DNA of 64,000 nucleotides from contig JAIWAR010000003.1 in the NCBI GenBank assembly GCA_048634245.1, positions 2,401 through 66,400 on the forward strand, written 5' to 3'. Every line of letters starts with the position of its first letter. Within the stretch, counting starts at the first letter, position 1. The position numbers and the translations under genes were made by a program. Shown here piece after piece: positions 1-64,000 of this stretch. This DNA is from Methanosarcinales archaeon. GTDB taxonomy: Bacteria; Omnitrophota; Gorgyraeia; Duberdicusellales; 4484-171. The notes beneath the pieces are model-generated. The model saw only the letters and a list, made by a program, of their open reading frames with translations. It searched no databases and was not told the origin of the DNA.

Positions 1-1
1 G

Positions 2-1100
2 GAAACAGTATTTAGGAATAGAGAAGAGCAGGAAAGAAAGTTAAGGAAGGAGATAGAAAGAGCAAAGGATAGAGGAGAAAATACACAAGGAATGGGAGCG
101 ATGAGTCCGGAAGAAGTGACTCGTTTTGTAAACTTTTTTGAGCGGTTGACAGTACATATGCTGGAGGAGATGCCTAAGAGAGCAGATCTGGTATTTGAGA
201 TGAGTGGCGGACATAGGATAAAGAATGTTTATCGTAATGAAAAATATGACGGGGGGAGTGAAAAATCGGATTTAAGTAAACATACAGGATCAGTTAAAGT
301 AACGGGGATAGTCAATGGCGTAGATATACAAAAGGTATTAGAGAAATACAATTTATCAAATATGCCTGCAGACACTGATGAAGAGATAAATGAGTTTAGG
401 GTGGCTTTAGCAGGGGCGATACGAGAAGAAGTGGGCGAAATAGATATCGGGTTGTTGATACCGTATTACCAGGAATATGGTAACGCGCCGCATGTGTTAA
501 GGACAATGATTGCCGGGTATGAGGGGTACTTTTCGGATAAACGAGCAGTGGTCATTGCGGTAGGGACAAAGGCCGCGGGTGAAGCCGGAGAACGAGCGCG
601 AGTATTATTAGAGGAAGAAGCGAATAAGCATGAGGGGAATCTTAATATTATAATTTTACACCTTGATGAAATAGAGAGAGGAAAAGGCCGCGGTTTGAGA
701 TGGGCATTTACGATTGCGCACGCCTTAAGGGCAGAGGCGATATTGCATTTAGACGCGGATTTGTATACAGAGATTAAAGGTGTATCGAGCAGAGAAAAAG
801 CAATTAATTGGAAAGAGTGCCCGGAAGAAAAATTCATGAGTTATATGGAATCACATCGTTTGCGTGGATTAAGCCCCTACTGGATAAAAGCGATGGTGGA
901 ACCGGTACTAGAGAGAGAAGTTGGATTAGTACTTCCGTACTATGTGCGGCCGATATTTGACGGAATGATTACTAAGTTTCTTATGTACATATGGGCTGTA
1001 GTATTTTATAAAGTAAATATAGAGCAGATAATCGCCGGAGATTTTTGTTTGTCAGGTAAGTTCGTGGATATGCTGTTAGAAGATGAGAAATTGTGGAAGG
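2..1100 (+). other. Domain: C-terminal part of a diverged GT-A glycosyltransferase, glucosyl-3-phosphoglycerate synthase (GT81)-like paralog (copy 0, continues upstream of window)
   Basis: Peptide ...IERGKGRGLRWAFTIAHALRAEAILHLDADLY... (nt ~680-770) matches the GpgS core PGGKGxALxxGLxxAxGDIVVFLDADL including the DxD. Downstream layout RY.R....L.Y....Q..G.F..S parallels copies at 2180 and 13690. Confidence 0.4.
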
Positions 1101-4100
1101 ATGAGAATTTCAATACGTTTGGATATGACAATGTTGTGACATCGTTGGCGATAGTGAAAGATTTTAAGATTATTCAAGCAGCGTTGGGAGAGAAATTGCA
1201 TAATGATAGTTCACGGATAAAAGAAAGAGTTATAAATGATAAGCAAATAGAAGAGCTAAAGAATGCTCGCGTTATTTTTGAAAAGAAAACAGGAGAATTT
1301 GAATTTGTGATAAACGATCAAACCGCAATAAAAGCGCGGATACGGGCGTATGTGTATGAACACCCTGAATCGAGTTTGCAGGATATAATATTATTAGATG
1401 AGATGGAGATAGATGGCAGGATTGTAAGGATAAAAGAAGACAATTTACGTCTTATGTTTAAGGAAGTATTCGCAGGAGCACATAGGTTTATGATAGAGAG
1501 GTGCGATGAGCTGGAAGCATTGATGGAAAGCGAGGTAACTAATATAGAGGTAACCGGACCGGAGTATCTACAGCGGATTTTACCGGTACAGATACAGTTA
1601 GATTATGAGAAGGTATTAGCAAAGTTTATAGAAGGGTATAATCTTTATTCGGGGATAATTAGTAATATAGTAAGTAGTAATAAAGAGACTTTTTCAGATA
1701 CGATAAAAGAATTAGTGAAAATAGCCGAAGAGGATCCCGATAATTTTGAATTTACAAATGAGTTATATGCGAAGATATTTCTTAAAGTAGCCGTGAGTAA
1801 ACAGAAAGGTATAGGTGATATAGATTTGGTGTTAGCGATGGAAGTATTATGGAGAGGAAGAGTCGCTTCATTTATAAAGAGAATAAATAAATACGCTAAG
1901 GAAAAGACGGAAGAGTATGGGCCGGAGGAAGCATATGAAATGGCGTATAAGTATTCACAGCATTTAGTAAGCGAACAATTGAGGATGGTAGAGCTGATAT
2001 TAGCACGGTATGCAGAGAGGTATAGAAACGCATTGCGAGAAAATGGGAATAACAAGGCTGCGGTGCGGGGTGATAAGCAATATGATGGTGGCAAGGCAGC
2101 TGAAGACGCAATACGCGAAGAGAAAAGACAAACGCGTTCTGTCTACAATGAGGCAATGAAAACGCCGTTCAAAAAGGCTGAAATTATAGGCAAGGTTGAT
2201 ATTGTTATTGGCATACCCTTTTTTGATGAAGTAGAGACAGTAGGTAATGTATTTAAGAAAGTAGTGGAGGACTTGAAAGAACATCACTCTGACAAGGAGT
2301 CTGCGATAATCTGCGCCGGCGGCCCTTCAGGCAAGCCTGCTCAGAAAGCTTTAAAAATTCTTGAAGGTATTACCCTGCCTTCCAATATAAAAAGGATAGC
2401 CTTTATTCTGCCTATTAGAGGTAAGGGCATAGGAGGAATGAGGCCGGTTATGGAACTAGCTGATATGTTGGGCGCTGAGGCCTGCACTTTCATTGACGCT
2501 GATGAGCGCAAGGTAACTAAAGAATGGGTTTCTCTTATGGTTAACCCCATATTAAATCAGGGATATGACTTTATTTCTTCCCGTTATGCTCGTTATAAAC
2601 ACTCCGCCACAATTACCAATCATCTAGCCTATCTTTTGATTGGAGCAATTTATGGACTAATAGTACGCCAGCCTATTGGCGGAGAATTTGCCCTTTCAAG
2701 AAGATTGATAAAATTATATCTTAAAAATCCTGAAGTCTGGTTTACCAATGTAGGTACTTACGGGGTAGATAATTGGCTTACTACAACAGCTATTGTTAAT
2801 AAGGTGAAAATGGGCGAGGTTGATTTAGGCATTAAAGCGCATAGTTTTAGTGCTTTTCCTAAACGGGGGGGGATGTTTATCCAGGTAACCAGTGAAATAT
2901 TTAGCCAGGTAAAGAAAAATGCGCCTTTCTGGAAAAAAGTAGAAAAGGTTAAGCCTATTGATACTGTTGGCCCGTTGAAGGGGGAAACACCTGAATCTGT
3001 ACCTCAGAAGTACAGGGAGTGGCTTGGCAAGTTTAAGGATAATTTCGAGAAAAATCTTCCTACATACAAAGAGATATTGCCGAGAGATATAGTTAATGAA
3101 TTAAAAATTCTGGTTTATACTGAAAATGAAAACTTTGAACTTAAAGCTTCAGTTTGGGCAAAGATTGTTTATACTTTTCTTCTTCATTATAGTTTTAGTG
3201 AGGAGCCTATAGGAGAAAAATTCTGGGACGCGCTGGTTGCCATATGGCAGGCGCGGGTAGGTTCTTTTATCAGAGAGACCGAAAAAATGAGCCATGAGGA
3301 AGCAGGAGAAGTTATCTATAAACAACTTGAAGAGTTTATCAGCGCAAGAGAGGGATTTGTTAATGAATGGAGAGAGAAAGAAGCAGGTTTTGACGGCGGG
3401 ACAAAAAGTAACGACATAGCGAAACGTCTTTGTAAAATATTCGCAAGTGAGAGTAAGTGGTATAAGTATATTGAAAAAAGTAAAAACAAAAAAGGCATCA
3501 CTGATGATAGGGAAGTAGTTTTGGGAGTAATACCGAAAGGACATTTTGAAGAAACAGACGAATATGACGATATTATTGCTTTGCATGGCGGAACCGGCGG
3601 CGCGTCCTTTGGAAAGTCGGTAGGGTTTTCGGAAGTAGCTAAATTTCTCAGCCAGAAACTTTCAACTGGTTTAGCTATTTCGCCTCACGATACCGGAGGA
3701 GCTTCCCGCAAACTTCAGGATAGAGTAGCCGGAGTTTTAGGCTATATACCTTCACCGGGAGATACGATGAATATTCTTTCCGGATTCAGCTCTTTTTACA
3801 AAAAGCTTATTTTGGGGACAAGGTTTAAAGATGATATTCAGCCTCATGAACTTTTTGTTGATAAAATAACCGAATTGCTTCAGAAGGTAGTTAATATGTC
3901 CGAGGATAAAGTTTTAGTTAAGAGTAATAAATTAACATGTGATTATCTGGAGTTTTACGAAAACAACTATATTATTCACTACAATAAGAATACTCGTATT
4001 TTAACTTTTACGAATACAAAACATAAACCTAACGAAACCAAGAAAGATATAGTAAAGGTAAATTTAAGTACAATAGAGGAATCCAAAGAAATAGAATTCG

Positions 4101-7100
4101 ATGGATTTAGATTTACTTTATCTAATAAAAATAGTGATTTTATATTAGAGGCGCCCTTTTTATTGGATGAAGACTGGGCTTATTTCTCCGCTGCTTTGAT
4201 TAGACTGGCTGGTGTTGTAGATGGATTTAAGAAGAAGTATAACCTTAGTAATCTTTTAGCCGGGGGAAGCATACAGAATTTTCTAATTCTTGGAGCAATG
4301 CTTGATACAGACGCATATAATACTAATAGAAAAACCGTAGATATAGATAAGTATAAAAAAGGCATTTCCAACCTTTGTTATATACTTTGCATAAAAGATG
4401 TTTCTCTTAAAGTGTTTCTTTCTACCTTTGAGGAAGGCACCCTCTACGTTAGGCTTAAAGATATGACTATTATAAAAGGAGGAGTTAACTATCAGCTAAA
4501 AGACGAAAACAAAGATGAGTTAGCAGAGGCAGGTGTAAAAATAGAACACTCGGAAATGGGCGAGTTTGATTTAGATATAAACGGCAGGTCTCTTAAAATA
4601 ATACAAGATATAAACGGAGTGGTTTATCGTAATTATCCAGATAAGGAAGACAGTAAAACTCAGGTTATTTTAACTCTGGGCAATAAGTTTTCTTTAGATT
4701 ATTCTTCGACAAAAGTGAATATAGAAAAAGATACAGAAGGAAATATAAAGATTACTTACGTGCAGAAGGGGAAAAAGCCGTTGACAGAAGATATGGTGAT
4801 AGGAAAAGAGTTTCCCATTATCTTCCAGTCTGAGTTTGAAGACTTAGGAGAAGGTGATAAACATTCTATAGCCAAAGTAATGCTTAATAAGAACAGTGAA
4901 ATTATAGTTACTCTGGATACACGGGGAGAAGGTGTTACCTTTTATCTAGGCGGGGAGGAAGTTGGCATAAAAGGAAGATTGGTTATTGAGCAAACTTGGA
5001 TTACAGAGAGTTTGCACTCAACGGGAATACAAAAGCTCGGTTTTATTAATAAAGCTTCTCCCAGTTATTATGATGAGCTGATTAGAAGGATAGAGAACAC
5101 CAACCTCTTAATTATGGGCCCGGGCAGTTTTTATACCAGCCTTCTCTCTATTCTTTTAATCCCGGAGATAGTTGAAGCATTAAAAAAGAGAATCAAGGAG
5201 GGAAAACCCAATCTTTATATATTTAACCCCTATATGGATAATGAAACTGTAGGTTTAAATAAGATTTCTGAAATAATAGATGCATTTGAGAGGTTTATTC
5301 CAGGAGTAAAGTTCAGCGATTTGTTTAATTACGTATTAATAAATGAATTAGAGGAAATTGAAAAAGATGCCCGTAATGGTGACGATGATGCTTTAAGGGC
5401 GTTAGAGCTTATGGATGAAATGGAGAGTAAACTTCAAGAATCAAAAGGCCGGCAAACTCGGACAGCAGGAGATTTTGCCAAGTTTTCAAAATATTCCCGA
5501 GGGGCTATTAAGTTTGATAAAGAAGCATTGTCTCTTTTATATCGGGATAATGTTAAAATATTTACCATAAAGGCGGCATTGGGCAAAAGAGCAGTACGTA
5601 AGGCTGGTAAAGCAGGAATAGAGGAAACTGTAAGATATGGAGAAGAAAATATTGCCAGAGTGATTGATGAAATTTACTGGATAGAAGAAAGGCTGAAGAA
5701 AGCGCCTAGATATACCAAAGTTCTTAGTGAATATTTTGAAGGTAATGAACCCGAATTAATACGCGAGATCGAGCGTTATCTAAATCAGGTAAAGGGAATG
5801 AGTCATCTTAATGTGATTTCGCAGTTCTTTGATGAATTAGAAGGTAAAAATAGGCAGCAGGGCGGTGATTTAGCAGGAGAATTCTTTGACACGCAGTTAA
5901 TCATATCTAACTTTAAACATACATTAGTCAAATATGATTCCTCTCGGCTTACAGATAAATTACAAAAATCTCTAAACAGTTTTTTAAAGAATAAACACAT
6001 GGTAGTTATTACCGGGCTTAAAATAGAAGATATGGAGAAGTCTTTTATTAACAGAATAGATGAAAATGTACGTAAAAACTTGATTATTGCTGAATGTTCA
6101 GGGGCAATTGTTTGGTATTTTAACAAAAAGGGGGAAAAAGAATTACTTTATTCGATGTGGGATGAAATAAGCGATAAAACTGATTTAAGGATAAAGTGGA
6201 ATAAGATTATAGATGATGCTATGTTTGAATTTAATCTGGATAAAAAATCGGAAGATGCAAAAGGAAATATACTGGATGAAATTACAAAAGTTGATAGAGG
6301 CGCCCAGATTACTTTGGAATTTGCTGAGAGAACTCACCTGAGTTTTGAGTTAAGTTTTGATATTAATAAAAAATTAGACTCTAATTTACCTATGATAGGC
6401 AAAGACGGAGATATGAGAACTCCTGTATGTAGGTATTTTAATACAAAATTTAAACAAAAGAAATTACCTTTAGTTGCTATTAAAGGCGGCACAGGCGCAA
6501 TTAATATAATACTTAAGAAGGTAGAAAACAAGGGGGATATAGTAAGGACAATATTACGTCTGGCTAAAGTTAAAGGAATAATACCTGAAGATAATTTAGA
6601 TGAAGACATTCTTGTTACCGGCAAAGATAATCGTGAGGTTATAGAAGAATTCCCATTGGCACATTGGCTGATGTTTAGGCAGGAAGAAGTACCTTTGGAA
6701 TTAAAAGACAGAATCGACAGGTGGCAGGGCGCTTACGGTGTAAAAGGAGTAGAAGAGTTCTTTGAAAGATTATTAGAAGACAAAAACGGCAATAAAGACG
6801 GCGGCAGCCTTTCCAAACCTGTATCGGAAGGGGTTGTGTTTGACGGGGGGAAGAATAGGAAAGATTTAGATATAAAAAAGCATCTTAGGAAGATATTCGA
6901 AGGCAATTTAGATGAAAATATCGAAAAAAGCGCAAAGAAAAAAGGTATTACCAAAGAAGAAGTAATCTCCGAAAAGACGCCGCCGGAACGAGAAATAAGA
7001 AAACCGGGGCAACCTGATGATATTGTGGCTTTGTATGGCGGTACAGGGGGAAGATTCTTTGGAGAATCGTTGAGATTCTCGGAATTAGTTAATTTTCTTA

Positions 7101-10100
7101 AACAGAAACTTCATGTTCTTTTCGCTATCTCACCTCATGATGACGGGGGCGCTTCCCGCAAGCTTCAAGAAATGGTAGAAAAAGTTTTAGGGTATATACC
7201 TTCACCAGGCGACACAATGAATATTCTTTCAGGGTCCAGCTCTTTTTATAAGAAACTTATCTTAGGAACAAGATTCGCAAAAGACTTAGAAGACCATGAG
7301 ACCTTTACCGATAAGATAACTGAATTTCTTAAAAAGGTAGTGGATATGACTCAGGATAAAGTCTTGGTTGAAGATAGTAAGCTGGTATACACCGGACAGT
7401 TAGAGTTATATGAAACTGTTTATGGCATCGATTATGACGGGGAAAAATGCGTTTTATATTTTGCTGACATAAAAAAGCCGGAAGTAAAGATAGAAGTAGA
7501 ATTAAATAAAATAGAAGAATCTAAAGTAATAAAGCTTGATGGTTTTGATTTTAAATTATCCAGGAAGAATAAGGATAAGTTTGTTTTAGAGGCGCCTTTT
7601 GAATTAGATGAGGATTGGCTGTATTTTTCTGCCGGTTTAATTAGGATAGCGGATATTGTAGATAAGTTTAAAGAGAAATACAATTTAAAGAATTTTCTGG
7701 CCGGAGGAAGTGTCCAGAATTTCATTCTTCTCGGGGCTATGCTTGAAACCGGAGCGTATAGCACCCAAAGAAAAATTGTAAATATAGGTGAATACAAAGA
7801 GGGCATAGTGAACCTTTGCTGTATATTGGGCGTGGAAAATCTTACTGTAGAGGTACTTCTTTCTACTTTTGAACCCGGCACCCTCTACGTTAAATTGAGT
7901 GATATGACTATTATAAAAGACGACACTAATTATCTCTTGAGAGAAGATAACAGGGAGAAGTTAGAAGAAGCAGGCGTAGATATAAAGTGCATTGATACCG
8001 GAAAGTTTGAGTTAGTGGTAAACGGTAAACGGTTTAAAATAAGCGAAAATATAGAGGGAAAGGTTTATCGCCATTATTTTGATAAAAAAGACAGCAAGAC
8101 CCAAGTTGTTATGCCGCTTCAGAAAGAGTTTTCTTTTGAGTATGCTTCGGTAAAGGTGAACATAGAAGAAGATTCCCACGGCAGAATAAAGATTATTTAT
8201 AAGCAAAAAGGTAAAAAAGCTGAGGAAAGAGTTATGAATGCGGGAAAAGAATATTTAGCTGCTTTACCTTCAGAATGGGGCAAATTAGGAGAAAAAGATA
8301 AATATTCTATTGCCAGGGTGATGCTTACTAAAAAGAAAGATATTGTGGTTACCTTGGATACGCGGGGATTAGGCGTTATTCTTTATTTAGGCGCTGAGGC
8401 GCTGAGTATAAAGGGGAGATTGGTTATTGAGCAAACATGGATTACAGAAAGTATTCATTCCGCAAAGATACAGGAACTTGGTTTTATTAATAATGCCGCT
8501 CCCCGGCATTACGAGGAGTTGGTTGAAAGAATAAAGAAAGCCAAATTTTTAAGTATGGGGCCGGGCAGTATTTATACTAGTCTTCTTCCTATTCTTTTAA
8601 TTCCGGAGATAATTGAGGCCTTAGAAGAAAGAACTAAAAAACACAAACCCAGCATTTTTATATTCAATCCTTATATGGATAACGAAACAATAGGTTTAGA
8701 TAAGGTTTCTAAAATAATGGAGGCATTTGAAAGGTTTACAGGTAAAAAATTCAGTTCTTTATTTAACTTTGTAGCTGTGAATGATTTAGAAGAGATTAAG
8801 AAAGAAGCGCAGAAAGGCAGGGAAAAGAGCAGGAAGTTATTAGGGCTTATGAACGAGACGAAAAGTAAGCTTAAAGCATTAAAAGGAGAGGGAAAACAGG
8901 TTCGTACAGGAGCGGATTTTGCTAAATTTTCTAAATATTCTTGTGGCCCCATTGAGTTTGATGAAAAAGCCTTAGCGTCTTTGTCTGCAGGCGGAGTCGA
9001 GATACTTACTATAAAAGCAGAGCTGGGTGAAAGGCAGGTACGCAAGAAAGGAAAAGCAGGGACAGAAGAGGCAGTAACATATGAAGGACGCGATATAGCT
9101 AAAATAATCGATGAGATATATGGGAAAGAGAAGGGAGTAAGCCGGCTAATAGCTAAAGACGCAATCCCCCCCTACGCTAAAGCTTCGGAGGGCAGGCGCG
9201 ATATGGAGGATGTACGACGAATAACTGACGGCGGCAAGCGTTTTAATGAGGATGATGTTAAGAAGTATTATAAGCGGGGGCTTGGCCAGTTGAATGACGG
9301 TAAGCTTGAGCAGGCACTGAGTTCTTTTTATAAGGCTTTGAGTGTATATAATTTAATATTGAGCGTGGATGCTTCTAAGAGGGAAGATGAAGGATTAAAA
9401 GAACTGTGTTCAAAGAGTGAACAGAAGATTAGTTCTATTGAAAGGGGCGGGAAAAATGGATTGGAAGGATTTTTTCTTCATCGGGTCAATTCTCAAAATG
9501 GCCGGCTGTTTAAGTCGGATAAACCGGTTAACTGGATAAACGGGCATAAAAAAGGTATTTGGCATGCTACCGCGCAGGTTCTTGTTATAGATCAATCCGG
9601 CCGTATGCTAATTCAGGTTCGGGAGGATATGGAAAGAAAAAAAGACCTTGCGGCAAGCGGGCATCTAAAGCCGAATGAGTCATACGAAAAGCAGGCTCTT
9701 CGGGTGATTGATGAGACTCTCTTTTCACCAAAGGAAGACTCTTTACGGCCGTTGCTTGAAGGGCGAAAGGTAGGCCGCAGGGATTTTGAAGGTGAGTCAG
9801 GGTGTGATGATTCTAACACTTTCTATTCAGCTTCAAAAGAAGAGCGGAACCTCGAGTATTGCCGGTTTTTTCTATATATCCTTAGTGCTGAAGAATTGAG
9901 GGAAATTGAAGAGGAAATTAGAAGTGAGAGTGACTCAATGTTTAGATTTCGTCCCCTTGAGCAGTCATTAATTGAATGTATTCAAACTCGACCCGAACAG
10001 TTTGTCAGCACAATTCTTCAATTATTCTGCAGTGATTACAATATAGAGCTCGTCAAAATGAGGATTTTGGAGGAACTATTTAGAATTCTTAAAGAAATAA

Positions 10101-13100
10101 GAAATAATCCGGAGTCTGCAAAAACAGAATATGTTAATAGTATTAGAAAATTTGCGGAAAAAGTAATTGAGTGGAGAAAAGACTGGCGAGATTATGGCAC
10201 AACAGATGAGAAATATAAGACAGAAGAGATGATAGAGTCAGAAGATAAGGATGCTTTTGGCAGGCGTCGCGCCCGTGCCATTTCCGAATTAAAAATTTTA
10301 CATCGGCAATGTTTAATACTTGTAACCTGGCAAGAACTCCTTGGTTATTACCAAAACGAAGAAAAACAGTTAAAGTCAGAAAAGTCGTTTTTTTGCGTAG
10401 ATAAGGCTATTGAGCTTATGGGCAGGGTATATGGAAATGAGGCAAAAACAGTTCAGGGGAGAGCGTTATTAAGTATTTTCTTAAGAAAGGGAGTAAAATT
10501 AGAGAATAAACCCGATGGTACTTATTGTTTTAAGAAGGATGGTAAGGTCTTAGAAGGGGTAGCTATTAATGATAAAGACGAACTTGAAATTAGCCCGAGA
10601 ATAAGGAAAGGAATCGATACCATCCGTAAGGGCGCAATTGCCGCGGATATGGATTTGACCACTGCATTTCGCGATGAGAATATAGATACAGAGATGCTTA
10701 ACCATATTAGCCGGCTTATGATGTTAGGAATACGCTACGGAATAATTTCAGCAAATGAATTTGAAAAACAATTTACGCGTTCTGTGACTGAATTTATCCC
10801 TCTAAGGTTATTATATAAGTGTTTTGTTATTTACGCGAGCGGAGCTGGTGTGAAGGCAAAATTTGATCAAGAAGGTAATATTTTACCGGATGAAAAATAC
10901 ACACGGAGTTTCACAGAGGCTCAAGTAGAAGAATTAAACACTTTTTTAACTAAACTTACTTATATCTGGGAAGAAGTAGTAAGGGTTTTGCGGGAGAATG
11001 TAGAAAAAGATGAAGACAAATTGACATTAAATGATATTGAAATGATAGAAAGAAAAATTAAGGATAGATTTAAGAAGAAAGAAATTAAGGATGCCAATAA
11101 GGTTATTTTAGATAAATACCAGGTAAATATCGTAGAGATATTAAACCAAAATATAACGAAGATCCTCCGAGATATAAGTGAAATTTTAAATTCTTCACCT
11201 GAATTTGAAGAAGGAAAGGATGCCAGAAAAGAAGAAAAGAGGTTAAAGTATAAGAAAAAGCTTGAGGCACAATTAGATCTTGACTATTCCGAAGAAAAAT
11301 TAAAAGATACAGGAAATTGGCCGTTTATAGACTTAAGAACAAACATAGGTAAAGATAAGTTAATCCAAATTACTATAAAGCCTATATATCCTGCCGAAAA
11401 ACATATTGCCTCAAAAGAAAATTCCGCAAGAGAAATATTGGGTAACTTAATTATAGAACCGGTGGTTAAGAAAATCAATTCTTTACTTTTAGAAATTCAG
11501 CCGGGACTAGTCCCTATAGAAATCACTTTAGGCGGTTCAACTAGTATCGATTTCGCGAGAAAGGACATTAATAAGAGCATTGCGGCAGAAGATTTGATAA
11601 GAGGGGCAAGACTTGAGAAAGAACGCGATCTTCTTCTTGCCATTGGTGATGAATTTATTTTTACAGGAGTTGATTTCGCATTTCTTAAGACTCCGAAAAT
11701 AACTGTTATTTCGGTTGAAGACACAAAGGACAATAAAGAACGTCAGTATAAAAAAGCCGATAAAAAGAAAATTAAAGCAAAGTGTTTCTGGAGCGGGAAT
11801 TATCCTGAGCTTGGCGGGGTCGGAATTAGCGCTACCTTAGGGATTTATTTAATGCTCGAAGAGTTATACGCCGAAGAAATCTTTCGTTTATTTGAAGGCG
11901 ATAAGGACATTGTTCCTGCAATTCGCAGGTTAGGGCAAAGATTGGAAAAAGGACACTCACAACTAAATACCGCCGACGGCGGACAAATCGAAACAAAACC
12001 CTTAGAGCAGTTAAGCAGTTACAACAAACATAAAGAAAACTTCAAAATTGAATTCGGAACTAGCGGATGGAGAGGAGTAATCGGAAAAGATTTTGATATA
12101 CATAATGTAAGACGAGTAGCCCAGGCAGTAGCCGAGTATTACAATAACTATATAAAACAAGGGATACTGCTGATAGGGTTTGACCCCAGAAAAGGCAACA
12201 GGGAGTATGCTATGGAAATAGCGGCAATAATGGCAGGGAACGGAATACCGGTAAGGATAATCTTAGCAGAACCCACCCCTACCCCGGTACTAGCCTATTT
12301 AACCAATTCCAATCCAAAAATAAGCGGAGTAATCAATTTAACAGCTTCACATAATCCGTACGAAGATGCGGGGCTCAAATTCTCACCATACCACGGCGGA
12401 GCAGCCAACAAAAAAATAACCGGCCAAATAGCAAATTACGCGAATACAGCCGCGGAATATAAAAGCATGAATTATGAAACCGCGGTATCGGACGGGATAA
12501 TAGAAGAATATGAATTAGAAAAAGCCATAGATATATATGCAAATAAATACATAATACCAAAACTAAAAGAAATAGGTGCTTGGGATACAATTGTAACCTA
12601 CATAAAGAAAGACAAAGAATTCAAGCTTATCTTAGACCCGATGCAGGGAACAGCAGTAAAATACATGGAAGCAATCTATGACCAAATGAGTAAGGAAGCA
12701 GGAAGAAAATTCTATGAAATGATACATACAAACAATAAAGATCCGGAATTTAAAGAAGTAAAAGGAGCACCAAATCCGACAGAATCAGAAAATATTCAGC
12801 CATTATTGAATATGCTGGTTGGAAATAAAAATGTATTCAAATTGGCAACTGATGGAGATGCCGATAGATTCGGAATAATAGATTTTGGAGGAAAAGAATT
12901 GTCAGCCAATGAAATAATGGCAATGCTGGTTTACTTCTTGCATGATAAAGGATTCAAAGGAGCGGTAGGCAAGACAGTAGCTACATCAAACTTTGTAAAT
13001 GCTATAGCAGAATATCTAGGAATAGAGTTGATAGAAGAGCCGGTAGGGTTTAAATGGTTTGTAGCCAGAATAATGGATGAAGGGAAGAAATTCATCGTAG

Positions 13101-16100
13101 CCGGAGAAGAGTCGGCTCATGTAGGTGTAGGGCCATTCATGGAATCATGGGATGACGGGATAGCCATAGGATTAATGTGCTTATGGATGGTTGCGGATAC
13201 AGGAAAGAGCCTTACAGAGTACAGAGAAGAAATAGAAGCAATAATTGGCAAAAAATTCTATTACAAGAGAGGAAAAGTAGATTTAACAGAATCTTTGAAG
13301 AAAAAGACTGAAAACTTTATAGATAATGTAAGAGAAGAGCAGAAAAAGAAAATTCCTTTAGACAAGATGACAGTAATTAAAGCTTTAAAGAATCTCGGGC
13401 TAACACAAAAAACGGTATCAGTAATAACATCAGACGGATTAAAAGTAGTATTTGAGAGTGGAGATTGGTTTTGCATAAGGTTATCAGGTACACAGTTTGT
13501 GTCCAGGTTGTATACGGAAGTAACTGTGATAGAAAGAGAAAAAGACTTAGTATCTCTTGGAAATCAATTGTTTGAAGCTATTGATCGGCAGGGCGTACAA
13601 CGGGTAACTGACGGCGGGTTGTTAGAAGTAAATAAAGAGAAAAGACAAATCCGTTCTACCTACAATGAAGCAATGAAAGCGCCGTTCAAAAAGGCTGAAA
13701 TTATAGGCAGGGCTGACATTGTTGTTGGTATACCCTTCTTTGATGAAGTAAAGACAGTAGGTAATGTATTTAAGAAAGTAATGGAGGACCTGAAAAAACA
13801 TCACCATGGTAAGAAGTCTGTGATAATTTGCGCCGGCGGCCCTGCAGGCAAGCCTGCTCAGGAGGCTTTAGAAATTCTTGAAGGTATTACTCTGCCTTCT
13901 AATATAAAAAGGATAGCCTTTATTCTGCCTATCAGAGGTAAGGGCATAGGAGGAATGAGGCCGGTTATGGAATTAGCTGATATGTTGGGTGCTGAGGCCT
14001 GCACTTTCATTGACGCTGATGAGCGCAAGGTAACTGATGAATGGGTTTCTCTTATGGTTAATCCCATATTAAATCAGGGATATGATTATATTGCTTCTCG
14101 TTATGCCCGTTATAAACACGCCGCCACAATTACCAACCATTTAGCCTATCCTTTGATTGCAGCAATTTATGGAAAAGCAGTACGCCAGCCTATTGGCGGA
14201 GAATTTGCCTTTTCAAAAAGATTGATGAAATTATATCTCAAAAACCCAAAGGTCTGGTTTACCAATGTGGGTACCTACGGAGTAGATAACTGGCTTACTA
14301 CAAAAGCTATTGTTAATAAGATGAAAATGGGCGAGGTTGATTTAGGCGTTAAAGCGCATAGTTTTAGTGCTTTTCCTAAGCGGAAGGGGATGTTTATCCA
14401 GGTAACTGGTGAAGTATTTAGCCAGGTAAGGGAAAATGAGCGTTTCTGGGAAAAAGTAGAAAAGGTTAAGCCTATTGATATTGTCGGTCTATTGAGGGGG
14501 GAAACACCTGAATCTGTACCTCAGGACTACAGGGAGTGGCTTGGCGAGTTTAAGGATAATTTCGAGAAAAATCTTCCTGCATACAAAAAAATATTGCCGC
14601 AAGACGTAGTTAACAAATTAAAAATCCTGGCCTATACTAAAGATGAAGAGTTTGAACTTAAAGCTTCAGCCTGGGCAAAGATTGTTTATATTTTTCTTCT
14701 CCATTATAACTTTAATGCGGAGCCTATAGGGGAAGAATTCTGGGATGCGCTGGTTGCCATATGGCAGGCGCGGGTAGGTTCTTTCATCAGAGAGACTGAA
14801 AAAATGAGCCACGAGGAAGCAGGAAAGGTTATCTATAAACAACTTGAAGAGTTTATAGAAGCAAGAAGAGACTTTGTTGATAAATGGAGAGAGAAAGAAA
14901 ATCTTGATGGTGGAGTATCTTCAGAGTCAGATAGTGTTGAATTCGAAAGAGATTTTATATCTTTGAAAAGGAATTTTATAAAAAAATCGCAAAAGAAAAT
15001 TAAAACAGTAAAGAAGGAATTAGTAACTTATAAGCAAAAATCAAAAGAAACAGGTATTGGAGTAATGTGGTTCTCGACAAATTACGAATTTTACAAAAAA
15101 CACTTTAAAGAAGTGTCTTCTGAATTGAAAATGATTAAGAAAAGAGAGTTACCCGATCATGGGAAGAGAGTATATTTAATTGCTAAAGAATTTATAGAGG
15201 AGTTAGGGCTAAATCCTTTATCAGTAAAGGAGTTAACAGAATTTTTAAATAATCATGCTCAAAGACTTGAGCTTAATTTAGCAGAGATAGAGAGTTTCCC
15301 TACAATGTTAAAGCTATCTATACTTGAGGTATTTATTACCAAGTGCGATGCTCAAATTATCAAAGATATGGCAATCAGTGAAGCTGACAGCTTATTTAAA
15401 AATACAATCGATAATACGAAATTTATAAACATCATTGATTTCCCTTCTTTTATAGGTGATATGAGTATAATTGACAGTGTTTTGAAACAAGATTCGACTT
15501 ATTTGTATATGGATGCTGAAACACAGGATAATTATAGAAGGACTGTTTACGATATATCTCAAAAAGCAAAGGTTTCTGAACAAACGGTTTCCCGTAAAGC
15601 GTTAGAATTGTCTTTGTCGTATAAAATAAGAGCGCCGGATAAAATTGATACATATTATTATGATTTTAGACCGGGGTATATCGGATATTACCTTATAGAT
15701 AAAGGGAGGGAAGAATTAGAAACTTTATTAAGCATTACTCCTACTATAATCGAATCGGCTAAAAATTGGATTTATGAACATCGCAGCTATCTTTATTTAG
15801 GGGCTATTTTTAGTATAGCAATTCTTGAAACAGCGGCAGTATTATTTTATTTGGCGCTACTCGATATTCACCCTGTTACGATAGCCTTGGTATCTTTGGC
15901 ATTTTTCTTTGTTTTCAATGATGTAGCCGCGCATCTTATGAATAATTTAATGAATAAATTTGCAAAAGTTCGAAAACTTCCCAAGATGGACTTCTGGAAT
16001 GGCGTGCCGGAAGAATACAAGACATTAATAATTTTTAATGTTCTTCTAATAAGTAAGCAAAATGCTCAGGAGTGTATTACGGCTGTTGAAAAGACATTTT

Positions 16101-19100
16101 TGGATAATGTTGATAGATATATATCTTTAGGGATTTTAGGAGACTTTCCCGAATCCGCTGAGGCGCATTTATCGGTAGAAAATAAAGAAATAATGGCTTA
16201 TGTTGAAGAAAGTATAAGCTCATTGAATGATAAATATCAATCCAAACTAGGGTATTCTCCTTTTTATCTGTTTATTCGTAAAAGAACATGGAATGAAAAA
16301 TTCAAAAAATGGATGGGTTGGGAAAGAAAAAGGGGAGGGCTTATAGAGTTGAATCGCTGGCTTAGGAATCCTCTTGCGAAAACTAATTTTATAAAGATTA
16401 TCGGAGACAAGAAAACTATAAGAGGGGCCAAATATGTAATTACTTTGGATGAGGATATTGAGGTGCCAAAAACAATAGCTAAAAGATTCGTTGAGATTAT
16501 GGCCCATCCTTTAAATAGGCCGGTGATTGACCCCGATAAAAATATCGTAGCGCAAGGATATGGGATGGTATATCCATGGTTGGGCATAATACCGGCTTTT
16601 CGTGAACATAAATCTTCTAGGACATTATATAGACAAGTTGACCTATGGCAGAGAGGACAAAGGGATATAGGAGTATATAAGTATGCTTTTCCTGATATCC
16701 ACCAGTATATTTTTGATGAGGGAACATTTACAGGAAAAGGGATTTATGATGTAGAGGTATTTCAGTCTATCTTGGATAATCGGTTTCCGGCTGACCGTCT
16801 TTTAAGCCACGATCAAATCGAAAGTTTTTATATGAGGTCTGCTTTGGCAACAGATATGGTATTGTTAGAGGGAACTGTAGGGGATGCTTTAAATGACTAT
16901 AAACGCAAAGAGCGCTGGACAAGGGGTGATTGGCAGGATGTCTGTTGGATGTTTGGAAAAATCCCTGCGAGAATTGGGGACAAATTGTTTGCAGAATATA
17001 ACCCGGTATCTTTTTATAACAAATGGAAAATATTCGATAAGGTGCGAAGGACTTTTATCCCTCAGAGCCTCCTGTTTCTTTTAATTTTTGGATGGTTTAC
17101 GCCGCAAATACCGGTTATAGCCTGGACTTTATTTGTTTCTCTCCTTGCTGTATTCAATAGAATACCCATTACCCTTAATCCTATAGCCTGGAAACATTTA
17201 ATCCCAAGAATTTTCTTTTTTGCTGCATTCGATATGAGTTTGCTTGTATACTCTGCATACCAAAATATGAGTGTTATGAAAACTATCTTTGGGAAAAAGC
17301 TGATTACCAATCCTAACTTAGATTGGGTTTCTGCTTCCGAAGCAGGAAAGTACAAAGAAACAAAAACATTGAAGGGGATTTTGAATTGGGCGAAAAGGCC
17401 GCTTATATGCGTATGGTTAATGAATATAGCTTTATATATATTTAATCCTCAGGCCTTGGTTGTTTCCCTTCCTATTTTAATCTTCTGGTCAATCACACCT
17501 TTTATGCTTTATAGATTGAGCGGCCCGGAATTTCCCAGCTGGCTTTCCTTATATAACAAATTATGGTATTTGGGTTGGCTAATGCGGCCCAAATGGGCAG
17601 AGGATAAACTGAAGAGAACATTACTTAGTGCTGACGATATAGAAGACGGTCAAAAAGATTACCTGCGAAATGTAGCATTTGATACCTGGAGTTGGTTTGA
17701 GAGATATGTTAATGAGAAAGAGAATTGGTTGCCGCCGGATAATACAATATATAATTCTGCGGATGAAATTGCCGATTATACTTCACCGACGAGTATTGGG
17801 TTATATCTGGTATCCGTTATTTCTGCTTATGATTTAGGGTTTATTTCTAAAGATGAGGCTGTGAGGCGCATAGAAAATACTTTGAATACAGTGCAGAAGT
17901 TAGAAAAATGGCATGGCCACCTTTTTAATTATTATAATACTCGTACTCTTGTCGTGACGAGACGGTATATTTCTGTAGTAGATAGTGGAAACTTTCTTGC
18001 CAGTTTAATTGTTGTGGTTCAGTTTTTTCCTGAGAATAAAATGTCTAAAATAGCTTCGGCTTTATTAGAAGAAATGAATTTTGCCCCTTTATATGATTTC
18101 GAAAAAGGGTTTTTCTATACCGGATATGACCAAGATGTTCAACATTTAACTAATAGTTACGACACATCAAGGCCTCATTTTACGGCTCTAGAGGAAGAAA
18201 TATCCCAGAAGTTTACTATTTCTTACTATGATTTATTAGCGAGTGAAGCGCGGCTGGGCAGTTTTACAGCTATAGCTAAGGGAGATATACCTGATATTCA
18301 TTGGTTTAACCTAAAAAGGCCTGTTAGTGATGGAGCAAATAAGGTTATCTTAAGCTGGGGTGGAACGGCATTTGAGTTTTTAATGCCGCAACTTTTTATG
18401 AAAGAAAAAGAAATTGCTCCCTACTGGCTGGGATTAAATAACTTAAGAGCAGTTGAGGCTCAGATAGAGTATGCAAAGAAGAATACATTACCTGCTTGGG
18501 GTATTTCCGAGTCCGCTTATCCTGTAGTTACTCCCGGTGGCAGATATTATTATAAAGCCTTTGGAACGCCTAGCCTGGGGATTAAATATCTCACTTCTGA
18601 TGAAAAAGCGAAAAACATAATCGCTCCTTATGCTTCAATATTAGGTGTGGAATTTGCACCTTTGCAAGTTGTCAGCAATCTTATTAATTTAGAAGGGGTA
18701 TCGGCGAGAGGCGAATACGGATTTTATGATTCTGTTGATTTAGATGAAGGTGAGGTGAGTATATCGTATATGTCCCATCATCAGGGGATGAGTTTGATTG
18801 CCTTAAATAATTATTTAAATAAGGGGATTGTAAGAGAAAGATTTCATTCTCATCCTTTAATTAGTAATGTCGAAAATCTATTAGCTGAGGATTCGCTATT
18901 GGAAGATAAATTTAATATGCTTAATTTAAAGAGAAATAGAATATTTGATCAAAATACTTTTCCTTCCGAAGCAAACCTTTTAAGCAATAGAGCCTATTCC
19001 TTATGGGTTACGAATAAGGGCAACGGGGCCAGTAAAATGAGTAAAGAGCTATGCGGAGACCCTAACTTTTTTGTTACAAGGTTTAGAGATGATCCCCTAA

Positions 19101-22100
19101 AAGACTGGGGCAAATATTTTTATATTAAAGATGAAGATAGCCAAAAGGTTTGGTCTTTAGGGTTCGATCCTTTAAAAGAAAACCCCGACAGTTATGAAGT
19201 TATCCATAATTTTCATTCCACGCAGATTATGCATAAAAAGGAAGGAATAAAGATAGAAGCAAAACTTTTTGTGCCCAACGAAGGCAGTTTAGAAATCTGG
19301 CAGATAACTTTGCAGAATGAGGGGAAGGGAGAACGAAATTTAAGCGTTACAAGTTATCTGGAGTGGGTATTAAATAATATAGAGTTGGATATTAATCATC
19401 CTTTTTACAATAGACTATTTATTAAGACTACATATGACCCTTCTTTAAAAGCTATTTTTGCAGAGCATGAAAAAACAAATGTTTTGGGATTTCATTCTGT
19501 AAATATTGAACCTTTTGCTTTCGAAACTTCCCGGCGCGATTTTATCGGTAGAGGAAGAAACCTTGATTCTCCCCAAGCTTTGGCTAAAGGCCTGTCAAAT
19601 TCCCAAGGATATACTTTAGATGCCATAGGTTCTTTAAAGGTGGATATAAAACTCTTAGCGTTTGAGTCTAAGACGATCATTTTTACGATAGGCGCGGTTA
19701 ATGACAGGGAGGAAGCAAAGCATTTAATTACAAAATATACAGATTCCTCAAATGCCTATAAAGCCTTAAGAGATAATTCTTTTGCAATCTGGAAACATCT
19801 TTACAATTTAGGATTAAGTTATAGGGAAAGAGAAATAATAGCGTCTCTTGCTTCAAAATTAATTTATAGAGACGTAAATTTACAAGGTGATATTCAGGCC
19901 AGGATATCTAATCGAGGGGGCCAACCAGAGTTATGGAAGTATGAAATTTCAGGTGATTGGCCGCTTATCTTATTTAAAATTTCCTCGCTTGATAGAATAA
20001 AAGATGCAATGATCCTTATTAAAGGGCAGGGGATATTAAAGGATAAACTCTTTACGACCGAGCTATTGATTTTAAATACTTGTAAAAATGATAAAGAAAG
20101 AAATGAAATTAATTTTATTTTGGATACCTTACTTCCCCAGGGAGTATTTATTTTAAATGAAATAGACATTCCGCAAGAGGATTTATGGCTTCTGGAATCC
20201 CGGGCAAGAGTAGTCATTAATAAATCATTAGAAGCTTCTTTTGAAGGTACTAAAGACGGAGGTAAGGCATCTAGCGGTTATTTTACAGAAGATGGAAAAG
20301 AGTTTATTATCACGACACCTTTGACACCTCGCCCCTGGGCACATATCTTAGCCAATCCTGAATATGGGACTTTAGTTACTAACTCAGGGGCGGGATATTC
20401 CTGGTTTATGAATGCTCAGCAGAATAGGATAACGCCTTTTGCTCCAGACGGCGTAACGGATGATTCCAGAAAGATACTTTACATACGAGATTTAGATACT
20501 AATGAGATTTTTTCTCCCACATATAATCCGTTTAAAGATTCTGACAATCTCTTGATAAGATACGGGTTAGGATATGCTGTTTTTGAGAAAGTCAAAAACA
20601 ATATATCTATTCAGCTGACAGTCTTTGTGCCGCAGGATGAGCCTCTTGAGATTTGGATTTTGAAGTTGAAAAATTTAGGGAAAGAGAGAAAGAGGCTGGC
20701 CGTTACTAATTATTTTGAGCTGGTTTTAGGAGATACTCCTGAGAATACCAGATATAAAGTTTTATCTTATTATGATAAGACTTTGGAGGCGTTGCTGTTT
20801 AGCAACAAAACAGGTAATTTTAAAGATGCGATAGCATTTTCTTCCCTAAATTTAAATCCGGTTAGTTTTGAGACTGATAGGCAGAGATTTATAGGAGTAA
20901 ATAGGGATTTAAATAATCCCGAAAGTATTGAAAAGGGGGAGTTATCCGGATCTCAGGGGATTAATGTCGAGAGTATCGCTAGTCTTTTGGGAGAAATAGA
21001 AATAGAACCTTTTGAGGAAAAGGTAGTTGTATTTACCTTAGGCGAAGCGCAAAGTTTTGATGAGGCAGCAGCACTTATAGGAAAATATAAAGATACGGTT
21101 AAGGCTGAGGAATCTTTAGAAAATACAAAGTCTTACTGGTTGAATCTTCTTGAATCATTCAAAGTTGATACTCCGGATAGAGAATTAAATATTATGGTGA
21201 ATTACTGGCTGAAGTATCAATCAATTGCATGCCATTTATGGGCACGAACCGGATATTATCAGTCAGGGGGAGCAATAGGGTTTAGGGACCAGCTACAAAC
21301 CAGTTTGATTGGTCTTTATACTGATTCTGAAATAACCCGAAGACAAATAATTCTACATAGCGCGCATCAGTTTGAAGAAGGGGATGTTCAGCACTGGTGG
21401 CATCCGGAGAATAATTTGGGCGCACGCACCCTTATTTCCGACAATCTACTTTGGCTGGCTTATGTCTTATATCATTACACAACAGCCACGGGTGATTGGT
21501 CTATTTTGGATATTGAAGTTCCTTATTTAAAAGGAAGATTATTGGAAGAAGGAAAAGAAGGTGATGTATTTATCCCTGAAATCTCTGATAGAAAGGATAC
21601 GATTTACAAACATGCCTTAAAGGCTATTGATTATGCACTTAATAGATTTGGGCCGCATGGTTTACCTTTAATCGGCGCGGGCGACTGGAATGATGGTTTT
21701 AGTAATGTTGGGATGAAAGGACAAGGTGAAAGCGTCTGGCTTGCCTTTTTCTTATATGATGTATTAGTAAAATTTTCTAAAATAGTTGAGGCAATGGAAG
21801 GAAAAGAAAGAGAAGAATATTATTTAATGAGAGCCGAATCACTCAGAAAGGCAGTTGAGGAATATTGTTGGGATGGAGATTGGTACGTAAGAATTTTTGA
21901 TGATGATGGAAATGTTATTGGCAGTAAGGAAAGTGATGAGTGGAAAATAGATTTGATCCCTCAAGCGTGGGGAGTGATTTCAGGAGCTGCGGATAAAAAG
22001 AGGGTAATAAAAGCGATGGAATCAGTGGGGAAATATCTTATTAAGGGCAATTTAGTACTTTTAAGCACTCCGCCTTTTGAGTATACAAATTTGAATCCGG

Positions 22101-25100
22101 GAAGGATTAAAGAATATCCTTCCGGTGTGCGTGAGAATGGAGGGCAATATACACATGCAGCTACCTGGTTAGTGTTAGCGTTGTCTCTTTTAGGAGAGAA
22201 AGAGAGAGCTTGTCAAACATTTAAAGATTTGCTACCGATAACCCATGATCCAGATATATACGAAGCTGAGCCGTATATACTTGCCGCAGATGTGTATGGG
22301 GTAGGGCATTTAGAAGGAAAAGCAGGTTGGACGTGGTATACCGGGGCTGCAGCCTGGTTGTTTAGAGCAGCAGTTGAAGGAATGTTGGGAATAAGATTAG
22401 AGAATGGAGAAATATCACTGAGTGGTTCTTTACCAAAACAGTTATCTCCTACTAAAGTGTTTCGAAAGGGAGAAAAAGACATTGTAAAAAAAGACGGGGG
22501 TAATAAATTTGATAAGGACATTTTTATTAAAGATATAAATGGGAAAAATTTAAAACTCATTGGGTATGTTTTTAGAGATTCGAGGGATATTTTTGACGGC
22601 GGCAGGACAGATGGAGGAAAGGATATTAATCTTATCATAGAATTTCTGATTATTTTAGAAAGTAAGCTCACTGATTCTAACGGGAATGTCCAGCAAGCTG
22701 TTGTTAGGGCCTTAGCTAGCGTATATCCGGAACTAATCCAACAAGAGAAAATGTCTTTATCCGCTTTAGAAAGCAAGCTTACTGATGCTGATCGGTATGT
22801 CCAGCAAGCTGTTGTTAGGGCCTTAGCTAGCGTATATCCGGAACTAATTCAACAAGAGAAAATGTCTTTATCCGCCTTAGAAAGTAAACTCACTGATTCT
22901 AACTGGGGTGTCCGGCAAGCTGCTGTTAAGGCTTTAGCCAGCATATATCCGAAATTAATCCAACAGGGGAAAACCCCTGATTTATCCGCCTTAGAAAGCA
23001 AGCTTACTGATTCTAACTGGGAGGTCCAGCAAGCTGCTGTTGAGGCCTTAGCCAGTGTATATCCGGAACTAATCCAACAAGGAAAAATGTCTTTATCCGC
23101 CTTAGAAAGTAAACTTACTGATGTTGACTGGCGTGTTCAGCAAACTGCTGTTAAGGCTTTAGCCAGCATATATCCGAAATTAATCCAACAGGGAAAAACC
23201 CCTGATTTATCCGCCTTAGAAAGTAAACTTACTGATGTTGACTGGCGTGTTCAGCAACCTGCTGTTGAGGCCTTAACCAGCATATACCCGGAACTAATCC
23301 AACAAGGGAAAATGTCTTTATCCGCCTTAGAAAGCAAGTTTATTGATTCTAACTGGAATATCCAGCAACCTGCTGTTAAGGCCTTAACTAGTATATATTC
23401 GAAATTAATCCAACAGGGAAAAACCCCTGATTTATCCGCCTTAAAAAACAAGCTTACCGATGCTGACTGGCGTGTCCAGCAAGCTGCTGTTGAGGCCTTA
23501 GCCAGCATATACCCGGAACTAATTCGTCAAGGGGAAATGAGTGATGAAGATTATGAAAAGTATGAATTGTGGAACGAGGAGAAAATGCCTTATCAGGAGG
23601 AAGTGATTAATGCATACCTTGCTGCGTCTGATCCTCGGATATTCATAACTTCTTTAAAGCAGAAAGCAGAGATAGCAGTAAACAAAGGGTTTGATTATAA
23701 AAATTCAAAGCAGTGCTGGTTTGCCTTTGTGGGAGTAAGGATAAAAGGGATAGACATAAATTGGGAGGAATTTACCAAGAGGATGGAAACTTTGGTAAGA
23801 TTTGACCAGAAGCACCCAGGCTATTTTAACTATCTTTTTACCAAAGTAAGAGGATTAAATATACTTGAAGTTAGCGCTGAAGGCATAAGGCAGACAGATG
23901 TAAGCAGTGTGGATAAAGAGGTTTTAACCAATAATGTTGAGCAATTGACACAGATAAAGAAAAAGATAGACAGCTTAACCTGGCTTAATGAATCTTTCCC
24001 GAAGGATAAGAAATTGAATCTACGCAACTTCTACTACCAGATAAAGAAGCAGGAGGTTTTAAAGCAGGGACAAATAAGGCAAAACGACAGATTCAGGGTT
24101 GAATTTCCTTCCCAAGAAGAAATGGAAGCTGAGATTAAGAATAACAAAAAACAGTTTTACCGTATAGCTTTCGAGTTAACCTACGCCAGGCTGGGTAACA
24201 GGCAAGAGCGGGGAAAATACCTTAAGTTGATAAGGGATTTAATAGTCAGCGATATACTTGAAGATGAAACTTTGCGAGTCCAGATGCATTCCTCCGACTT
24301 AGAAACAAAAATATCCGCCTTTAAAAACTTTTATGAGGACTACAAGAATCACCTTCCTGACTCTTCAGGAATAAAGGTAGGAAGCATAAAGGGATTAAGG
24401 GAGATGTTTGAAAATCTTTCCCAAAAGGTATATGAAGAATTAGCTAAGGTAACAGTAGTAAAAAAACAAGGTAAGGAAACCTACCACTTAATCCCCGCAG
24501 GATTTTTGGCCGTATTTAGAGGTAGAGCCGGTATACTTGACTGTTCTTTTGATGAAGATAAAGGCACTCCTTACACTCGGGCAATGCATGAGGATACTCT
24601 TTACTATTTTGTGTATAAAGGCAGAGAATTAAAGGGCTATATGGGGTTATGCTTGGGTGAAGCCAAAGATGGAAGGAAAATATTAACCGTAGACACCATG
24701 AATTCTCCTTCTTTAGACGGCAAGGAATTGTTAACCAATCTATTCAAGGAGTTAGCTGAAATAGGCGGGCAATTAGGCTGCTCCGGTATTGCTTTACCTG
24801 TTGTCTTAGAACCTTCGTTTAATTTTGATAATGAAGATACGATTTCGACGATGACGATTTATCAAAGAGCTAACAGAATAACTCTTAGGCCGGTTCACAA
24901 GGAGAGCTGGCAGAAATTTACTGATATGTTTGGTGAAGATACCTATAACAGCATAGAAAGCGGCTCCTTCAAATTACTGGATATCGTTATACCGGCTGTT
25001 GCAAGAAAAAGTAGTCAGCGAAAAGACCAAGAGAAAAATAGTAAGGTTAAGTCTGATTTAGGTGATGATGAGCTTGATGGTGGTGGTAAAGAAGAGATTG

Positions 25101-28100
25101 AAAAAATTAAGAACATTCTTCTTGATAAAGAGGATGTGGATACTCAAGAGCGGATTGATGCAATGAGAGATTTAGCTGATATTGGTACTCCCGGAGCTAT
25201 AGATGCATTGGCAACAGTACTTGATGTAAGAGAGAATAAACGGTTAAATAGCGATGAGCAATCTCCTTATTATAAAACAGAATCTGCAGATGTGATTGAA
25301 GAGTGTATCAGGTTACTAGGTAATTCAGGAGATTCTCAAGTAGTAGAAAAGTTGATGCGATTTCATGTGTGGCGTAGCTCTGATATTGGCCATAACCATA
25401 AAAGGTTTAGTATAGAAGGCGAAGTAGCATGGGAAGCTGTTTTTAAGGGGCTACTGTCATTGAGTAAAAAACCCGAAATAATGTCGGATTTAATAAAGTT
25501 GTATTATGATTCTAATAAACCAATTGTTCGCTCAATGATATTTGGAATAGCTAAACGTGATATTATTAAGAATCAGGAAATCGCGGAAGCACTACGTTTG
25601 AGAAAAACATTGGGAACTAAGATTAAGATAAAAATCAGAAAAATTATTAATCGTAAAATAGAAGCGTGTGAAAATTTTATTAAGTATCATTTAACTCAGT
25701 TTAGAAAAGTAGTTAGGAGTTTTTTACAGAATAAGCGGAAAATACATTTATTTTCTACCGGGACAGCGGATTATATTTTTTACCCGGAAGCTCATAATTT
25801 GGAATCTCAACTCTTTAACAAAATTTCATTGGAAGAAGTAGATGCGGTTATACTTGAATCAGGGAATGCTAATTATAGAAGATTATTTTATTCGGTTATC
25901 CGCGAAGATTCACAAAACGGTAATCTTATAGAAAGACTTAAAAAGTTTAATACCCCTACATTTTTTGTAGGCTTGCCGGATTATACATGGTTTCGTTATC
26001 ATCCGCTAAGTAATTTCTTGATATGCTTTGCCGTAGAGATATTTCAGATGGGCTTGCCTTTCTTGTTTTATTTTCTTTCTTGTGTGTTTATTCCCGGGTT
26101 ATCATGGTCAGGGAGTATAGGGTATATCTTGTTGTTGCCTTTTTGGTTATCAATCATCTCAGCGTTTAATCTCTTTAGTAAAAAAGCATTATTTATAAAT
26201 AAGTACCTTTCCCTTATTGCGTTTTACGGAAATTATGGGAATTCTTCACTGGTAAGTGCAGTATTAGCGAGAAAAACAGATGAATATATTGTTCCTGAGA
26301 TGAAGAGAAGAATTGGCAGAACTCCGACTATTGTGATATCTTACGGTGCTCACCATGCAAATATTGTAGTTTATTTGAAACATAAATGGCTTAGAGACTT
26401 TGTGATAAAATTTCATAGCGTATTTTGGAGAAATTTTCCGATAGATAAGAGATATCTTACAAGAATTGGAGAGCTTGATTTTTATAATAATTGGTGTGAC
26501 GAGTATGAAATGTCAGGAGTAAGCAATTTAAAAGAAATCAACGACGGCGGCAGGGGATTAAGAAATAAGTCATGGGTTTCAGGTTCTATGTCACAGGTTA
26601 CAAAAAGCTTTGCGAATTTTGTCAGCGAGTATGGCATTCTTTTAGGAGTGATTGATGTATCCTCGGGGATATTTGCTTTTTCTGCGATAGGTATCGCATT
26701 AGCAACTATGTTGCTTAATGGTATCCCATTTGCTGCGATATTTACATTAGAGAATATATCAACACCATTATTTATTGCTTTAGCAGTAATTTTAATCGAT
26801 CAAATCAGCAAACTAGTGGCAGTATGTAAGGAAATACATGAGATAGCTGTTAAGCAGATTAATATTCCCGTAACTTTAGGTATTTTTGCCGGAATAGTAC
26901 TTTTTGTTTCTACCTTTAAGATACTCGGAATTTTTGGCTGTATTGGGGGGGGGTTAATATTAGGGGGACTTATAAGCAATGTAGCAATTGATCTTATGGT
27001 TAGGGGAGGGTCAATAGACTGGATTACTGATCCACTTGATAAGGACAAAGTGATGAATATTGCGGATATTGCCGGAGTTACAGGGATGTTGTTGATAGGC
27101 ATAGGATCAATCTTTGGATTGTGGAGTTTAAGATGGGAGATAATCAAATTATTATCTAATGTGGAATTATATATGATAGTCAGTTTTCTCACCGGCGTTT
27201 TTATAACCTTAATAGTTAATTATAAACTTAAAAAGAAAAACAAATCAGGAGATGAAAATATCTTTTCAGAGCATACGGATGGCGGGAGTAATTATGGTAT
27301 TGTTAATGCGGTACAAAGAGGTTTACAAAAATTTAAGGGTGTAGTTAGTAAGGAAGAAGATACTGTATCTTCTGATAGGATTCAAGACGTTAGAGAATTT
27401 ATTAGAAGTTATTCCGATGATGAAAATATTTTGGGTATAGTTGTTTACGGCAGTGTAGCTGAAGGAACTGCTGTGTTAGCAAGTGATCTTGACTTTTTGG
27501 TAATAAAACAAAAAGGTGATACATTTTTAGCTTATGAGGAGAAAGATATGGAGTTCGTTAGACAGATGAAAGAAAAATTTAGTTATATAGAGCATTTACC
27601 AGGAGCGCCATTAATATTGAATTCATCTATCGATAAAGAACCATACCAATCCTTGGATGCCATTTTAATGTTATATTTTGTACCCTTTGAGACAATCGGT
27701 GCAATATTGTTAAATGGCCGTGAAGGAAGCACTTGTTTTATCGCTAATTGGCAAGTTATAGCCAGAAATCAAGAATTAGAAGATTTTGTTACGAATCTAA
27801 TTCAAGAAAGGATTAATTTAATAATTCAAAATGAGGAGAAAAAATCCAAAGAACAAATAAAAAAAGGCGACAGTGGCAGAGCAAAGGATGGTGGTGAGGA
27901 ACCTTCACTTGATATTTCTAATCTTTTCTCTGACACGATATTTAAGCATTTTAGCAGAGAAGATTTTACTAACCTTGCCTCGCAACTGGCAGAGATACAG
28001 GAAAGATTTCGTAAAGATATTATTTCTTGTTTGACAGCAGAAGGCCGGAGAGTATTAAGTCAATCCTGGCGTGAATGGGTTATTTCCTGGATTGCCGGGA

Positions 28101-31100
28101 TGAGTGATGAGGCAATTGATGTTGTTTTAGCTAAAGGCCGAACAGAGGAAGAAAAAATAGCTATTTTATTGAATCCTCTAGAATTCATAGATAAGAACCC
28201 GGTAATTGAACGCATGATAAAGATTGCCGATGATGTGCGGGTAGAAGGCATAGAAGCCTGGGTGCATATAGGAGTAGGCGGGTCAAAACTGCCTACGGAA
28301 TCAGTGGTGAATCCGCTTATTTCTTCGGAACACAATTTACTTACCCGTGAATCCCGGGGTGAGGTGCCAAGGATATTCTGGTCAGGCGACAGCTTCTCAC
28401 CGGAGAAGCCAACGGCTATCTTAAAAGCCTTAGAGGATTTAGGTATATTGTTTAAGACTAAGTTTAATGTTATCTCCAAGTCCGGAACAACCGGTGAGCC
28501 GATATACTGTTACCTTATCTACCGTGCCTATTTACAGGAGCGCTTGAGAGATTTGAGTATAAGGTATAAAGAAGAAACAGTTACAGAAGAAGAGCTTAAC
28601 CAGATGGGTTTAACAATCAAGGATATCACTCCGATCAAGGATGAAGAAGGGGAAGAATATTTCCGGACTGGAAAATTCTTTATTGCTACCACAGGATTTG
28701 ATAAAGGAAGTGCTTTATTTAAGCTGCATCACCGCGGCAGAAATGAAGAAGAATTAAAGAATTTGAAAGATCTCTACGCAGGAACAGAATTCGATCCCTT
28801 CTATGCCATACTACCGGTACCTGAAGGAATGGGCGGAAGATTCTCCGGATTTTCAGCAGTAGCTTTATTGCTTTTGGCAGTGGCCGCGAATAAGAATAAA
28901 AATCAGACGTCGTATTCACAAATAAAAGAAGCAATGTTGGGAGTAGAAAAAGCCTTAAAACGGATGTTAGATGAGCCGGTAGAAGATTTAGGGAATAATC
29001 CGGCTAATATTGCCTTTACCAATGCGGCTGTCAATTATATTGCTGAAATTGAAAAAGGCATGCGCACGCTTATTGTATATTATTATGACCCGGTAAGCGG
29101 GATGATATTACCTATACATAATGAGATACATGCTGAGTCAGTAGAGGAATTCGGAAGAGGCCTACATATTAATACTGTGGTAGGCTCACCATATAATCAC
29201 ACCGGATTAGAAGGAATAATTGCCGGAAGAAGGGATGTAATAGTACGTCTTGTAATGACCGGAAAGTATAACAAGGAAGAGAATCCTGTTGTTCCGAAGA
29301 GGAGCGGGATAGGAGGAGAAGTAGCCTCAGGTGCGGGCTTTAGTTTAGGCACAATCCAGAATATATCCTGTATATCTACAGGAACGAGCTTGACAAACCC
29401 GGTATTACCTGATGGCAGCCGTCCGAAAGACAGAAACGGCAGAGAATTAGGAGGCGTTCTTAATCATATTCAGGTTATACCCCAGATAAATGTATTTAAT
29501 ATATTTGATTATTATTATACTTTAGCTACAGAGATTGCTGTATACGGGCGGTTATTAAGGTTGGATATTGAAATAAAAGAAGACGGGGCAATAGTAGATT
29601 TAACTTATTTACAGCCTTGGGTTGTAGGGTATAAAGAGGAAACAAGGGAGAATTTGGCAAGGTTAAGAGCAGTAAAATTATTGAGAAATGGAGAAAATGC
29701 CGACGGCGGCACCCCCACCCGAATACTAGTCAGCGCGGCAAATGCTTTGATATTCCGGTCAGGAGGTTTTTCAACCTTTGTAAACAACTATGACCCGGAA
29801 GTGGAATTAATAGCATTTAAGAGCCTTAGCGGGGCTAAAGGGTTAAGCGCGAAACAATTTGTAAGTCAGAACTTCCGGTTAAAAGGGCCATTTAGCGAGT
29901 ATGAAGTTAAAGGCTTACATTTAGGTAAAAAGGTCACAATAAATAATCTCAAAATAGATACTTTAGTTATACCTGAATCCAAAGATTTAAACCGTCCGGA
30001 ACAAGTTATACTTTATTTTGGCCCTGAAACAGCCTGGCCGGAAGTGCTCAAAGCCTTAGAAGGGAAGATAGACATAGCCGTAGAATACGGCCCGGGAAAA
30101 GAAGCAGGAGGCAAATTCCAGCCGGCAAGGATAAAGTTATTCATAGAACAAGGCCTACGGGTAGTATGCGCATCACCGGTAAACAAAGAAGGAATCAAAG
30201 AGATGTTAGCAGGATTAGGATATGACCCTGATCAGGCCTTTAAAGAAAGTCTATACGCGGTAAACAGAGATATAGTAGATGAATCTGTATTAGTGGTAGA
30301 CACATTATCCTGTACATCAAATGCGATGCTGGGAATAATCTGGGCCTTACAGAAAGCGATTGGCATAGACACAGGCACAGGTTTTACCATACATGCAGCC
30401 ACGCCTTCAAACAGTGTATTCCCCTCAGTTAGCGGCAGAGACCGCAGCCTGTTAGACTCCTTAAGAGGGGAACCGATAATAGACAACATGCAACCGGCTT
30501 CTACAGGAGCAGCTAAGAATCTTTTTAAGATACTACCTGAGTTAGAAGGCCGCTTTTTAATAAAGGCCTACAGGGTAGGCACATACAGCGGGTCTTCATT
30601 CTTAATAGATGTAGTATTAAACAGGAGCGCCGGTTTAGAAGAAATCAACGGAAGCCTTAAAGATTTTGCAGACAACAAATCCGGAGGGGTAGTTAAATAT
30701 TGGCAAGGCATACCGGGAGTAGATGAGAATCCGCTTACCTCGAAATTGATTGTAGGCTGGCCCTATGTATCCATAATAGACGGGCTATTAACAGAAATGA
30801 TAGGTGATAGAAGAGTAGTTATCCAAGGATTGTATGATAATCAGTCTGCAGCGCCCGGGCAGATGCTTGGGCCTTGGGCTACGTGGTTAGGGAATGTAAG
30901 TAAAAGAGATGGAGGAGAAACCGACGGGGGCCTGCGTGAAAAATCTCTTGTAAGATTTAGGATTTTATCCGGCGCGTTTTTTTACCCGCGTTCAAAAACG
31001 CCTATAGCGTTGCAGAGAGATAAATTCCTTCAAAGGTTTGCGTTATCCGAAGAGACGGGTAGTATTTTAAAAGAAGAATATATTTGTGCTTACAGAATAT

Positions 31101-34100
31101 TGGAGCAATTGGGATTAGCGCCGGCATTGGATGAAAATAAAAAGAATGAGCTTATAAAAAGAGCGATAAATTCCACCATAGAAACAACTTATTTAAGCTC
31201 GCCTGCTTCTTATAATTCCCTTTATGATTTGATAAGGATATCTAAGCCGTCTTATTCAGGCGAGTCTTTAATTTTGCTCAGGATCTTTGCGGTTCACGAG
31301 TTTGTGCATTATTTAATCAAACACAATTTTACCTTAATAAAAAAGGCCTATCTTGCTTCGGTAGTAGCTAACCTGAGATATATAGAGCTAATTGGCCTTG
31401 AGAGTAGCTATAAGACTCCTGTTTTAAACGGACAGTTATTACTAAGCTCTGCAGGAAAAAGAGCAGTAGACTTAGCTGCGGTTGATTACGGCCGCCATAT
31501 TGCCGGCCTTATACCGGATTTATCAACTCAGAGAGAGATGATTTTATGTGAGGCTATAAAGCAATCTCTTCCTATTTGGGAGCAGTTATTATTTGGCAAA
31601 GCACTTGTATTGTATTCTAAAGCAAAAATAAGTTTTCATAAGATATTGGGCTTATATCCGGAATATCCCTGGTCATATTTTCAGGGAGCAGCTGAGGCGG
31701 GTTTATATTTAGGTACAGGAAAAAAGAATATATGCGGTGTAGAAGGCATAGACGAAAATCGTGACGGCAGCAGCAACGAAGTCACAAGGTCATCAGTTGA
31801 GGAGGTTTTTGACGAGGAAGTAAATAAGGAGAGCGCGAATGCCGATAATGATTTTCATAAAGCATTTATGGCGTGGAGAGAAAATTTTATTGTTCTACGT
31901 TCATCCTCAGAAATTCATGAACGGATGACTATAGAAGAAAACAAAAAAAATCATATAGTGGTTGGTTTATATAAAGTGTGGGAAGCTGGAGCAATTATAA
32001 GAGAGGGTATAATTAAAAATAGGAAGCCGAAAGATATGGCAGATTATGTTGAGTTACTTCTTAAGGAAGCTGCTTTAGAAAGAAAAGCGGGAGGGAGAGA
32101 TGATAATTATAGAGAATTAACAATATTATCAGAAAATTCCTTAGAAGTCGTTCTAATGGCAATAGAAGCTATAAAAGAAAAAATCCCAGTAAAAACTATT
32201 AACGATGAAGGTATTAAAGATTTTGTGGATTCGATTATACCAACTGAACTAAGACTTACGATAGAAAAAGTATTATCCCGGTCTTTATTTAATATAGATT
32301 TAAAATTAAAGGGGCTGCCTAGCTTGGAATTAGAAGCTGCTAAGCCTTGGATAAAGGAATATTTATCTTTTGGCGAAGAAGACGCGGTATCCGACCCGCG
32401 GGTTAATATTAATTTTACAGATAGAGTTAAATTATTAGAAGAAAGGGAATCATTCCTTTCTGATGCCGGCAGAGGCTATCTTATAAAATTGCAGGGTTCG
32501 ATAAAGAAAAAGAATTACAGACTTTTAGAAAAACTTAAGAAAGATTTTCCTTCCGTTAATAATCCTCATCTTGATTATTTCAAACCCCTACAGATAGGAA
32601 ATAAAACAGAACTAAAAGCTATAATTGAAAACTTGTCTGTTTTGCAAATTACTAAAGGATGTTCTCACGGTTGTAAAGGATGTTACTATAAAGCAGGCAA
32701 ACCGGTAAAAGCGATGCCATTTTACCGCATAATTCAAATTTTGGCAGCAGCTAAAGATCTAACTAATAACAAAATGATGAGTCGGGATATTCTATATAAG
32801 AATGGTATTGTACCTTTAATACTCTATCGCGATAGTGAAATGTTTGATTATTACGATCCTATTTATGATGCTGATGCGGGAGATGTTATGGCGGCAATTC
32901 TCGAGTATCATCCTAAACAGACAATTGGTATAACAACTAGAGGATGGTATTTGGGCGATCAAATAGGCATGAGAGCGGCAAAAAAAGTAGCGGAGCTGAT
33001 GAAGGATAATTCAATTTATATTAGATTTAGTTTAGACTTATATGATACTAAAAATAATTTATTCCAGTATATACGCCGTATGGTTAGAGTATTAAGTATA
33101 TTTTCAAAAGCAGGGTTTTCAAGACAGCAAAAGAGTATTATATATTCTTATGGAATTAACGGGGCTGATTTTGAGGCTATTTCCAGAATAGTCAATCTGA
33201 TAATATTTCTCACCTCAATAGATATATGTGAAAAAGAAAAGCGTGTTCGTCTGCCGCCTATAGGGATAAATAGCATGTCTTTTGAGAAATATGGTGGATT
33301 AAGAGAGTCTATTGATTCTTGTATCACAGGATTTGATATTATGCCGAATGGTCAAATTTCAAAAGGCGAAATGTCTGTTGATGGACAGTTAAAACTGATA
33401 GAGAAAAGGCTTTGGCAGTCAGAGGAGGCTATAGATATAACCCCACTTCTTCCTAGAAGAATTAAGTCTAAGTGTGAAGTAGAACCTATAATACTTGACG
33501 GCAGCAGAACGGAGGTAGGGCCACAGGCCGCAATAAGCTGCAGGTCACAAGCCATAAATCAGGAAGAGATACAAGATATTATTGTCTGTGACGGCGGGGA
33601 ATATAACGCGGCGGGAATTATCCCTGATCAACGTGCAGTATGGAGTCAAGATAAGAAGGCGGAACAGATTACGCCGCACGAATTTGCTAAGGCGATTCTA
33701 AATGATATACCAGAAGGGACAAATATTCTTTCTCTCGGATGTGGGAGGAAAGGTTTAGACGAAATGCTTTTGGCAAGAGCAGGACATCATGTCGTTGCTA
33801 TGGATTTTATAGGATCACGTATTAACGAATTGAAGGAAAAGATTAAGGGAGTAAAGATAGAGAATCTAGAAGCCAAGATTCAAGATATTGCTGAACCTTT
33901 CGATTTTTCAAATGAGTCCTTTGACGTAGTTTATAGTCATCTAAAAGCAAAGAAACCTTCCTTCCAAGACGGCGGACGCGGGCACAAGTCAATAAATAAT
34001 ACTGATGAAATTCCGCTTTCACCGTATGCTAAGTCAAGATTAAGCTTGCTAGGAACTTTTCTTCTTATTGTCTTTATAGGCTTTGGATTGCCCTTCACTT

Positions 34101-37100
34101 TGTATTTGCTGTATGTTCACTTAATGGAAAATAAGTTATCTTTAAATTTCAATACTTTTCTGATAGGTATACTTGTTGCCATCCCATATCTTTTTGGGAT
34201 TATTCCTTATATTTCGATGAAAATAAATGAAAAGAGGGTTGACGAAGAAAACAGAGAAGATTTCAGACAGTCGTTGGTTGTTAAAAAGGTACACGAAAAA
34301 ATTTTAAAGAATGGAGCACAGTTAAATACGCCAATACAGGGAGTGCAAACAGTAGAAAAGAATATTGCGGGGGGATGGGGTTTACATGAAGTAGAGTCAC
34401 AATTCGACCAGGTGTCGTGGGGAAATGTTAAAGGAGAAATTGAAGGGACAATTTATGGTATTTTTGGAGAGAAGTTTTCCGGGGATGTAAATGCGGATTT
34501 CAGGTCGAAAACTACACCAATACTGGATGATGAGGCAATATTTTTTAAACTTAGGAAAGATGATCAAGTGATAAGGATTATTTCTCCCAGTGTCGGGATG
34601 ATAGAAGCAGTAGTAAGAGAATATGTGAATAATTTGGCAGATAAATATCCCGAGGGCTCTCATACGAATATAGCAATAAAGGCAATGGCAGACGGCCCTT
34701 ATCCTATTACGAGGAATTTAAATCAGTTAAATCCTGCTTATATCCAGGATACTTTAAAATTGCTCAGTAAATCAGCTGATGACGAGCTTATTTCAGGGCG
34801 TTTTGTCGGGGTGGAAGCCCTTCCTTCTTCAGAAAAAAGGAATATATTCTGGGGTATCAATATCTTGCTTGAAAACCAAGAAGAGGGATTGGTTAATCAT
34901 CCTTTGTTTCCGGTTAATACGCTCCGGTCAATTTTTGAAAGACTTACGCCTTTATTTCCTAAGGGGAGTGAAGACGCAGAGTTAGACGCCCCGTTTGAAC
35001 GATTGCTGTCCGTAGGGAAATCAGAACATGACTATGATAAAGAACAAAGCGGTGTAGAAGGCATAGAGGAAAATAGTGACAGAGACAAGAGTGATAAAGA
35101 TGGAGGTGAATTCAATTGTGCAGAATTTAGTGCGATGGCAAAGATACTTAAAGAACAAGGAGTAAGGGGTGAATTTCATTTGAAGATTATTTTAAGATAT
35201 AAGACTAAAGAAGAGCTGGAAGATAGGGTCGCAGAAATTCTAAAAGTAATAGAAGTGATAGAAAAGTCAACCAGTATACCAGATTTTAGAATGTCTATGT
35301 CAAGCCGAGTCGCCATCCTCAAAACTTATCTTAAAAATAATAAAAAAGAAATATTCCCAGAAACCATTGTTTCCGGGCCGGTTATGGATAATTTCATAGA
35401 TGTTCTGAAGGGAAGAAATGAGTATCAGCAAATGAAAACAATTTCTGATGGCAGAGAAAGGACTTTGGAATCAGATGTGGGGATGTTTACTGTAAGTGAT
35501 TATAATGCTTTACAGAAGGAAGCTGAGACAAAAATTCTTCGTATATTAGAGAGAAGAGGGCTACGAATATTTAGGGAAATTGATTCTTCAAAGCAGCCAA
35601 GCGGCATTATGGATTGGCATAGAAAGTACATTTATGAATTCCTTGATAACTTTAATTTTCACGGCGGAATAAGGCTATTTTTAACGGGGGGACAATTTAG
35701 TGATTGTATTCTTAAAGCTTTCAGTGCCGCTCTTTTCTATGCCCTATATAAAAAGAATACGCCTATTCATATTATTTTAGTTGAAGAAGCTATAGCCGAT
35801 GGCGATAATCCCGGAATTAGAGAGGATTGTTATATAGACCTTATTAAGCAATTAAAGCTTAATTCAATTATTTTTGTTGATGGAGCAGTTGAGAGAGAAA
35901 ACAGGTTATATCCTGATAAGAATTTTGCTGTTGTAGTTTCTTTTTATACCACAGTGGATGAGTTTGAGAAATATTATCCGAACCAGCTTTGTTCATTGGA
36001 GGCGGATAATTATCAGATTATTAGGGATTTACTGGAGGAAAAGGAAATCCCTCAGAAAAAATCTGACGAAGTAATTGCTCATTTGGTAAGAATTACAGAA
36101 ACTACAGGGATAAGTCAGCTTCAGGCCATTACCTTTTTAGTTAAATTAATTACTTTCAAGCCGGTCTCAAGAGATATTAGCAGCTATAATGATTTAATCT
36201 TTGCGATAGAGCGAGCCGGAGAAGTTGTTGTTGGTGCTGTTGAAACCGTAGATAGTTGGTATAGACTGCAGGCGATTACTGCTTTAGATGAATTCTTTTC
36301 CTATGATTGGGTGTTAAAGCATATTAAAGGTTTGGATGATTTGCTTTCTGTGATAAAAGAAGTTAGAGATACGACTAAGGGGTCAGGCGAGTTTCAATTT
36401 GAAGCTATCGCTGTTTTAGGTAAATTAATTACTGTCGGGCCTAGTGCAAAAGACAGTAAAAACCTTGATGATCTGCTTTTTAGAATAAAGAGTATAGGAG
36501 ATGCGGTTGACAATGCTACTAGATCCGCGGGTGAATTTCAAGCAGAAGCTATTATTATTCTGTTTGAATTTATTAGTTCAGAATCTGTTTTGCAATGCGT
36601 TGGAAATTTTAGTGAATTGCTTTTTGCTTTGGACCGTATCGAAATATATATAGGCTATAAACAAGATTCGCAAACAACAAAAGCATTAGAAGATATAACT
36701 GTAAGTAATGTTTTTAATCCTGAAAAGTTAGAACATACAAGCAATTTCAGGCCGGTTGACTGCAAACAAGGAATAACTAATGCTCGTATTAACAATGACG
36801 GTGGTATAGAAAAGGCGGTAATAAAAGGCTATGAAAATATAGAAGAAAAAATCAAACCGCTTGTGCTTGTTATTCTGGATGGTTGGGGGTGTTCAAAGGA
36901 GCCTTTCGGTAACGCGATTGCGCAAGCCCAAACGCCTAATTACGATAGATTAGTAGAAAGCTGTCCTTCGACTATTCTTAAGGCCTCGGGAGAGGCAGTA
37001 GGTTTGCCTGCCGGTGTGATGGGGAATTCTGAAGTGGGCCATTTGAATATTGGCGCAGGATTAATAGTTCCTCAGGATGTATCAATAATTAATGCTGCCA

Positions 37101-40100
37101 TTGAGGACAATACTTTCTTCTCCAATAGTGTTTTAAAAGATATTACTATACATCTTAAGGCTAACCCCGGAAGCAGCCTTCATATTATGGGATTAATATC
37201 CGATGCGGTTATTCATTCCAGCATGGATCATCTTCTTGCTTTATTAACATTCGCTAAGAATGAAGGATTAGAGAGGGTATATATTGATGCTATTACTGAC
37301 GGAAGGGATTCTGACCGGGAAAGCAGTCTGCAGTGGATAGAAAATCTTCAGGAAGGGGCGAATAGAATCGGCACAGGAAAGATAGCAACGGGTATAGGGA
37401 GGTCTCGTCCTATGGATAGGGATAATAATTGGGGGGTGATTAAACCGGCATATAATTTGTACACTCAGGGAATAGCTGTTAACCGGGAAAAAGACGCCTT
37501 AACTGCTTTAAGAAAATCTCATGACAGAGGAATAACCGATGAATTCATAGAACCGACAGTAATAATTGGTGAAAATGGTGAGCCTCTGGCAATAATTAAG
37601 GATAATGATGTAGTTATATTTTTTAATTTCCGTGCTGACCGGGCCAGGCAGATAACCCGGGCTTTTATGGACAAAGATTTTAAAGGATTCAAACGTGAAA
37701 TTCAGCCTAAAGTTAAATGGGTTTGTATGACTGAGTATGATGAGACATTTTATCAGTTTGATAATCTTTCGGTGATGTCCCCGCCTCAAAAACTTGCTAA
37801 TACTTTGGCTGAGGTCTTGTCGAAAAATGGGCGTAGGCAATTGCATATTGCCGAAACACAAAAATTCGCGCATGTTACTTTCTTTTTCAACGGAAGGGAA
37901 GAAAAGCCTTTTAGCGGCGAAGAACGAATTCTTATCTCTTCCCTCAAAGACATCACCTTTGATAAAGCACCGGCAATGTCTGCCTATGAAGTTACAGAGG
38001 AGTTGATTAAAGAAATGCGAAATTATGATGTTTCCATAGTTAATATAGCCAATGCTGATATGGTAGGCCATACCGGAGTTTTGGAAGCAACTGTTACAGC
38101 AGTAGAGGTAGTGGATGAATGTGTAGGAAGGATAGTGGATGAAGTTGAAAAACAGGGCGGCATAGCTCTTATTATCGCTGACCACGGTAATGCTGAAGCT
38201 ATGGTTACGAAAAAAGGTAAGTCTCTTACTAAACATACTACAAATCCTGTGCCTTTTATTTTGGTGGATTCGCAGGGAACTTTAGGCAAAGTAGAGTTAA
38301 GAGAGGGAGCTTTGTGCGATGTTACGCCGACTATGTTAAAGATTTTAGGCATAGACCAGCCAAAAGAAATGACTGGCAGGAGTCTCATAATAAAAGCTGA
38401 CGGGGGCTGGGAGGTGAAGATTTTTGAGTCTGATGAAGAGCGTGATTGGGTAGCACTTAAAAAGTCGGATATCTCTAAGAGATTAATAGGAGAAGCCGAG
38501 GATTATGGTGATGTGCCAGACAATTTTATGTTTTTTATTCTTGTAGGAGACAGCAAAGCACATGGAGGAGCAGTAATTAATATAGAACATAGGCTGGGTT
38601 TTGAGGTTAAGTATTTTGATATTTTTCCACAAAGACAAGGTTTAGGAAGAGTACTCTGGAAACATATAGCAAAGGAGTTGCTTAAGGAGAGGTTTGAATA
38701 TGGGTATGTTACTCCCGAAGATAATAATGCAAGAAAGTTTTGGTTAAAACAAAAATTTTACGAAGTTAAGGGTAGAAGCTCGCTATATATTGATAAGGCA
38801 GGTTTAGAATATATAGCCTTCGGAAAAGGCCTTTTAGATAATGATTCTGCCGTATCTAAGGAAGTGACTTGTCGTGACGGAGGCACAAAAGAAGAGATTA
38901 TATTACTTTCTTCAGCAGAGACGGCTAATTTAAGGATTGTAGAAAAAGAGGAATTGATTCCGGATGCTATGGCCTTTATGGGGAAAGACTTTCGCGGGCA
39001 AAAGGGCTCTCTGGCCGTATTAAAGGAGTTGGTAAAAAAGGGCCTTGTGGCATATAACGGCCCTAAAGGGAAGGGTATTCAGTTAACTGAAGATGCCAAA
39101 GAGCTTTTAGATGCGGGTAAAATAGGAGAAAAAGTAGAGAAACCGGAAAAGAAAAGAATAATAAAGAAGGATATTTTTCTCTCTACAGCAGAATGGATTG
39201 TGCTTAATAAGGTGAGATTGGGATTAGGTTGTACTTTGAATGATTTTACCGGAGGTTATCAAGATGGAGCAGAACTACTCATAGAGAAAGGCCTCTTAGA
39301 GATTAGAGACGATGGTGTTTTAAAAACTACAGAATTTTATAAAAAATTATCTCGAGAAGGAAGAATTAAAAAGGAAACAGAAAAAAGCTCTAGGCCAGCC
39401 TGGACTATAAAGAGAGAAACTGCCGGGGTTAAGGTGCCGAGTAAAAGTATTTCTAAAAGTGAACTTTTTGGGGAATTTGTGAGGAGGGTAATAGAAAACA
39501 TCAACGGAGGGGAAAAGAGAGAAGGAATTTTTAAAGGAATTGAGAGAAAGGATTTAGGATATACCTCAATAAGTGGTTTCCGTAAGGCAAAGATAAGAGT
39601 CGATGCTTTTTTAGACGATATTATATTTGATTCCTATAATGATGAGCCGGTTTTAGCGGAAAGCATTAACCCTAAAAATATTATCCCTGTAAAGAAAGCT
39701 AAAGCGTTTAATGAGTTAAGGAATAAGGTAGTGCAGGAAACACTAGATGGAATGAATGGTTCTGAAGTTAGCTTAAGCGGAATATTTTGTATCTTTACGC
39801 TAACTTTATGGCGCAATATTTCTCGCAAACGAAAAGGAGGCAGTTTTGATATTGCTGTAGCCCCTTTAATCACAAAGGAAATCGTAGAACAACTGGGGTA
39901 TTCAGCAAAAATAATGCAGAAGAAGGGGCGTTTATATATTGTAGTAATTGACAAGAATAAAGGGAAAAAATATAGATTTGCCTTAAAAGAGACATTTGGG
40001 ATGAACGAGTTTCAAAGGGCGAGTTATATATCAGACGTCAAACACCGGCTATCTCTGCCTGAGAATGATTGCGGGAAAGACGGCGGCAAAGAATCGTTTG

Positions 40101-43100
40101 ACGCACAGGAAGAGTGGCTATCTTCTCTGCTAGAGAAGGTAAAAAACGGCAAAGCAGTTATTGCCGGCCTGGGAGCGACTTCCTTGCCGGATAAAGAGCA
40201 AGGTAAACCCATAGGTTGGGCATTGGCCTTGTTTTATCGTTTAGCCGGCAAACAACATTTAATTATCGGTTCATCTTCTAGCATTGGGAAAGCGCTTGAT
40301 GCGAAGAAATGGATTGAAGGTAATTTTAAAGAGCAAATAGAGAAATCTATAGATACAATGATGAATGAAGATGCGGCAAAAGCAGCGAATATAGTGGTGA
40401 TAGGCGTGCCCGCCCAATATACTCTTTCGACTTTAATTGAATTAAAGAATAGCGGCTTAAAAAATAAATTAATATGGGTATGCGGAGTGCCGATGCGAGA
40501 GCCGGAAGACTGGATAACCAGCAGAAGAAAGGGGAAAAAGGTGAAATTTAGATTTTATGAGAAGCCCTCTGAATATCTTGTTGAATATTTGCGGGGCAAT
40601 GAAGAATATATATCAAAATGCTCTGAGTGTGAATCTATGGGGGAAGTAATTGCGGTTATTATGGAAGGTACAGGCAACGTGGTAGTAAACGCCGGCAATA
40701 ATATACCGGCATTTAAAATGGGAAGAAAAGATATTCTTCCTTACGAAGTGGAAGTATGTACTGATAATGCTGCGGCCGGGCAAATAGTTTCTCGGTTACT
40801 TAAGATGGTAGATGAGAATTTAGAGCCGGTTATACATAAATTAAGCTATAGTTACCGGATGGAGTCAAGAACTCCCTGGTATGCGATGTATCCTGTGCTT
40901 TTGAAATTAACTATTGAGCAGTTTGAAAAGTTAAGAAAAAAAATTGGATTAGTACATTTTGAGCGCTCAAGAAGAGTTACTTTTAGAAGAACAAGAGGAT
41001 TGCTTAAAGAGTTGGTTGGTTCTGAAGTTCAATCTGCTAAAAGCCCGAAGCGGTTTGAGGATGGGGGAAGAATCAGCATTAAAAATAATCAAGCCTGGCA
41101 GCAATTAAAGGACGGAGACCTCTCCGTGGTTGGATGGCACCGTTCGCTGCTAGGTCTGTTTTCTTTTGCGGGTAAACAACTACCCGAATATTCAGCACTT
41201 TTATTCTACACTCCGCCGAAAAAAGAATTAATAGCTATTGTAGCTTTGCTGTCCTTACCAATTATTTTTGAATATTTCCTAGCCTTCTTACCTATATATG
41301 GCTTCCCTTTGCAAATTATAGTTCTTGTGGGACTTTTTAATTCAGCACCTAAAGAAGGCAAACCCAAGAATAATGACACAAAAGGGTGGAAAGAAGCGAT
41401 GGGAGAATTAAGAAAAGATTTTATACAACGAGAAGAAAATTTAAAAGTTGTAATGGAAACTGAATTTAATAAGAAAATAGATGATTTGAGGAAAGATTTT
41501 GAAGAAAAGACCGCAATAGATTCAGGTATTAGGAATGAGATGAATTATGCAGATTCTAGTAAAAATGAAAATTATGAAACTGCAACTATAGAAGTGCTTA
41601 TAAAAAAGGCAGTAATAACAAATGGTGTAAGTTATTTTGTTAATAATGTAAATAATTTTATAGATTTATTTATAGATATTATTGCAGCGAGAAAGAACTT
41701 TGCTAAAGACGAACATATTTTAGGCGCGCTTAATAATAATATAAGCGAGAGGATAGAGGGTAGATTACGTAAGCCATATAATTGTTTTCTCGATTTTTTA
41801 GAAAGTCAATTTCTTGTAGATAAAATTATTAAGATGTTAAGTAAATGCAACAAGGTTAGAATAGAAGAAGTCAACGGTTTTAAATCAGCAATTGTAGAAT
41901 TAGGAGCAACCAGCAAAGCCTATAATAAAATTAATAAAAGAAGAGGCATAAAGAGAAGAATGTATCTGTATAAGATGAAATTGAAAAAGGAAAATTTAGA
42001 AAATCTTCCTGCCGGCTCAATGTTAATTTTGGAAGACAAGAAAAGCAATCGTTTTCACGCAGTTCGTTATGTAGAATTTAAGAATAATAAAGTTGAAGTT
42101 ATCGATAGTGACCCTGTGAGCCATAAACAAGGACCAAAAGAAATAGAAATGAAGGATATTTTAACCGACGAAAACGGAAAAATCATTGTTGTTACTTTTG
42201 AAGAATTAAGTAAAGAAGACATTGATGGCCTTGAAAATTTTGAAGGAGACGGTATTTGGGTTTATGGAATTGCTTCCAGTGGTGCAGCTAGTGAAGGGTC
42301 AACCGGTAGTGGAGCAGCTGGCAGTAACGCTGATAGCTCTTCAGGAAGTGCGGATGGCGGAACTTTGGACAGCGGTGGAATTGGAAGCGGCCTTCCTCCC
42401 AGTATTACAGGAAAAAGCGTAAGTAGTTTATTGGTGAATAGTAATATTTTTGACGGAGGATGCGTTACGAATAATCTTAATAATATGGCGATGTCGCAAA
42501 ATACCTTTTTGTCATTGTCCTTTTCCGACTTGAACGGAGGATTGCATAGAAATAATGGTTTAGTCCTTGCGTTCATACCTGTTGGTATTCCGGCCAGCGG
42601 TGGAAGAATTTTAGCTAGAAATAGTGCTAATGTTGATGGCGGTAAGCGCAAAGGCGGCCTAATAGATCAAAAAAGAGCGGGTAATATTAAAGAGGATGAG
42701 TCGGAAGCCCAAGTTTTGCTTACAGAGTTAATAATAGAGTGTCGAAACAGAAGAATTATTTTGCCGGAAGAAAGAGAAGAAGTTATGGCTAAATTGAAAG
42801 ATTCAGAGCTTATAGGACAGGTTTGTGACTTCCAGAGACATTTTAAAGAAGCCGGGTTTCCTGAACAACTTGCTTCGGTATTTAGTTTAGGATTAGTATT
42901 TACTCCTAGTTTTAAGAGTTGGATATCTCATTTAAATGAAATGGATGAAAAGCATAAAGAGGATAGAGATCTAGATAAACTTAAGAATGAGTATTTTACT
43001 AAAAAGAACCGGATTATTAGCATTGTTGTCGAGAAACTAAGAATATTTCTTGATGAACTTATTCCTATTACCGATATGGTAAAGGCTGAAGCAATCATCA

Positions 43101-46100
43101 ATAAAGAGGGAGCAGCTTTAAAGAATGCTTTGGGTAAAGGGATTACTTTGGCTCGTGTACTAAATGATTTAAGGGCAGGTAGGGTATATTTATTTTATAA
43201 TGTTTTTGAAAATAAGATAAGGATTTCGGATAATCCGGGCATGGGTAATCCGGATGAAATATTTGAATATATAGAAAATGAGATTTTGACGAAAGAGTTT
43301 TACGAAAAAGTCGAAAGAATAATAAGTTCTGTTTTTTCCGAAAAGCCCTATGAATCTTCTTTACCAAAGGCATGCAGCCGTGAGCTGATAGAAAAATTTA
43401 AGAAACGGTTAACAGAGGAATGTGGAGAAGCCGGAAAGAATGCAGCGTCTTTTCTTCCGGATAAATTTTCTGTATCTCAAGAATATGGAATTTTAATGAA
43501 ATCCATAGAAGGAAGCGCTATCAAAGAACAAATAGAAGATATAGTCGGAAAAGATAATGATTTAGCGGAAGAAATATTTGAAAGCTTAAGGTTTGCCGAT
43601 GATTTGCGAGGTTTTACAGCTTTGGTGAATAAGCTGAGAAAAAAGAGTAAGGTTTTAAAGAAAAGGCAGATATCTCAGCTAAATGCGCTCAGTAGTTCGC
43701 TTAGAATGTATCAAGATGCTAAAGCGCATATATATATTAAAGTTGCTGTTGAGTGGTTTATTAATAGGGTGAGAGAACTAAACGGGCTCGCGATTGTTAA
43801 GCAGGAAGATGTTTTTAGCGCTTTAAAGAAAGTTTTTATTAATAATTTGGATATAGAAGAAATGGAAAAAGAAGGATTGTCCCTAGATGAAATTCGGAAA
43901 GTTTTATTGGAGAGCGGTAAAGTTATTTCAATACTTTGTTCTCCTAAGGATAAAAGAATTATGAAAAGGTTGGAAGTTTATATTATGTCAGCATCATTGG
44001 AGAAGATAGAAAAAGAACTTTCTCCTGAAGCTAAAAAGGCGATTGATCAGGTTTACGAAGGAGAGATGTTTGAGGGTAGATTAGGCGTTTCCTTAAAAAA
44101 CATATTTAACAAAATAGACAATAATGGATATTCTCCCGGACGCAATGAAAAAGATAATTTGAATAGACAAAGAGAAGAAAATCCCGCCTTGCTGGATAGA
44201 TATGACTCTCTGCGATTGATTGTAAAAGCTTTTAAGGAAATTATAGAGGATAAACTTTCCGGAGATAATGAAGATAGAAAACCGTATAAGTTGTCTGCGG
44301 AATTTTTGAGGCGGCTAAAAGATGACCTGTATGTTAAAGATCTACCTTACCCATTAGAAGATATTGAAAAACAACAAGTTTTAGGAGAAGTAATCATTTA
44401 TTTTGTTGCTGTGTGGGAAGAATTATGCAATTTAGGGTTTAGGGAGAAAGAGATAGAAAAGATTATTACCCGTATTCGGCCGGGGGAGGTTAAAGAAATT
44501 ATAAAAAAAGGAGTAGATAAAGAAGAAATCATCAGTATTTGTTTAAAGCCAAGAGGAGAGATACAAGAAGCATTGGCTAATATAGATGAAATAATAGAGA
44601 AGCAGAGAGCAGAAGAAGAACGAAAGAAGCTGGAAGAGAAAAAACAAAAAGCGTTAAAAGAAAAAAGGCAATTGAGAAAGCAAAAAGCATTAAAAACGCG
44701 TAAATCATTCAGAAGGCAAAGAAGGCTGGAAGAAGAGGCGAAGATAAAAAAAGCTCAAGAAGAAAAAGAAAAGAGGGTAGCCGCAGCAGAAGAGATGATG
44801 GATGAATTTAAAAAAGTTAAAACCAGAGAAGTGGCTAATGTTATCGATAGAATGAGAAGCAAGAAAAGCTATAGGGAAATGAGTACTAAATTAGTAGAGA
44901 TTTTTGGCAAGGAAGAAGCAGTTGAGAGGATTAAAAAGGCTATAGTTGAAATAATCGGGCCTTTTGAACGTAAAAAAGCTCGGGGTGTTAAAGGCAAGGA
45001 AATAGCGAACATAAAGAGAAACTTGATAAATAAATGGTTAATTGGTATCAGTATCGATGATATCGAGGAAATTTTAGGCAAAGATAACCGGTTATTAGAA
45101 CAATTACTGGATGAAGTTTTCGATATTTTTGTGGAGATTGAATCGGGAGAAAAAGTATTTTTCTTCAAAGATAAAAGTGAAGAATTAATAAGAAGTATTG
45201 GCTTAGAAGAATCCATAGAAGAATCAATATTGTCCCTAAAAATAGAAGAAAGGGAAAAATTCGCTAAACAGTCAGACAGAGATTTATTCTTTGATTATCT
45301 TACCAGGATTAACGAAATTATGAGACAAGACAAAAGAGTTGCTAAGCCAAGAAAGATAGAGCCTAAAATTAGAAACAAATCAGATGCTCAATTATCATTT
45401 GAAGATATACAAAAAAACTTTCAGAATGACATAGATGGCATGAAAGATTTACCGGAAGATATTATCGGCATTTTAGAGTCTGTTTTTGGGCAAATATACA
45501 TAAGATTTGATTTATTTTCTATCGGGACTAAAACCAAGGTTAAAGATATTGACGATATGATATATATGTATGAGAGCGGGGTAAGGGATCTTCTAAACAC
45601 GCTATACAAAAAATTAGAAGAATTAGAAGAATTAGAAGAAATAGACGCAACGAATAGAGAAAAGATTATATTAGTAATAATAAAATATTTCTTTTTTGAT
45701 GAATTTCCCCAAGGAGTCAGAAAGGCTAAGCCGAATATCAAGCAGAAACATAGGGGTAAATATATTCATGAACACTTATTAGAGGGAATAAAAAGATCGT
45801 TCGGACATTATTTTAGTGATGTTGTTAAAGCCGAAGAAATAGCAAGTCAAAAAGATAAAGGAAAGACGAATAGTGCTGGGGAAAACGATGGTGGGAACAG
45901 GGAGAGCAGAGGAATCCCATTTAAATTACCTGCTGATTTAGTAACTGTTTTAAGATTAACTAACTTGGGATTTTTGGGATTATTGATTAAAGACAATGGA
46001 GAGGTAATAACTGATGGAGGCATGGCTCAAAGAATAGTTTTGAATCCGACAGTGAGCGAAATAAGGAAGACGGTAGATGATTTTATAGAACAGCGAAACG

Positions 46101-49100
46101 TAAGTATAAAAAGAATGCTTGAAAACTTTTTGTATAATGGGGCAATGCGTGCATCAACCAGCAGCGGGAAGGAATACAGCTATGACGGCCGTCACTGGCC
46201 TAGAGACAGCGGTATAGCGGTAAGAGGAGTAGTACGATTATTACGAGAATCATTACGATTATATCAGCAAACAGATGACCCTGAATTAAGAGCTCAATTA
46301 AAGGTGAGAATAGAAGAACTTACCGAAAGAATAAGAAGGTATATCGAATTCACAAAACTAAATCAAGAAATAGATCGAGACTTAGGAGAGCCAACATTTT
46401 TTACTGAGAATGGAAAAGCAGATACAACTACCCCCTGGGCTAGGCCTCAGAATGACGGTCCGGCATTAAGAGCTATGGCCCTCATAGATTATGTTTGGCT
46501 CCTCATAGAGCAAAAAAATATAGAAGAGGCTCTAGATGTCTATCTTGTAATCAAAAAAGATCTGGATTATTTAGCTAAACATCAACAAGATCGCTGTTAT
46601 GATTTATGGGAAGATCTGACCGGATATCATTTTTGGACAAGAATGGTACAAAGAAGGGCATTGACCATGGGAGCAGCATTGGCAGATGATTTAAAAAAAG
46701 ATGATGCGGAAAAGTGGGAACAAGCAGCGCAAGATTTGGAAGGTGCAATTGACAAGCATTACGATCGTTTAAAGAAATACATAGTTTCTACATTAAATCG
46801 TGGTAAAGAAAAACTGAACAAAACAGTGGATCTTGACTCGTCAGTAATCGGTGCAATCGTAGAAACAGTAGATTTCAAGGATAAGTTTATGGGAGTTGAT
46901 GATTATCGAGTTATGATGACGGTGCTGAAATTAGAGGAAGAGTTTCGTGACCTTTATCCCATCAATAAAGAATGGATAAAAGAAGGTAAGCTAGGTATGG
47001 GAATCGGCAGGTATCCTCAGGATACCTATGATGGGAACGGCCAGGGAGGAGGAAATCCCTGGTTTGTTGCTACGGCTTGGTTTGCGCAATACTACTCACT
47101 TCTGGCTTTAAAATTTATAGAATTAGGAAAGATTGAAATAACTTCTAATAACATTTCTTTTTTCCGGAACATAGGAGTTGATATTTCTCCCCAGACCGTA
47201 AGTGAAGGCGAGGAACGTTTTAATGAAATCATTGAGCAGTTAAGTGATGTTTCTCAGGGCTATTTAGACTGGATACTTTTTCATATTCCAGAAGATGGTT
47301 CAATGAGCGAACAAGTTAGAAAGGCAGGAGTACCTCAAGGTCCGGAAGGTTTAACATGGTCTTATCTGGAATTTATACGAGCTGTAGATATATATGAAGA
47401 ATTGATTGAAGCTAAAGAACGGTTGGCATGGAGAACATTAGTCAAGCATGCTTTGGATAATTGTGCATTGAGCTCAAAGGAAGGATATTGGAATGAGAAT
47501 CCTCCTGATGATTTTGGTACGTTCATTCAGTTTTTAAAAGGACAAGGCCACGATGGAGTGCTAAATAATATGTTATGGCTAATAGAGGTAGATTTTAGTC
47601 TGTTCTTAGAGTATAAAGGGATTACCGAAGAATTTTTACCGAAAGTCAATGATTTATTTGAGCTTGATTCTAATTATATTATCGCAAAGGAGAAATTCTC
47701 TGAGTATGCAAAGATTATCATGCATTGGGGATATTATGTTCCTTTTTATGCAGATAGAGATGTAGGAATTGTTTCTATAGATGAGATAACAGCGATAGAT
47801 AGAGAAATTCCTATAAAAAAGTTATTTGATCATCTGGAGAATAATAATGACTTCCTTGTTCCTAAAGACCCGGAGACCGTTAAAAAGCAGATAGGCGAAG
47901 CTGGATTGAATGATGCGACGCAAAGAATGTTAAACATTATAATGACAGATTTATATACGGCCAGGAGTTTAAAAAAGTTAAAAGATATTGGAGGGAAAAT
48001 ATCAGAAATAGATATATCTAGTGATTTAGAAGCGCTTTTAGATGCCAATTCAAAGTATTTAACAGAAACAAAGCCGGAAGATTTAAAAGATGAAGAAATA
48101 AAAGATATTATTAGAAACGTTTTAACAATTCAGGAGATACGTCATCTTGATGCCGAACATATTATTTTTAAGCAGTGCGCTAATTTGCTAAAGTTGTTTT
48201 ACAAATTAGAGGATAAGAAAAAGGTGAAGCAAATTTTTTATGAGGGATTAAAAGGCCTGAAAAAGAACTTGCTTGAATTTGAGAATTTAGGCAGAGCTCT
48301 TTTGGTAAAGGGGCAGGTTGTCATACCCGGATTGAGCGAGGAAACAAATGAGCAGATATTATCTAAAATCAAAGAGATGTTTAGGCGAACAGCAAATGAT
48401 GAAAAAATAATGCTTTCTTTTTATACTCCTCAATCCTTAAGAGAAGACATTCAGGAAAAAATAGAAACTAGTTATGAGCTTAAGGTGGATAATGAAGGGG
48501 AATTGGAGTTAAAGAGAACAAAATTTTTAGAAACGGAAGAGACAAACGTTTGGAAGGATGTAGAGGCAATAGAAGAGTTAAGAAAATTAGGCTTTGTAGG
48601 GGAGGATAATTTGATTGTAGCAGAAAAAGGAGACGGGGTTTTTGGAGATATTTCTATGCTGTCTGTTGTGGTTAATATCTCTCTAAAACAGTCTTCTCCT
48701 GACGTAAATGACGGGGGGAGGATAAAAGAAAACTCCATTCAGTCGACGAATATCGAAGGAGTGGAGGGAAATAACGGATTTTACATCCCATCATATATGG
48801 TATTTCAAATAATAAAGCTGATGAGAGAATGGAATAATTCGAGCACGGAAGGGAACGTTCCGTATGATAAGAATAGCAGTTTTATGGATGGTGCAAGTAA
48901 GTTTTATCGTTCAGTGCAAGATAAAGTGTCTTTCTCGTTCGATAGACAAAATAAGGAGATTTCTGATGGAGGTAGTATGTTCTCCGGCAAAGTTGCTAGT
49001 TTTGAGAAAGATAAAATAGGGTATGAATCTTATTTCATGGAAAATGATGGGGCGCAACATCTTAATGAGTTTTTTAATTTCTTGATTATTTTCTTACTCG

Positions 49101-52100
49101 GTTCGACTAATATTACCACCAAAAAGATTAAAAGCTTTCTGGAAATGCCTTTGGCAGCAGGAAATAACATATTAGGAATAAAACATAAATCAACCTTAAA
49201 TTTTACAGTTAGGCATAAAAATATTGATTTTATAGATGATTTTATGGATTGGCTGGCAATGCGAATCACATCTCCTCCTATTGTTTATAAGATAATAAAG
49301 TTATTAGATACAAAGATGAAAAATCACCAGCCATCAGCATCCCCATATTTATTATATTTAATTAATACAGCTTTAAATGTTACCCCAGCAAATGCGAAAC
49401 GGCAAAAAACGTTAGATGTTTCTTTAGATGGGGGAAGCGTAGACGAAGAGGATTGGGAACTTATGAGCGAAATAGATGGGAAAATAACCCACATCTTGCT
49501 GTCTTTGACAGGGTGGCAGGATTGCTGTCGCATATGGGAACATCTTAGAAGCACAGATATGCAGACAACTGTAGCATATAATAAAAAGTTTGGCTTGAAG
49601 ACTTTCCTTCTCTGGCTGCTTAAATTAAGATATTTGAATAGGCTTCAATTAGTTAGTAGCGATAGGGAAGTTTCCTGGTGGATGCAGGATAGGGTACATA
49701 TTTTGATTAATAAGAAAGGTAAAAAGAAGATTGTTTTAAATCGGCCCATTGAAGATCTTGTCTCAGATTACGATGTAGTAAAAACGCAGAACGATCAGAA
49801 AATATTTGAAAATAAGGTTTGGCTTAATAAAGGGTTTGAAATAGGTAAAGATGAGGGATACATAATTGAGTTGATACAAGGAGGCAATTTGATAGTCGGC
49901 GATGAACATATTTTTGTTGGTCCGGATGTTATTAGCCACTTAATGAGGAGTTCTCGTGTTAAGAAAGACTTAATGCCAATAACCGCAGAAGGCCAGGATG
50001 CCGAAGTAGAATTAGAACTTGTAAGATCGTATTTTATAGAAAAGTTGACTCCAATAAGCGGCGGAAGGGAGATTGTTTTTGTTGATGCAGTTAGTGATTT
50101 AGATAAAGACTTGTGGCCGGCGCCAAGAGGGCATTTGGATCATTATTTTTCATATTTAGGAGATAATACAGTAGCTATCGCCAGCCCGCGATTAGCAGAA
50201 CAAACCGATTTTGTAAAAAAATTACACAAAGATGGTTTTAAGTATTTTTATCCAAGCTTTGAAAGTATGGTAAAGAGTCTTTTAGAAGGTGCTATTAAGT
50301 TATTAGGGGAGGAAGCCTTTGTTGATAGATCACTAGATGCAGTTGCCCTTTATATGGAACAGAATGGGTTTAAAGTAATTCGTATTCCTATAGTCTCTAT
50401 GCTTTATCAAGACACAGATAAATACAGGTATACATTACCTCTTATGACTTATAACAATATTCAATTAGAACAATGTTCTAATGGAGTTAAGAGAATCTAT
50501 ATGCCTATTTATGGAGATAATTCAAAATTAGGTAAAAAATATGGCGTAGAAGAAATTAATGATTTGGCAGCGTCTATATATGAGAAAGAGGGTTTTAAAG
50601 TAGTAAGGATAGGGGGGTTGGGAGATATTAGCATGCATGGTGGGTCTTATAGATGTTCGTCGAAAGTATTAGCAAGAGAAAAAGATATAAGCCAAGACGG
50701 CGGGAATGTACAAATTTTTACAGAAAAGGAATTAGTTGAGCAAACCGATGTGGTACGTGAGTATTGTAAAAGGATAAAAGAGCTTCTGACAAGTGAAAAT
50801 TTAGAGGAGAAAGTTGTAAAGAAGATAAAAGAAGAGGTCCCAGGCCTTACGGCGGTCAACGGTGTCAGAGAACCTAAAGAAAGATTGTTTGCATTAATGA
50901 ATGGAGTAGCAAATATTGCTAAAAAGGCCGCTGGTGTTAATAGGAAATTTGATATGGCTCTTTATCCTTGTAGTGGCGCTGATATGACAGCTATTGTACC
51001 ATATTCTAACCGGATTGTTACTATTAGTAATAGTGACCTTTTCAACAAGGAAACGGAAGATAGCAATATTATAAAAAATTGGTTAGAAATAGGGATAGAA
51101 CTTAAATTTACACATGGAATCTATTGCTCAAGTCAAATAATAAGTTTATTTGACTATGCAAAGGAATTAGCCCTATTGGGAGTGGATTTAGATTCATTAC
51201 ACATAACTGAAAATAAGAAAATAAAGGAGGATGTTGGGTATGCTGTAGTTACGAGGGCATCCAAAATAACAAGTGAGTTTACTATTGGAGATAGAAAAAT
51301 TACCCATACACATTTTTGCTATACACTTCCACAGAAGTTTGAAGAAACTAATGAAATTGATGTTTTCGTAAGAGATGAGTTGAGCCAATTGATGAGAGAT
51401 AAAGAAAATATCGTTGTGCTTTCAAAAGCTGGAGCTACAGGGTTATTTGGGCAAGATATAGCCACAGATGCCCTTTATTCTTTGTTTCCTTTCGATAATA
51501 CAGTTATTGTTTCCGATTATGATGAGCCTTCGGTTTTACAGCGGGTGGATAGAACCGATACTAGATTAGTAGATTTAAAGAGTCCTGCTATTACTGAGGG
51601 GCTAAGGTCATTACAAGATGAAAATCCTGCTCCGGATGATTACTTGGATTCGGCGTTTTTAAACTATGGGTATGCTAAAGAATTAACATCGATTGATATT
51701 TGGAGGGTTTTACCCATGCAACTTGTGGTAGTTGAGGGTGTGGAGAAGAAAGAGACTGAAAGTAATAATGAAGGATTTGTCGGAAAGATGGATGGCGGAA
51801 CAGAAAATAGATTTGCAAGCGAAGAAAAGAAAATGAAAGAGCAGATTCTAACTATCGCCTCTGATGATTTGCGGGAAAAACTGTTGGAAGAAATATCTGC
51901 TTTAAAGAGTAAGCACATAAAAGCAATGGTATTACGAAGTGAAGATAGGAAAAAAGAATTAAATGACTTAACAGAAAAACTATCTAAAAGAATTAACCAA
52001 GCTATAGAAATAACAGCGGTGATTGATGAATTTAATGTGATAGAGAAGAATTTAGTGAGAGAGATAGAGATTGTGGCTTATCGATTTGAGAATATAAATC

Positions 52101-55100
52101 AACCTAATATATTTTTAACAAGAAGGAACCTTCGTGAAATGGTTGATCGCTTGGAGGATATTTATAATAAGTTGAATTCTATCACGCAAGAAAATACGGA
52201 TTTTGTCTTTGACGAAGTCTTATTTAAAGAAATAGAAACATTGATTAATAATATAAAAAATTTGTGGTTACGAAAGAATAATCTGTTTAAGCTTATAAAG
52301 GAAGCTTCTTCTATATTAGCGGCTTATGACAGGGAGTGGGACGATTACAATTTTATTGAGACTTTTAGAGCTCAGATAGCAAAGATAGACTTAGAAGGTA
52401 CTGAAGGATTTGTAGGTAAAGTTCAAGCGTATTTACTCAATCCTTTAGAAAAAAAATACAATAAATTCGTGAAGTATAAACATAGAATAATATCAGAAGA
52501 AGAACCATCGCTTTCTAGAAGTGATACAGAGATGGAAGAACAAGGTGATGTTACGCAAGCAAACAAAAAGCGGGAAACGAATAAACCGACAGAAGTGGAT
52601 AAATTGTTAGAAGCAATTATACAAGAAGATAACGCGGCGTTGGGTGATGATATTGTTCCGTTCGTGAAAGAAGTTATTTCGGAACACCCAATGAAGAAGA
52701 TAAAAGTGTTGTTCGCGCCGCAAAGCATGAAAGAGATGAAAACACGGGGAAAATACCGCATCCTGCATTCATCAAAAAATAATTCAGAAATTTCTCCCAA
52801 ACAGTTTTTTAATGATATCCGTTGGACAAATAATACCCGGGAGAAAAAGCATAATAAACATGTAATAGATTTGAAAGAATGGCCGGAATATTTAAGCGAA
52901 GATGATTATGGCCAGCGTCTTGAGGGAATTATTCCCTATATTCAGTTAGCATATAAATATACAGATAAATATACCAATTTTGAAATATGTATCATTTATG
53001 TTAGAGACTTGAACGGATTTTACTTTGATGAGATCATTGTCTTGCGTCGTCCTGTTGGTGAGGAAGCATATATGGTTACAAGCTTCTACCGTTCGAAAGA
53101 TAATCTAAAAAAGGTGAAACAAGATATGGTTAGGATTGCAGAAAAGGTATATACGTCAGATGATTTTAGCTTTAAGCAGCAAGTATTGGTTTTAGATAAA
53201 AATAGAATTATAGAGTTAAAAGACAGGATATATCTTGCCAGAATCCTTAAGAAAAAGAGTAAACTGGCTTTGACAGAGAGAAATAAAGTAGATAAATGGT
53301 TAGATGAGGTAATACGAGAGTTGGAACAGAGAGGGAAACATAATTACCAATGCGGCAAGTTTGAAGATAGTTTGCACTATAATGATATATTAGCCCAAAT
53401 TTTTAAGGGATTGGGGCAATATGACTCCTTACTAAAAACTCTTATACAGAACGCGGTAGTCAACAGTAAGTTGGGAAATGTTGAGAAGGGCAGATATTAT
53501 AACGAGATGATCGTAAAATTAAGTAAAAAAGTGGGTGATCAAAGAGCGTTGCTCCGGTCATTAAAGGTATTGTCCGATCTCTATTGGAAAGGTGGTGATC
53601 TGGGAATGTCCGCTTGCTGTAAGGAAAGAGTCGGTGATTTATTAAAAGCGGCAGGAGACAGAGAAGAAGCGTTTAAGTGGTATAGATGGGCTGTGTTGAC
53701 ATATCGTAAAACAAAAAATTTTGAAGCGGCAAATAATTGCAATAAGAAAGCTTCTAAATTGCGTAATGGTTTTGACAGCGTTGTTGGACGTGATGGCGGC
53801 AGGGATAGTATATCATTGCCTTTGCAAATAAAACTGTCGGAATTGATGATTGAACGGCTAAGATTAATGGGCAATCTTGAGATGATAATAACGGCGATCA
53901 TCATGGATATAGATAAAACTGTTACTGCTTCCGGAACGGCAAGCCTTGAAGGATTAAACCTTGAACAAATTGTCCAGGCATTAGAAATGGAAATTCCTGT
54001 CCTTTTAATCAGCGGTAGTCCGTTCTATAGCAAAGAAAGTCTCACCACGCATCTTCAAGGTGTAAAGGACGAAAAACATTTTGACTATACAGGCGAAGAC
54101 TTAAAAACCCGGATTGCTGAACTAATCCAAAATGTGATGAAGGCTAGAGGCAAGGGGCATTGTTTAGTAAACCTTACAATTAAAGGGATTTCAGGAGCTC
54201 AAACAATTACTTTTAACAGAGACGGAACATTTCAGTTAGAGAGCAAAGAAACACAAACCAAACATTTGAGCCTAAATGAACAAATAGATTTTGTTAAGGC
54301 AATGAGCACAGGGTATTTAATGCAGCTTTTTGAAGAAAGGATAATTGATATTAAAGGCCGTAGAATAGAAGGGATTGGCTATGTAATCGAGAGGATTAAT
54401 AAGGCGGAAAATGTTTTGGAAGTAAAAGAAATATTTGAAAACTTTGTAAAACCAAAGACAAACGCGCATATTTGGCTTTTTGATGCAGATTTTACACTTA
54501 TTTTTCATAAGGAAGAAATTAATGCCGAAGAAGCATTTAAAAAAGCTTTTCAAATTCTTAAGAGTAAGGGGTATTCGTTTGAGGATGATCGTTATTTTGC
54601 TAGTTTTGGTGACAATTTTGTTAAAATTAGTCTTTATAATAAGGCTGTTGAGGCAAAAAAGTGGATTGAAAATATTCAGGGAGAGGGAATCATTATCGGA
54701 ATAGGCGATTCAACATTAGATGATTTCTTATGGAGAATTACAGCAAAGCTTTATCTATCTTTCTATTTAGGCAAGGCGAAAGATGTAGAAGAGCATCCTT
54801 CCGTTATCGTTGTTCAAGATACAAAAGGTAGAGATAACGTTGGTTTTGGGGCTACGGGTATAATCTTGAAATGTCTTTTAGATGCAATGAGAGATAAATT
54901 ATCTTGTCGAGAATTGTTGTTCACGCAAGAAGATTGGCCAGAGAATTTAGTTATCATTAATAAGTGTTTGGACGGAGGCATGACGCAAAGATTGGAGTTA
55001 AAGAGAACAAAATTCTTAGGAACGGAAGAGACAGATGCAGGGTATGAGTCTTATTTTATGAAAAATGATGGGTCGCAACATCTTAATGGACTTTTTGATT

Positions 55101-58100
55101 CCTTGATTATTTTCTTGCTTGGTTCAACTAATATTACCACTAAAGAGCTTAAAAACTTTCCGGAAATGCCTTTGGCGGCAGGAAACAATTTGTCTGGCCT
55201 CAAAAAATCAACATTGGATTCTACAGTTATGCATAAAAATATTGATTTTATAAGTGCTCTTATGAAGTGGCTGGCAATGCGAATCATGTCTCCTCCTGTT
55301 GATTGCCAGACAACAAAACTACCAGTCACAAAGACATGCTCTGATACCCTTGTGGGCACAAGCGGGTACAGGCAAAGTTACCAGCTATCGGCATCCCCAT
55401 ACCTAGTATATTTAATTACTAAAAATCTGAATATTACTTCGGTCAAAATCGACGAACGCAATGCGCTAAAAAATGACGGAGGCAGCGCAAGTATTAATAA
55501 GGATATTCTATTAAAGGCATTTAGAGAGCAGCTACTTATAGATTCAGTGCAAAGCTCAATGCTAGGCGCAGATAAAGAAAACAGAGAGGTTTTTGAATCT
55601 TCCATAGAGGCTTTAAAGCAAAAAGAGTGGAGAGTATGTTTTGTAAATTTAGGAGGAGCTGAAGTAATAAAATTTGAAGTATTTGGAGAGGCGGTTGTAG
55701 ATTTTAGTGATATAGAACTAATTTATAAATCTGGAAACCAAGATTATACAAATTTTGAAAAAGCCAAAAAAATGTTTAATATTGTATATGATTCTCTTAC
55801 TAAAAATATGAATTTAGATGAATACTCTCAACAAGGAATAGATATATTTCTTGGTCAGAATATTGCTAATTTATTTCAACACGTGCGTGGAATTAAGGGA
55901 AGTTATGCTATGTATATGGCAAAAGAGGTTGAGGCTGTGAACGGTCTGAAAGGGGTAAGGATTATAGCAATTGACACAGGCGGCGGATTCAAACATTTAG
56001 AGGGACATAAGAGCTTACATGAGTCAGTTATTGATGAGGCGTTGATTTGGCAGGGTTCCTATTTTTGTAGAAGCGGTGGTGGAATGTATGGTGAAGGCTT
56101 GAATTATTCTTTGGCGATGAGTGAGGTTTTTAGGATAGTGACACAAAATGAGATAGCAGTATATCTACATCCAGAAAGAGGCAGGACCTTTATCGGCTGC
56201 AGCGAGTATTTTCCTCTTGATGATCGGATATTTTATGCCAGGGGAGAAAATTTAAGAGTAAAAGGCACCTTGATAGATGCTGTATTTATAGCGAAAGGAG
56301 ACAATAAGACGTCAACAGACTGGAATTCTATGATAGCAGTGTTGATAGCTGAATCTTATATTTTTTATAATAGAATAGCGGATGTTGAAGCATTGCGGAA
56401 ATTCTCCGGCGTGACTAATAGAGTAGATGGTTCCTTAGATGGGGGGAGAAAGTGTAGAACCGAAGATAAAGTAAATATTGCTTCAGGAACCTGGACCGAG
56501 GAGTGGCATTTAGAATTAAATAAAATGATAGAAGTACTTATCGGAACAGATGAGGATGTAACAGATAAGTATAACCAGGAAGAGTTGATTAAAGAGTTGA
56601 AAAGTGTTCTGACTAATCTAATGTCAGTTATTCCTGAAAAATTAAAAGAAAACATTGAAAAATCTTTAAAAGATAAAGATCCTTCGTTGACAATAGAGAA
56701 ATTAATCGGTTCTTTGGATAAGATTTTAGACAAACCTGAATTTAAGTTCTTCTTTTTAAAACCTCTATACGGAGATGATGTATTCAGATTTATGGGCAAA
56801 AAAGATGGTAAAGACGTTATCTTGACCGCTCAAGCTCATTTTGGACATAATAAAACCAAAGGAGATAAAAGAGAAGAAAATGTATATATTTCCAGTTTGC
56901 ATTTTGACAGTCTTGCAAAATCAGAGAAATTAGGCCTTATCACTCACGGAATGATACATCTTGTATTAGGTAAAGGAGAAGATACCCATAAGTTGGCGGA
57001 ATTGTTTAGATTGGGAGTCGATTATAGTTATGATAAAGAAAATTTAGATTTAGATAAGGTTAAGAATCTTTTGAGAAATTATATGATTGCGAAAGAAGAG
57101 TTAGCTCAAGCCATAATCGATGAAGAAAGAGAAGAGGCGTTTGATAAATATAATAAGTTCAAACAGATTATTGATAATATAAGTAAATGTGATGTTTCAA
57201 CCGGAACTTTATCTCTAATCATTTTTGAAGAAATTGCTCCTAAAGTCGGTCCTGTTTTAGCGGAAATAATCTCTAATATAGGTTTTGCCGGAAGAGATAT
57301 AAATCAAAGAGGCATACTTATGGACAGGGTATTTTCTAAGTTTGGTATAGAGAGAATACTTTCCAACTTAGTTTTTGATAATATAAAAAGCCTTCCTTTG
57401 GAAGAGATGAGGAGTAATGATTATATAAGAGATATAATTTATATGATTTCTCAAGCTCTGGCTGAAGAAATAAATATTATTTCTAATCCCCAGTGGCCTG
57501 ATTTCATGAGAGAGTTGATCGATAAAGTGCTTAAAGAGGTAACGGATGCGTTGTATGATGATGACCCGGCAAGAAAATATTGGTTCGATAAGTTAACTCA
57601 GGATATTTTACCATATACTATAGAAAACCTTGTTCCTGAAGATTATTTTAAAAAAGGCATGTTCACCGAAAAGAAAGAGTATATTATAGGTATGATATTT
57701 TCTCTTAATAAAACAATAAGGGCACAAGGAAGCCAAATTCATGAGTTAGGAAAAATATTTATAACCTCGGATTGGAATCGCCTGGAGACAAGAGCAACTT
57801 TAATTCATGAGCTTGTTCATCATTTAGCCGAACTTGACCAAATAAAAATAGAAACGGGTTGGGAATTCATTACTTTTGCCATTGACCTTTGTGAGAAGAT
57901 AATTCATTTAAGAGATGGGGATATTAAAGCTGCTGAAGATAAGATCCAGGTTTATTCCCAAGGCCAGGTTCCTTTTTATAAAGAATTATATTTAAAAGGA
58001 AAGGAAATTTCGCAAAAAGGAGATTCCGCGTATATCCTTAAACCTCATCAATCCGAAGAAGCAAGAGGGTACTTTTCTATTGATTTACTTATAATAGAAG

Positions 58101-61100
58101 CGATAAGCTTTTATGAAAGCAGAGGTGTTCCGGTAGATTCTTTAAGGAGATATTTACGCAATAAGAATAAAGAATTAAATTCCCCTTTTGAACAAGAACA
58201 GTTTTATCGCGACCAGTATTCATCACAAATGGTAGCGAGCCTTATGCTATCAGGTATATTTATGGACGAATATGAAAAACATAAGATTCATCCGGTTAGG
58301 ACTATGACTGATTACTTCTCTGAGCTGGACCAAATATTCGGCCCGCCGAATGAAACAGATAAGATATGGATAGAAAAAGAACTTATACCGGAGTTGGAAG
58401 CTTTAGCCCAGCAATTATTTGGGAAAAGAGTTACTCTGGAGGGGTCAAAGGTAACGGACAGAATAGGTTTATGGTGGGCTGAGGCAGACCGTTGGAGCGG
58501 AACTATTTATTATTGGCCGTTTACGATATATCCTAAAATGAAGGATGATCTAAACAGGGATTCTCATCGGAAGAATGCCAGAGAGCGGGGAATCGGCAAC
58601 CTTTTATTGGCTTTATACAGGTTTATGTATACTAAAGATGAAGATATAGAGAAAGCGCATATTGAATGTTTCGGGAGAAAAGAATTTAGTATTCTTTGGG
58701 ATACTTTATTAATTTCTAGAGCGGTATTTACCGGATTACCGGCAACTCAAAGAAAGGTTAAAGCAGATAAAACCCTTGGTGAATATGTGGAAACTCCTTC
58801 AATGATAGGAGATGTATTTAAGGAGAAATATAATTTAGGTAATAAAAAAGTGGAAAAAGAATTGTTTAAGTCCTACCCTCTACACCTGCAATTTTTAGAT
58901 TCAATACTTTATAGATGGAGCCAGTATGATTCAGAAACAAAGATTCTTGATGATCCAAGGGCTGAGGCCGGCAGTTTGATGGATAAGGCTGTAAGAGATA
59001 CATTTGAGAGCTGGGTTAAAGTAATGTTCCAAGTTGATAAACATTCAAATTATGAAGATCTTTATAAGATTCTTACAGAAGAAATTTGGCCGGTATATAA
59101 AGAGTTGTTTGATAAAGATGTGGAAATAGAGAAGAACAGGAAATTAGTCCAAAAAATGGAGGATGAAGAAAAAATAAACCCCGGAGATTTTGATTTGAAT
59201 AATTTAGATAAAGAGCAAGAGAAATTTTTAGAAGATTTGTTTAATTCATTACCGGAAGAGATTAAACAACAGATTTTACAGCAGATAGAAGATGAATTAA
59301 ATAGTTCTTCTTTAGATTCTCAAGGCAGCCATGGCGAACAGGGAAGCCAATCCGGGGGAGCTAAGCCTCAATCCGGGCAATTCGGAAGCCAAGGGAAGCC
59401 GGCTAGCGTTGAGGAACTGGCTGAAACTATGGATGATCTAGAAAATACTGTAAAATCAATGGAAAATCTTTTAGGGAAAATATCTGATACTGCTGATGAA
59501 ATAGGTGATGGTGCTTGTAATATAGGTAATCAAGTCCAGTCTACAGGAGAAAATGAAGATGATAAGAATATAGATGAGATTACAGGTAAAACCGATGATT
59601 TGAGCAATAAAGGTAAAGAGTTAGGACAAAAAGGTGAACAATTAGCTGAAGGAACAGAAGGGGTAAAGAATAGTTCTTTTGAGTTAGATGAAAACCTGCC
59701 TATATCGGGTATGGGTTATGATATGCAGGAAAAAGCTTCGGAGTTAAATGCGGATACTAAGGGGATAAAGGAGAGGATTGAAGAATTACAGGAAAAGCTT
59801 AATGAACTCAAAAAATTAAGCCAAAGGTTGAATAAATTTAGGGATGAAGGAGCAGACCATACTCAGATAAATCAAATTGGTGAGGCTATAAAAAATCAGG
59901 CAGAAAGTATAAAAGAAACCACTTCAGACATTAAAGAGGGAAGTTCGGATACGGGTGGTTCTCTTGATGAATTAAATAAAGAAATAAAAAAACTGTCCCA
60001 GCAAGTGAAGGATTTGGAAGATTTTGGTAAGGATGTTACACCTCCGCAATCTTCTTTACCAGGAAAAGATCAGCCGAAAAGTGAAGAAAGTACAGATAAA
60101 GGAGATCAAAATATGGGAGATAATTCGGCTGCCGAATCCGGAACAGGTAATGATCAACGCAGCAGTGACAGTTCTGGTAGTGAAGGTTCATCTCAAACTT
60201 CTGAAGTTGAACAAAGCCCTGATGAACCCGAATCCGGAAAAAGTTCCGACTCGAAATCTTTAACTCTCCCTTCAGATGGAGATTATACGGGTTTGGAAGA
60301 AATAATTAAAAAAGGTGAGAAAGTTTCAGCTCCCCAAGAAGATAAGTATCAAGATAGAGAATTTGAAACGGTTGTTGATGATGAATGGCTGAAAGCATTA
60401 GAAATGGAAGAGTTATTAGCTGAATGTGAAAGAACAGGACTAAATGAGGAAGAGTTAAAGGAATATAAAGGATGGCTGGATTTATTGGGAGAAGATTTAA
60501 TAGATTCGATGATTGAAATAGCTAAGGGGTTAGTATTACCGGCAGAAGATGTAGAAAAATTTTATGCTCCTTATACCGGAATCTTAAAGAAACCGATTAA
60601 AGGAGTTTTGGGAGGTAAACCTTTTATAAAGAGAAAAGAAACTAAACCCACGCCGGTTAAAATTACTTTGCTTATAGATAGAAGCGGAAGTATGAGCGGC
60701 GATAGAATACTTTATGCTAAGTTAACGATGATGTTATTGCTATTAGTATCGTTTGCTGTAAATGAAGAACTTGAGAAAATGCGGTGGCCGTTAATAGAGT
60801 TTGAAATAGGCTGTTATAATGCTGATTCTGATTTGTTTATAAGTCATGAGACGAGTATCGAACTCGGTGAAGATAGAAAAGAAAGGCTTATTTATGATGC
60901 AATAAAGAAATTAGAAGCTACAGGCTGGACAGATGATAAAAAGTCTTTGGGTGAATTTGTTACCCGTTTGAAAGAAAGCCCGGAAGTCGCGGGAGCGGAA
61001 GAAGAAACAAAGAGAATTTTATTTTCAATAGGTGACGGGAATGTGAACACTCAAGAGAAGGAAGGTATAAGAGGAGTATTGGCCTATAGTTTGGAAAATC

Positions 61101-64000
61101 ATATAGAGGTTTTCGGTATAAGTGTGGGTGATAAAGAAGCAATGCAGACTGTTCTTAATGCTTTTGGAGAAGAAAGAGCCGTTCTTCCTGAGAATCCGGA
61201 TTTAAGTGATTTGCCGGAACGTGTATTAAAGAAGTTTGCTGAAATTTTAGCTCCGCCGAATCATGAAATATCCTGGGATCAGATACTTTCTGACGGCGGG
61301 GAGGTGGAAGAAACTGGAGAACTCAGAGAAACCGGGTACCGACACTTTTTCTATCAGGAAATAGGGGGGAAAGACTATTTGGTATGGCAGAAAGAAGACG
61401 AGAGTGGGCATATGCACAAACTAATGTGGCAGAGAGGCCAGGGTGGTCCGAATGTGCCGGATGTAATAACCATAGATGACGATGAAAACGAACAATTGAT
61501 ATTAGATATATTACAGGCATTATATATCGAAGGGGTGGATTACACATCATATTCAAAAGACGGCAGATACTATTTAAGGAAGTTTGGTAAGAACAGAGTG
61601 GTATTGATGGAAAGAGAAGATTCCAAAGATTGGGTAATAAGGAAAGAATTCAGGATACAGAAAGAACCGGCTAAGAGCAAAGAAGAAGACGGGTACAAAA
61701 TATTTAAGAACAAGAATATAGAGTGGCGTATAAATAAAGAGAAGAAATTAGATTTAAGAGTCGGAGAAAACAAATGGGTTCAGGTAATAGGAAATAACGG
61801 AGGATTTAGTGAATATTTAGAAGTAGAATACGATGCTAAAGAAAAAGGGTATATGATATTTGATTCAATAAGCAAAAGAATAGTAATAGCAAGAAGTAAA
61901 GAAAGGGCAGATGAATTGCATATTATATGTGATATAAAAGTAGAGAAACTTAAAAGTTCGGAAGAGTGGGAAGGAAAGATAATTAGGCTGATAGGGTATA
62001 CCGGGTTAGGAAAAGATGAAATATTGAGAGCGGCCGGGCACCTCATGAATGAAGAAGAATTTTTTGTGGCTGGCAATTATGATATGGAACCGGAAGACTT
62101 TTTTGAGTATCAGACTTTAGGAATAGAGGAAGGGTTAACAACAGGACATTTATATACAGTAGTAAATAAGATATTTCATAACGGAGGCTGGGGAGTCATA
62201 GATGAAATATCCAAGATAAAACCTAAAGTATTGAGTGTTTTAAAGACATCGATAGCGGCCAAAACACATCAGAGATGGGTAAAGGATGATAAAGAAAAAG
62301 GAGGAGAGAAATTAGATACAATGGCAAACCATTCAAGAGCGCGGTTAATCGGGACATTGAACCAATTGATTGCCGGAATAACGGGAGCGGGATATTCAGA
62401 CCAGGCAACACAGGACAGATTAAAAGATATACCTTTTGTATGGAGGAAACCGAGTTCAGAAAAGAAGCTGCAATTTGAGTTAGCCATGAGGAAACTGAAA
62501 GAAATCAGGCCGGAATTAGAAGACGAAGAATTAGATTCCGAAAAAGAAAGGATTAGAGCAATAGTAGATGTATTGGTAGATGTAGCTTGGCCGATGAGAT
62601 TAGCGTTTGCCGGATATGATGCGGAGCAGGTAGCAAAGTTCACAGAAGATGACTTTAAGAATTGGGATAAATTATTAAAAGACGCGACATTCGCGCCTAA
62701 GACAAAAGCCGGAAAGAATTTAAAGAGAGCGCCGAGTCCCAGGGTGATAGGGAATATTGTACAGCAGGCGATAATGTTCCCTAAGCTTTGGGAAAACGAA
62801 CCCTGGACAATAGTAGAAATGTGGTTCAACCTTTACGCGGATGACCTAAAACCCCAGGAAAAGAAAAGACAATCACAGGCAATAAAAACTCAGTTTGAGA
62901 ACCCGGCTCAAAGAGGAGGAGATAACGGTATAAAGAATAAGGATGATCTCCCAGCAATAGAGTTAACCTTAGAATCATTTAAAGTAGAAGGAGAGTATCT
63001 GATAGTTACCCCTAAGAAAGTAGAAGCCAACGGAGAATATGTAGAGTATTGGGACCAGATAAAAGTATGGATACACCCGGATTCCAGGGAATACATAGAA
63101 CAATACGGATTACCGGAAGAAGTACACTACTGGTTAGGAACTCAGAGCATATATAACAGCAGGCAGATGTATTTAGCCTTACAAGTTAGAGCCTTAGGAA
63201 AGAGCCTTATATTTGTAGGTAAACAAGGGACAGGAAAAAGTGTATTAGCTGAAACTATAGGTATACTGTTAGACGGAGAAGAAGTTCCTCAAATAGAAAT
63301 CAAGAAAGATACAGATAAAGAAGAATTGACATTTAAGCCATATTTAAGAGGAGCGATATCAGGGTTTGATTACGGGCCTTACGCTGTAGGGGTGAGAGAT
63401 CATAAGACAGTGATATCAGAAGAAACTACCCAAGGCCAGCCGGGAGTAATCGGAGTAAGTAACGAAGCTATAGAAAGACAGTTTATGGTGCATCCTGACG
63501 GGACAAAAATAGGGAAAGAAGGAGACGGAAGATTCGGGGTAATTCATGCAATAAACCCGCCCGGTAACACCAGGTTTTCAGTAAAAGCATTTAGCGACGA
63601 ATATATAGAACGGCACGCGGTATTATGGTTTGAGACATCGAGCCCGGAAGAGATGTACAATTACCTGTTACCGGTGTCAGAAAGGAAAGGAATAAGAGTT
63701 AATCCGCGGATAATCGGAGAAAAGTTAAGAGATGCCGACGGAGAAATAGCATTAGTAAACGGGCAGGAGAAATGGATAGGATTAGTAGGTATGGTCCAGG
63801 ATTTATTGATAAAAGAAGAGACCAATCCTTTAGATAAAAAGTTACCGTTACGAATACCTGGATACAGAGCATTAAAGAGCTTAATAAAAGATATGCGCAG
63901 TTACTGGGAAGTAAACGCGGCATTTAGTAAAGATCATAGGCAGGAACTGTTATTAGATAAATTTTTAGATAACTTTGTAATGGAAGGCAGCCCGGAAGAA
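2..64000 (+). CDS. Single giant ORF, partial at both ends (at least 21,333 codons in window); multi-domain mega-protein
   Basis: Manual translation in phase 2 (codons at 2,5,8...) gives continuous protein-like sequence with no TAA/TAG/TGA across the window. The ORF track lists no plus-strand ORF in phase 2 (an M-to-stop ORF would have to appear if any stop existed) and lists none in phase 1; all six listed plus ORFs start at coordinates divisible by 3. Canonical enzyme motifs occur in this frame throughout (see domain features). Confidence 0.9.
2090..3380 (+). repeat. Dispersed internal duplication, copy A (~1.3 kb; partner at 13620-14900), covering the GT81-like domain and ~160 aa downstream
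   Basis: Near-colinear protein identity, EEKRQTRSVYNEAMKTPFKKAEIIGKVDIV... versus NKEKRQIRSTYNEAMKAPFKKAEIIGRADIV..., through ...EEFISAREGFVNEWREKE versus ...EEFIEARRDFVDKWREKE. Antisense artefact ORFs 2341..2550 and 13858..14067 are near-identical (MGLTIRETHSLVTLRSSASMKVQ...). Confidence 0.8.
2180..2900 (+). other. Domain: GT-A fold glycosyltransferase, glucosyl-/mannosyl-3-phosphoglycerate synthase (GT81)-like, copy 1
   Basis: Motifs IVIGIPFFDEVETV (cf. GpgS LPALNEEETI), RGKGIGGMRPVMELADMLGAEACTFIDADE (GKG...DAD motif), IGGEFALSRRLI (cf. LGGEYAATRELL), DLGIKAHSF (cf. NLGVRAH). Confidence 0.6.
3500..5700 (+). other. Module A of a tandem duplicated ~2.2 kb unit containing a YvcK/CofD-family (UPF0052, gluconeogenesis-factor/2-phospho-L-lactate-transferase-like) fold with large insertions
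   Basis: N-terminal DIIALHGGTGGASFG ... AISPHDTGGASRKL (nt ~3570-3720) and C-terminal LIMGPGSFYTSLLSILLIPEIVEAL (nt ~5110-5190), the hallmark GPGSxYTSxxPNLLxP-type motif of YvcK/CofD. Confidence 0.5.
6960..9140 (+). other. Module B of the tandem duplicated YvcK/CofD-like unit
   Basis: DIVALYGGTGGRFFG ... AISPHDDGGASRKLQ (nt ~7020-7170) and LSMGPGSIYTSLLPILLIPEIIEAL (nt ~8550-8630). Colinear with module A over ~700 aa (e.g. LGYIPSPGDTMNILSG identical in both; TFEEGTLYVRLKDMTIIK versus TFEPGTLYVKLSDMTIIK). Confidence 0.55.
9460..9900 (+). other. Domain: NUDIX-hydrolase-like
   Basis: GIWHATAQVLVIDQSGRMLIQVR followed by SGHLKPNESYEKQALRVIDETL, approximating the Nudix box Gx5Ex7REUxEExGU (variant). 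Confidence 0.35.
11260..11720 (+). other. Domain: HAD-IIB (Cof/sucrose-phosphatase-type) phosphatase-like, probably degenerate
   Basis: C-terminal block GGSTSIDFARKDINKSIAAEDLIRGARLEKERDLLLAIGDEFIFTGVDFAFLK resembles the HAD-IIB SIDI..GVSKGxALxxL....eeviAfGDsxNDxxML block, but the ND dyad is replaced by TG. Candidate motif I is PFIDLRTNIG (second Asp replaced by Arg). Confidence 0.3.
12040..13560 (+). other. Domain: alpha-D-phosphohexomutase (phosphoglucomutase/phosphomannomutase family)
   Basis: FGTSGWRGVIG (N-terminal), active-site TASHNP (nt ~12340), metal-binding loop DGDADR (nt ~12850), sugar-binding GEESAH region. Order and spacing typical of PGM/PMM. Confidence 0.8.
13620..14900 (+). 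repeat. Dispersed internal duplication, copy B (partner of 2090-3380)
   Basis: See copy A. The nucleotide strings are visibly near-identical, e.g. ggcataggaggaatgaggccggttatggaa occurs in both copies. Confidence 0.8.
13690..14420 (+). other. Domain: GT81 glucosyl-3-phosphoglycerate-synthase-like GT-A domain, copy 2
   Basis: IVVGIPFFDEVKTV, RGKGIGGMRPVMELADMLGAEACTFIDADE, IGGEFAFSKRLM, DLGVKAHSF. Confidence 0.6.
15790..17600 (+). other. Domain: multipass-membrane glycosyltransferase region, cyclic beta-1,2-glucan synthase (NdvB/ChvB/Cgs, GT84)-like
   Basis: Hydrophobic helices (LGAIFSIAILETAAVLFYLALL, IALVSLAFFFVF; later FLLIFGWF, LFVSLLAVF, ICVWLMNIALYIF, LPILIFWSI). GT-A core YVITLDEDIEVP (DxD-like) and the processive-GT motif KRKERWTRGDWQ (QxxRW-like) at nt ~16900. 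Confidence 0.5.
17650..22450 (+). other. Domain block: NdvB-like C-terminal region with two GH94-type N-terminal beta-sandwich repeats and a GH94 (cellobiose/chitobiose-phosphorylase-like) (alpha/alpha)6 catalytic barrel
   Basis: Twofold internal similarity: KYFYIKDEDSQKVWSLGFDP...LEIWQITLQNEGKGERNLSVTSYLEW (nt ~19100-19380) versus KILYIRDLDTNEIFSPTYNP...LEIWILKLKNLGKERKRLAVTNYFEL (nt ~20470-20740). GH94 hallmarks TPRPWAHILANPEYGTLVTNSGAGYSWFMNAQQNRITPF and GAGDWNDGFSNVG ... VRENGGQYTHAATW ... GWTWYTGAAAW (nt ~21670-22370). Confidence 0.6.
22655..23530 (+). repeat. In-frame tandem repeat array: ~8 PBS-lyase-type HEAT repeats, period 111/114 nt (37/38 aa)
   Basis: Repeated SKLTDSNGNVQQAVVRALASVYPELIQQEKMSLSALE / SKLTDSNWGVRQAAVKALASIYPKLIQQGKTPDLSALE units. 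The nucleotide repeats are directly visible (e.g. ccagcaagctgctgttaaggc..., tatccgccttagaaag... recurring). Confidence 0.8.
25980..27230 (+). other. Region of multiple predicted transmembrane helices inside the giant protein
   Basis: Hydrophobic stretches FLICFAVEIFQMGLPFLFYFLSCVFIPGL, IGYILLLPFWLSIISAF, GILLGVIDVSSGIFAFSAIGIALATMLL, PLFIALAVILI, ITLGIFAGIVLFVSTFKILGIFGCIGGGLILGGLI, IAGVTGMLLIGIGSIFGLWSL, LYMIVSFLTGVFITLIV. Confidence 0.5.
27340..27700 (+). other. Domain: minimal nucleotidyltransferase (Pol-beta superfamily NTase)
   Basis: NILGIVVYGSVAEGTAVLASDLDFLVI (nt ~27425-27505) fits hG[GS]x9-13Dh[DE]h. Confidence 0.5.
28000..29500 (+). other. Domain: glucose-6-phosphate isomerase (PGI)-like
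   Basis: WVHIGVGGSKLPTE (PGI signature 1-like, GIGGSxLG) at nt ~28260; PEGMGGRFSGFSAVALLLLAVAA (PGI signature 2, G-G-R-[FY]-S) at nt ~28820-28890; downstream conserved GLHINTVVGSPYNHTGLEG region. Confidence 0.65.
29600..30900 (+). other. Domain: glyceraldehyde-3-phosphate dehydrogenase (GAPDH/E4PDH family)-like, catalytic Cys and His present
   Basis: LSCTSNAMLGIIWAL (cf. ASCTTNCLAPLAKV) at nt ~30307; TIHAAT (cf. TVHAIT); STGAAKNLFKILPELEGRFLIKAYRVGT (cf. [28 protein letters not shown]); YDNQSAAPGQ (cf. YDNEFGYS); upstream IDIAVEYGPGKEAGGKF...RVVCASP resembles the NAD-domain segment IDVVVESTGVF...KVIISAP. Confidence 0.65.
32560..33300 (+). other. Domain: radical-SAM-like (CxxxCxxC cluster motif)
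   Basis: LQITKGCSHGCKGCYYKAG at nt ~32650-32690 (C-x3-C-x2-C preceded by a Gly-rich loop). Confidence 0.4.
33600..34000 (+). other. Domain: class I SAM-dependent methyltransferase
   Basis: Motif I ILSLGCGRKG (nt ~33725), motif II HVVAMDFIGSRI, motif III-like FDVVYSH. Confidence 0.55.
34030..34230 (+). other. Two predicted transmembrane helices
   Basis: LSLLGTFLLIVFIGFGLPFTLYLLYV and FLIGILVAIPYLFGIIPYI. Confidence 0.4.
36090..36650 (+). other. ARM/HEAT-like helical repeats (~4 units)
   Basis: Recurrent GxxQxxAIxxLxKLIT units: GISQLQAITFLVKLITF, YRLQAITALDEFFS, GEFQFEAIAVLGKLITV, GEFQAEAIIILFEFISS, each followed by a (N/D)(L/D)DDLLF-type segment. Confidence 0.35.
36850..38395 (+). other. 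Domain: 2,3-bisphosphoglycerate-independent phosphoglycerate mutase (iPGM/GpmI), full length
   Basis: PLVLVILDGWG, GNSEVGHLNIGAG (phospho-Ser site), HIMGLISDAVIHSS, AITDGRDS, FFNFRADRARQ, AETQKFAHVTFFFNGR, IANADMVGHTG, IADHGNAE, all in canonical iPGM order over ~510 aa. Confidence 0.85.
38480..38800 (+). other. Domain: GNAT-acetyltransferase-like (weak)
   Basis: YFDIFPQRQGLGRVLWKHI resembles GNAT motif A (Q/RxxGxG/A); flanking beta-rich segments. Confidence 0.25.
42270..42420 (+). repeat. Low-complexity Gly/Ser/Ala-rich linker
   Basis: GIASSGAASEGSTGSGAAGSNADSSSGSADGGTLDSGGIGSG. Confidence 0.6.
44580..44800 (+). repeat. Highly charged Lys/Glu/Arg-rich segment (predicted single alpha-helix or coiled coil)
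   Basis: EKQRAEEERKKLEEKKQKALKEKRQLRKQKALKTRKSFRRQRRLEEEAKIKKAQEEKEKRVAAAEE. Confidence 0.6.
46080..47150 (+). other. Domain: GH15 (glucoamylase/glucodextranase-type) (alpha/alpha)6 barrel-like
   Basis: GRHWPRDSGIAV (cf. the WxRDSA motif), TPWARPQNDGPALRAMALIDY (cf. glucoamylase GRPQRDGPALRATA), CYDLWEDLTGYHFWT (cf. DLWEEV...FFT), GNPWFVATAWFAQYY. Confidence 0.65.
48505..49370 (+). repeat. Dispersed internal duplication, copy A (partner at 54985-55430), interrupted by a ~460 nt insertion (48560-49015)
   Basis: LELKRTKFLETEETN ... GYESYFMENDGAQHLNEFFNFLIIFLLGSTNITTKKIKSFLEMPLAAGNN...HKNIDFIDDFMDWLAMRITSPP versus LELKRTKFLGTEETDAGYESYFMKNDGSQHLNGLFDSLIIFLLGSTNITTKELKNFPEMPLAAGNN...HKNIDFISALMKWLAMRIMSPP. 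Antisense artefact ORFs 49030..49269 and 55051..55359 (and 49324..49554 / 55378..55605) share sequence. Confidence 0.7.
49880..50680 (+). other. Domain: possible guanidino-group-modifying enzyme (amidinotransferase/agmatine-deiminase superfamily)-like fold (weak)
   Basis: C-terminal GDISMHGGSYRCSS resembles the GGGxxHC catalytic-Cys motif of agmatine/arginine deiminases. Internally repeated GFKVIRIP... / GFKVVRIGG... modules suit a pentein propeller. Confidence 0.25.
53400..53780 (+). other. TPR-like helical repeats
   Basis: LKVLSDLYWKGGDLGMSACCKERVGDLLKAAGDREEAFKWYRWAVLTYRKTKNFEAANNCNKKASKL with W/Y-LG-Y-A-F spacing typical of TPR. Confidence 0.35.
53890..54750 (+). other. Domain: HAD-superfamily hydrolase-like
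   Basis: Motif I IIMDIDKTVT (DxDxT) at nt ~53895-53925, motif II-like LLISGSP, motif IV IIGIGDSTLDDF (GDxxxD) at nt ~54690. Confidence 0.45.
54985..55430 (+). repeat. Dispersed internal duplication, copy B (partner of 48505-49370)
   Basis: See copy A. Confidence 0.7.
57780..57850 (+). other. HExxH motif (possible zinc-metallopeptidase-like site)
   Basis: ATLIHELVHHLAELD. A second His-rich helix GLITHGMIHLVLG lies at nt ~56940. Confidence 0.25.
59280..60280 (+). repeat. Low-complexity acidic, Ser/Gly/Glu/Asp-rich disordered region with an embedded helical heptad-like segment
   Basis: SSLDSQGSHGEQGSQSGGAKPQSGQFGSQGKP...; ...ELQEKLNELKKLSQRLNKF...; ...SEESTDKGDQNMGDNSAAESGTGNDQRSSDSSGSEGSSQTSEVEQSPDEPESGKSSDSKS. 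Confidence 0.5.
60650..61200 (+). other. Domain: von Willebrand factor type A (vWA) with MIDAS motif
   Basis: VKITLLIDRSGSMSGDRI (DxSxS MIDAS) at nt ~60664-60710; downstream Rossmann-like alternation and GDGNVN (T/D-containing loops). Confidence 0.6.
61900..62450 (+). other. Domain: AAA+ ATPase, MoxR/dynein-midasin (AAA_5)-type, with degenerate Walker A
   Basis: IIRLIGYTGLGKDEIL (GxxGxGKD, S/T replaced by D) at nt ~61981; Walker B HNGGWGVIDEISK at nt ~62184; sensor-like ARLIGTLN. Confidence 0.45.
63150..63700 (+). other. Domain: AAA+ ATPase, MoxR/midasin (AAA_5)-type, canonical Walker A
   Basis: SLIFVGKQGTGKSVLAETIG (nt ~63205-63260); downstream GVIHAINPPGNTRFSVKAFSDEYIERHAVLWFE, the characteristic ATxNP/arginine-finger region of AAA_5. 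Confidence 0.6.

Follow-up and report, generated by a model that had tools for sequence, protein, structure and literature searches.

The window (the whole stretch of DNA that was analysed, 64,000 nt) is covered by one giant open reading frame on the plus strand, from position 2 to position 64000. A six-frame stop count found zero stops in plus-strand frame 2 across all 21,333 codons, versus 656–2,343 stops in each of the other five frames. The frame runs beyond both ends of the window, which truncate it, and has at least 21,333 codons. The first-pass annotation had placed glycolytic enzyme domains within one polypeptide, and the 10.4-kb region in question does lie within this single continuous frame. 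Searches left most of the frame without a database match, and there are no tRNA or Rfam matches in the window. The carbohydrate-related domains in the window are GH94 with DUF3131/PF10091, GH15, a phosphohexomutase, a PGI-type module, and a cofactor-independent phosphoglycerate mutase (iPGM). Neighboring modules are functionally unrelated: they include radical SAM, a methyltransferase fragment, a nucleotidyltransferase, HEAT, and AAA. Domain and profile searches of the 64-kb window found no PFK, aldolase, TPI, PGK, or enolase, and no protease domain (the frame ends outside the window); nor were Dockerin, SecA-DEAD, or C39 domains found in the window. All of the features described below are on the plus strand.

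The iPGM module (36806..38398; aa 12269–12799) is fully canonical, with all of the catalytic residues kept in alignments. The Pfam domains Metalloenzyme and iPGM_N match nt 36,854–38,356 (E = 6e-80), and TIGR01307 scores 605 bits, which passes the NCBIfam equivalog cutoff of 331. Like GpmI of Geobacillus stearothermophilus (1EJJ), the module is a full-length two-domain enzyme (~55% identity; E = 1.5e-152; residues 4–511 of 511 aligned). In this alignment, Ser62 and the metal ligands Asp12, Asp403, His407, Asp444, His445, and His462 are all kept, and so are the substrate residues His123, Arg153, Asp154, Arg185, Arg191, Arg261, Arg264, and Lys336. Among 128 near-invariant columns, 113 are kept and 15 are changed. 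The dN/dS ratio relative to L002, a related sequence, is 0.27, which indicates purifying selection. So the earlier description of a full-length iPGM with canonical motifs holds. Unlike the canonical bacterial GpmI, the module is not free-standing: it sits between two Asp-Gly-Gly (DGG) delimiters in the giant frame.

The PGI-type module (27896..29701; aa 9299–9900) belongs to a divergent PGI family. Pfam's PGI model did not match the sequence alone, and PDB and profile searches were required to establish homology: the single sequence matches the PGI structure 3ifs_A (E = 5e-10), and the family profile matches PGI structures with E = 4e-61. NCBIfam's PGI model scores 65 bits (cutoff 443). The domain had been described as having both PGI signatures. 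The homology is real, but neither PROSITE pattern (PS00765 or PS00174) matches, and all that remains of them is the GGRFS core plus YLQPWVVGYK in degenerate form. Across the family, there is no variation in the columns that correspond to the catalytic Glu, His, Arg, and Lys. Elsewhere in Omnitrophota, this family is a stand-alone housekeeping gene, and nine stand-alone members have native termini that align with residues 0 and 595 of the 602-residue module. The unit is a glucose-6-phosphate isomerase of the phylum's own kind. That the family is an ordinary housekeeping gene elsewhere in the phylum supports a chain of complete enzymes.

The next module (29711..30907; aa 9904–10302) is in the GAPDH superfamily and has a degenerate NAD site. 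Its C-terminal domain (nt 30,335–30,823) matches PF02800 (E = 4e-15), and it keeps the catalytic Cys (SCTSN, nt 30,308) and His (TIHAAT, nt 30,386), as had been noticed. But Pfam does not recognise the NAD-binding domain: GxGxxG is lost, with 0 of 7 positions of NGxGRIGR and 31 of 61 conserved GAPDH columns kept. The anion-site arginines are lost as well, and TIGR01534 scores 90 bits (cutoff 367). An AlphaFold 2 model built with an alignment (pLDDT 74.7) has GAPDHs as its best Foldseek matches, and the termini of stand-alone GAPDHs align at module residues 1 and 396/399. There is strong constraint on the N-terminal half (dN/dS 0.11), and the nearest relative has lost the catalytic half through a deletion. 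Without its NAD-binding motif, this unit is probably not a GAPDH.

The phosphohexomutase (PGM/PMM) module lies further upstream (11984..13609; aa 3995–4536). All four Pfam domains (PF02878, PF02879, PF02880, and PF00408) exceed their cutoffs, with matches at nt 12,047–13,528, and the loops TASHNP, DGDADR, GEESA, and RLSGTQ are present, which confirms the first-pass assignment. Arch_GlmM scores 178 bits (cutoff 439). Four more modules separate the GAPDH-like module from iPGM. The first of these (30932..33589; aa 10311–11196) is radical-SAM-like, with CxxxCxxC at nt 32,660–32,683, although PF04055 scores 27.6 bits, which is under the Pfam gathering cutoff of 29.5. What had been called a methyltransferase is a class I SAM-methyltransferase fragment of only 123 aa (33599..33967; aa 11200–11322); PF13649 scores 29 bits, and NCBIfam methyltransferase matches reach just the N-terminal half of the profiles. 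The membrane helices reported among the enzymes are in the third module (33977..35098; aa 11326–11699), with hydropathy peaks at aa 11,343, 11,354, and 11,386, so the giant polypeptide does have hydrophobic segments. This module is 57–67% identical to P0001 and P0321, and its dN/dS is ~1. The fourth module (35108..36796; aa 11703–12265; 563 aa) has no match in Pfam or NCBIfam.

The borders of these modules are marked by DGG. The phosphohexomutase has one upstream (11975..11983; aa 3992–3994) and one downstream (13610..13618; aa 4537–4539). In the region with PGI and iPGM, DGG is found at the upstream border of the PGI-type module (27887..27895; aa 9296–9298), where it aligns with DNGG in P0121; between the PGI-type and GAPDH-like modules (29702..29710; aa 9901–9903), conserved as ESDGGTPTRIL in P0001; twice after the GAPDH-like module (30908..30931; aa 10303–10305 and 10308–10310); between the radical-SAM-like module and the methyltransferase fragment (33590..33598; aa 11197–11199); between that fragment and the membrane module (33968..33976; aa 11323–11325), with ETDGGEKDK conserved in P0001 and P0321; after the membrane module (35099..35107; aa 11700–11702), where P0321 has the same DGG and then a different module; upstream of iPGM (36797..36805; aa 12266–12268), conserved as LQQDGGLKE in L002; and directly after the native C-terminus of iPGM (38399..38407; aa 12800–12802).

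The frame contains 44 DGG, of which about 6 are expected by chance (6.26 ± 2.5 in 2,000 shuffles, with a maximum of 16). None of the 44 lies inside the recognised domain envelopes (3,915 aa), where 8.1 would be expected; at least one DGG (aa 2381) appears intrinsic to a CofD-like domain. DGG sites occupy hydrophilic dips. The median native C-terminus of iPGM aligns at aa 12,799, which is the residue immediately before DGG. For PGI and GAPDH, the native N-termini coincide with the starts of the modules, and the C-termini are 7 and 3 residues ahead of the next DGG. Paralogues within the frame align over the full distance from one delimiter to the next, with identities of 84% and 56%. The units bounded by delimiters number ~40, with a median length of ~400 aa. 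Some are fragmentary (the 123-aa methyltransferase, and pieces of 30–97 aa); such sizes are odd for released enzymes. DGG is spelled with 23 different codon versions across its 44 sites, which implies that it is selected as a peptide. There is also a codon preference: before GG, GAC is used 59% of the time versus 21% elsewhere and AAC 55% versus 26%, and the first Gly is GGC in 41–65% of cases versus 21–25% elsewhere. The preference for C-ending codons is seen in this lineage and in a sister lineage.

The closest relatives (L002, P0001, and P0321) are open-ended fragments of reading frames from metagenome-assembled genomes (MAGs) of Candidatus Omnitrophota. They keep DGG at the junctions, but the order of the modules and their neighbors differ; in the nearest relative, the GAPDH-like module comes straight after iPGM. 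The assignment of our frame to Omnitrophota is drawn from these relatives. Modules have been duplicated and reshuffled as blocks. In the sister lineage, an independent 23-kb giant frame from Omnitrophota (L007) contains DNGG 20 times, versus 0.09 expected; it behaves there as DGG does here, and it brackets radical-SAM/SPASM, GNAT, histidine-kinase, and PGI-type units. Another open-ended frame (L004) has four DNGG. In alignments, the N of DNGG takes the position of the D of DGG, which gives a common form, [DN]GG. Each lineage adheres strictly to its own version; a recognition factor that co-evolves with the motif would explain this better than a passive hinge would. More distant long proteins with PGI-type modules (P0124 with 6,752 aa, P0200 with 5,426 aa, and others) have no excess of DGG or NGG, so the delimiter is not universal.

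Giant multi-enzyme reading frames from Omnitrophota that carry PGI and phosphoglucomutase domains were described in 2023 and again in 2026 (West-Roberts et al. 2023, on Archaeovorin-type giants; Seymour et al. 2023; Nielsen and Lui 2026, who describe "class 1 multi-enzyme metabolic clusters"). Like the frame in our window, they span tens of kb, are mostly unannotated, have transmembrane segments, and contain many Pfam families, with none dominant. The content is shared too: a phosphoglucomutase sugar set, radical SAM, methyltransferase, F420-oxidoreductase, and HEAT/Adaptin-N scaffolding. Since glucose-phosphate isomerase and PGM/PMM domains in these giants are on record, the presence of domains of the glycolysis type in giant proteins of this phylum is a known phenomenon, and our locus is less surprising than it first appeared. 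The iPGM and GAPDH-like modules are absent from the main text of the West-Roberts et al. and Nielsen and Lui preprints. What differs here is the visible punctuation by [DN]GG. Text searches of the papers on these giants turned up no mention of a junction motif, of a linker, or of a cleavage site, and we did not find the DGG excess, its avoidance of domains, or its placement at native termini reported.

The [DN]GG motif looks like punctuation or a cutting mark. We propose, with a probability of roughly one half, that the frame encodes a polyprotein-like chain: a giant gene of the Omnitrophota type whose ~40 complete units are joined, and would be cut, at [DN]GG. The gene (over 64 kb) consists of complete units placed head to tail, with a three-residue delimiter linking them in frame: Asp-Gly-Gly in our window, and the form Asp-Asn-Gly-Gly in the sister lineage. 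The units around iPGM are, in order, PGI-type, GAPDH-fold, radical-SAM-like, methyltransferase fragment, three-helix membrane, the 563-aa unit, and iPGM. [DN]GG may be the site at which the chain is recognised and cut, whether by a Gly-Gly-specific protease, by an Asn/Asp-specific protease, or by the chemistry of Asn/Asp-Gly. C39 peptidase domains are reported in such giants.

There are precedents for cutting at Gly-Gly: polyubiquitin, ubiquitin-ribosomal fusions, pp220 and pp62 of ASFV, and the LXGG sites of coronavirus PLpro, as well as the double-glycine leaders that are processed by C39 peptidases. As in these polyproteins, complete proteins share one frame, with a Gly-Gly junction word at their native termini. 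In contrast to them, cleavage of the giant frame is our inference, and no protease was found in the window. The giant frame also conserves the Asp/Asn before GG, and cutting specific for Asn/Asp (by a legumain-like enzyme or by succinimide chemistry) would fit equally well. MARTX and large clostridial toxins (2,500–5,300 aa) are autoprocessed after Leu by an internal inositol-phosphate-activated cysteine protease domain. They too are very large polypeptides of unrelated modules, with repertoires that are shuffled between strains, and cleavage of linkers frees their modules, which are toxin effectors; the giant frame carries enzymes of central metabolism instead. We know of no polyprotein in cells that comprises dozens of unrelated enzymes of the housekeeping type. 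As for the published giants themselves, West-Roberts et al. found C39 and S8 peptidase domains in them and stated that the cleavage points were unknown.

We also considered that the chain might stay uncut: a membrane-anchored mega-enzyme in which [DN]GG is a flexible hinge and the enzymes process glucan-derived sugar phosphates side by side. This is possible, but we consider it clearly less likely than a chain cut at [DN]GG. The carbohydrate theme of the window, the hydrophobic segments, and the lack of a protease in the window are consistent with it, and Nielsen and Lui favor cytoplasmic giants that are anchored to the membrane and have a sugar-metabolism module. A linker with GG could be a mere hinge. 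But a passive hinge is unlikely to be an invariant word of three or four residues that is lineage-strict and has its own synonymous-codon preference. The first-pass annotation suggested a metabolon that channels substrates, and we do not find support for this because the steps of PGI, GAPDH, and iPGM are not consecutive (with none of the intervening enzymes found in the window), the nearest relative has a different module order, the modules are whole native proteins between DGGs, and unrelated modules are interspersed. Central-carbon enzymes are covalently linked in the PGK-TPI of Thermotoga and the mitochondrial TPI-GAPDH of stramenopiles as well; those fusions are normal-sized proteins that combine two consecutive steps.

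Alternatively, [DN]GG might mainly be a DNA-level recombination junction (short homology, with a preferred [GA]AC-GGC-GGN) with no role in the protein. Duplication and reshuffling exactly at the delimiters, and the C-ending codons in both lineages, would fit. We think that this is improbable: there are 23 codon combinations across 44 sites, the amino-acid motif is kept across lineages that differ by D/N, and a homology of nine bases is very short for recombination of this kind. The codon preference is accounted for equally well by selection to translate a critical residue accurately.

It is similarly doubtful that the enzyme folds were co-opted as pseudo-enzymes for binding, sensing, or scaffolding in an extracellular predation or adhesion machine, as proposed for Archaeovorin-type giants (West-Roberts et al. 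place domains of this type in predicted extracellular regions). The GAPDH-like module, with its lost NAD motif and anion-site arginines, its deleted catalytic half in the nearest relative, and its constrained N-terminal half, speaks for this idea, and for that module alone co-option is plausible. It does not suit iPGM, whose known catalytic and ligand residues are all in place, or the PGI-type and phosphohexomutase modules, which keep their catalytic residues and loops. Also, the phosphorylated substrates of these three enzymes are not expected outside cells.

Finally, we regard it as very improbable that the frame is artefactual, whether through chimaeric assembly or through concatenation of coding sequences, or that it is a dead gene (a pseudogene): related frames have a few in-frame stops (three in 23 kb in L007, including AAG → TAG at a conserved Lys, and two in 3.3 kb in L003), but 21,333 stop-free codons cannot arise or persist by chance, dN/dS is 0.11–0.27 in two modules, independent MAG contigs from different studies share the architecture, and a concatenation of known genes would not be mostly matchless.

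The sugar-metabolism enzymes are real, yet they are few among the ~40 complete, protein-sized units of this reading frame. If the chain is cut at [DN]GG, then iPGM, PGI, and the phosphohexomutase would be ordinary, separate cytoplasmic enzymes acting on phosphorylated sugars rather than a channelling complex.

The plus-strand frame that begins at base 2 contains no stop codons across the 64,000-nt window (21,333 codons), versus 656–2,343 stops in the other five frames. The open reading frame (ORF) runs beyond both ends of the window, and the 10.4 kb described in the first-pass annotation is a small portion of it. Searches against Pfam, NCBIfam and PDB sequences bore out that the domains named in that annotation lie at the positions claimed, in one continuous frame. 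With at least 21,333 amino acids and more than 15 distinct Pfam families, none of which dominates, the ORF has the size (at least 10,000 amino acids) and the domain make-up of class 1 of Nielsen and Lui. Its units include CofD-like, PGM/PMM, DUF3131 + PF10091 + GH94, HEAT, nucleotidyltransferase, PGI-type, GAPDH-like, radical SAM, methyltransferase, iPGM, GH15, and AAA_5 (Pfam), along with a weak F420_oxidored match. (GNAT and NleF matches in the window were weak and below threshold.) When we searched about 12,500 amino acids of unannotated sequence for glycolytic enzymes or a protease, using Pfam (1e-3) and phmmer against the PDB, we found only CofD/YvcK-like and GH15 matches. tRNA and Rfam searches of the window gave no matches. 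Every 2-kb block of the window has positive GC skew (0.16–0.43), and all but two have positive AT skew (range −0.02 to 0.27); the coding strand is therefore rich in purines along its whole length.

The gene strings together complete units, each the size of a protein, which are joined by a short motif, [DN]GG. We first saw DGG at each module junction when we compared the window to P0001, a fragment from a Candidatus Omnitrophota metagenome-assembled genome (MAG), and then we counted it. DGG occurs 44 times in the window, while 6.2 occurrences are expected from composition (7.1-fold; the next tripeptide is enriched 2.7-fold). Across 2,000 block shuffles, DGG occurred 6.26 ± 2.5 times, with a maximum of 16. 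None of the 44 sites is inside a recognised domain envelope (3,915 residues; 8.1 expected), and for half of the domains, the closest upstream DGG ends 15–38 residues ahead of the envelope. The DGG sites are located in short hydrophilic dips. The delimiters define 42 pieces of at least 20 amino acids, with a median of about 400.

The delimiters also coincide with the ends of free-standing proteins. The median C-terminus of 119 stand-alone iPGMs is the residue directly preceding a DGG. The native N-termini of nine stand-alone PGI-family proteins and of 36 GAPDHs align to module residues 0–3, and their native C-termini are 7 (PGI family) or 3 (GAPDHs) residues short of the next DGG. Native ends of whole proteins that line up with a conserved junction word are one feature expected of a processed polyprotein, and the window shows this feature. 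Furthermore, paralogues within the window align over their full length from one delimiter to the next: aa 698–1130 and 4540–4968 are 84% identical, and aa 16325–16475 and 18327–18491 are 56% identical. (The first pair, at nt 2093–3391 and 13619–14905, comprises delimiter-bounded units of 433 and 429 amino acids of unknown function; a weaker paralogue lies at aa 86–694.) About six of the 44 sites are expected to be chance occurrences. The DGG at aa 2381 (PHDDGGASRKL) appears to be an intrinsic motif of the CofD-like domain instead of a junction, given that a CofD/YvcK-like paralogue matches across it. These CofD/YvcK-like paralogues are at nt 3401–6796 and 6851–9226, with 48–60% identity between the unit at aa 1134–2265 and the units at aa 2284–2380 and 2384–3075.

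The only close relatives of the window (70–88% identity per module) are MAG contigs from Candidatus Omnitrophota with similar GC content (37%). In genome contigs, our search for relatives found only a 29%-identical GAPDH from Micrarchaeota, and two scans of metagenome contigs found none. In a set of 5.8 billion proteins, the window's proteins had no high-identity match apart from three fragments, P0001, P0321 and P0121. The contig that encodes P0001 (2,848 nt) is open from end to end and encodes iPGM (71.5% identity), followed directly by the GAPDH-like unit (87%) and then a membrane unit. P0321 extends this lineage into a metallophosphoesterase unit, which is absent from the window. Whole units duplicate, drop out and reshuffle as blocks.

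Proteins about 43% identical to the window's PGI-type unit have DNGG at both unit borders, and their asparagine aligns with the window's aspartate. One of these relatives is on a 49-kb ENA contig. Within the 23 kb of this contig that we refer to as L007, the giant frame has 3 stops, versus 707–871 in the other frames. Over its 7,694 codons, DNGG occurs 20 times (0.09 expected), at spacings of 56–971 residues. DNGG sits on either side of four units: radical-SAM/SPASM (364 aa), GNAT (165 aa), PGI-type, and histidine-kinase-type, the last with a HATPase_c domain that stops 5 residues ahead of the next DNGG. Another contig from an Omnitrophica MAG is open from end to end and has four DNGG. Each lineage is strict in its own version of the delimiter. 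We also considered whether the delimiter is more general, but five distant long proteins with PGI-type units (P0124, P0200, P0130, P0127 and P0181) have no excess of DGG or NGG, so the delimiter is lineage-restricted. As a feature of the sequence, the [DN]GG punctuation is well supported in two lineages; we infer its function.

The giant frames of the relatives do contain a few in-frame stops (L007:9986, 13082 and 14033; on another relative's contig, L003:244 and 2542), with open, coding-like sequence downstream. One TAG replaces a conserved lysine (AAG) within a PGI-type unit and another breaks a TPR array. Candidate explanations are nonsense polymorphism, mistakes in assembly, read-through, or a gene in early decay.

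We propose that [DN]GG is a recognition site at which the chain would be processed. From the sequences, processing at [DN]GG is a tentative reading, which at its strongest comes close to an even bet. There are three ways that it might work. First, a C39-type or other GG-specific cysteine protease might cut after Gly-Gly. C39 domains have been reported in giants, which favours this route: West-Roberts et al. [quoted passage not shown] The interchange of D and N is as either of these last two would predict. Giants of the Archaeovorin type (West-Roberts et al. 2023) are characterised by a SecA DEAD-like helicase, C39 or S8 peptidase domains, many TM regions, and secretion-system genes close by. 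Within the 64-kb window, Pfam searches identified no SecA DEAD-like helicase and no C39 or S8 peptidase domains; the ends of the ORF and the neighbouring genes lie outside it. More broadly, we propose that some Omnitrophota encode a cellular polyprotein, with dozens of unrelated complete enzymes in over 20,000 residues, which would be released at a lineage-specific [DN]GG. We give this proposal a probability of roughly 0.35. The polyprotein would include housekeeping enzymes that work, iPGM and PGI among them, and release would be by a GG- or Asn/Asp-specific protease, by self-cleavage, or co-translationally.

The main rival, which we consider rather unlikely, is that the chain remains uncleaved, as a membrane-tethered string of enzymes that each fold on their own, hinged at [DN]GG. 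The TM-like segments in the window were called from hydropathy only. We expect the iPGM, PGI and phosphohexomutase units to act in the cytoplasm, because their substrates are phosphorylated intermediates. This is in line with the topology put forward by Nielsen and Lui 2026 and not with an extracellular site.

At least three units (iPGM, PGI-type and phosphohexomutase) look catalytically competent from their sequences. The iPGM unit (nt 36,854–38,356, plus strand; PF01676/PF06415, E = 6e-80, with 268.8 bits for PF01676 and 242.1 bits for PF06415) was described in the first-pass annotation as full-length with the canonical motifs, and we agree. It matches positions 1–504 of 504 of TIGR01307 with 605.3 bits (equivalog cutoff 330.65), and it aligns to residues 4–511 of 511 of the Geobacillus iPGM 1EJJ (E = 1.5e-152). 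The phospho-serine, the two metal sites and the substrate-binding residues of 1EJJ are all kept. Also, 113 of 128 near-invariant columns (those at least 98% conserved among 119 stand-alone iPGMs) are kept, and dN/dS relative to the nearest relative is 0.27. By these comparisons, the iPGM unit is canonical. Leaving P0001 aside, its best 119 matches are 50–55% identical, and the named ones are from Methanosarcinaceae (Methanococcoides, Methanolobus) and Firmicutes (including Peptococcaceae and Thermoanaerobacteraceae), with no Omnitrophota among them. Going by the names of these best matches, the iPGM unit may have been acquired horizontally. Antisense to the iPGM unit is an ATG-initiated ORF of 242 amino acids (nt 37508–38236, minus strand), which probably arises from the strong constraint on the sense strand.

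An upstream phosphohexomutase had also been claimed, and its four Pfam domains (PF02878/PF02879/PF02880/PF00408; nt 12,047–13,528, plus strand) are all above cutoff. All four active-site loops are present (TASHNP, DGDADR, GEESA and RLSGTQ). No equivalog cutoff in NCBIfam was reached.

The PGI-type unit (nt 27896–29701) is more divergent. It had been said to carry both PGI signatures, but neither PROSITE pattern (PS00765 or PS00174) matches it. As a single sequence, it has no match to PF00342 at E ≤ 1, and its best NCBIfam score for PGI is 65 bits, below the cutoff of 443. The claimed homology to PGI does hold. The single sequence is similar to PGI in PDB sequences (E = 5e-10), and a profile of the family matches 3ifs_A at E = 4e-61 over chain residues 58–428 of 453, spanning both SIS domains. 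In the 11-member family (including the window), E414/S415, H435, K580/Q573, R315, S130 and S194–T199 are invariant or nearly so, and they align with the PGI motifs ESEGK, LHS, QPGVEAY(K), GGRFS and SKSGTT. We take these columns to be the catalytic Glu, His, Lys and Arg and the phosphate-binding Ser/Thr. Stand-alone members of the family, of about 470–540 amino acids, occur in Candidatus Omnitrophota; the gene for one of them (P0125) neighbours lgt, lspA, the riboflavin operon and nusB, and its product bears a precomputed match to PF00342. The family is evidently the phylum's ordinary PGI, which in the window is fused in frame. The stand-alone divergent PGIs are labelled “hypothetical protein” in NCBI (such as L005:10001–11551, from the Omnitrophota MAG GCA_016214265.1). 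The reported count of PGI in the phylum is low, at 67 of 176 genomes (Nielsen and Lui 2026). If pipelines that are based on KOs overlook divergent PGIs as well, then this might account for part of the low count, which is speculative.

In contrast to these three units, the GAPDH-like unit (nt 29711–30907) is not a credible GAPDH. The first-pass annotation was correct that the catalytic Cys and His are retained (SCTSN at nt 30,308 and TIHAAT at nt 30,386 on the plus strand, from a motif scan). The dyad Cys149/His176 is kept, with S-C-T and Thr179, as are Thr208-Gly209, Arg231 and Asn313, and the C-terminal domain (nt 30,335–30,823, plus strand) matches PF02800 with E = 4e-15 and 56 bits, above the cutoff of 24.4. 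But the NAD-binding domain (PF00044) has no match in this unit, 0 of 7 columns of the N-G-x-G-R-I-G-R motif are kept, and the “AIN” strand has lost its Asn as well. Both conserved arginines of the DLR...RAR segment (the anion site) are missing as well. Overall, 31 of 61 conserved GAPDH columns are kept, and the score against TIGR01534 (type I GAPDH) is 90.3 bits, below the cutoff of 367.2. With an alignment of GAPDHs as input, which biases the model, AlphaFold predicted a GAPDH-like fold (pLDDT 74.7; Foldseek E about 1e-23). A model from the single sequence was unusable (pLDDT 32). The GAPDH-like unit of P0321/P0001 has lost its catalytic half, with no equivalent of aa 10,136–10,282 of the window (about 147 amino acids, including the STGAAK/Arg231 region). 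The N-terminal half is 87–89% identical to that of the nearest relative, with dN/dS of 0.11.

Among the units reported between these domains, the methyltransferase fragment (123 aa) and three hydrophobic helices are present. The radical-SAM-like stretch has the expected motif (CxxxCxxC at aa 10,887), but its score for PF04055 is 27.6 bits, under the gathering cutoff of 29.5. Elsewhere, nt 17675–22390 groups DUF3131, PF10091 (“putative glucoamylase”) and two GH94 supersandwich/catalytic regions, a combination linked to the metabolism of beta-1,2-glucan. At nt 46,091–47,386 there is a unit for a GH15 glucoamylase. A tandem array at nt 22655–23523 (7.7 copies with a period of 111 nt, or 37 amino acids, and 81% matching) encodes HEAT repeats, which accounts for enriched words like LIQQ and YPEL in the window.

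This mixture of units bears on the idea that the protein is a tethered metabolon for channelling intermediates. The steps that are present are not consecutive, our searches of the window did not find the missing steps, the order of the units is not conserved, and unrelated units are interleaved, so a channelling metabolon is unlikely.

Two explanations of DGG at the level of nucleotides can be rejected. If DGG encoded an in-frame Shine-Dalgarno sequence (GGAGG) for internal initiation, then GGA should be common as the first Gly codon, but it occurs at just 10 of 44 sites; also, there are 23 different codon combinations among the 44 sites and no start codon at a fixed downstream distance. Similarly, a DNA repeat is rejected by the 23 codon versions and the ordinary GC content of the flanks. 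The codons of the delimiter do have preferences. The residue before GG favours a codon ending in C, with GAC at 59% of the 44 sites in the window versus 21% elsewhere (p = 4.5e-8), and AAC at 55% of the 20 DNGG sites of L007 versus 26% elsewhere. In both lineages, the first Gly favours GGC (41–65% versus 21–25% elsewhere). This could reflect selection for accuracy at a critical residue, a signal at the level of RNA or translation, or a common junction sequence. Finally, we reject an alternative genetic code or an artefact of concatenated coding sequences: the 21,333 codons include no stops of any kind, the frame is mostly unmatched in the databases, and the same design occurs in independent MAG contigs.

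Omnitrophota commonly carry giant ORFs that exceed 20 kb (Seymour et al. 2023, Nature Microbiology), and Nielsen and Lui 2026 list 5,761 proteins from the phylum with at least 10,000 amino acids. West-Roberts et al. 2023 described giants with triosephosphate isomerase, glucose-phosphate isomerase, FBPase, PGM/PMM and aldolase-like domains. The “multi-enzyme metabolic clusters” of Nielsen and Lui 2026 have sugar-metabolism, radical SAM, methyltransferase, F420-oxidoreductase and HEAT/Adaptin-N domains, which the window's list of domains matches. So sugar-metabolism enzymes in giant ORFs from Omnitrophota were already known, and the window looks like a further example. (The main text of neither preprint mentions iPGM or GAPDH.) What the window adds to the known giants is the punctuation, and not the presence of these enzymes: we found no mention of the [DN]GG motif, the linkers or a polyprotein model in the two preprints on giant proteins, in the Nature Microbiology paper, or in the wider literature that we searched. 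West-Roberts et al. 2023 posed the cutting of giants as an open question, with cleavage points lacking. With [DN]GG at the native ends of enzymes in two independent lineages, cutting becomes directly testable. The motif is also a practical rule for splitting giants into units for structure prediction and annotation.

If our proposal is correct, then the giant “protein” would be an operon without stop codons, and the delimiter would be the cleavage map that earlier work called missing. If the units are released, then many unrelated enzymes would lie behind one start codon, an arrangement that is otherwise mainly viral, and the counts of “missing” and “present” enzymes would change in metabolic reconstructions of these small-genome bacteria.
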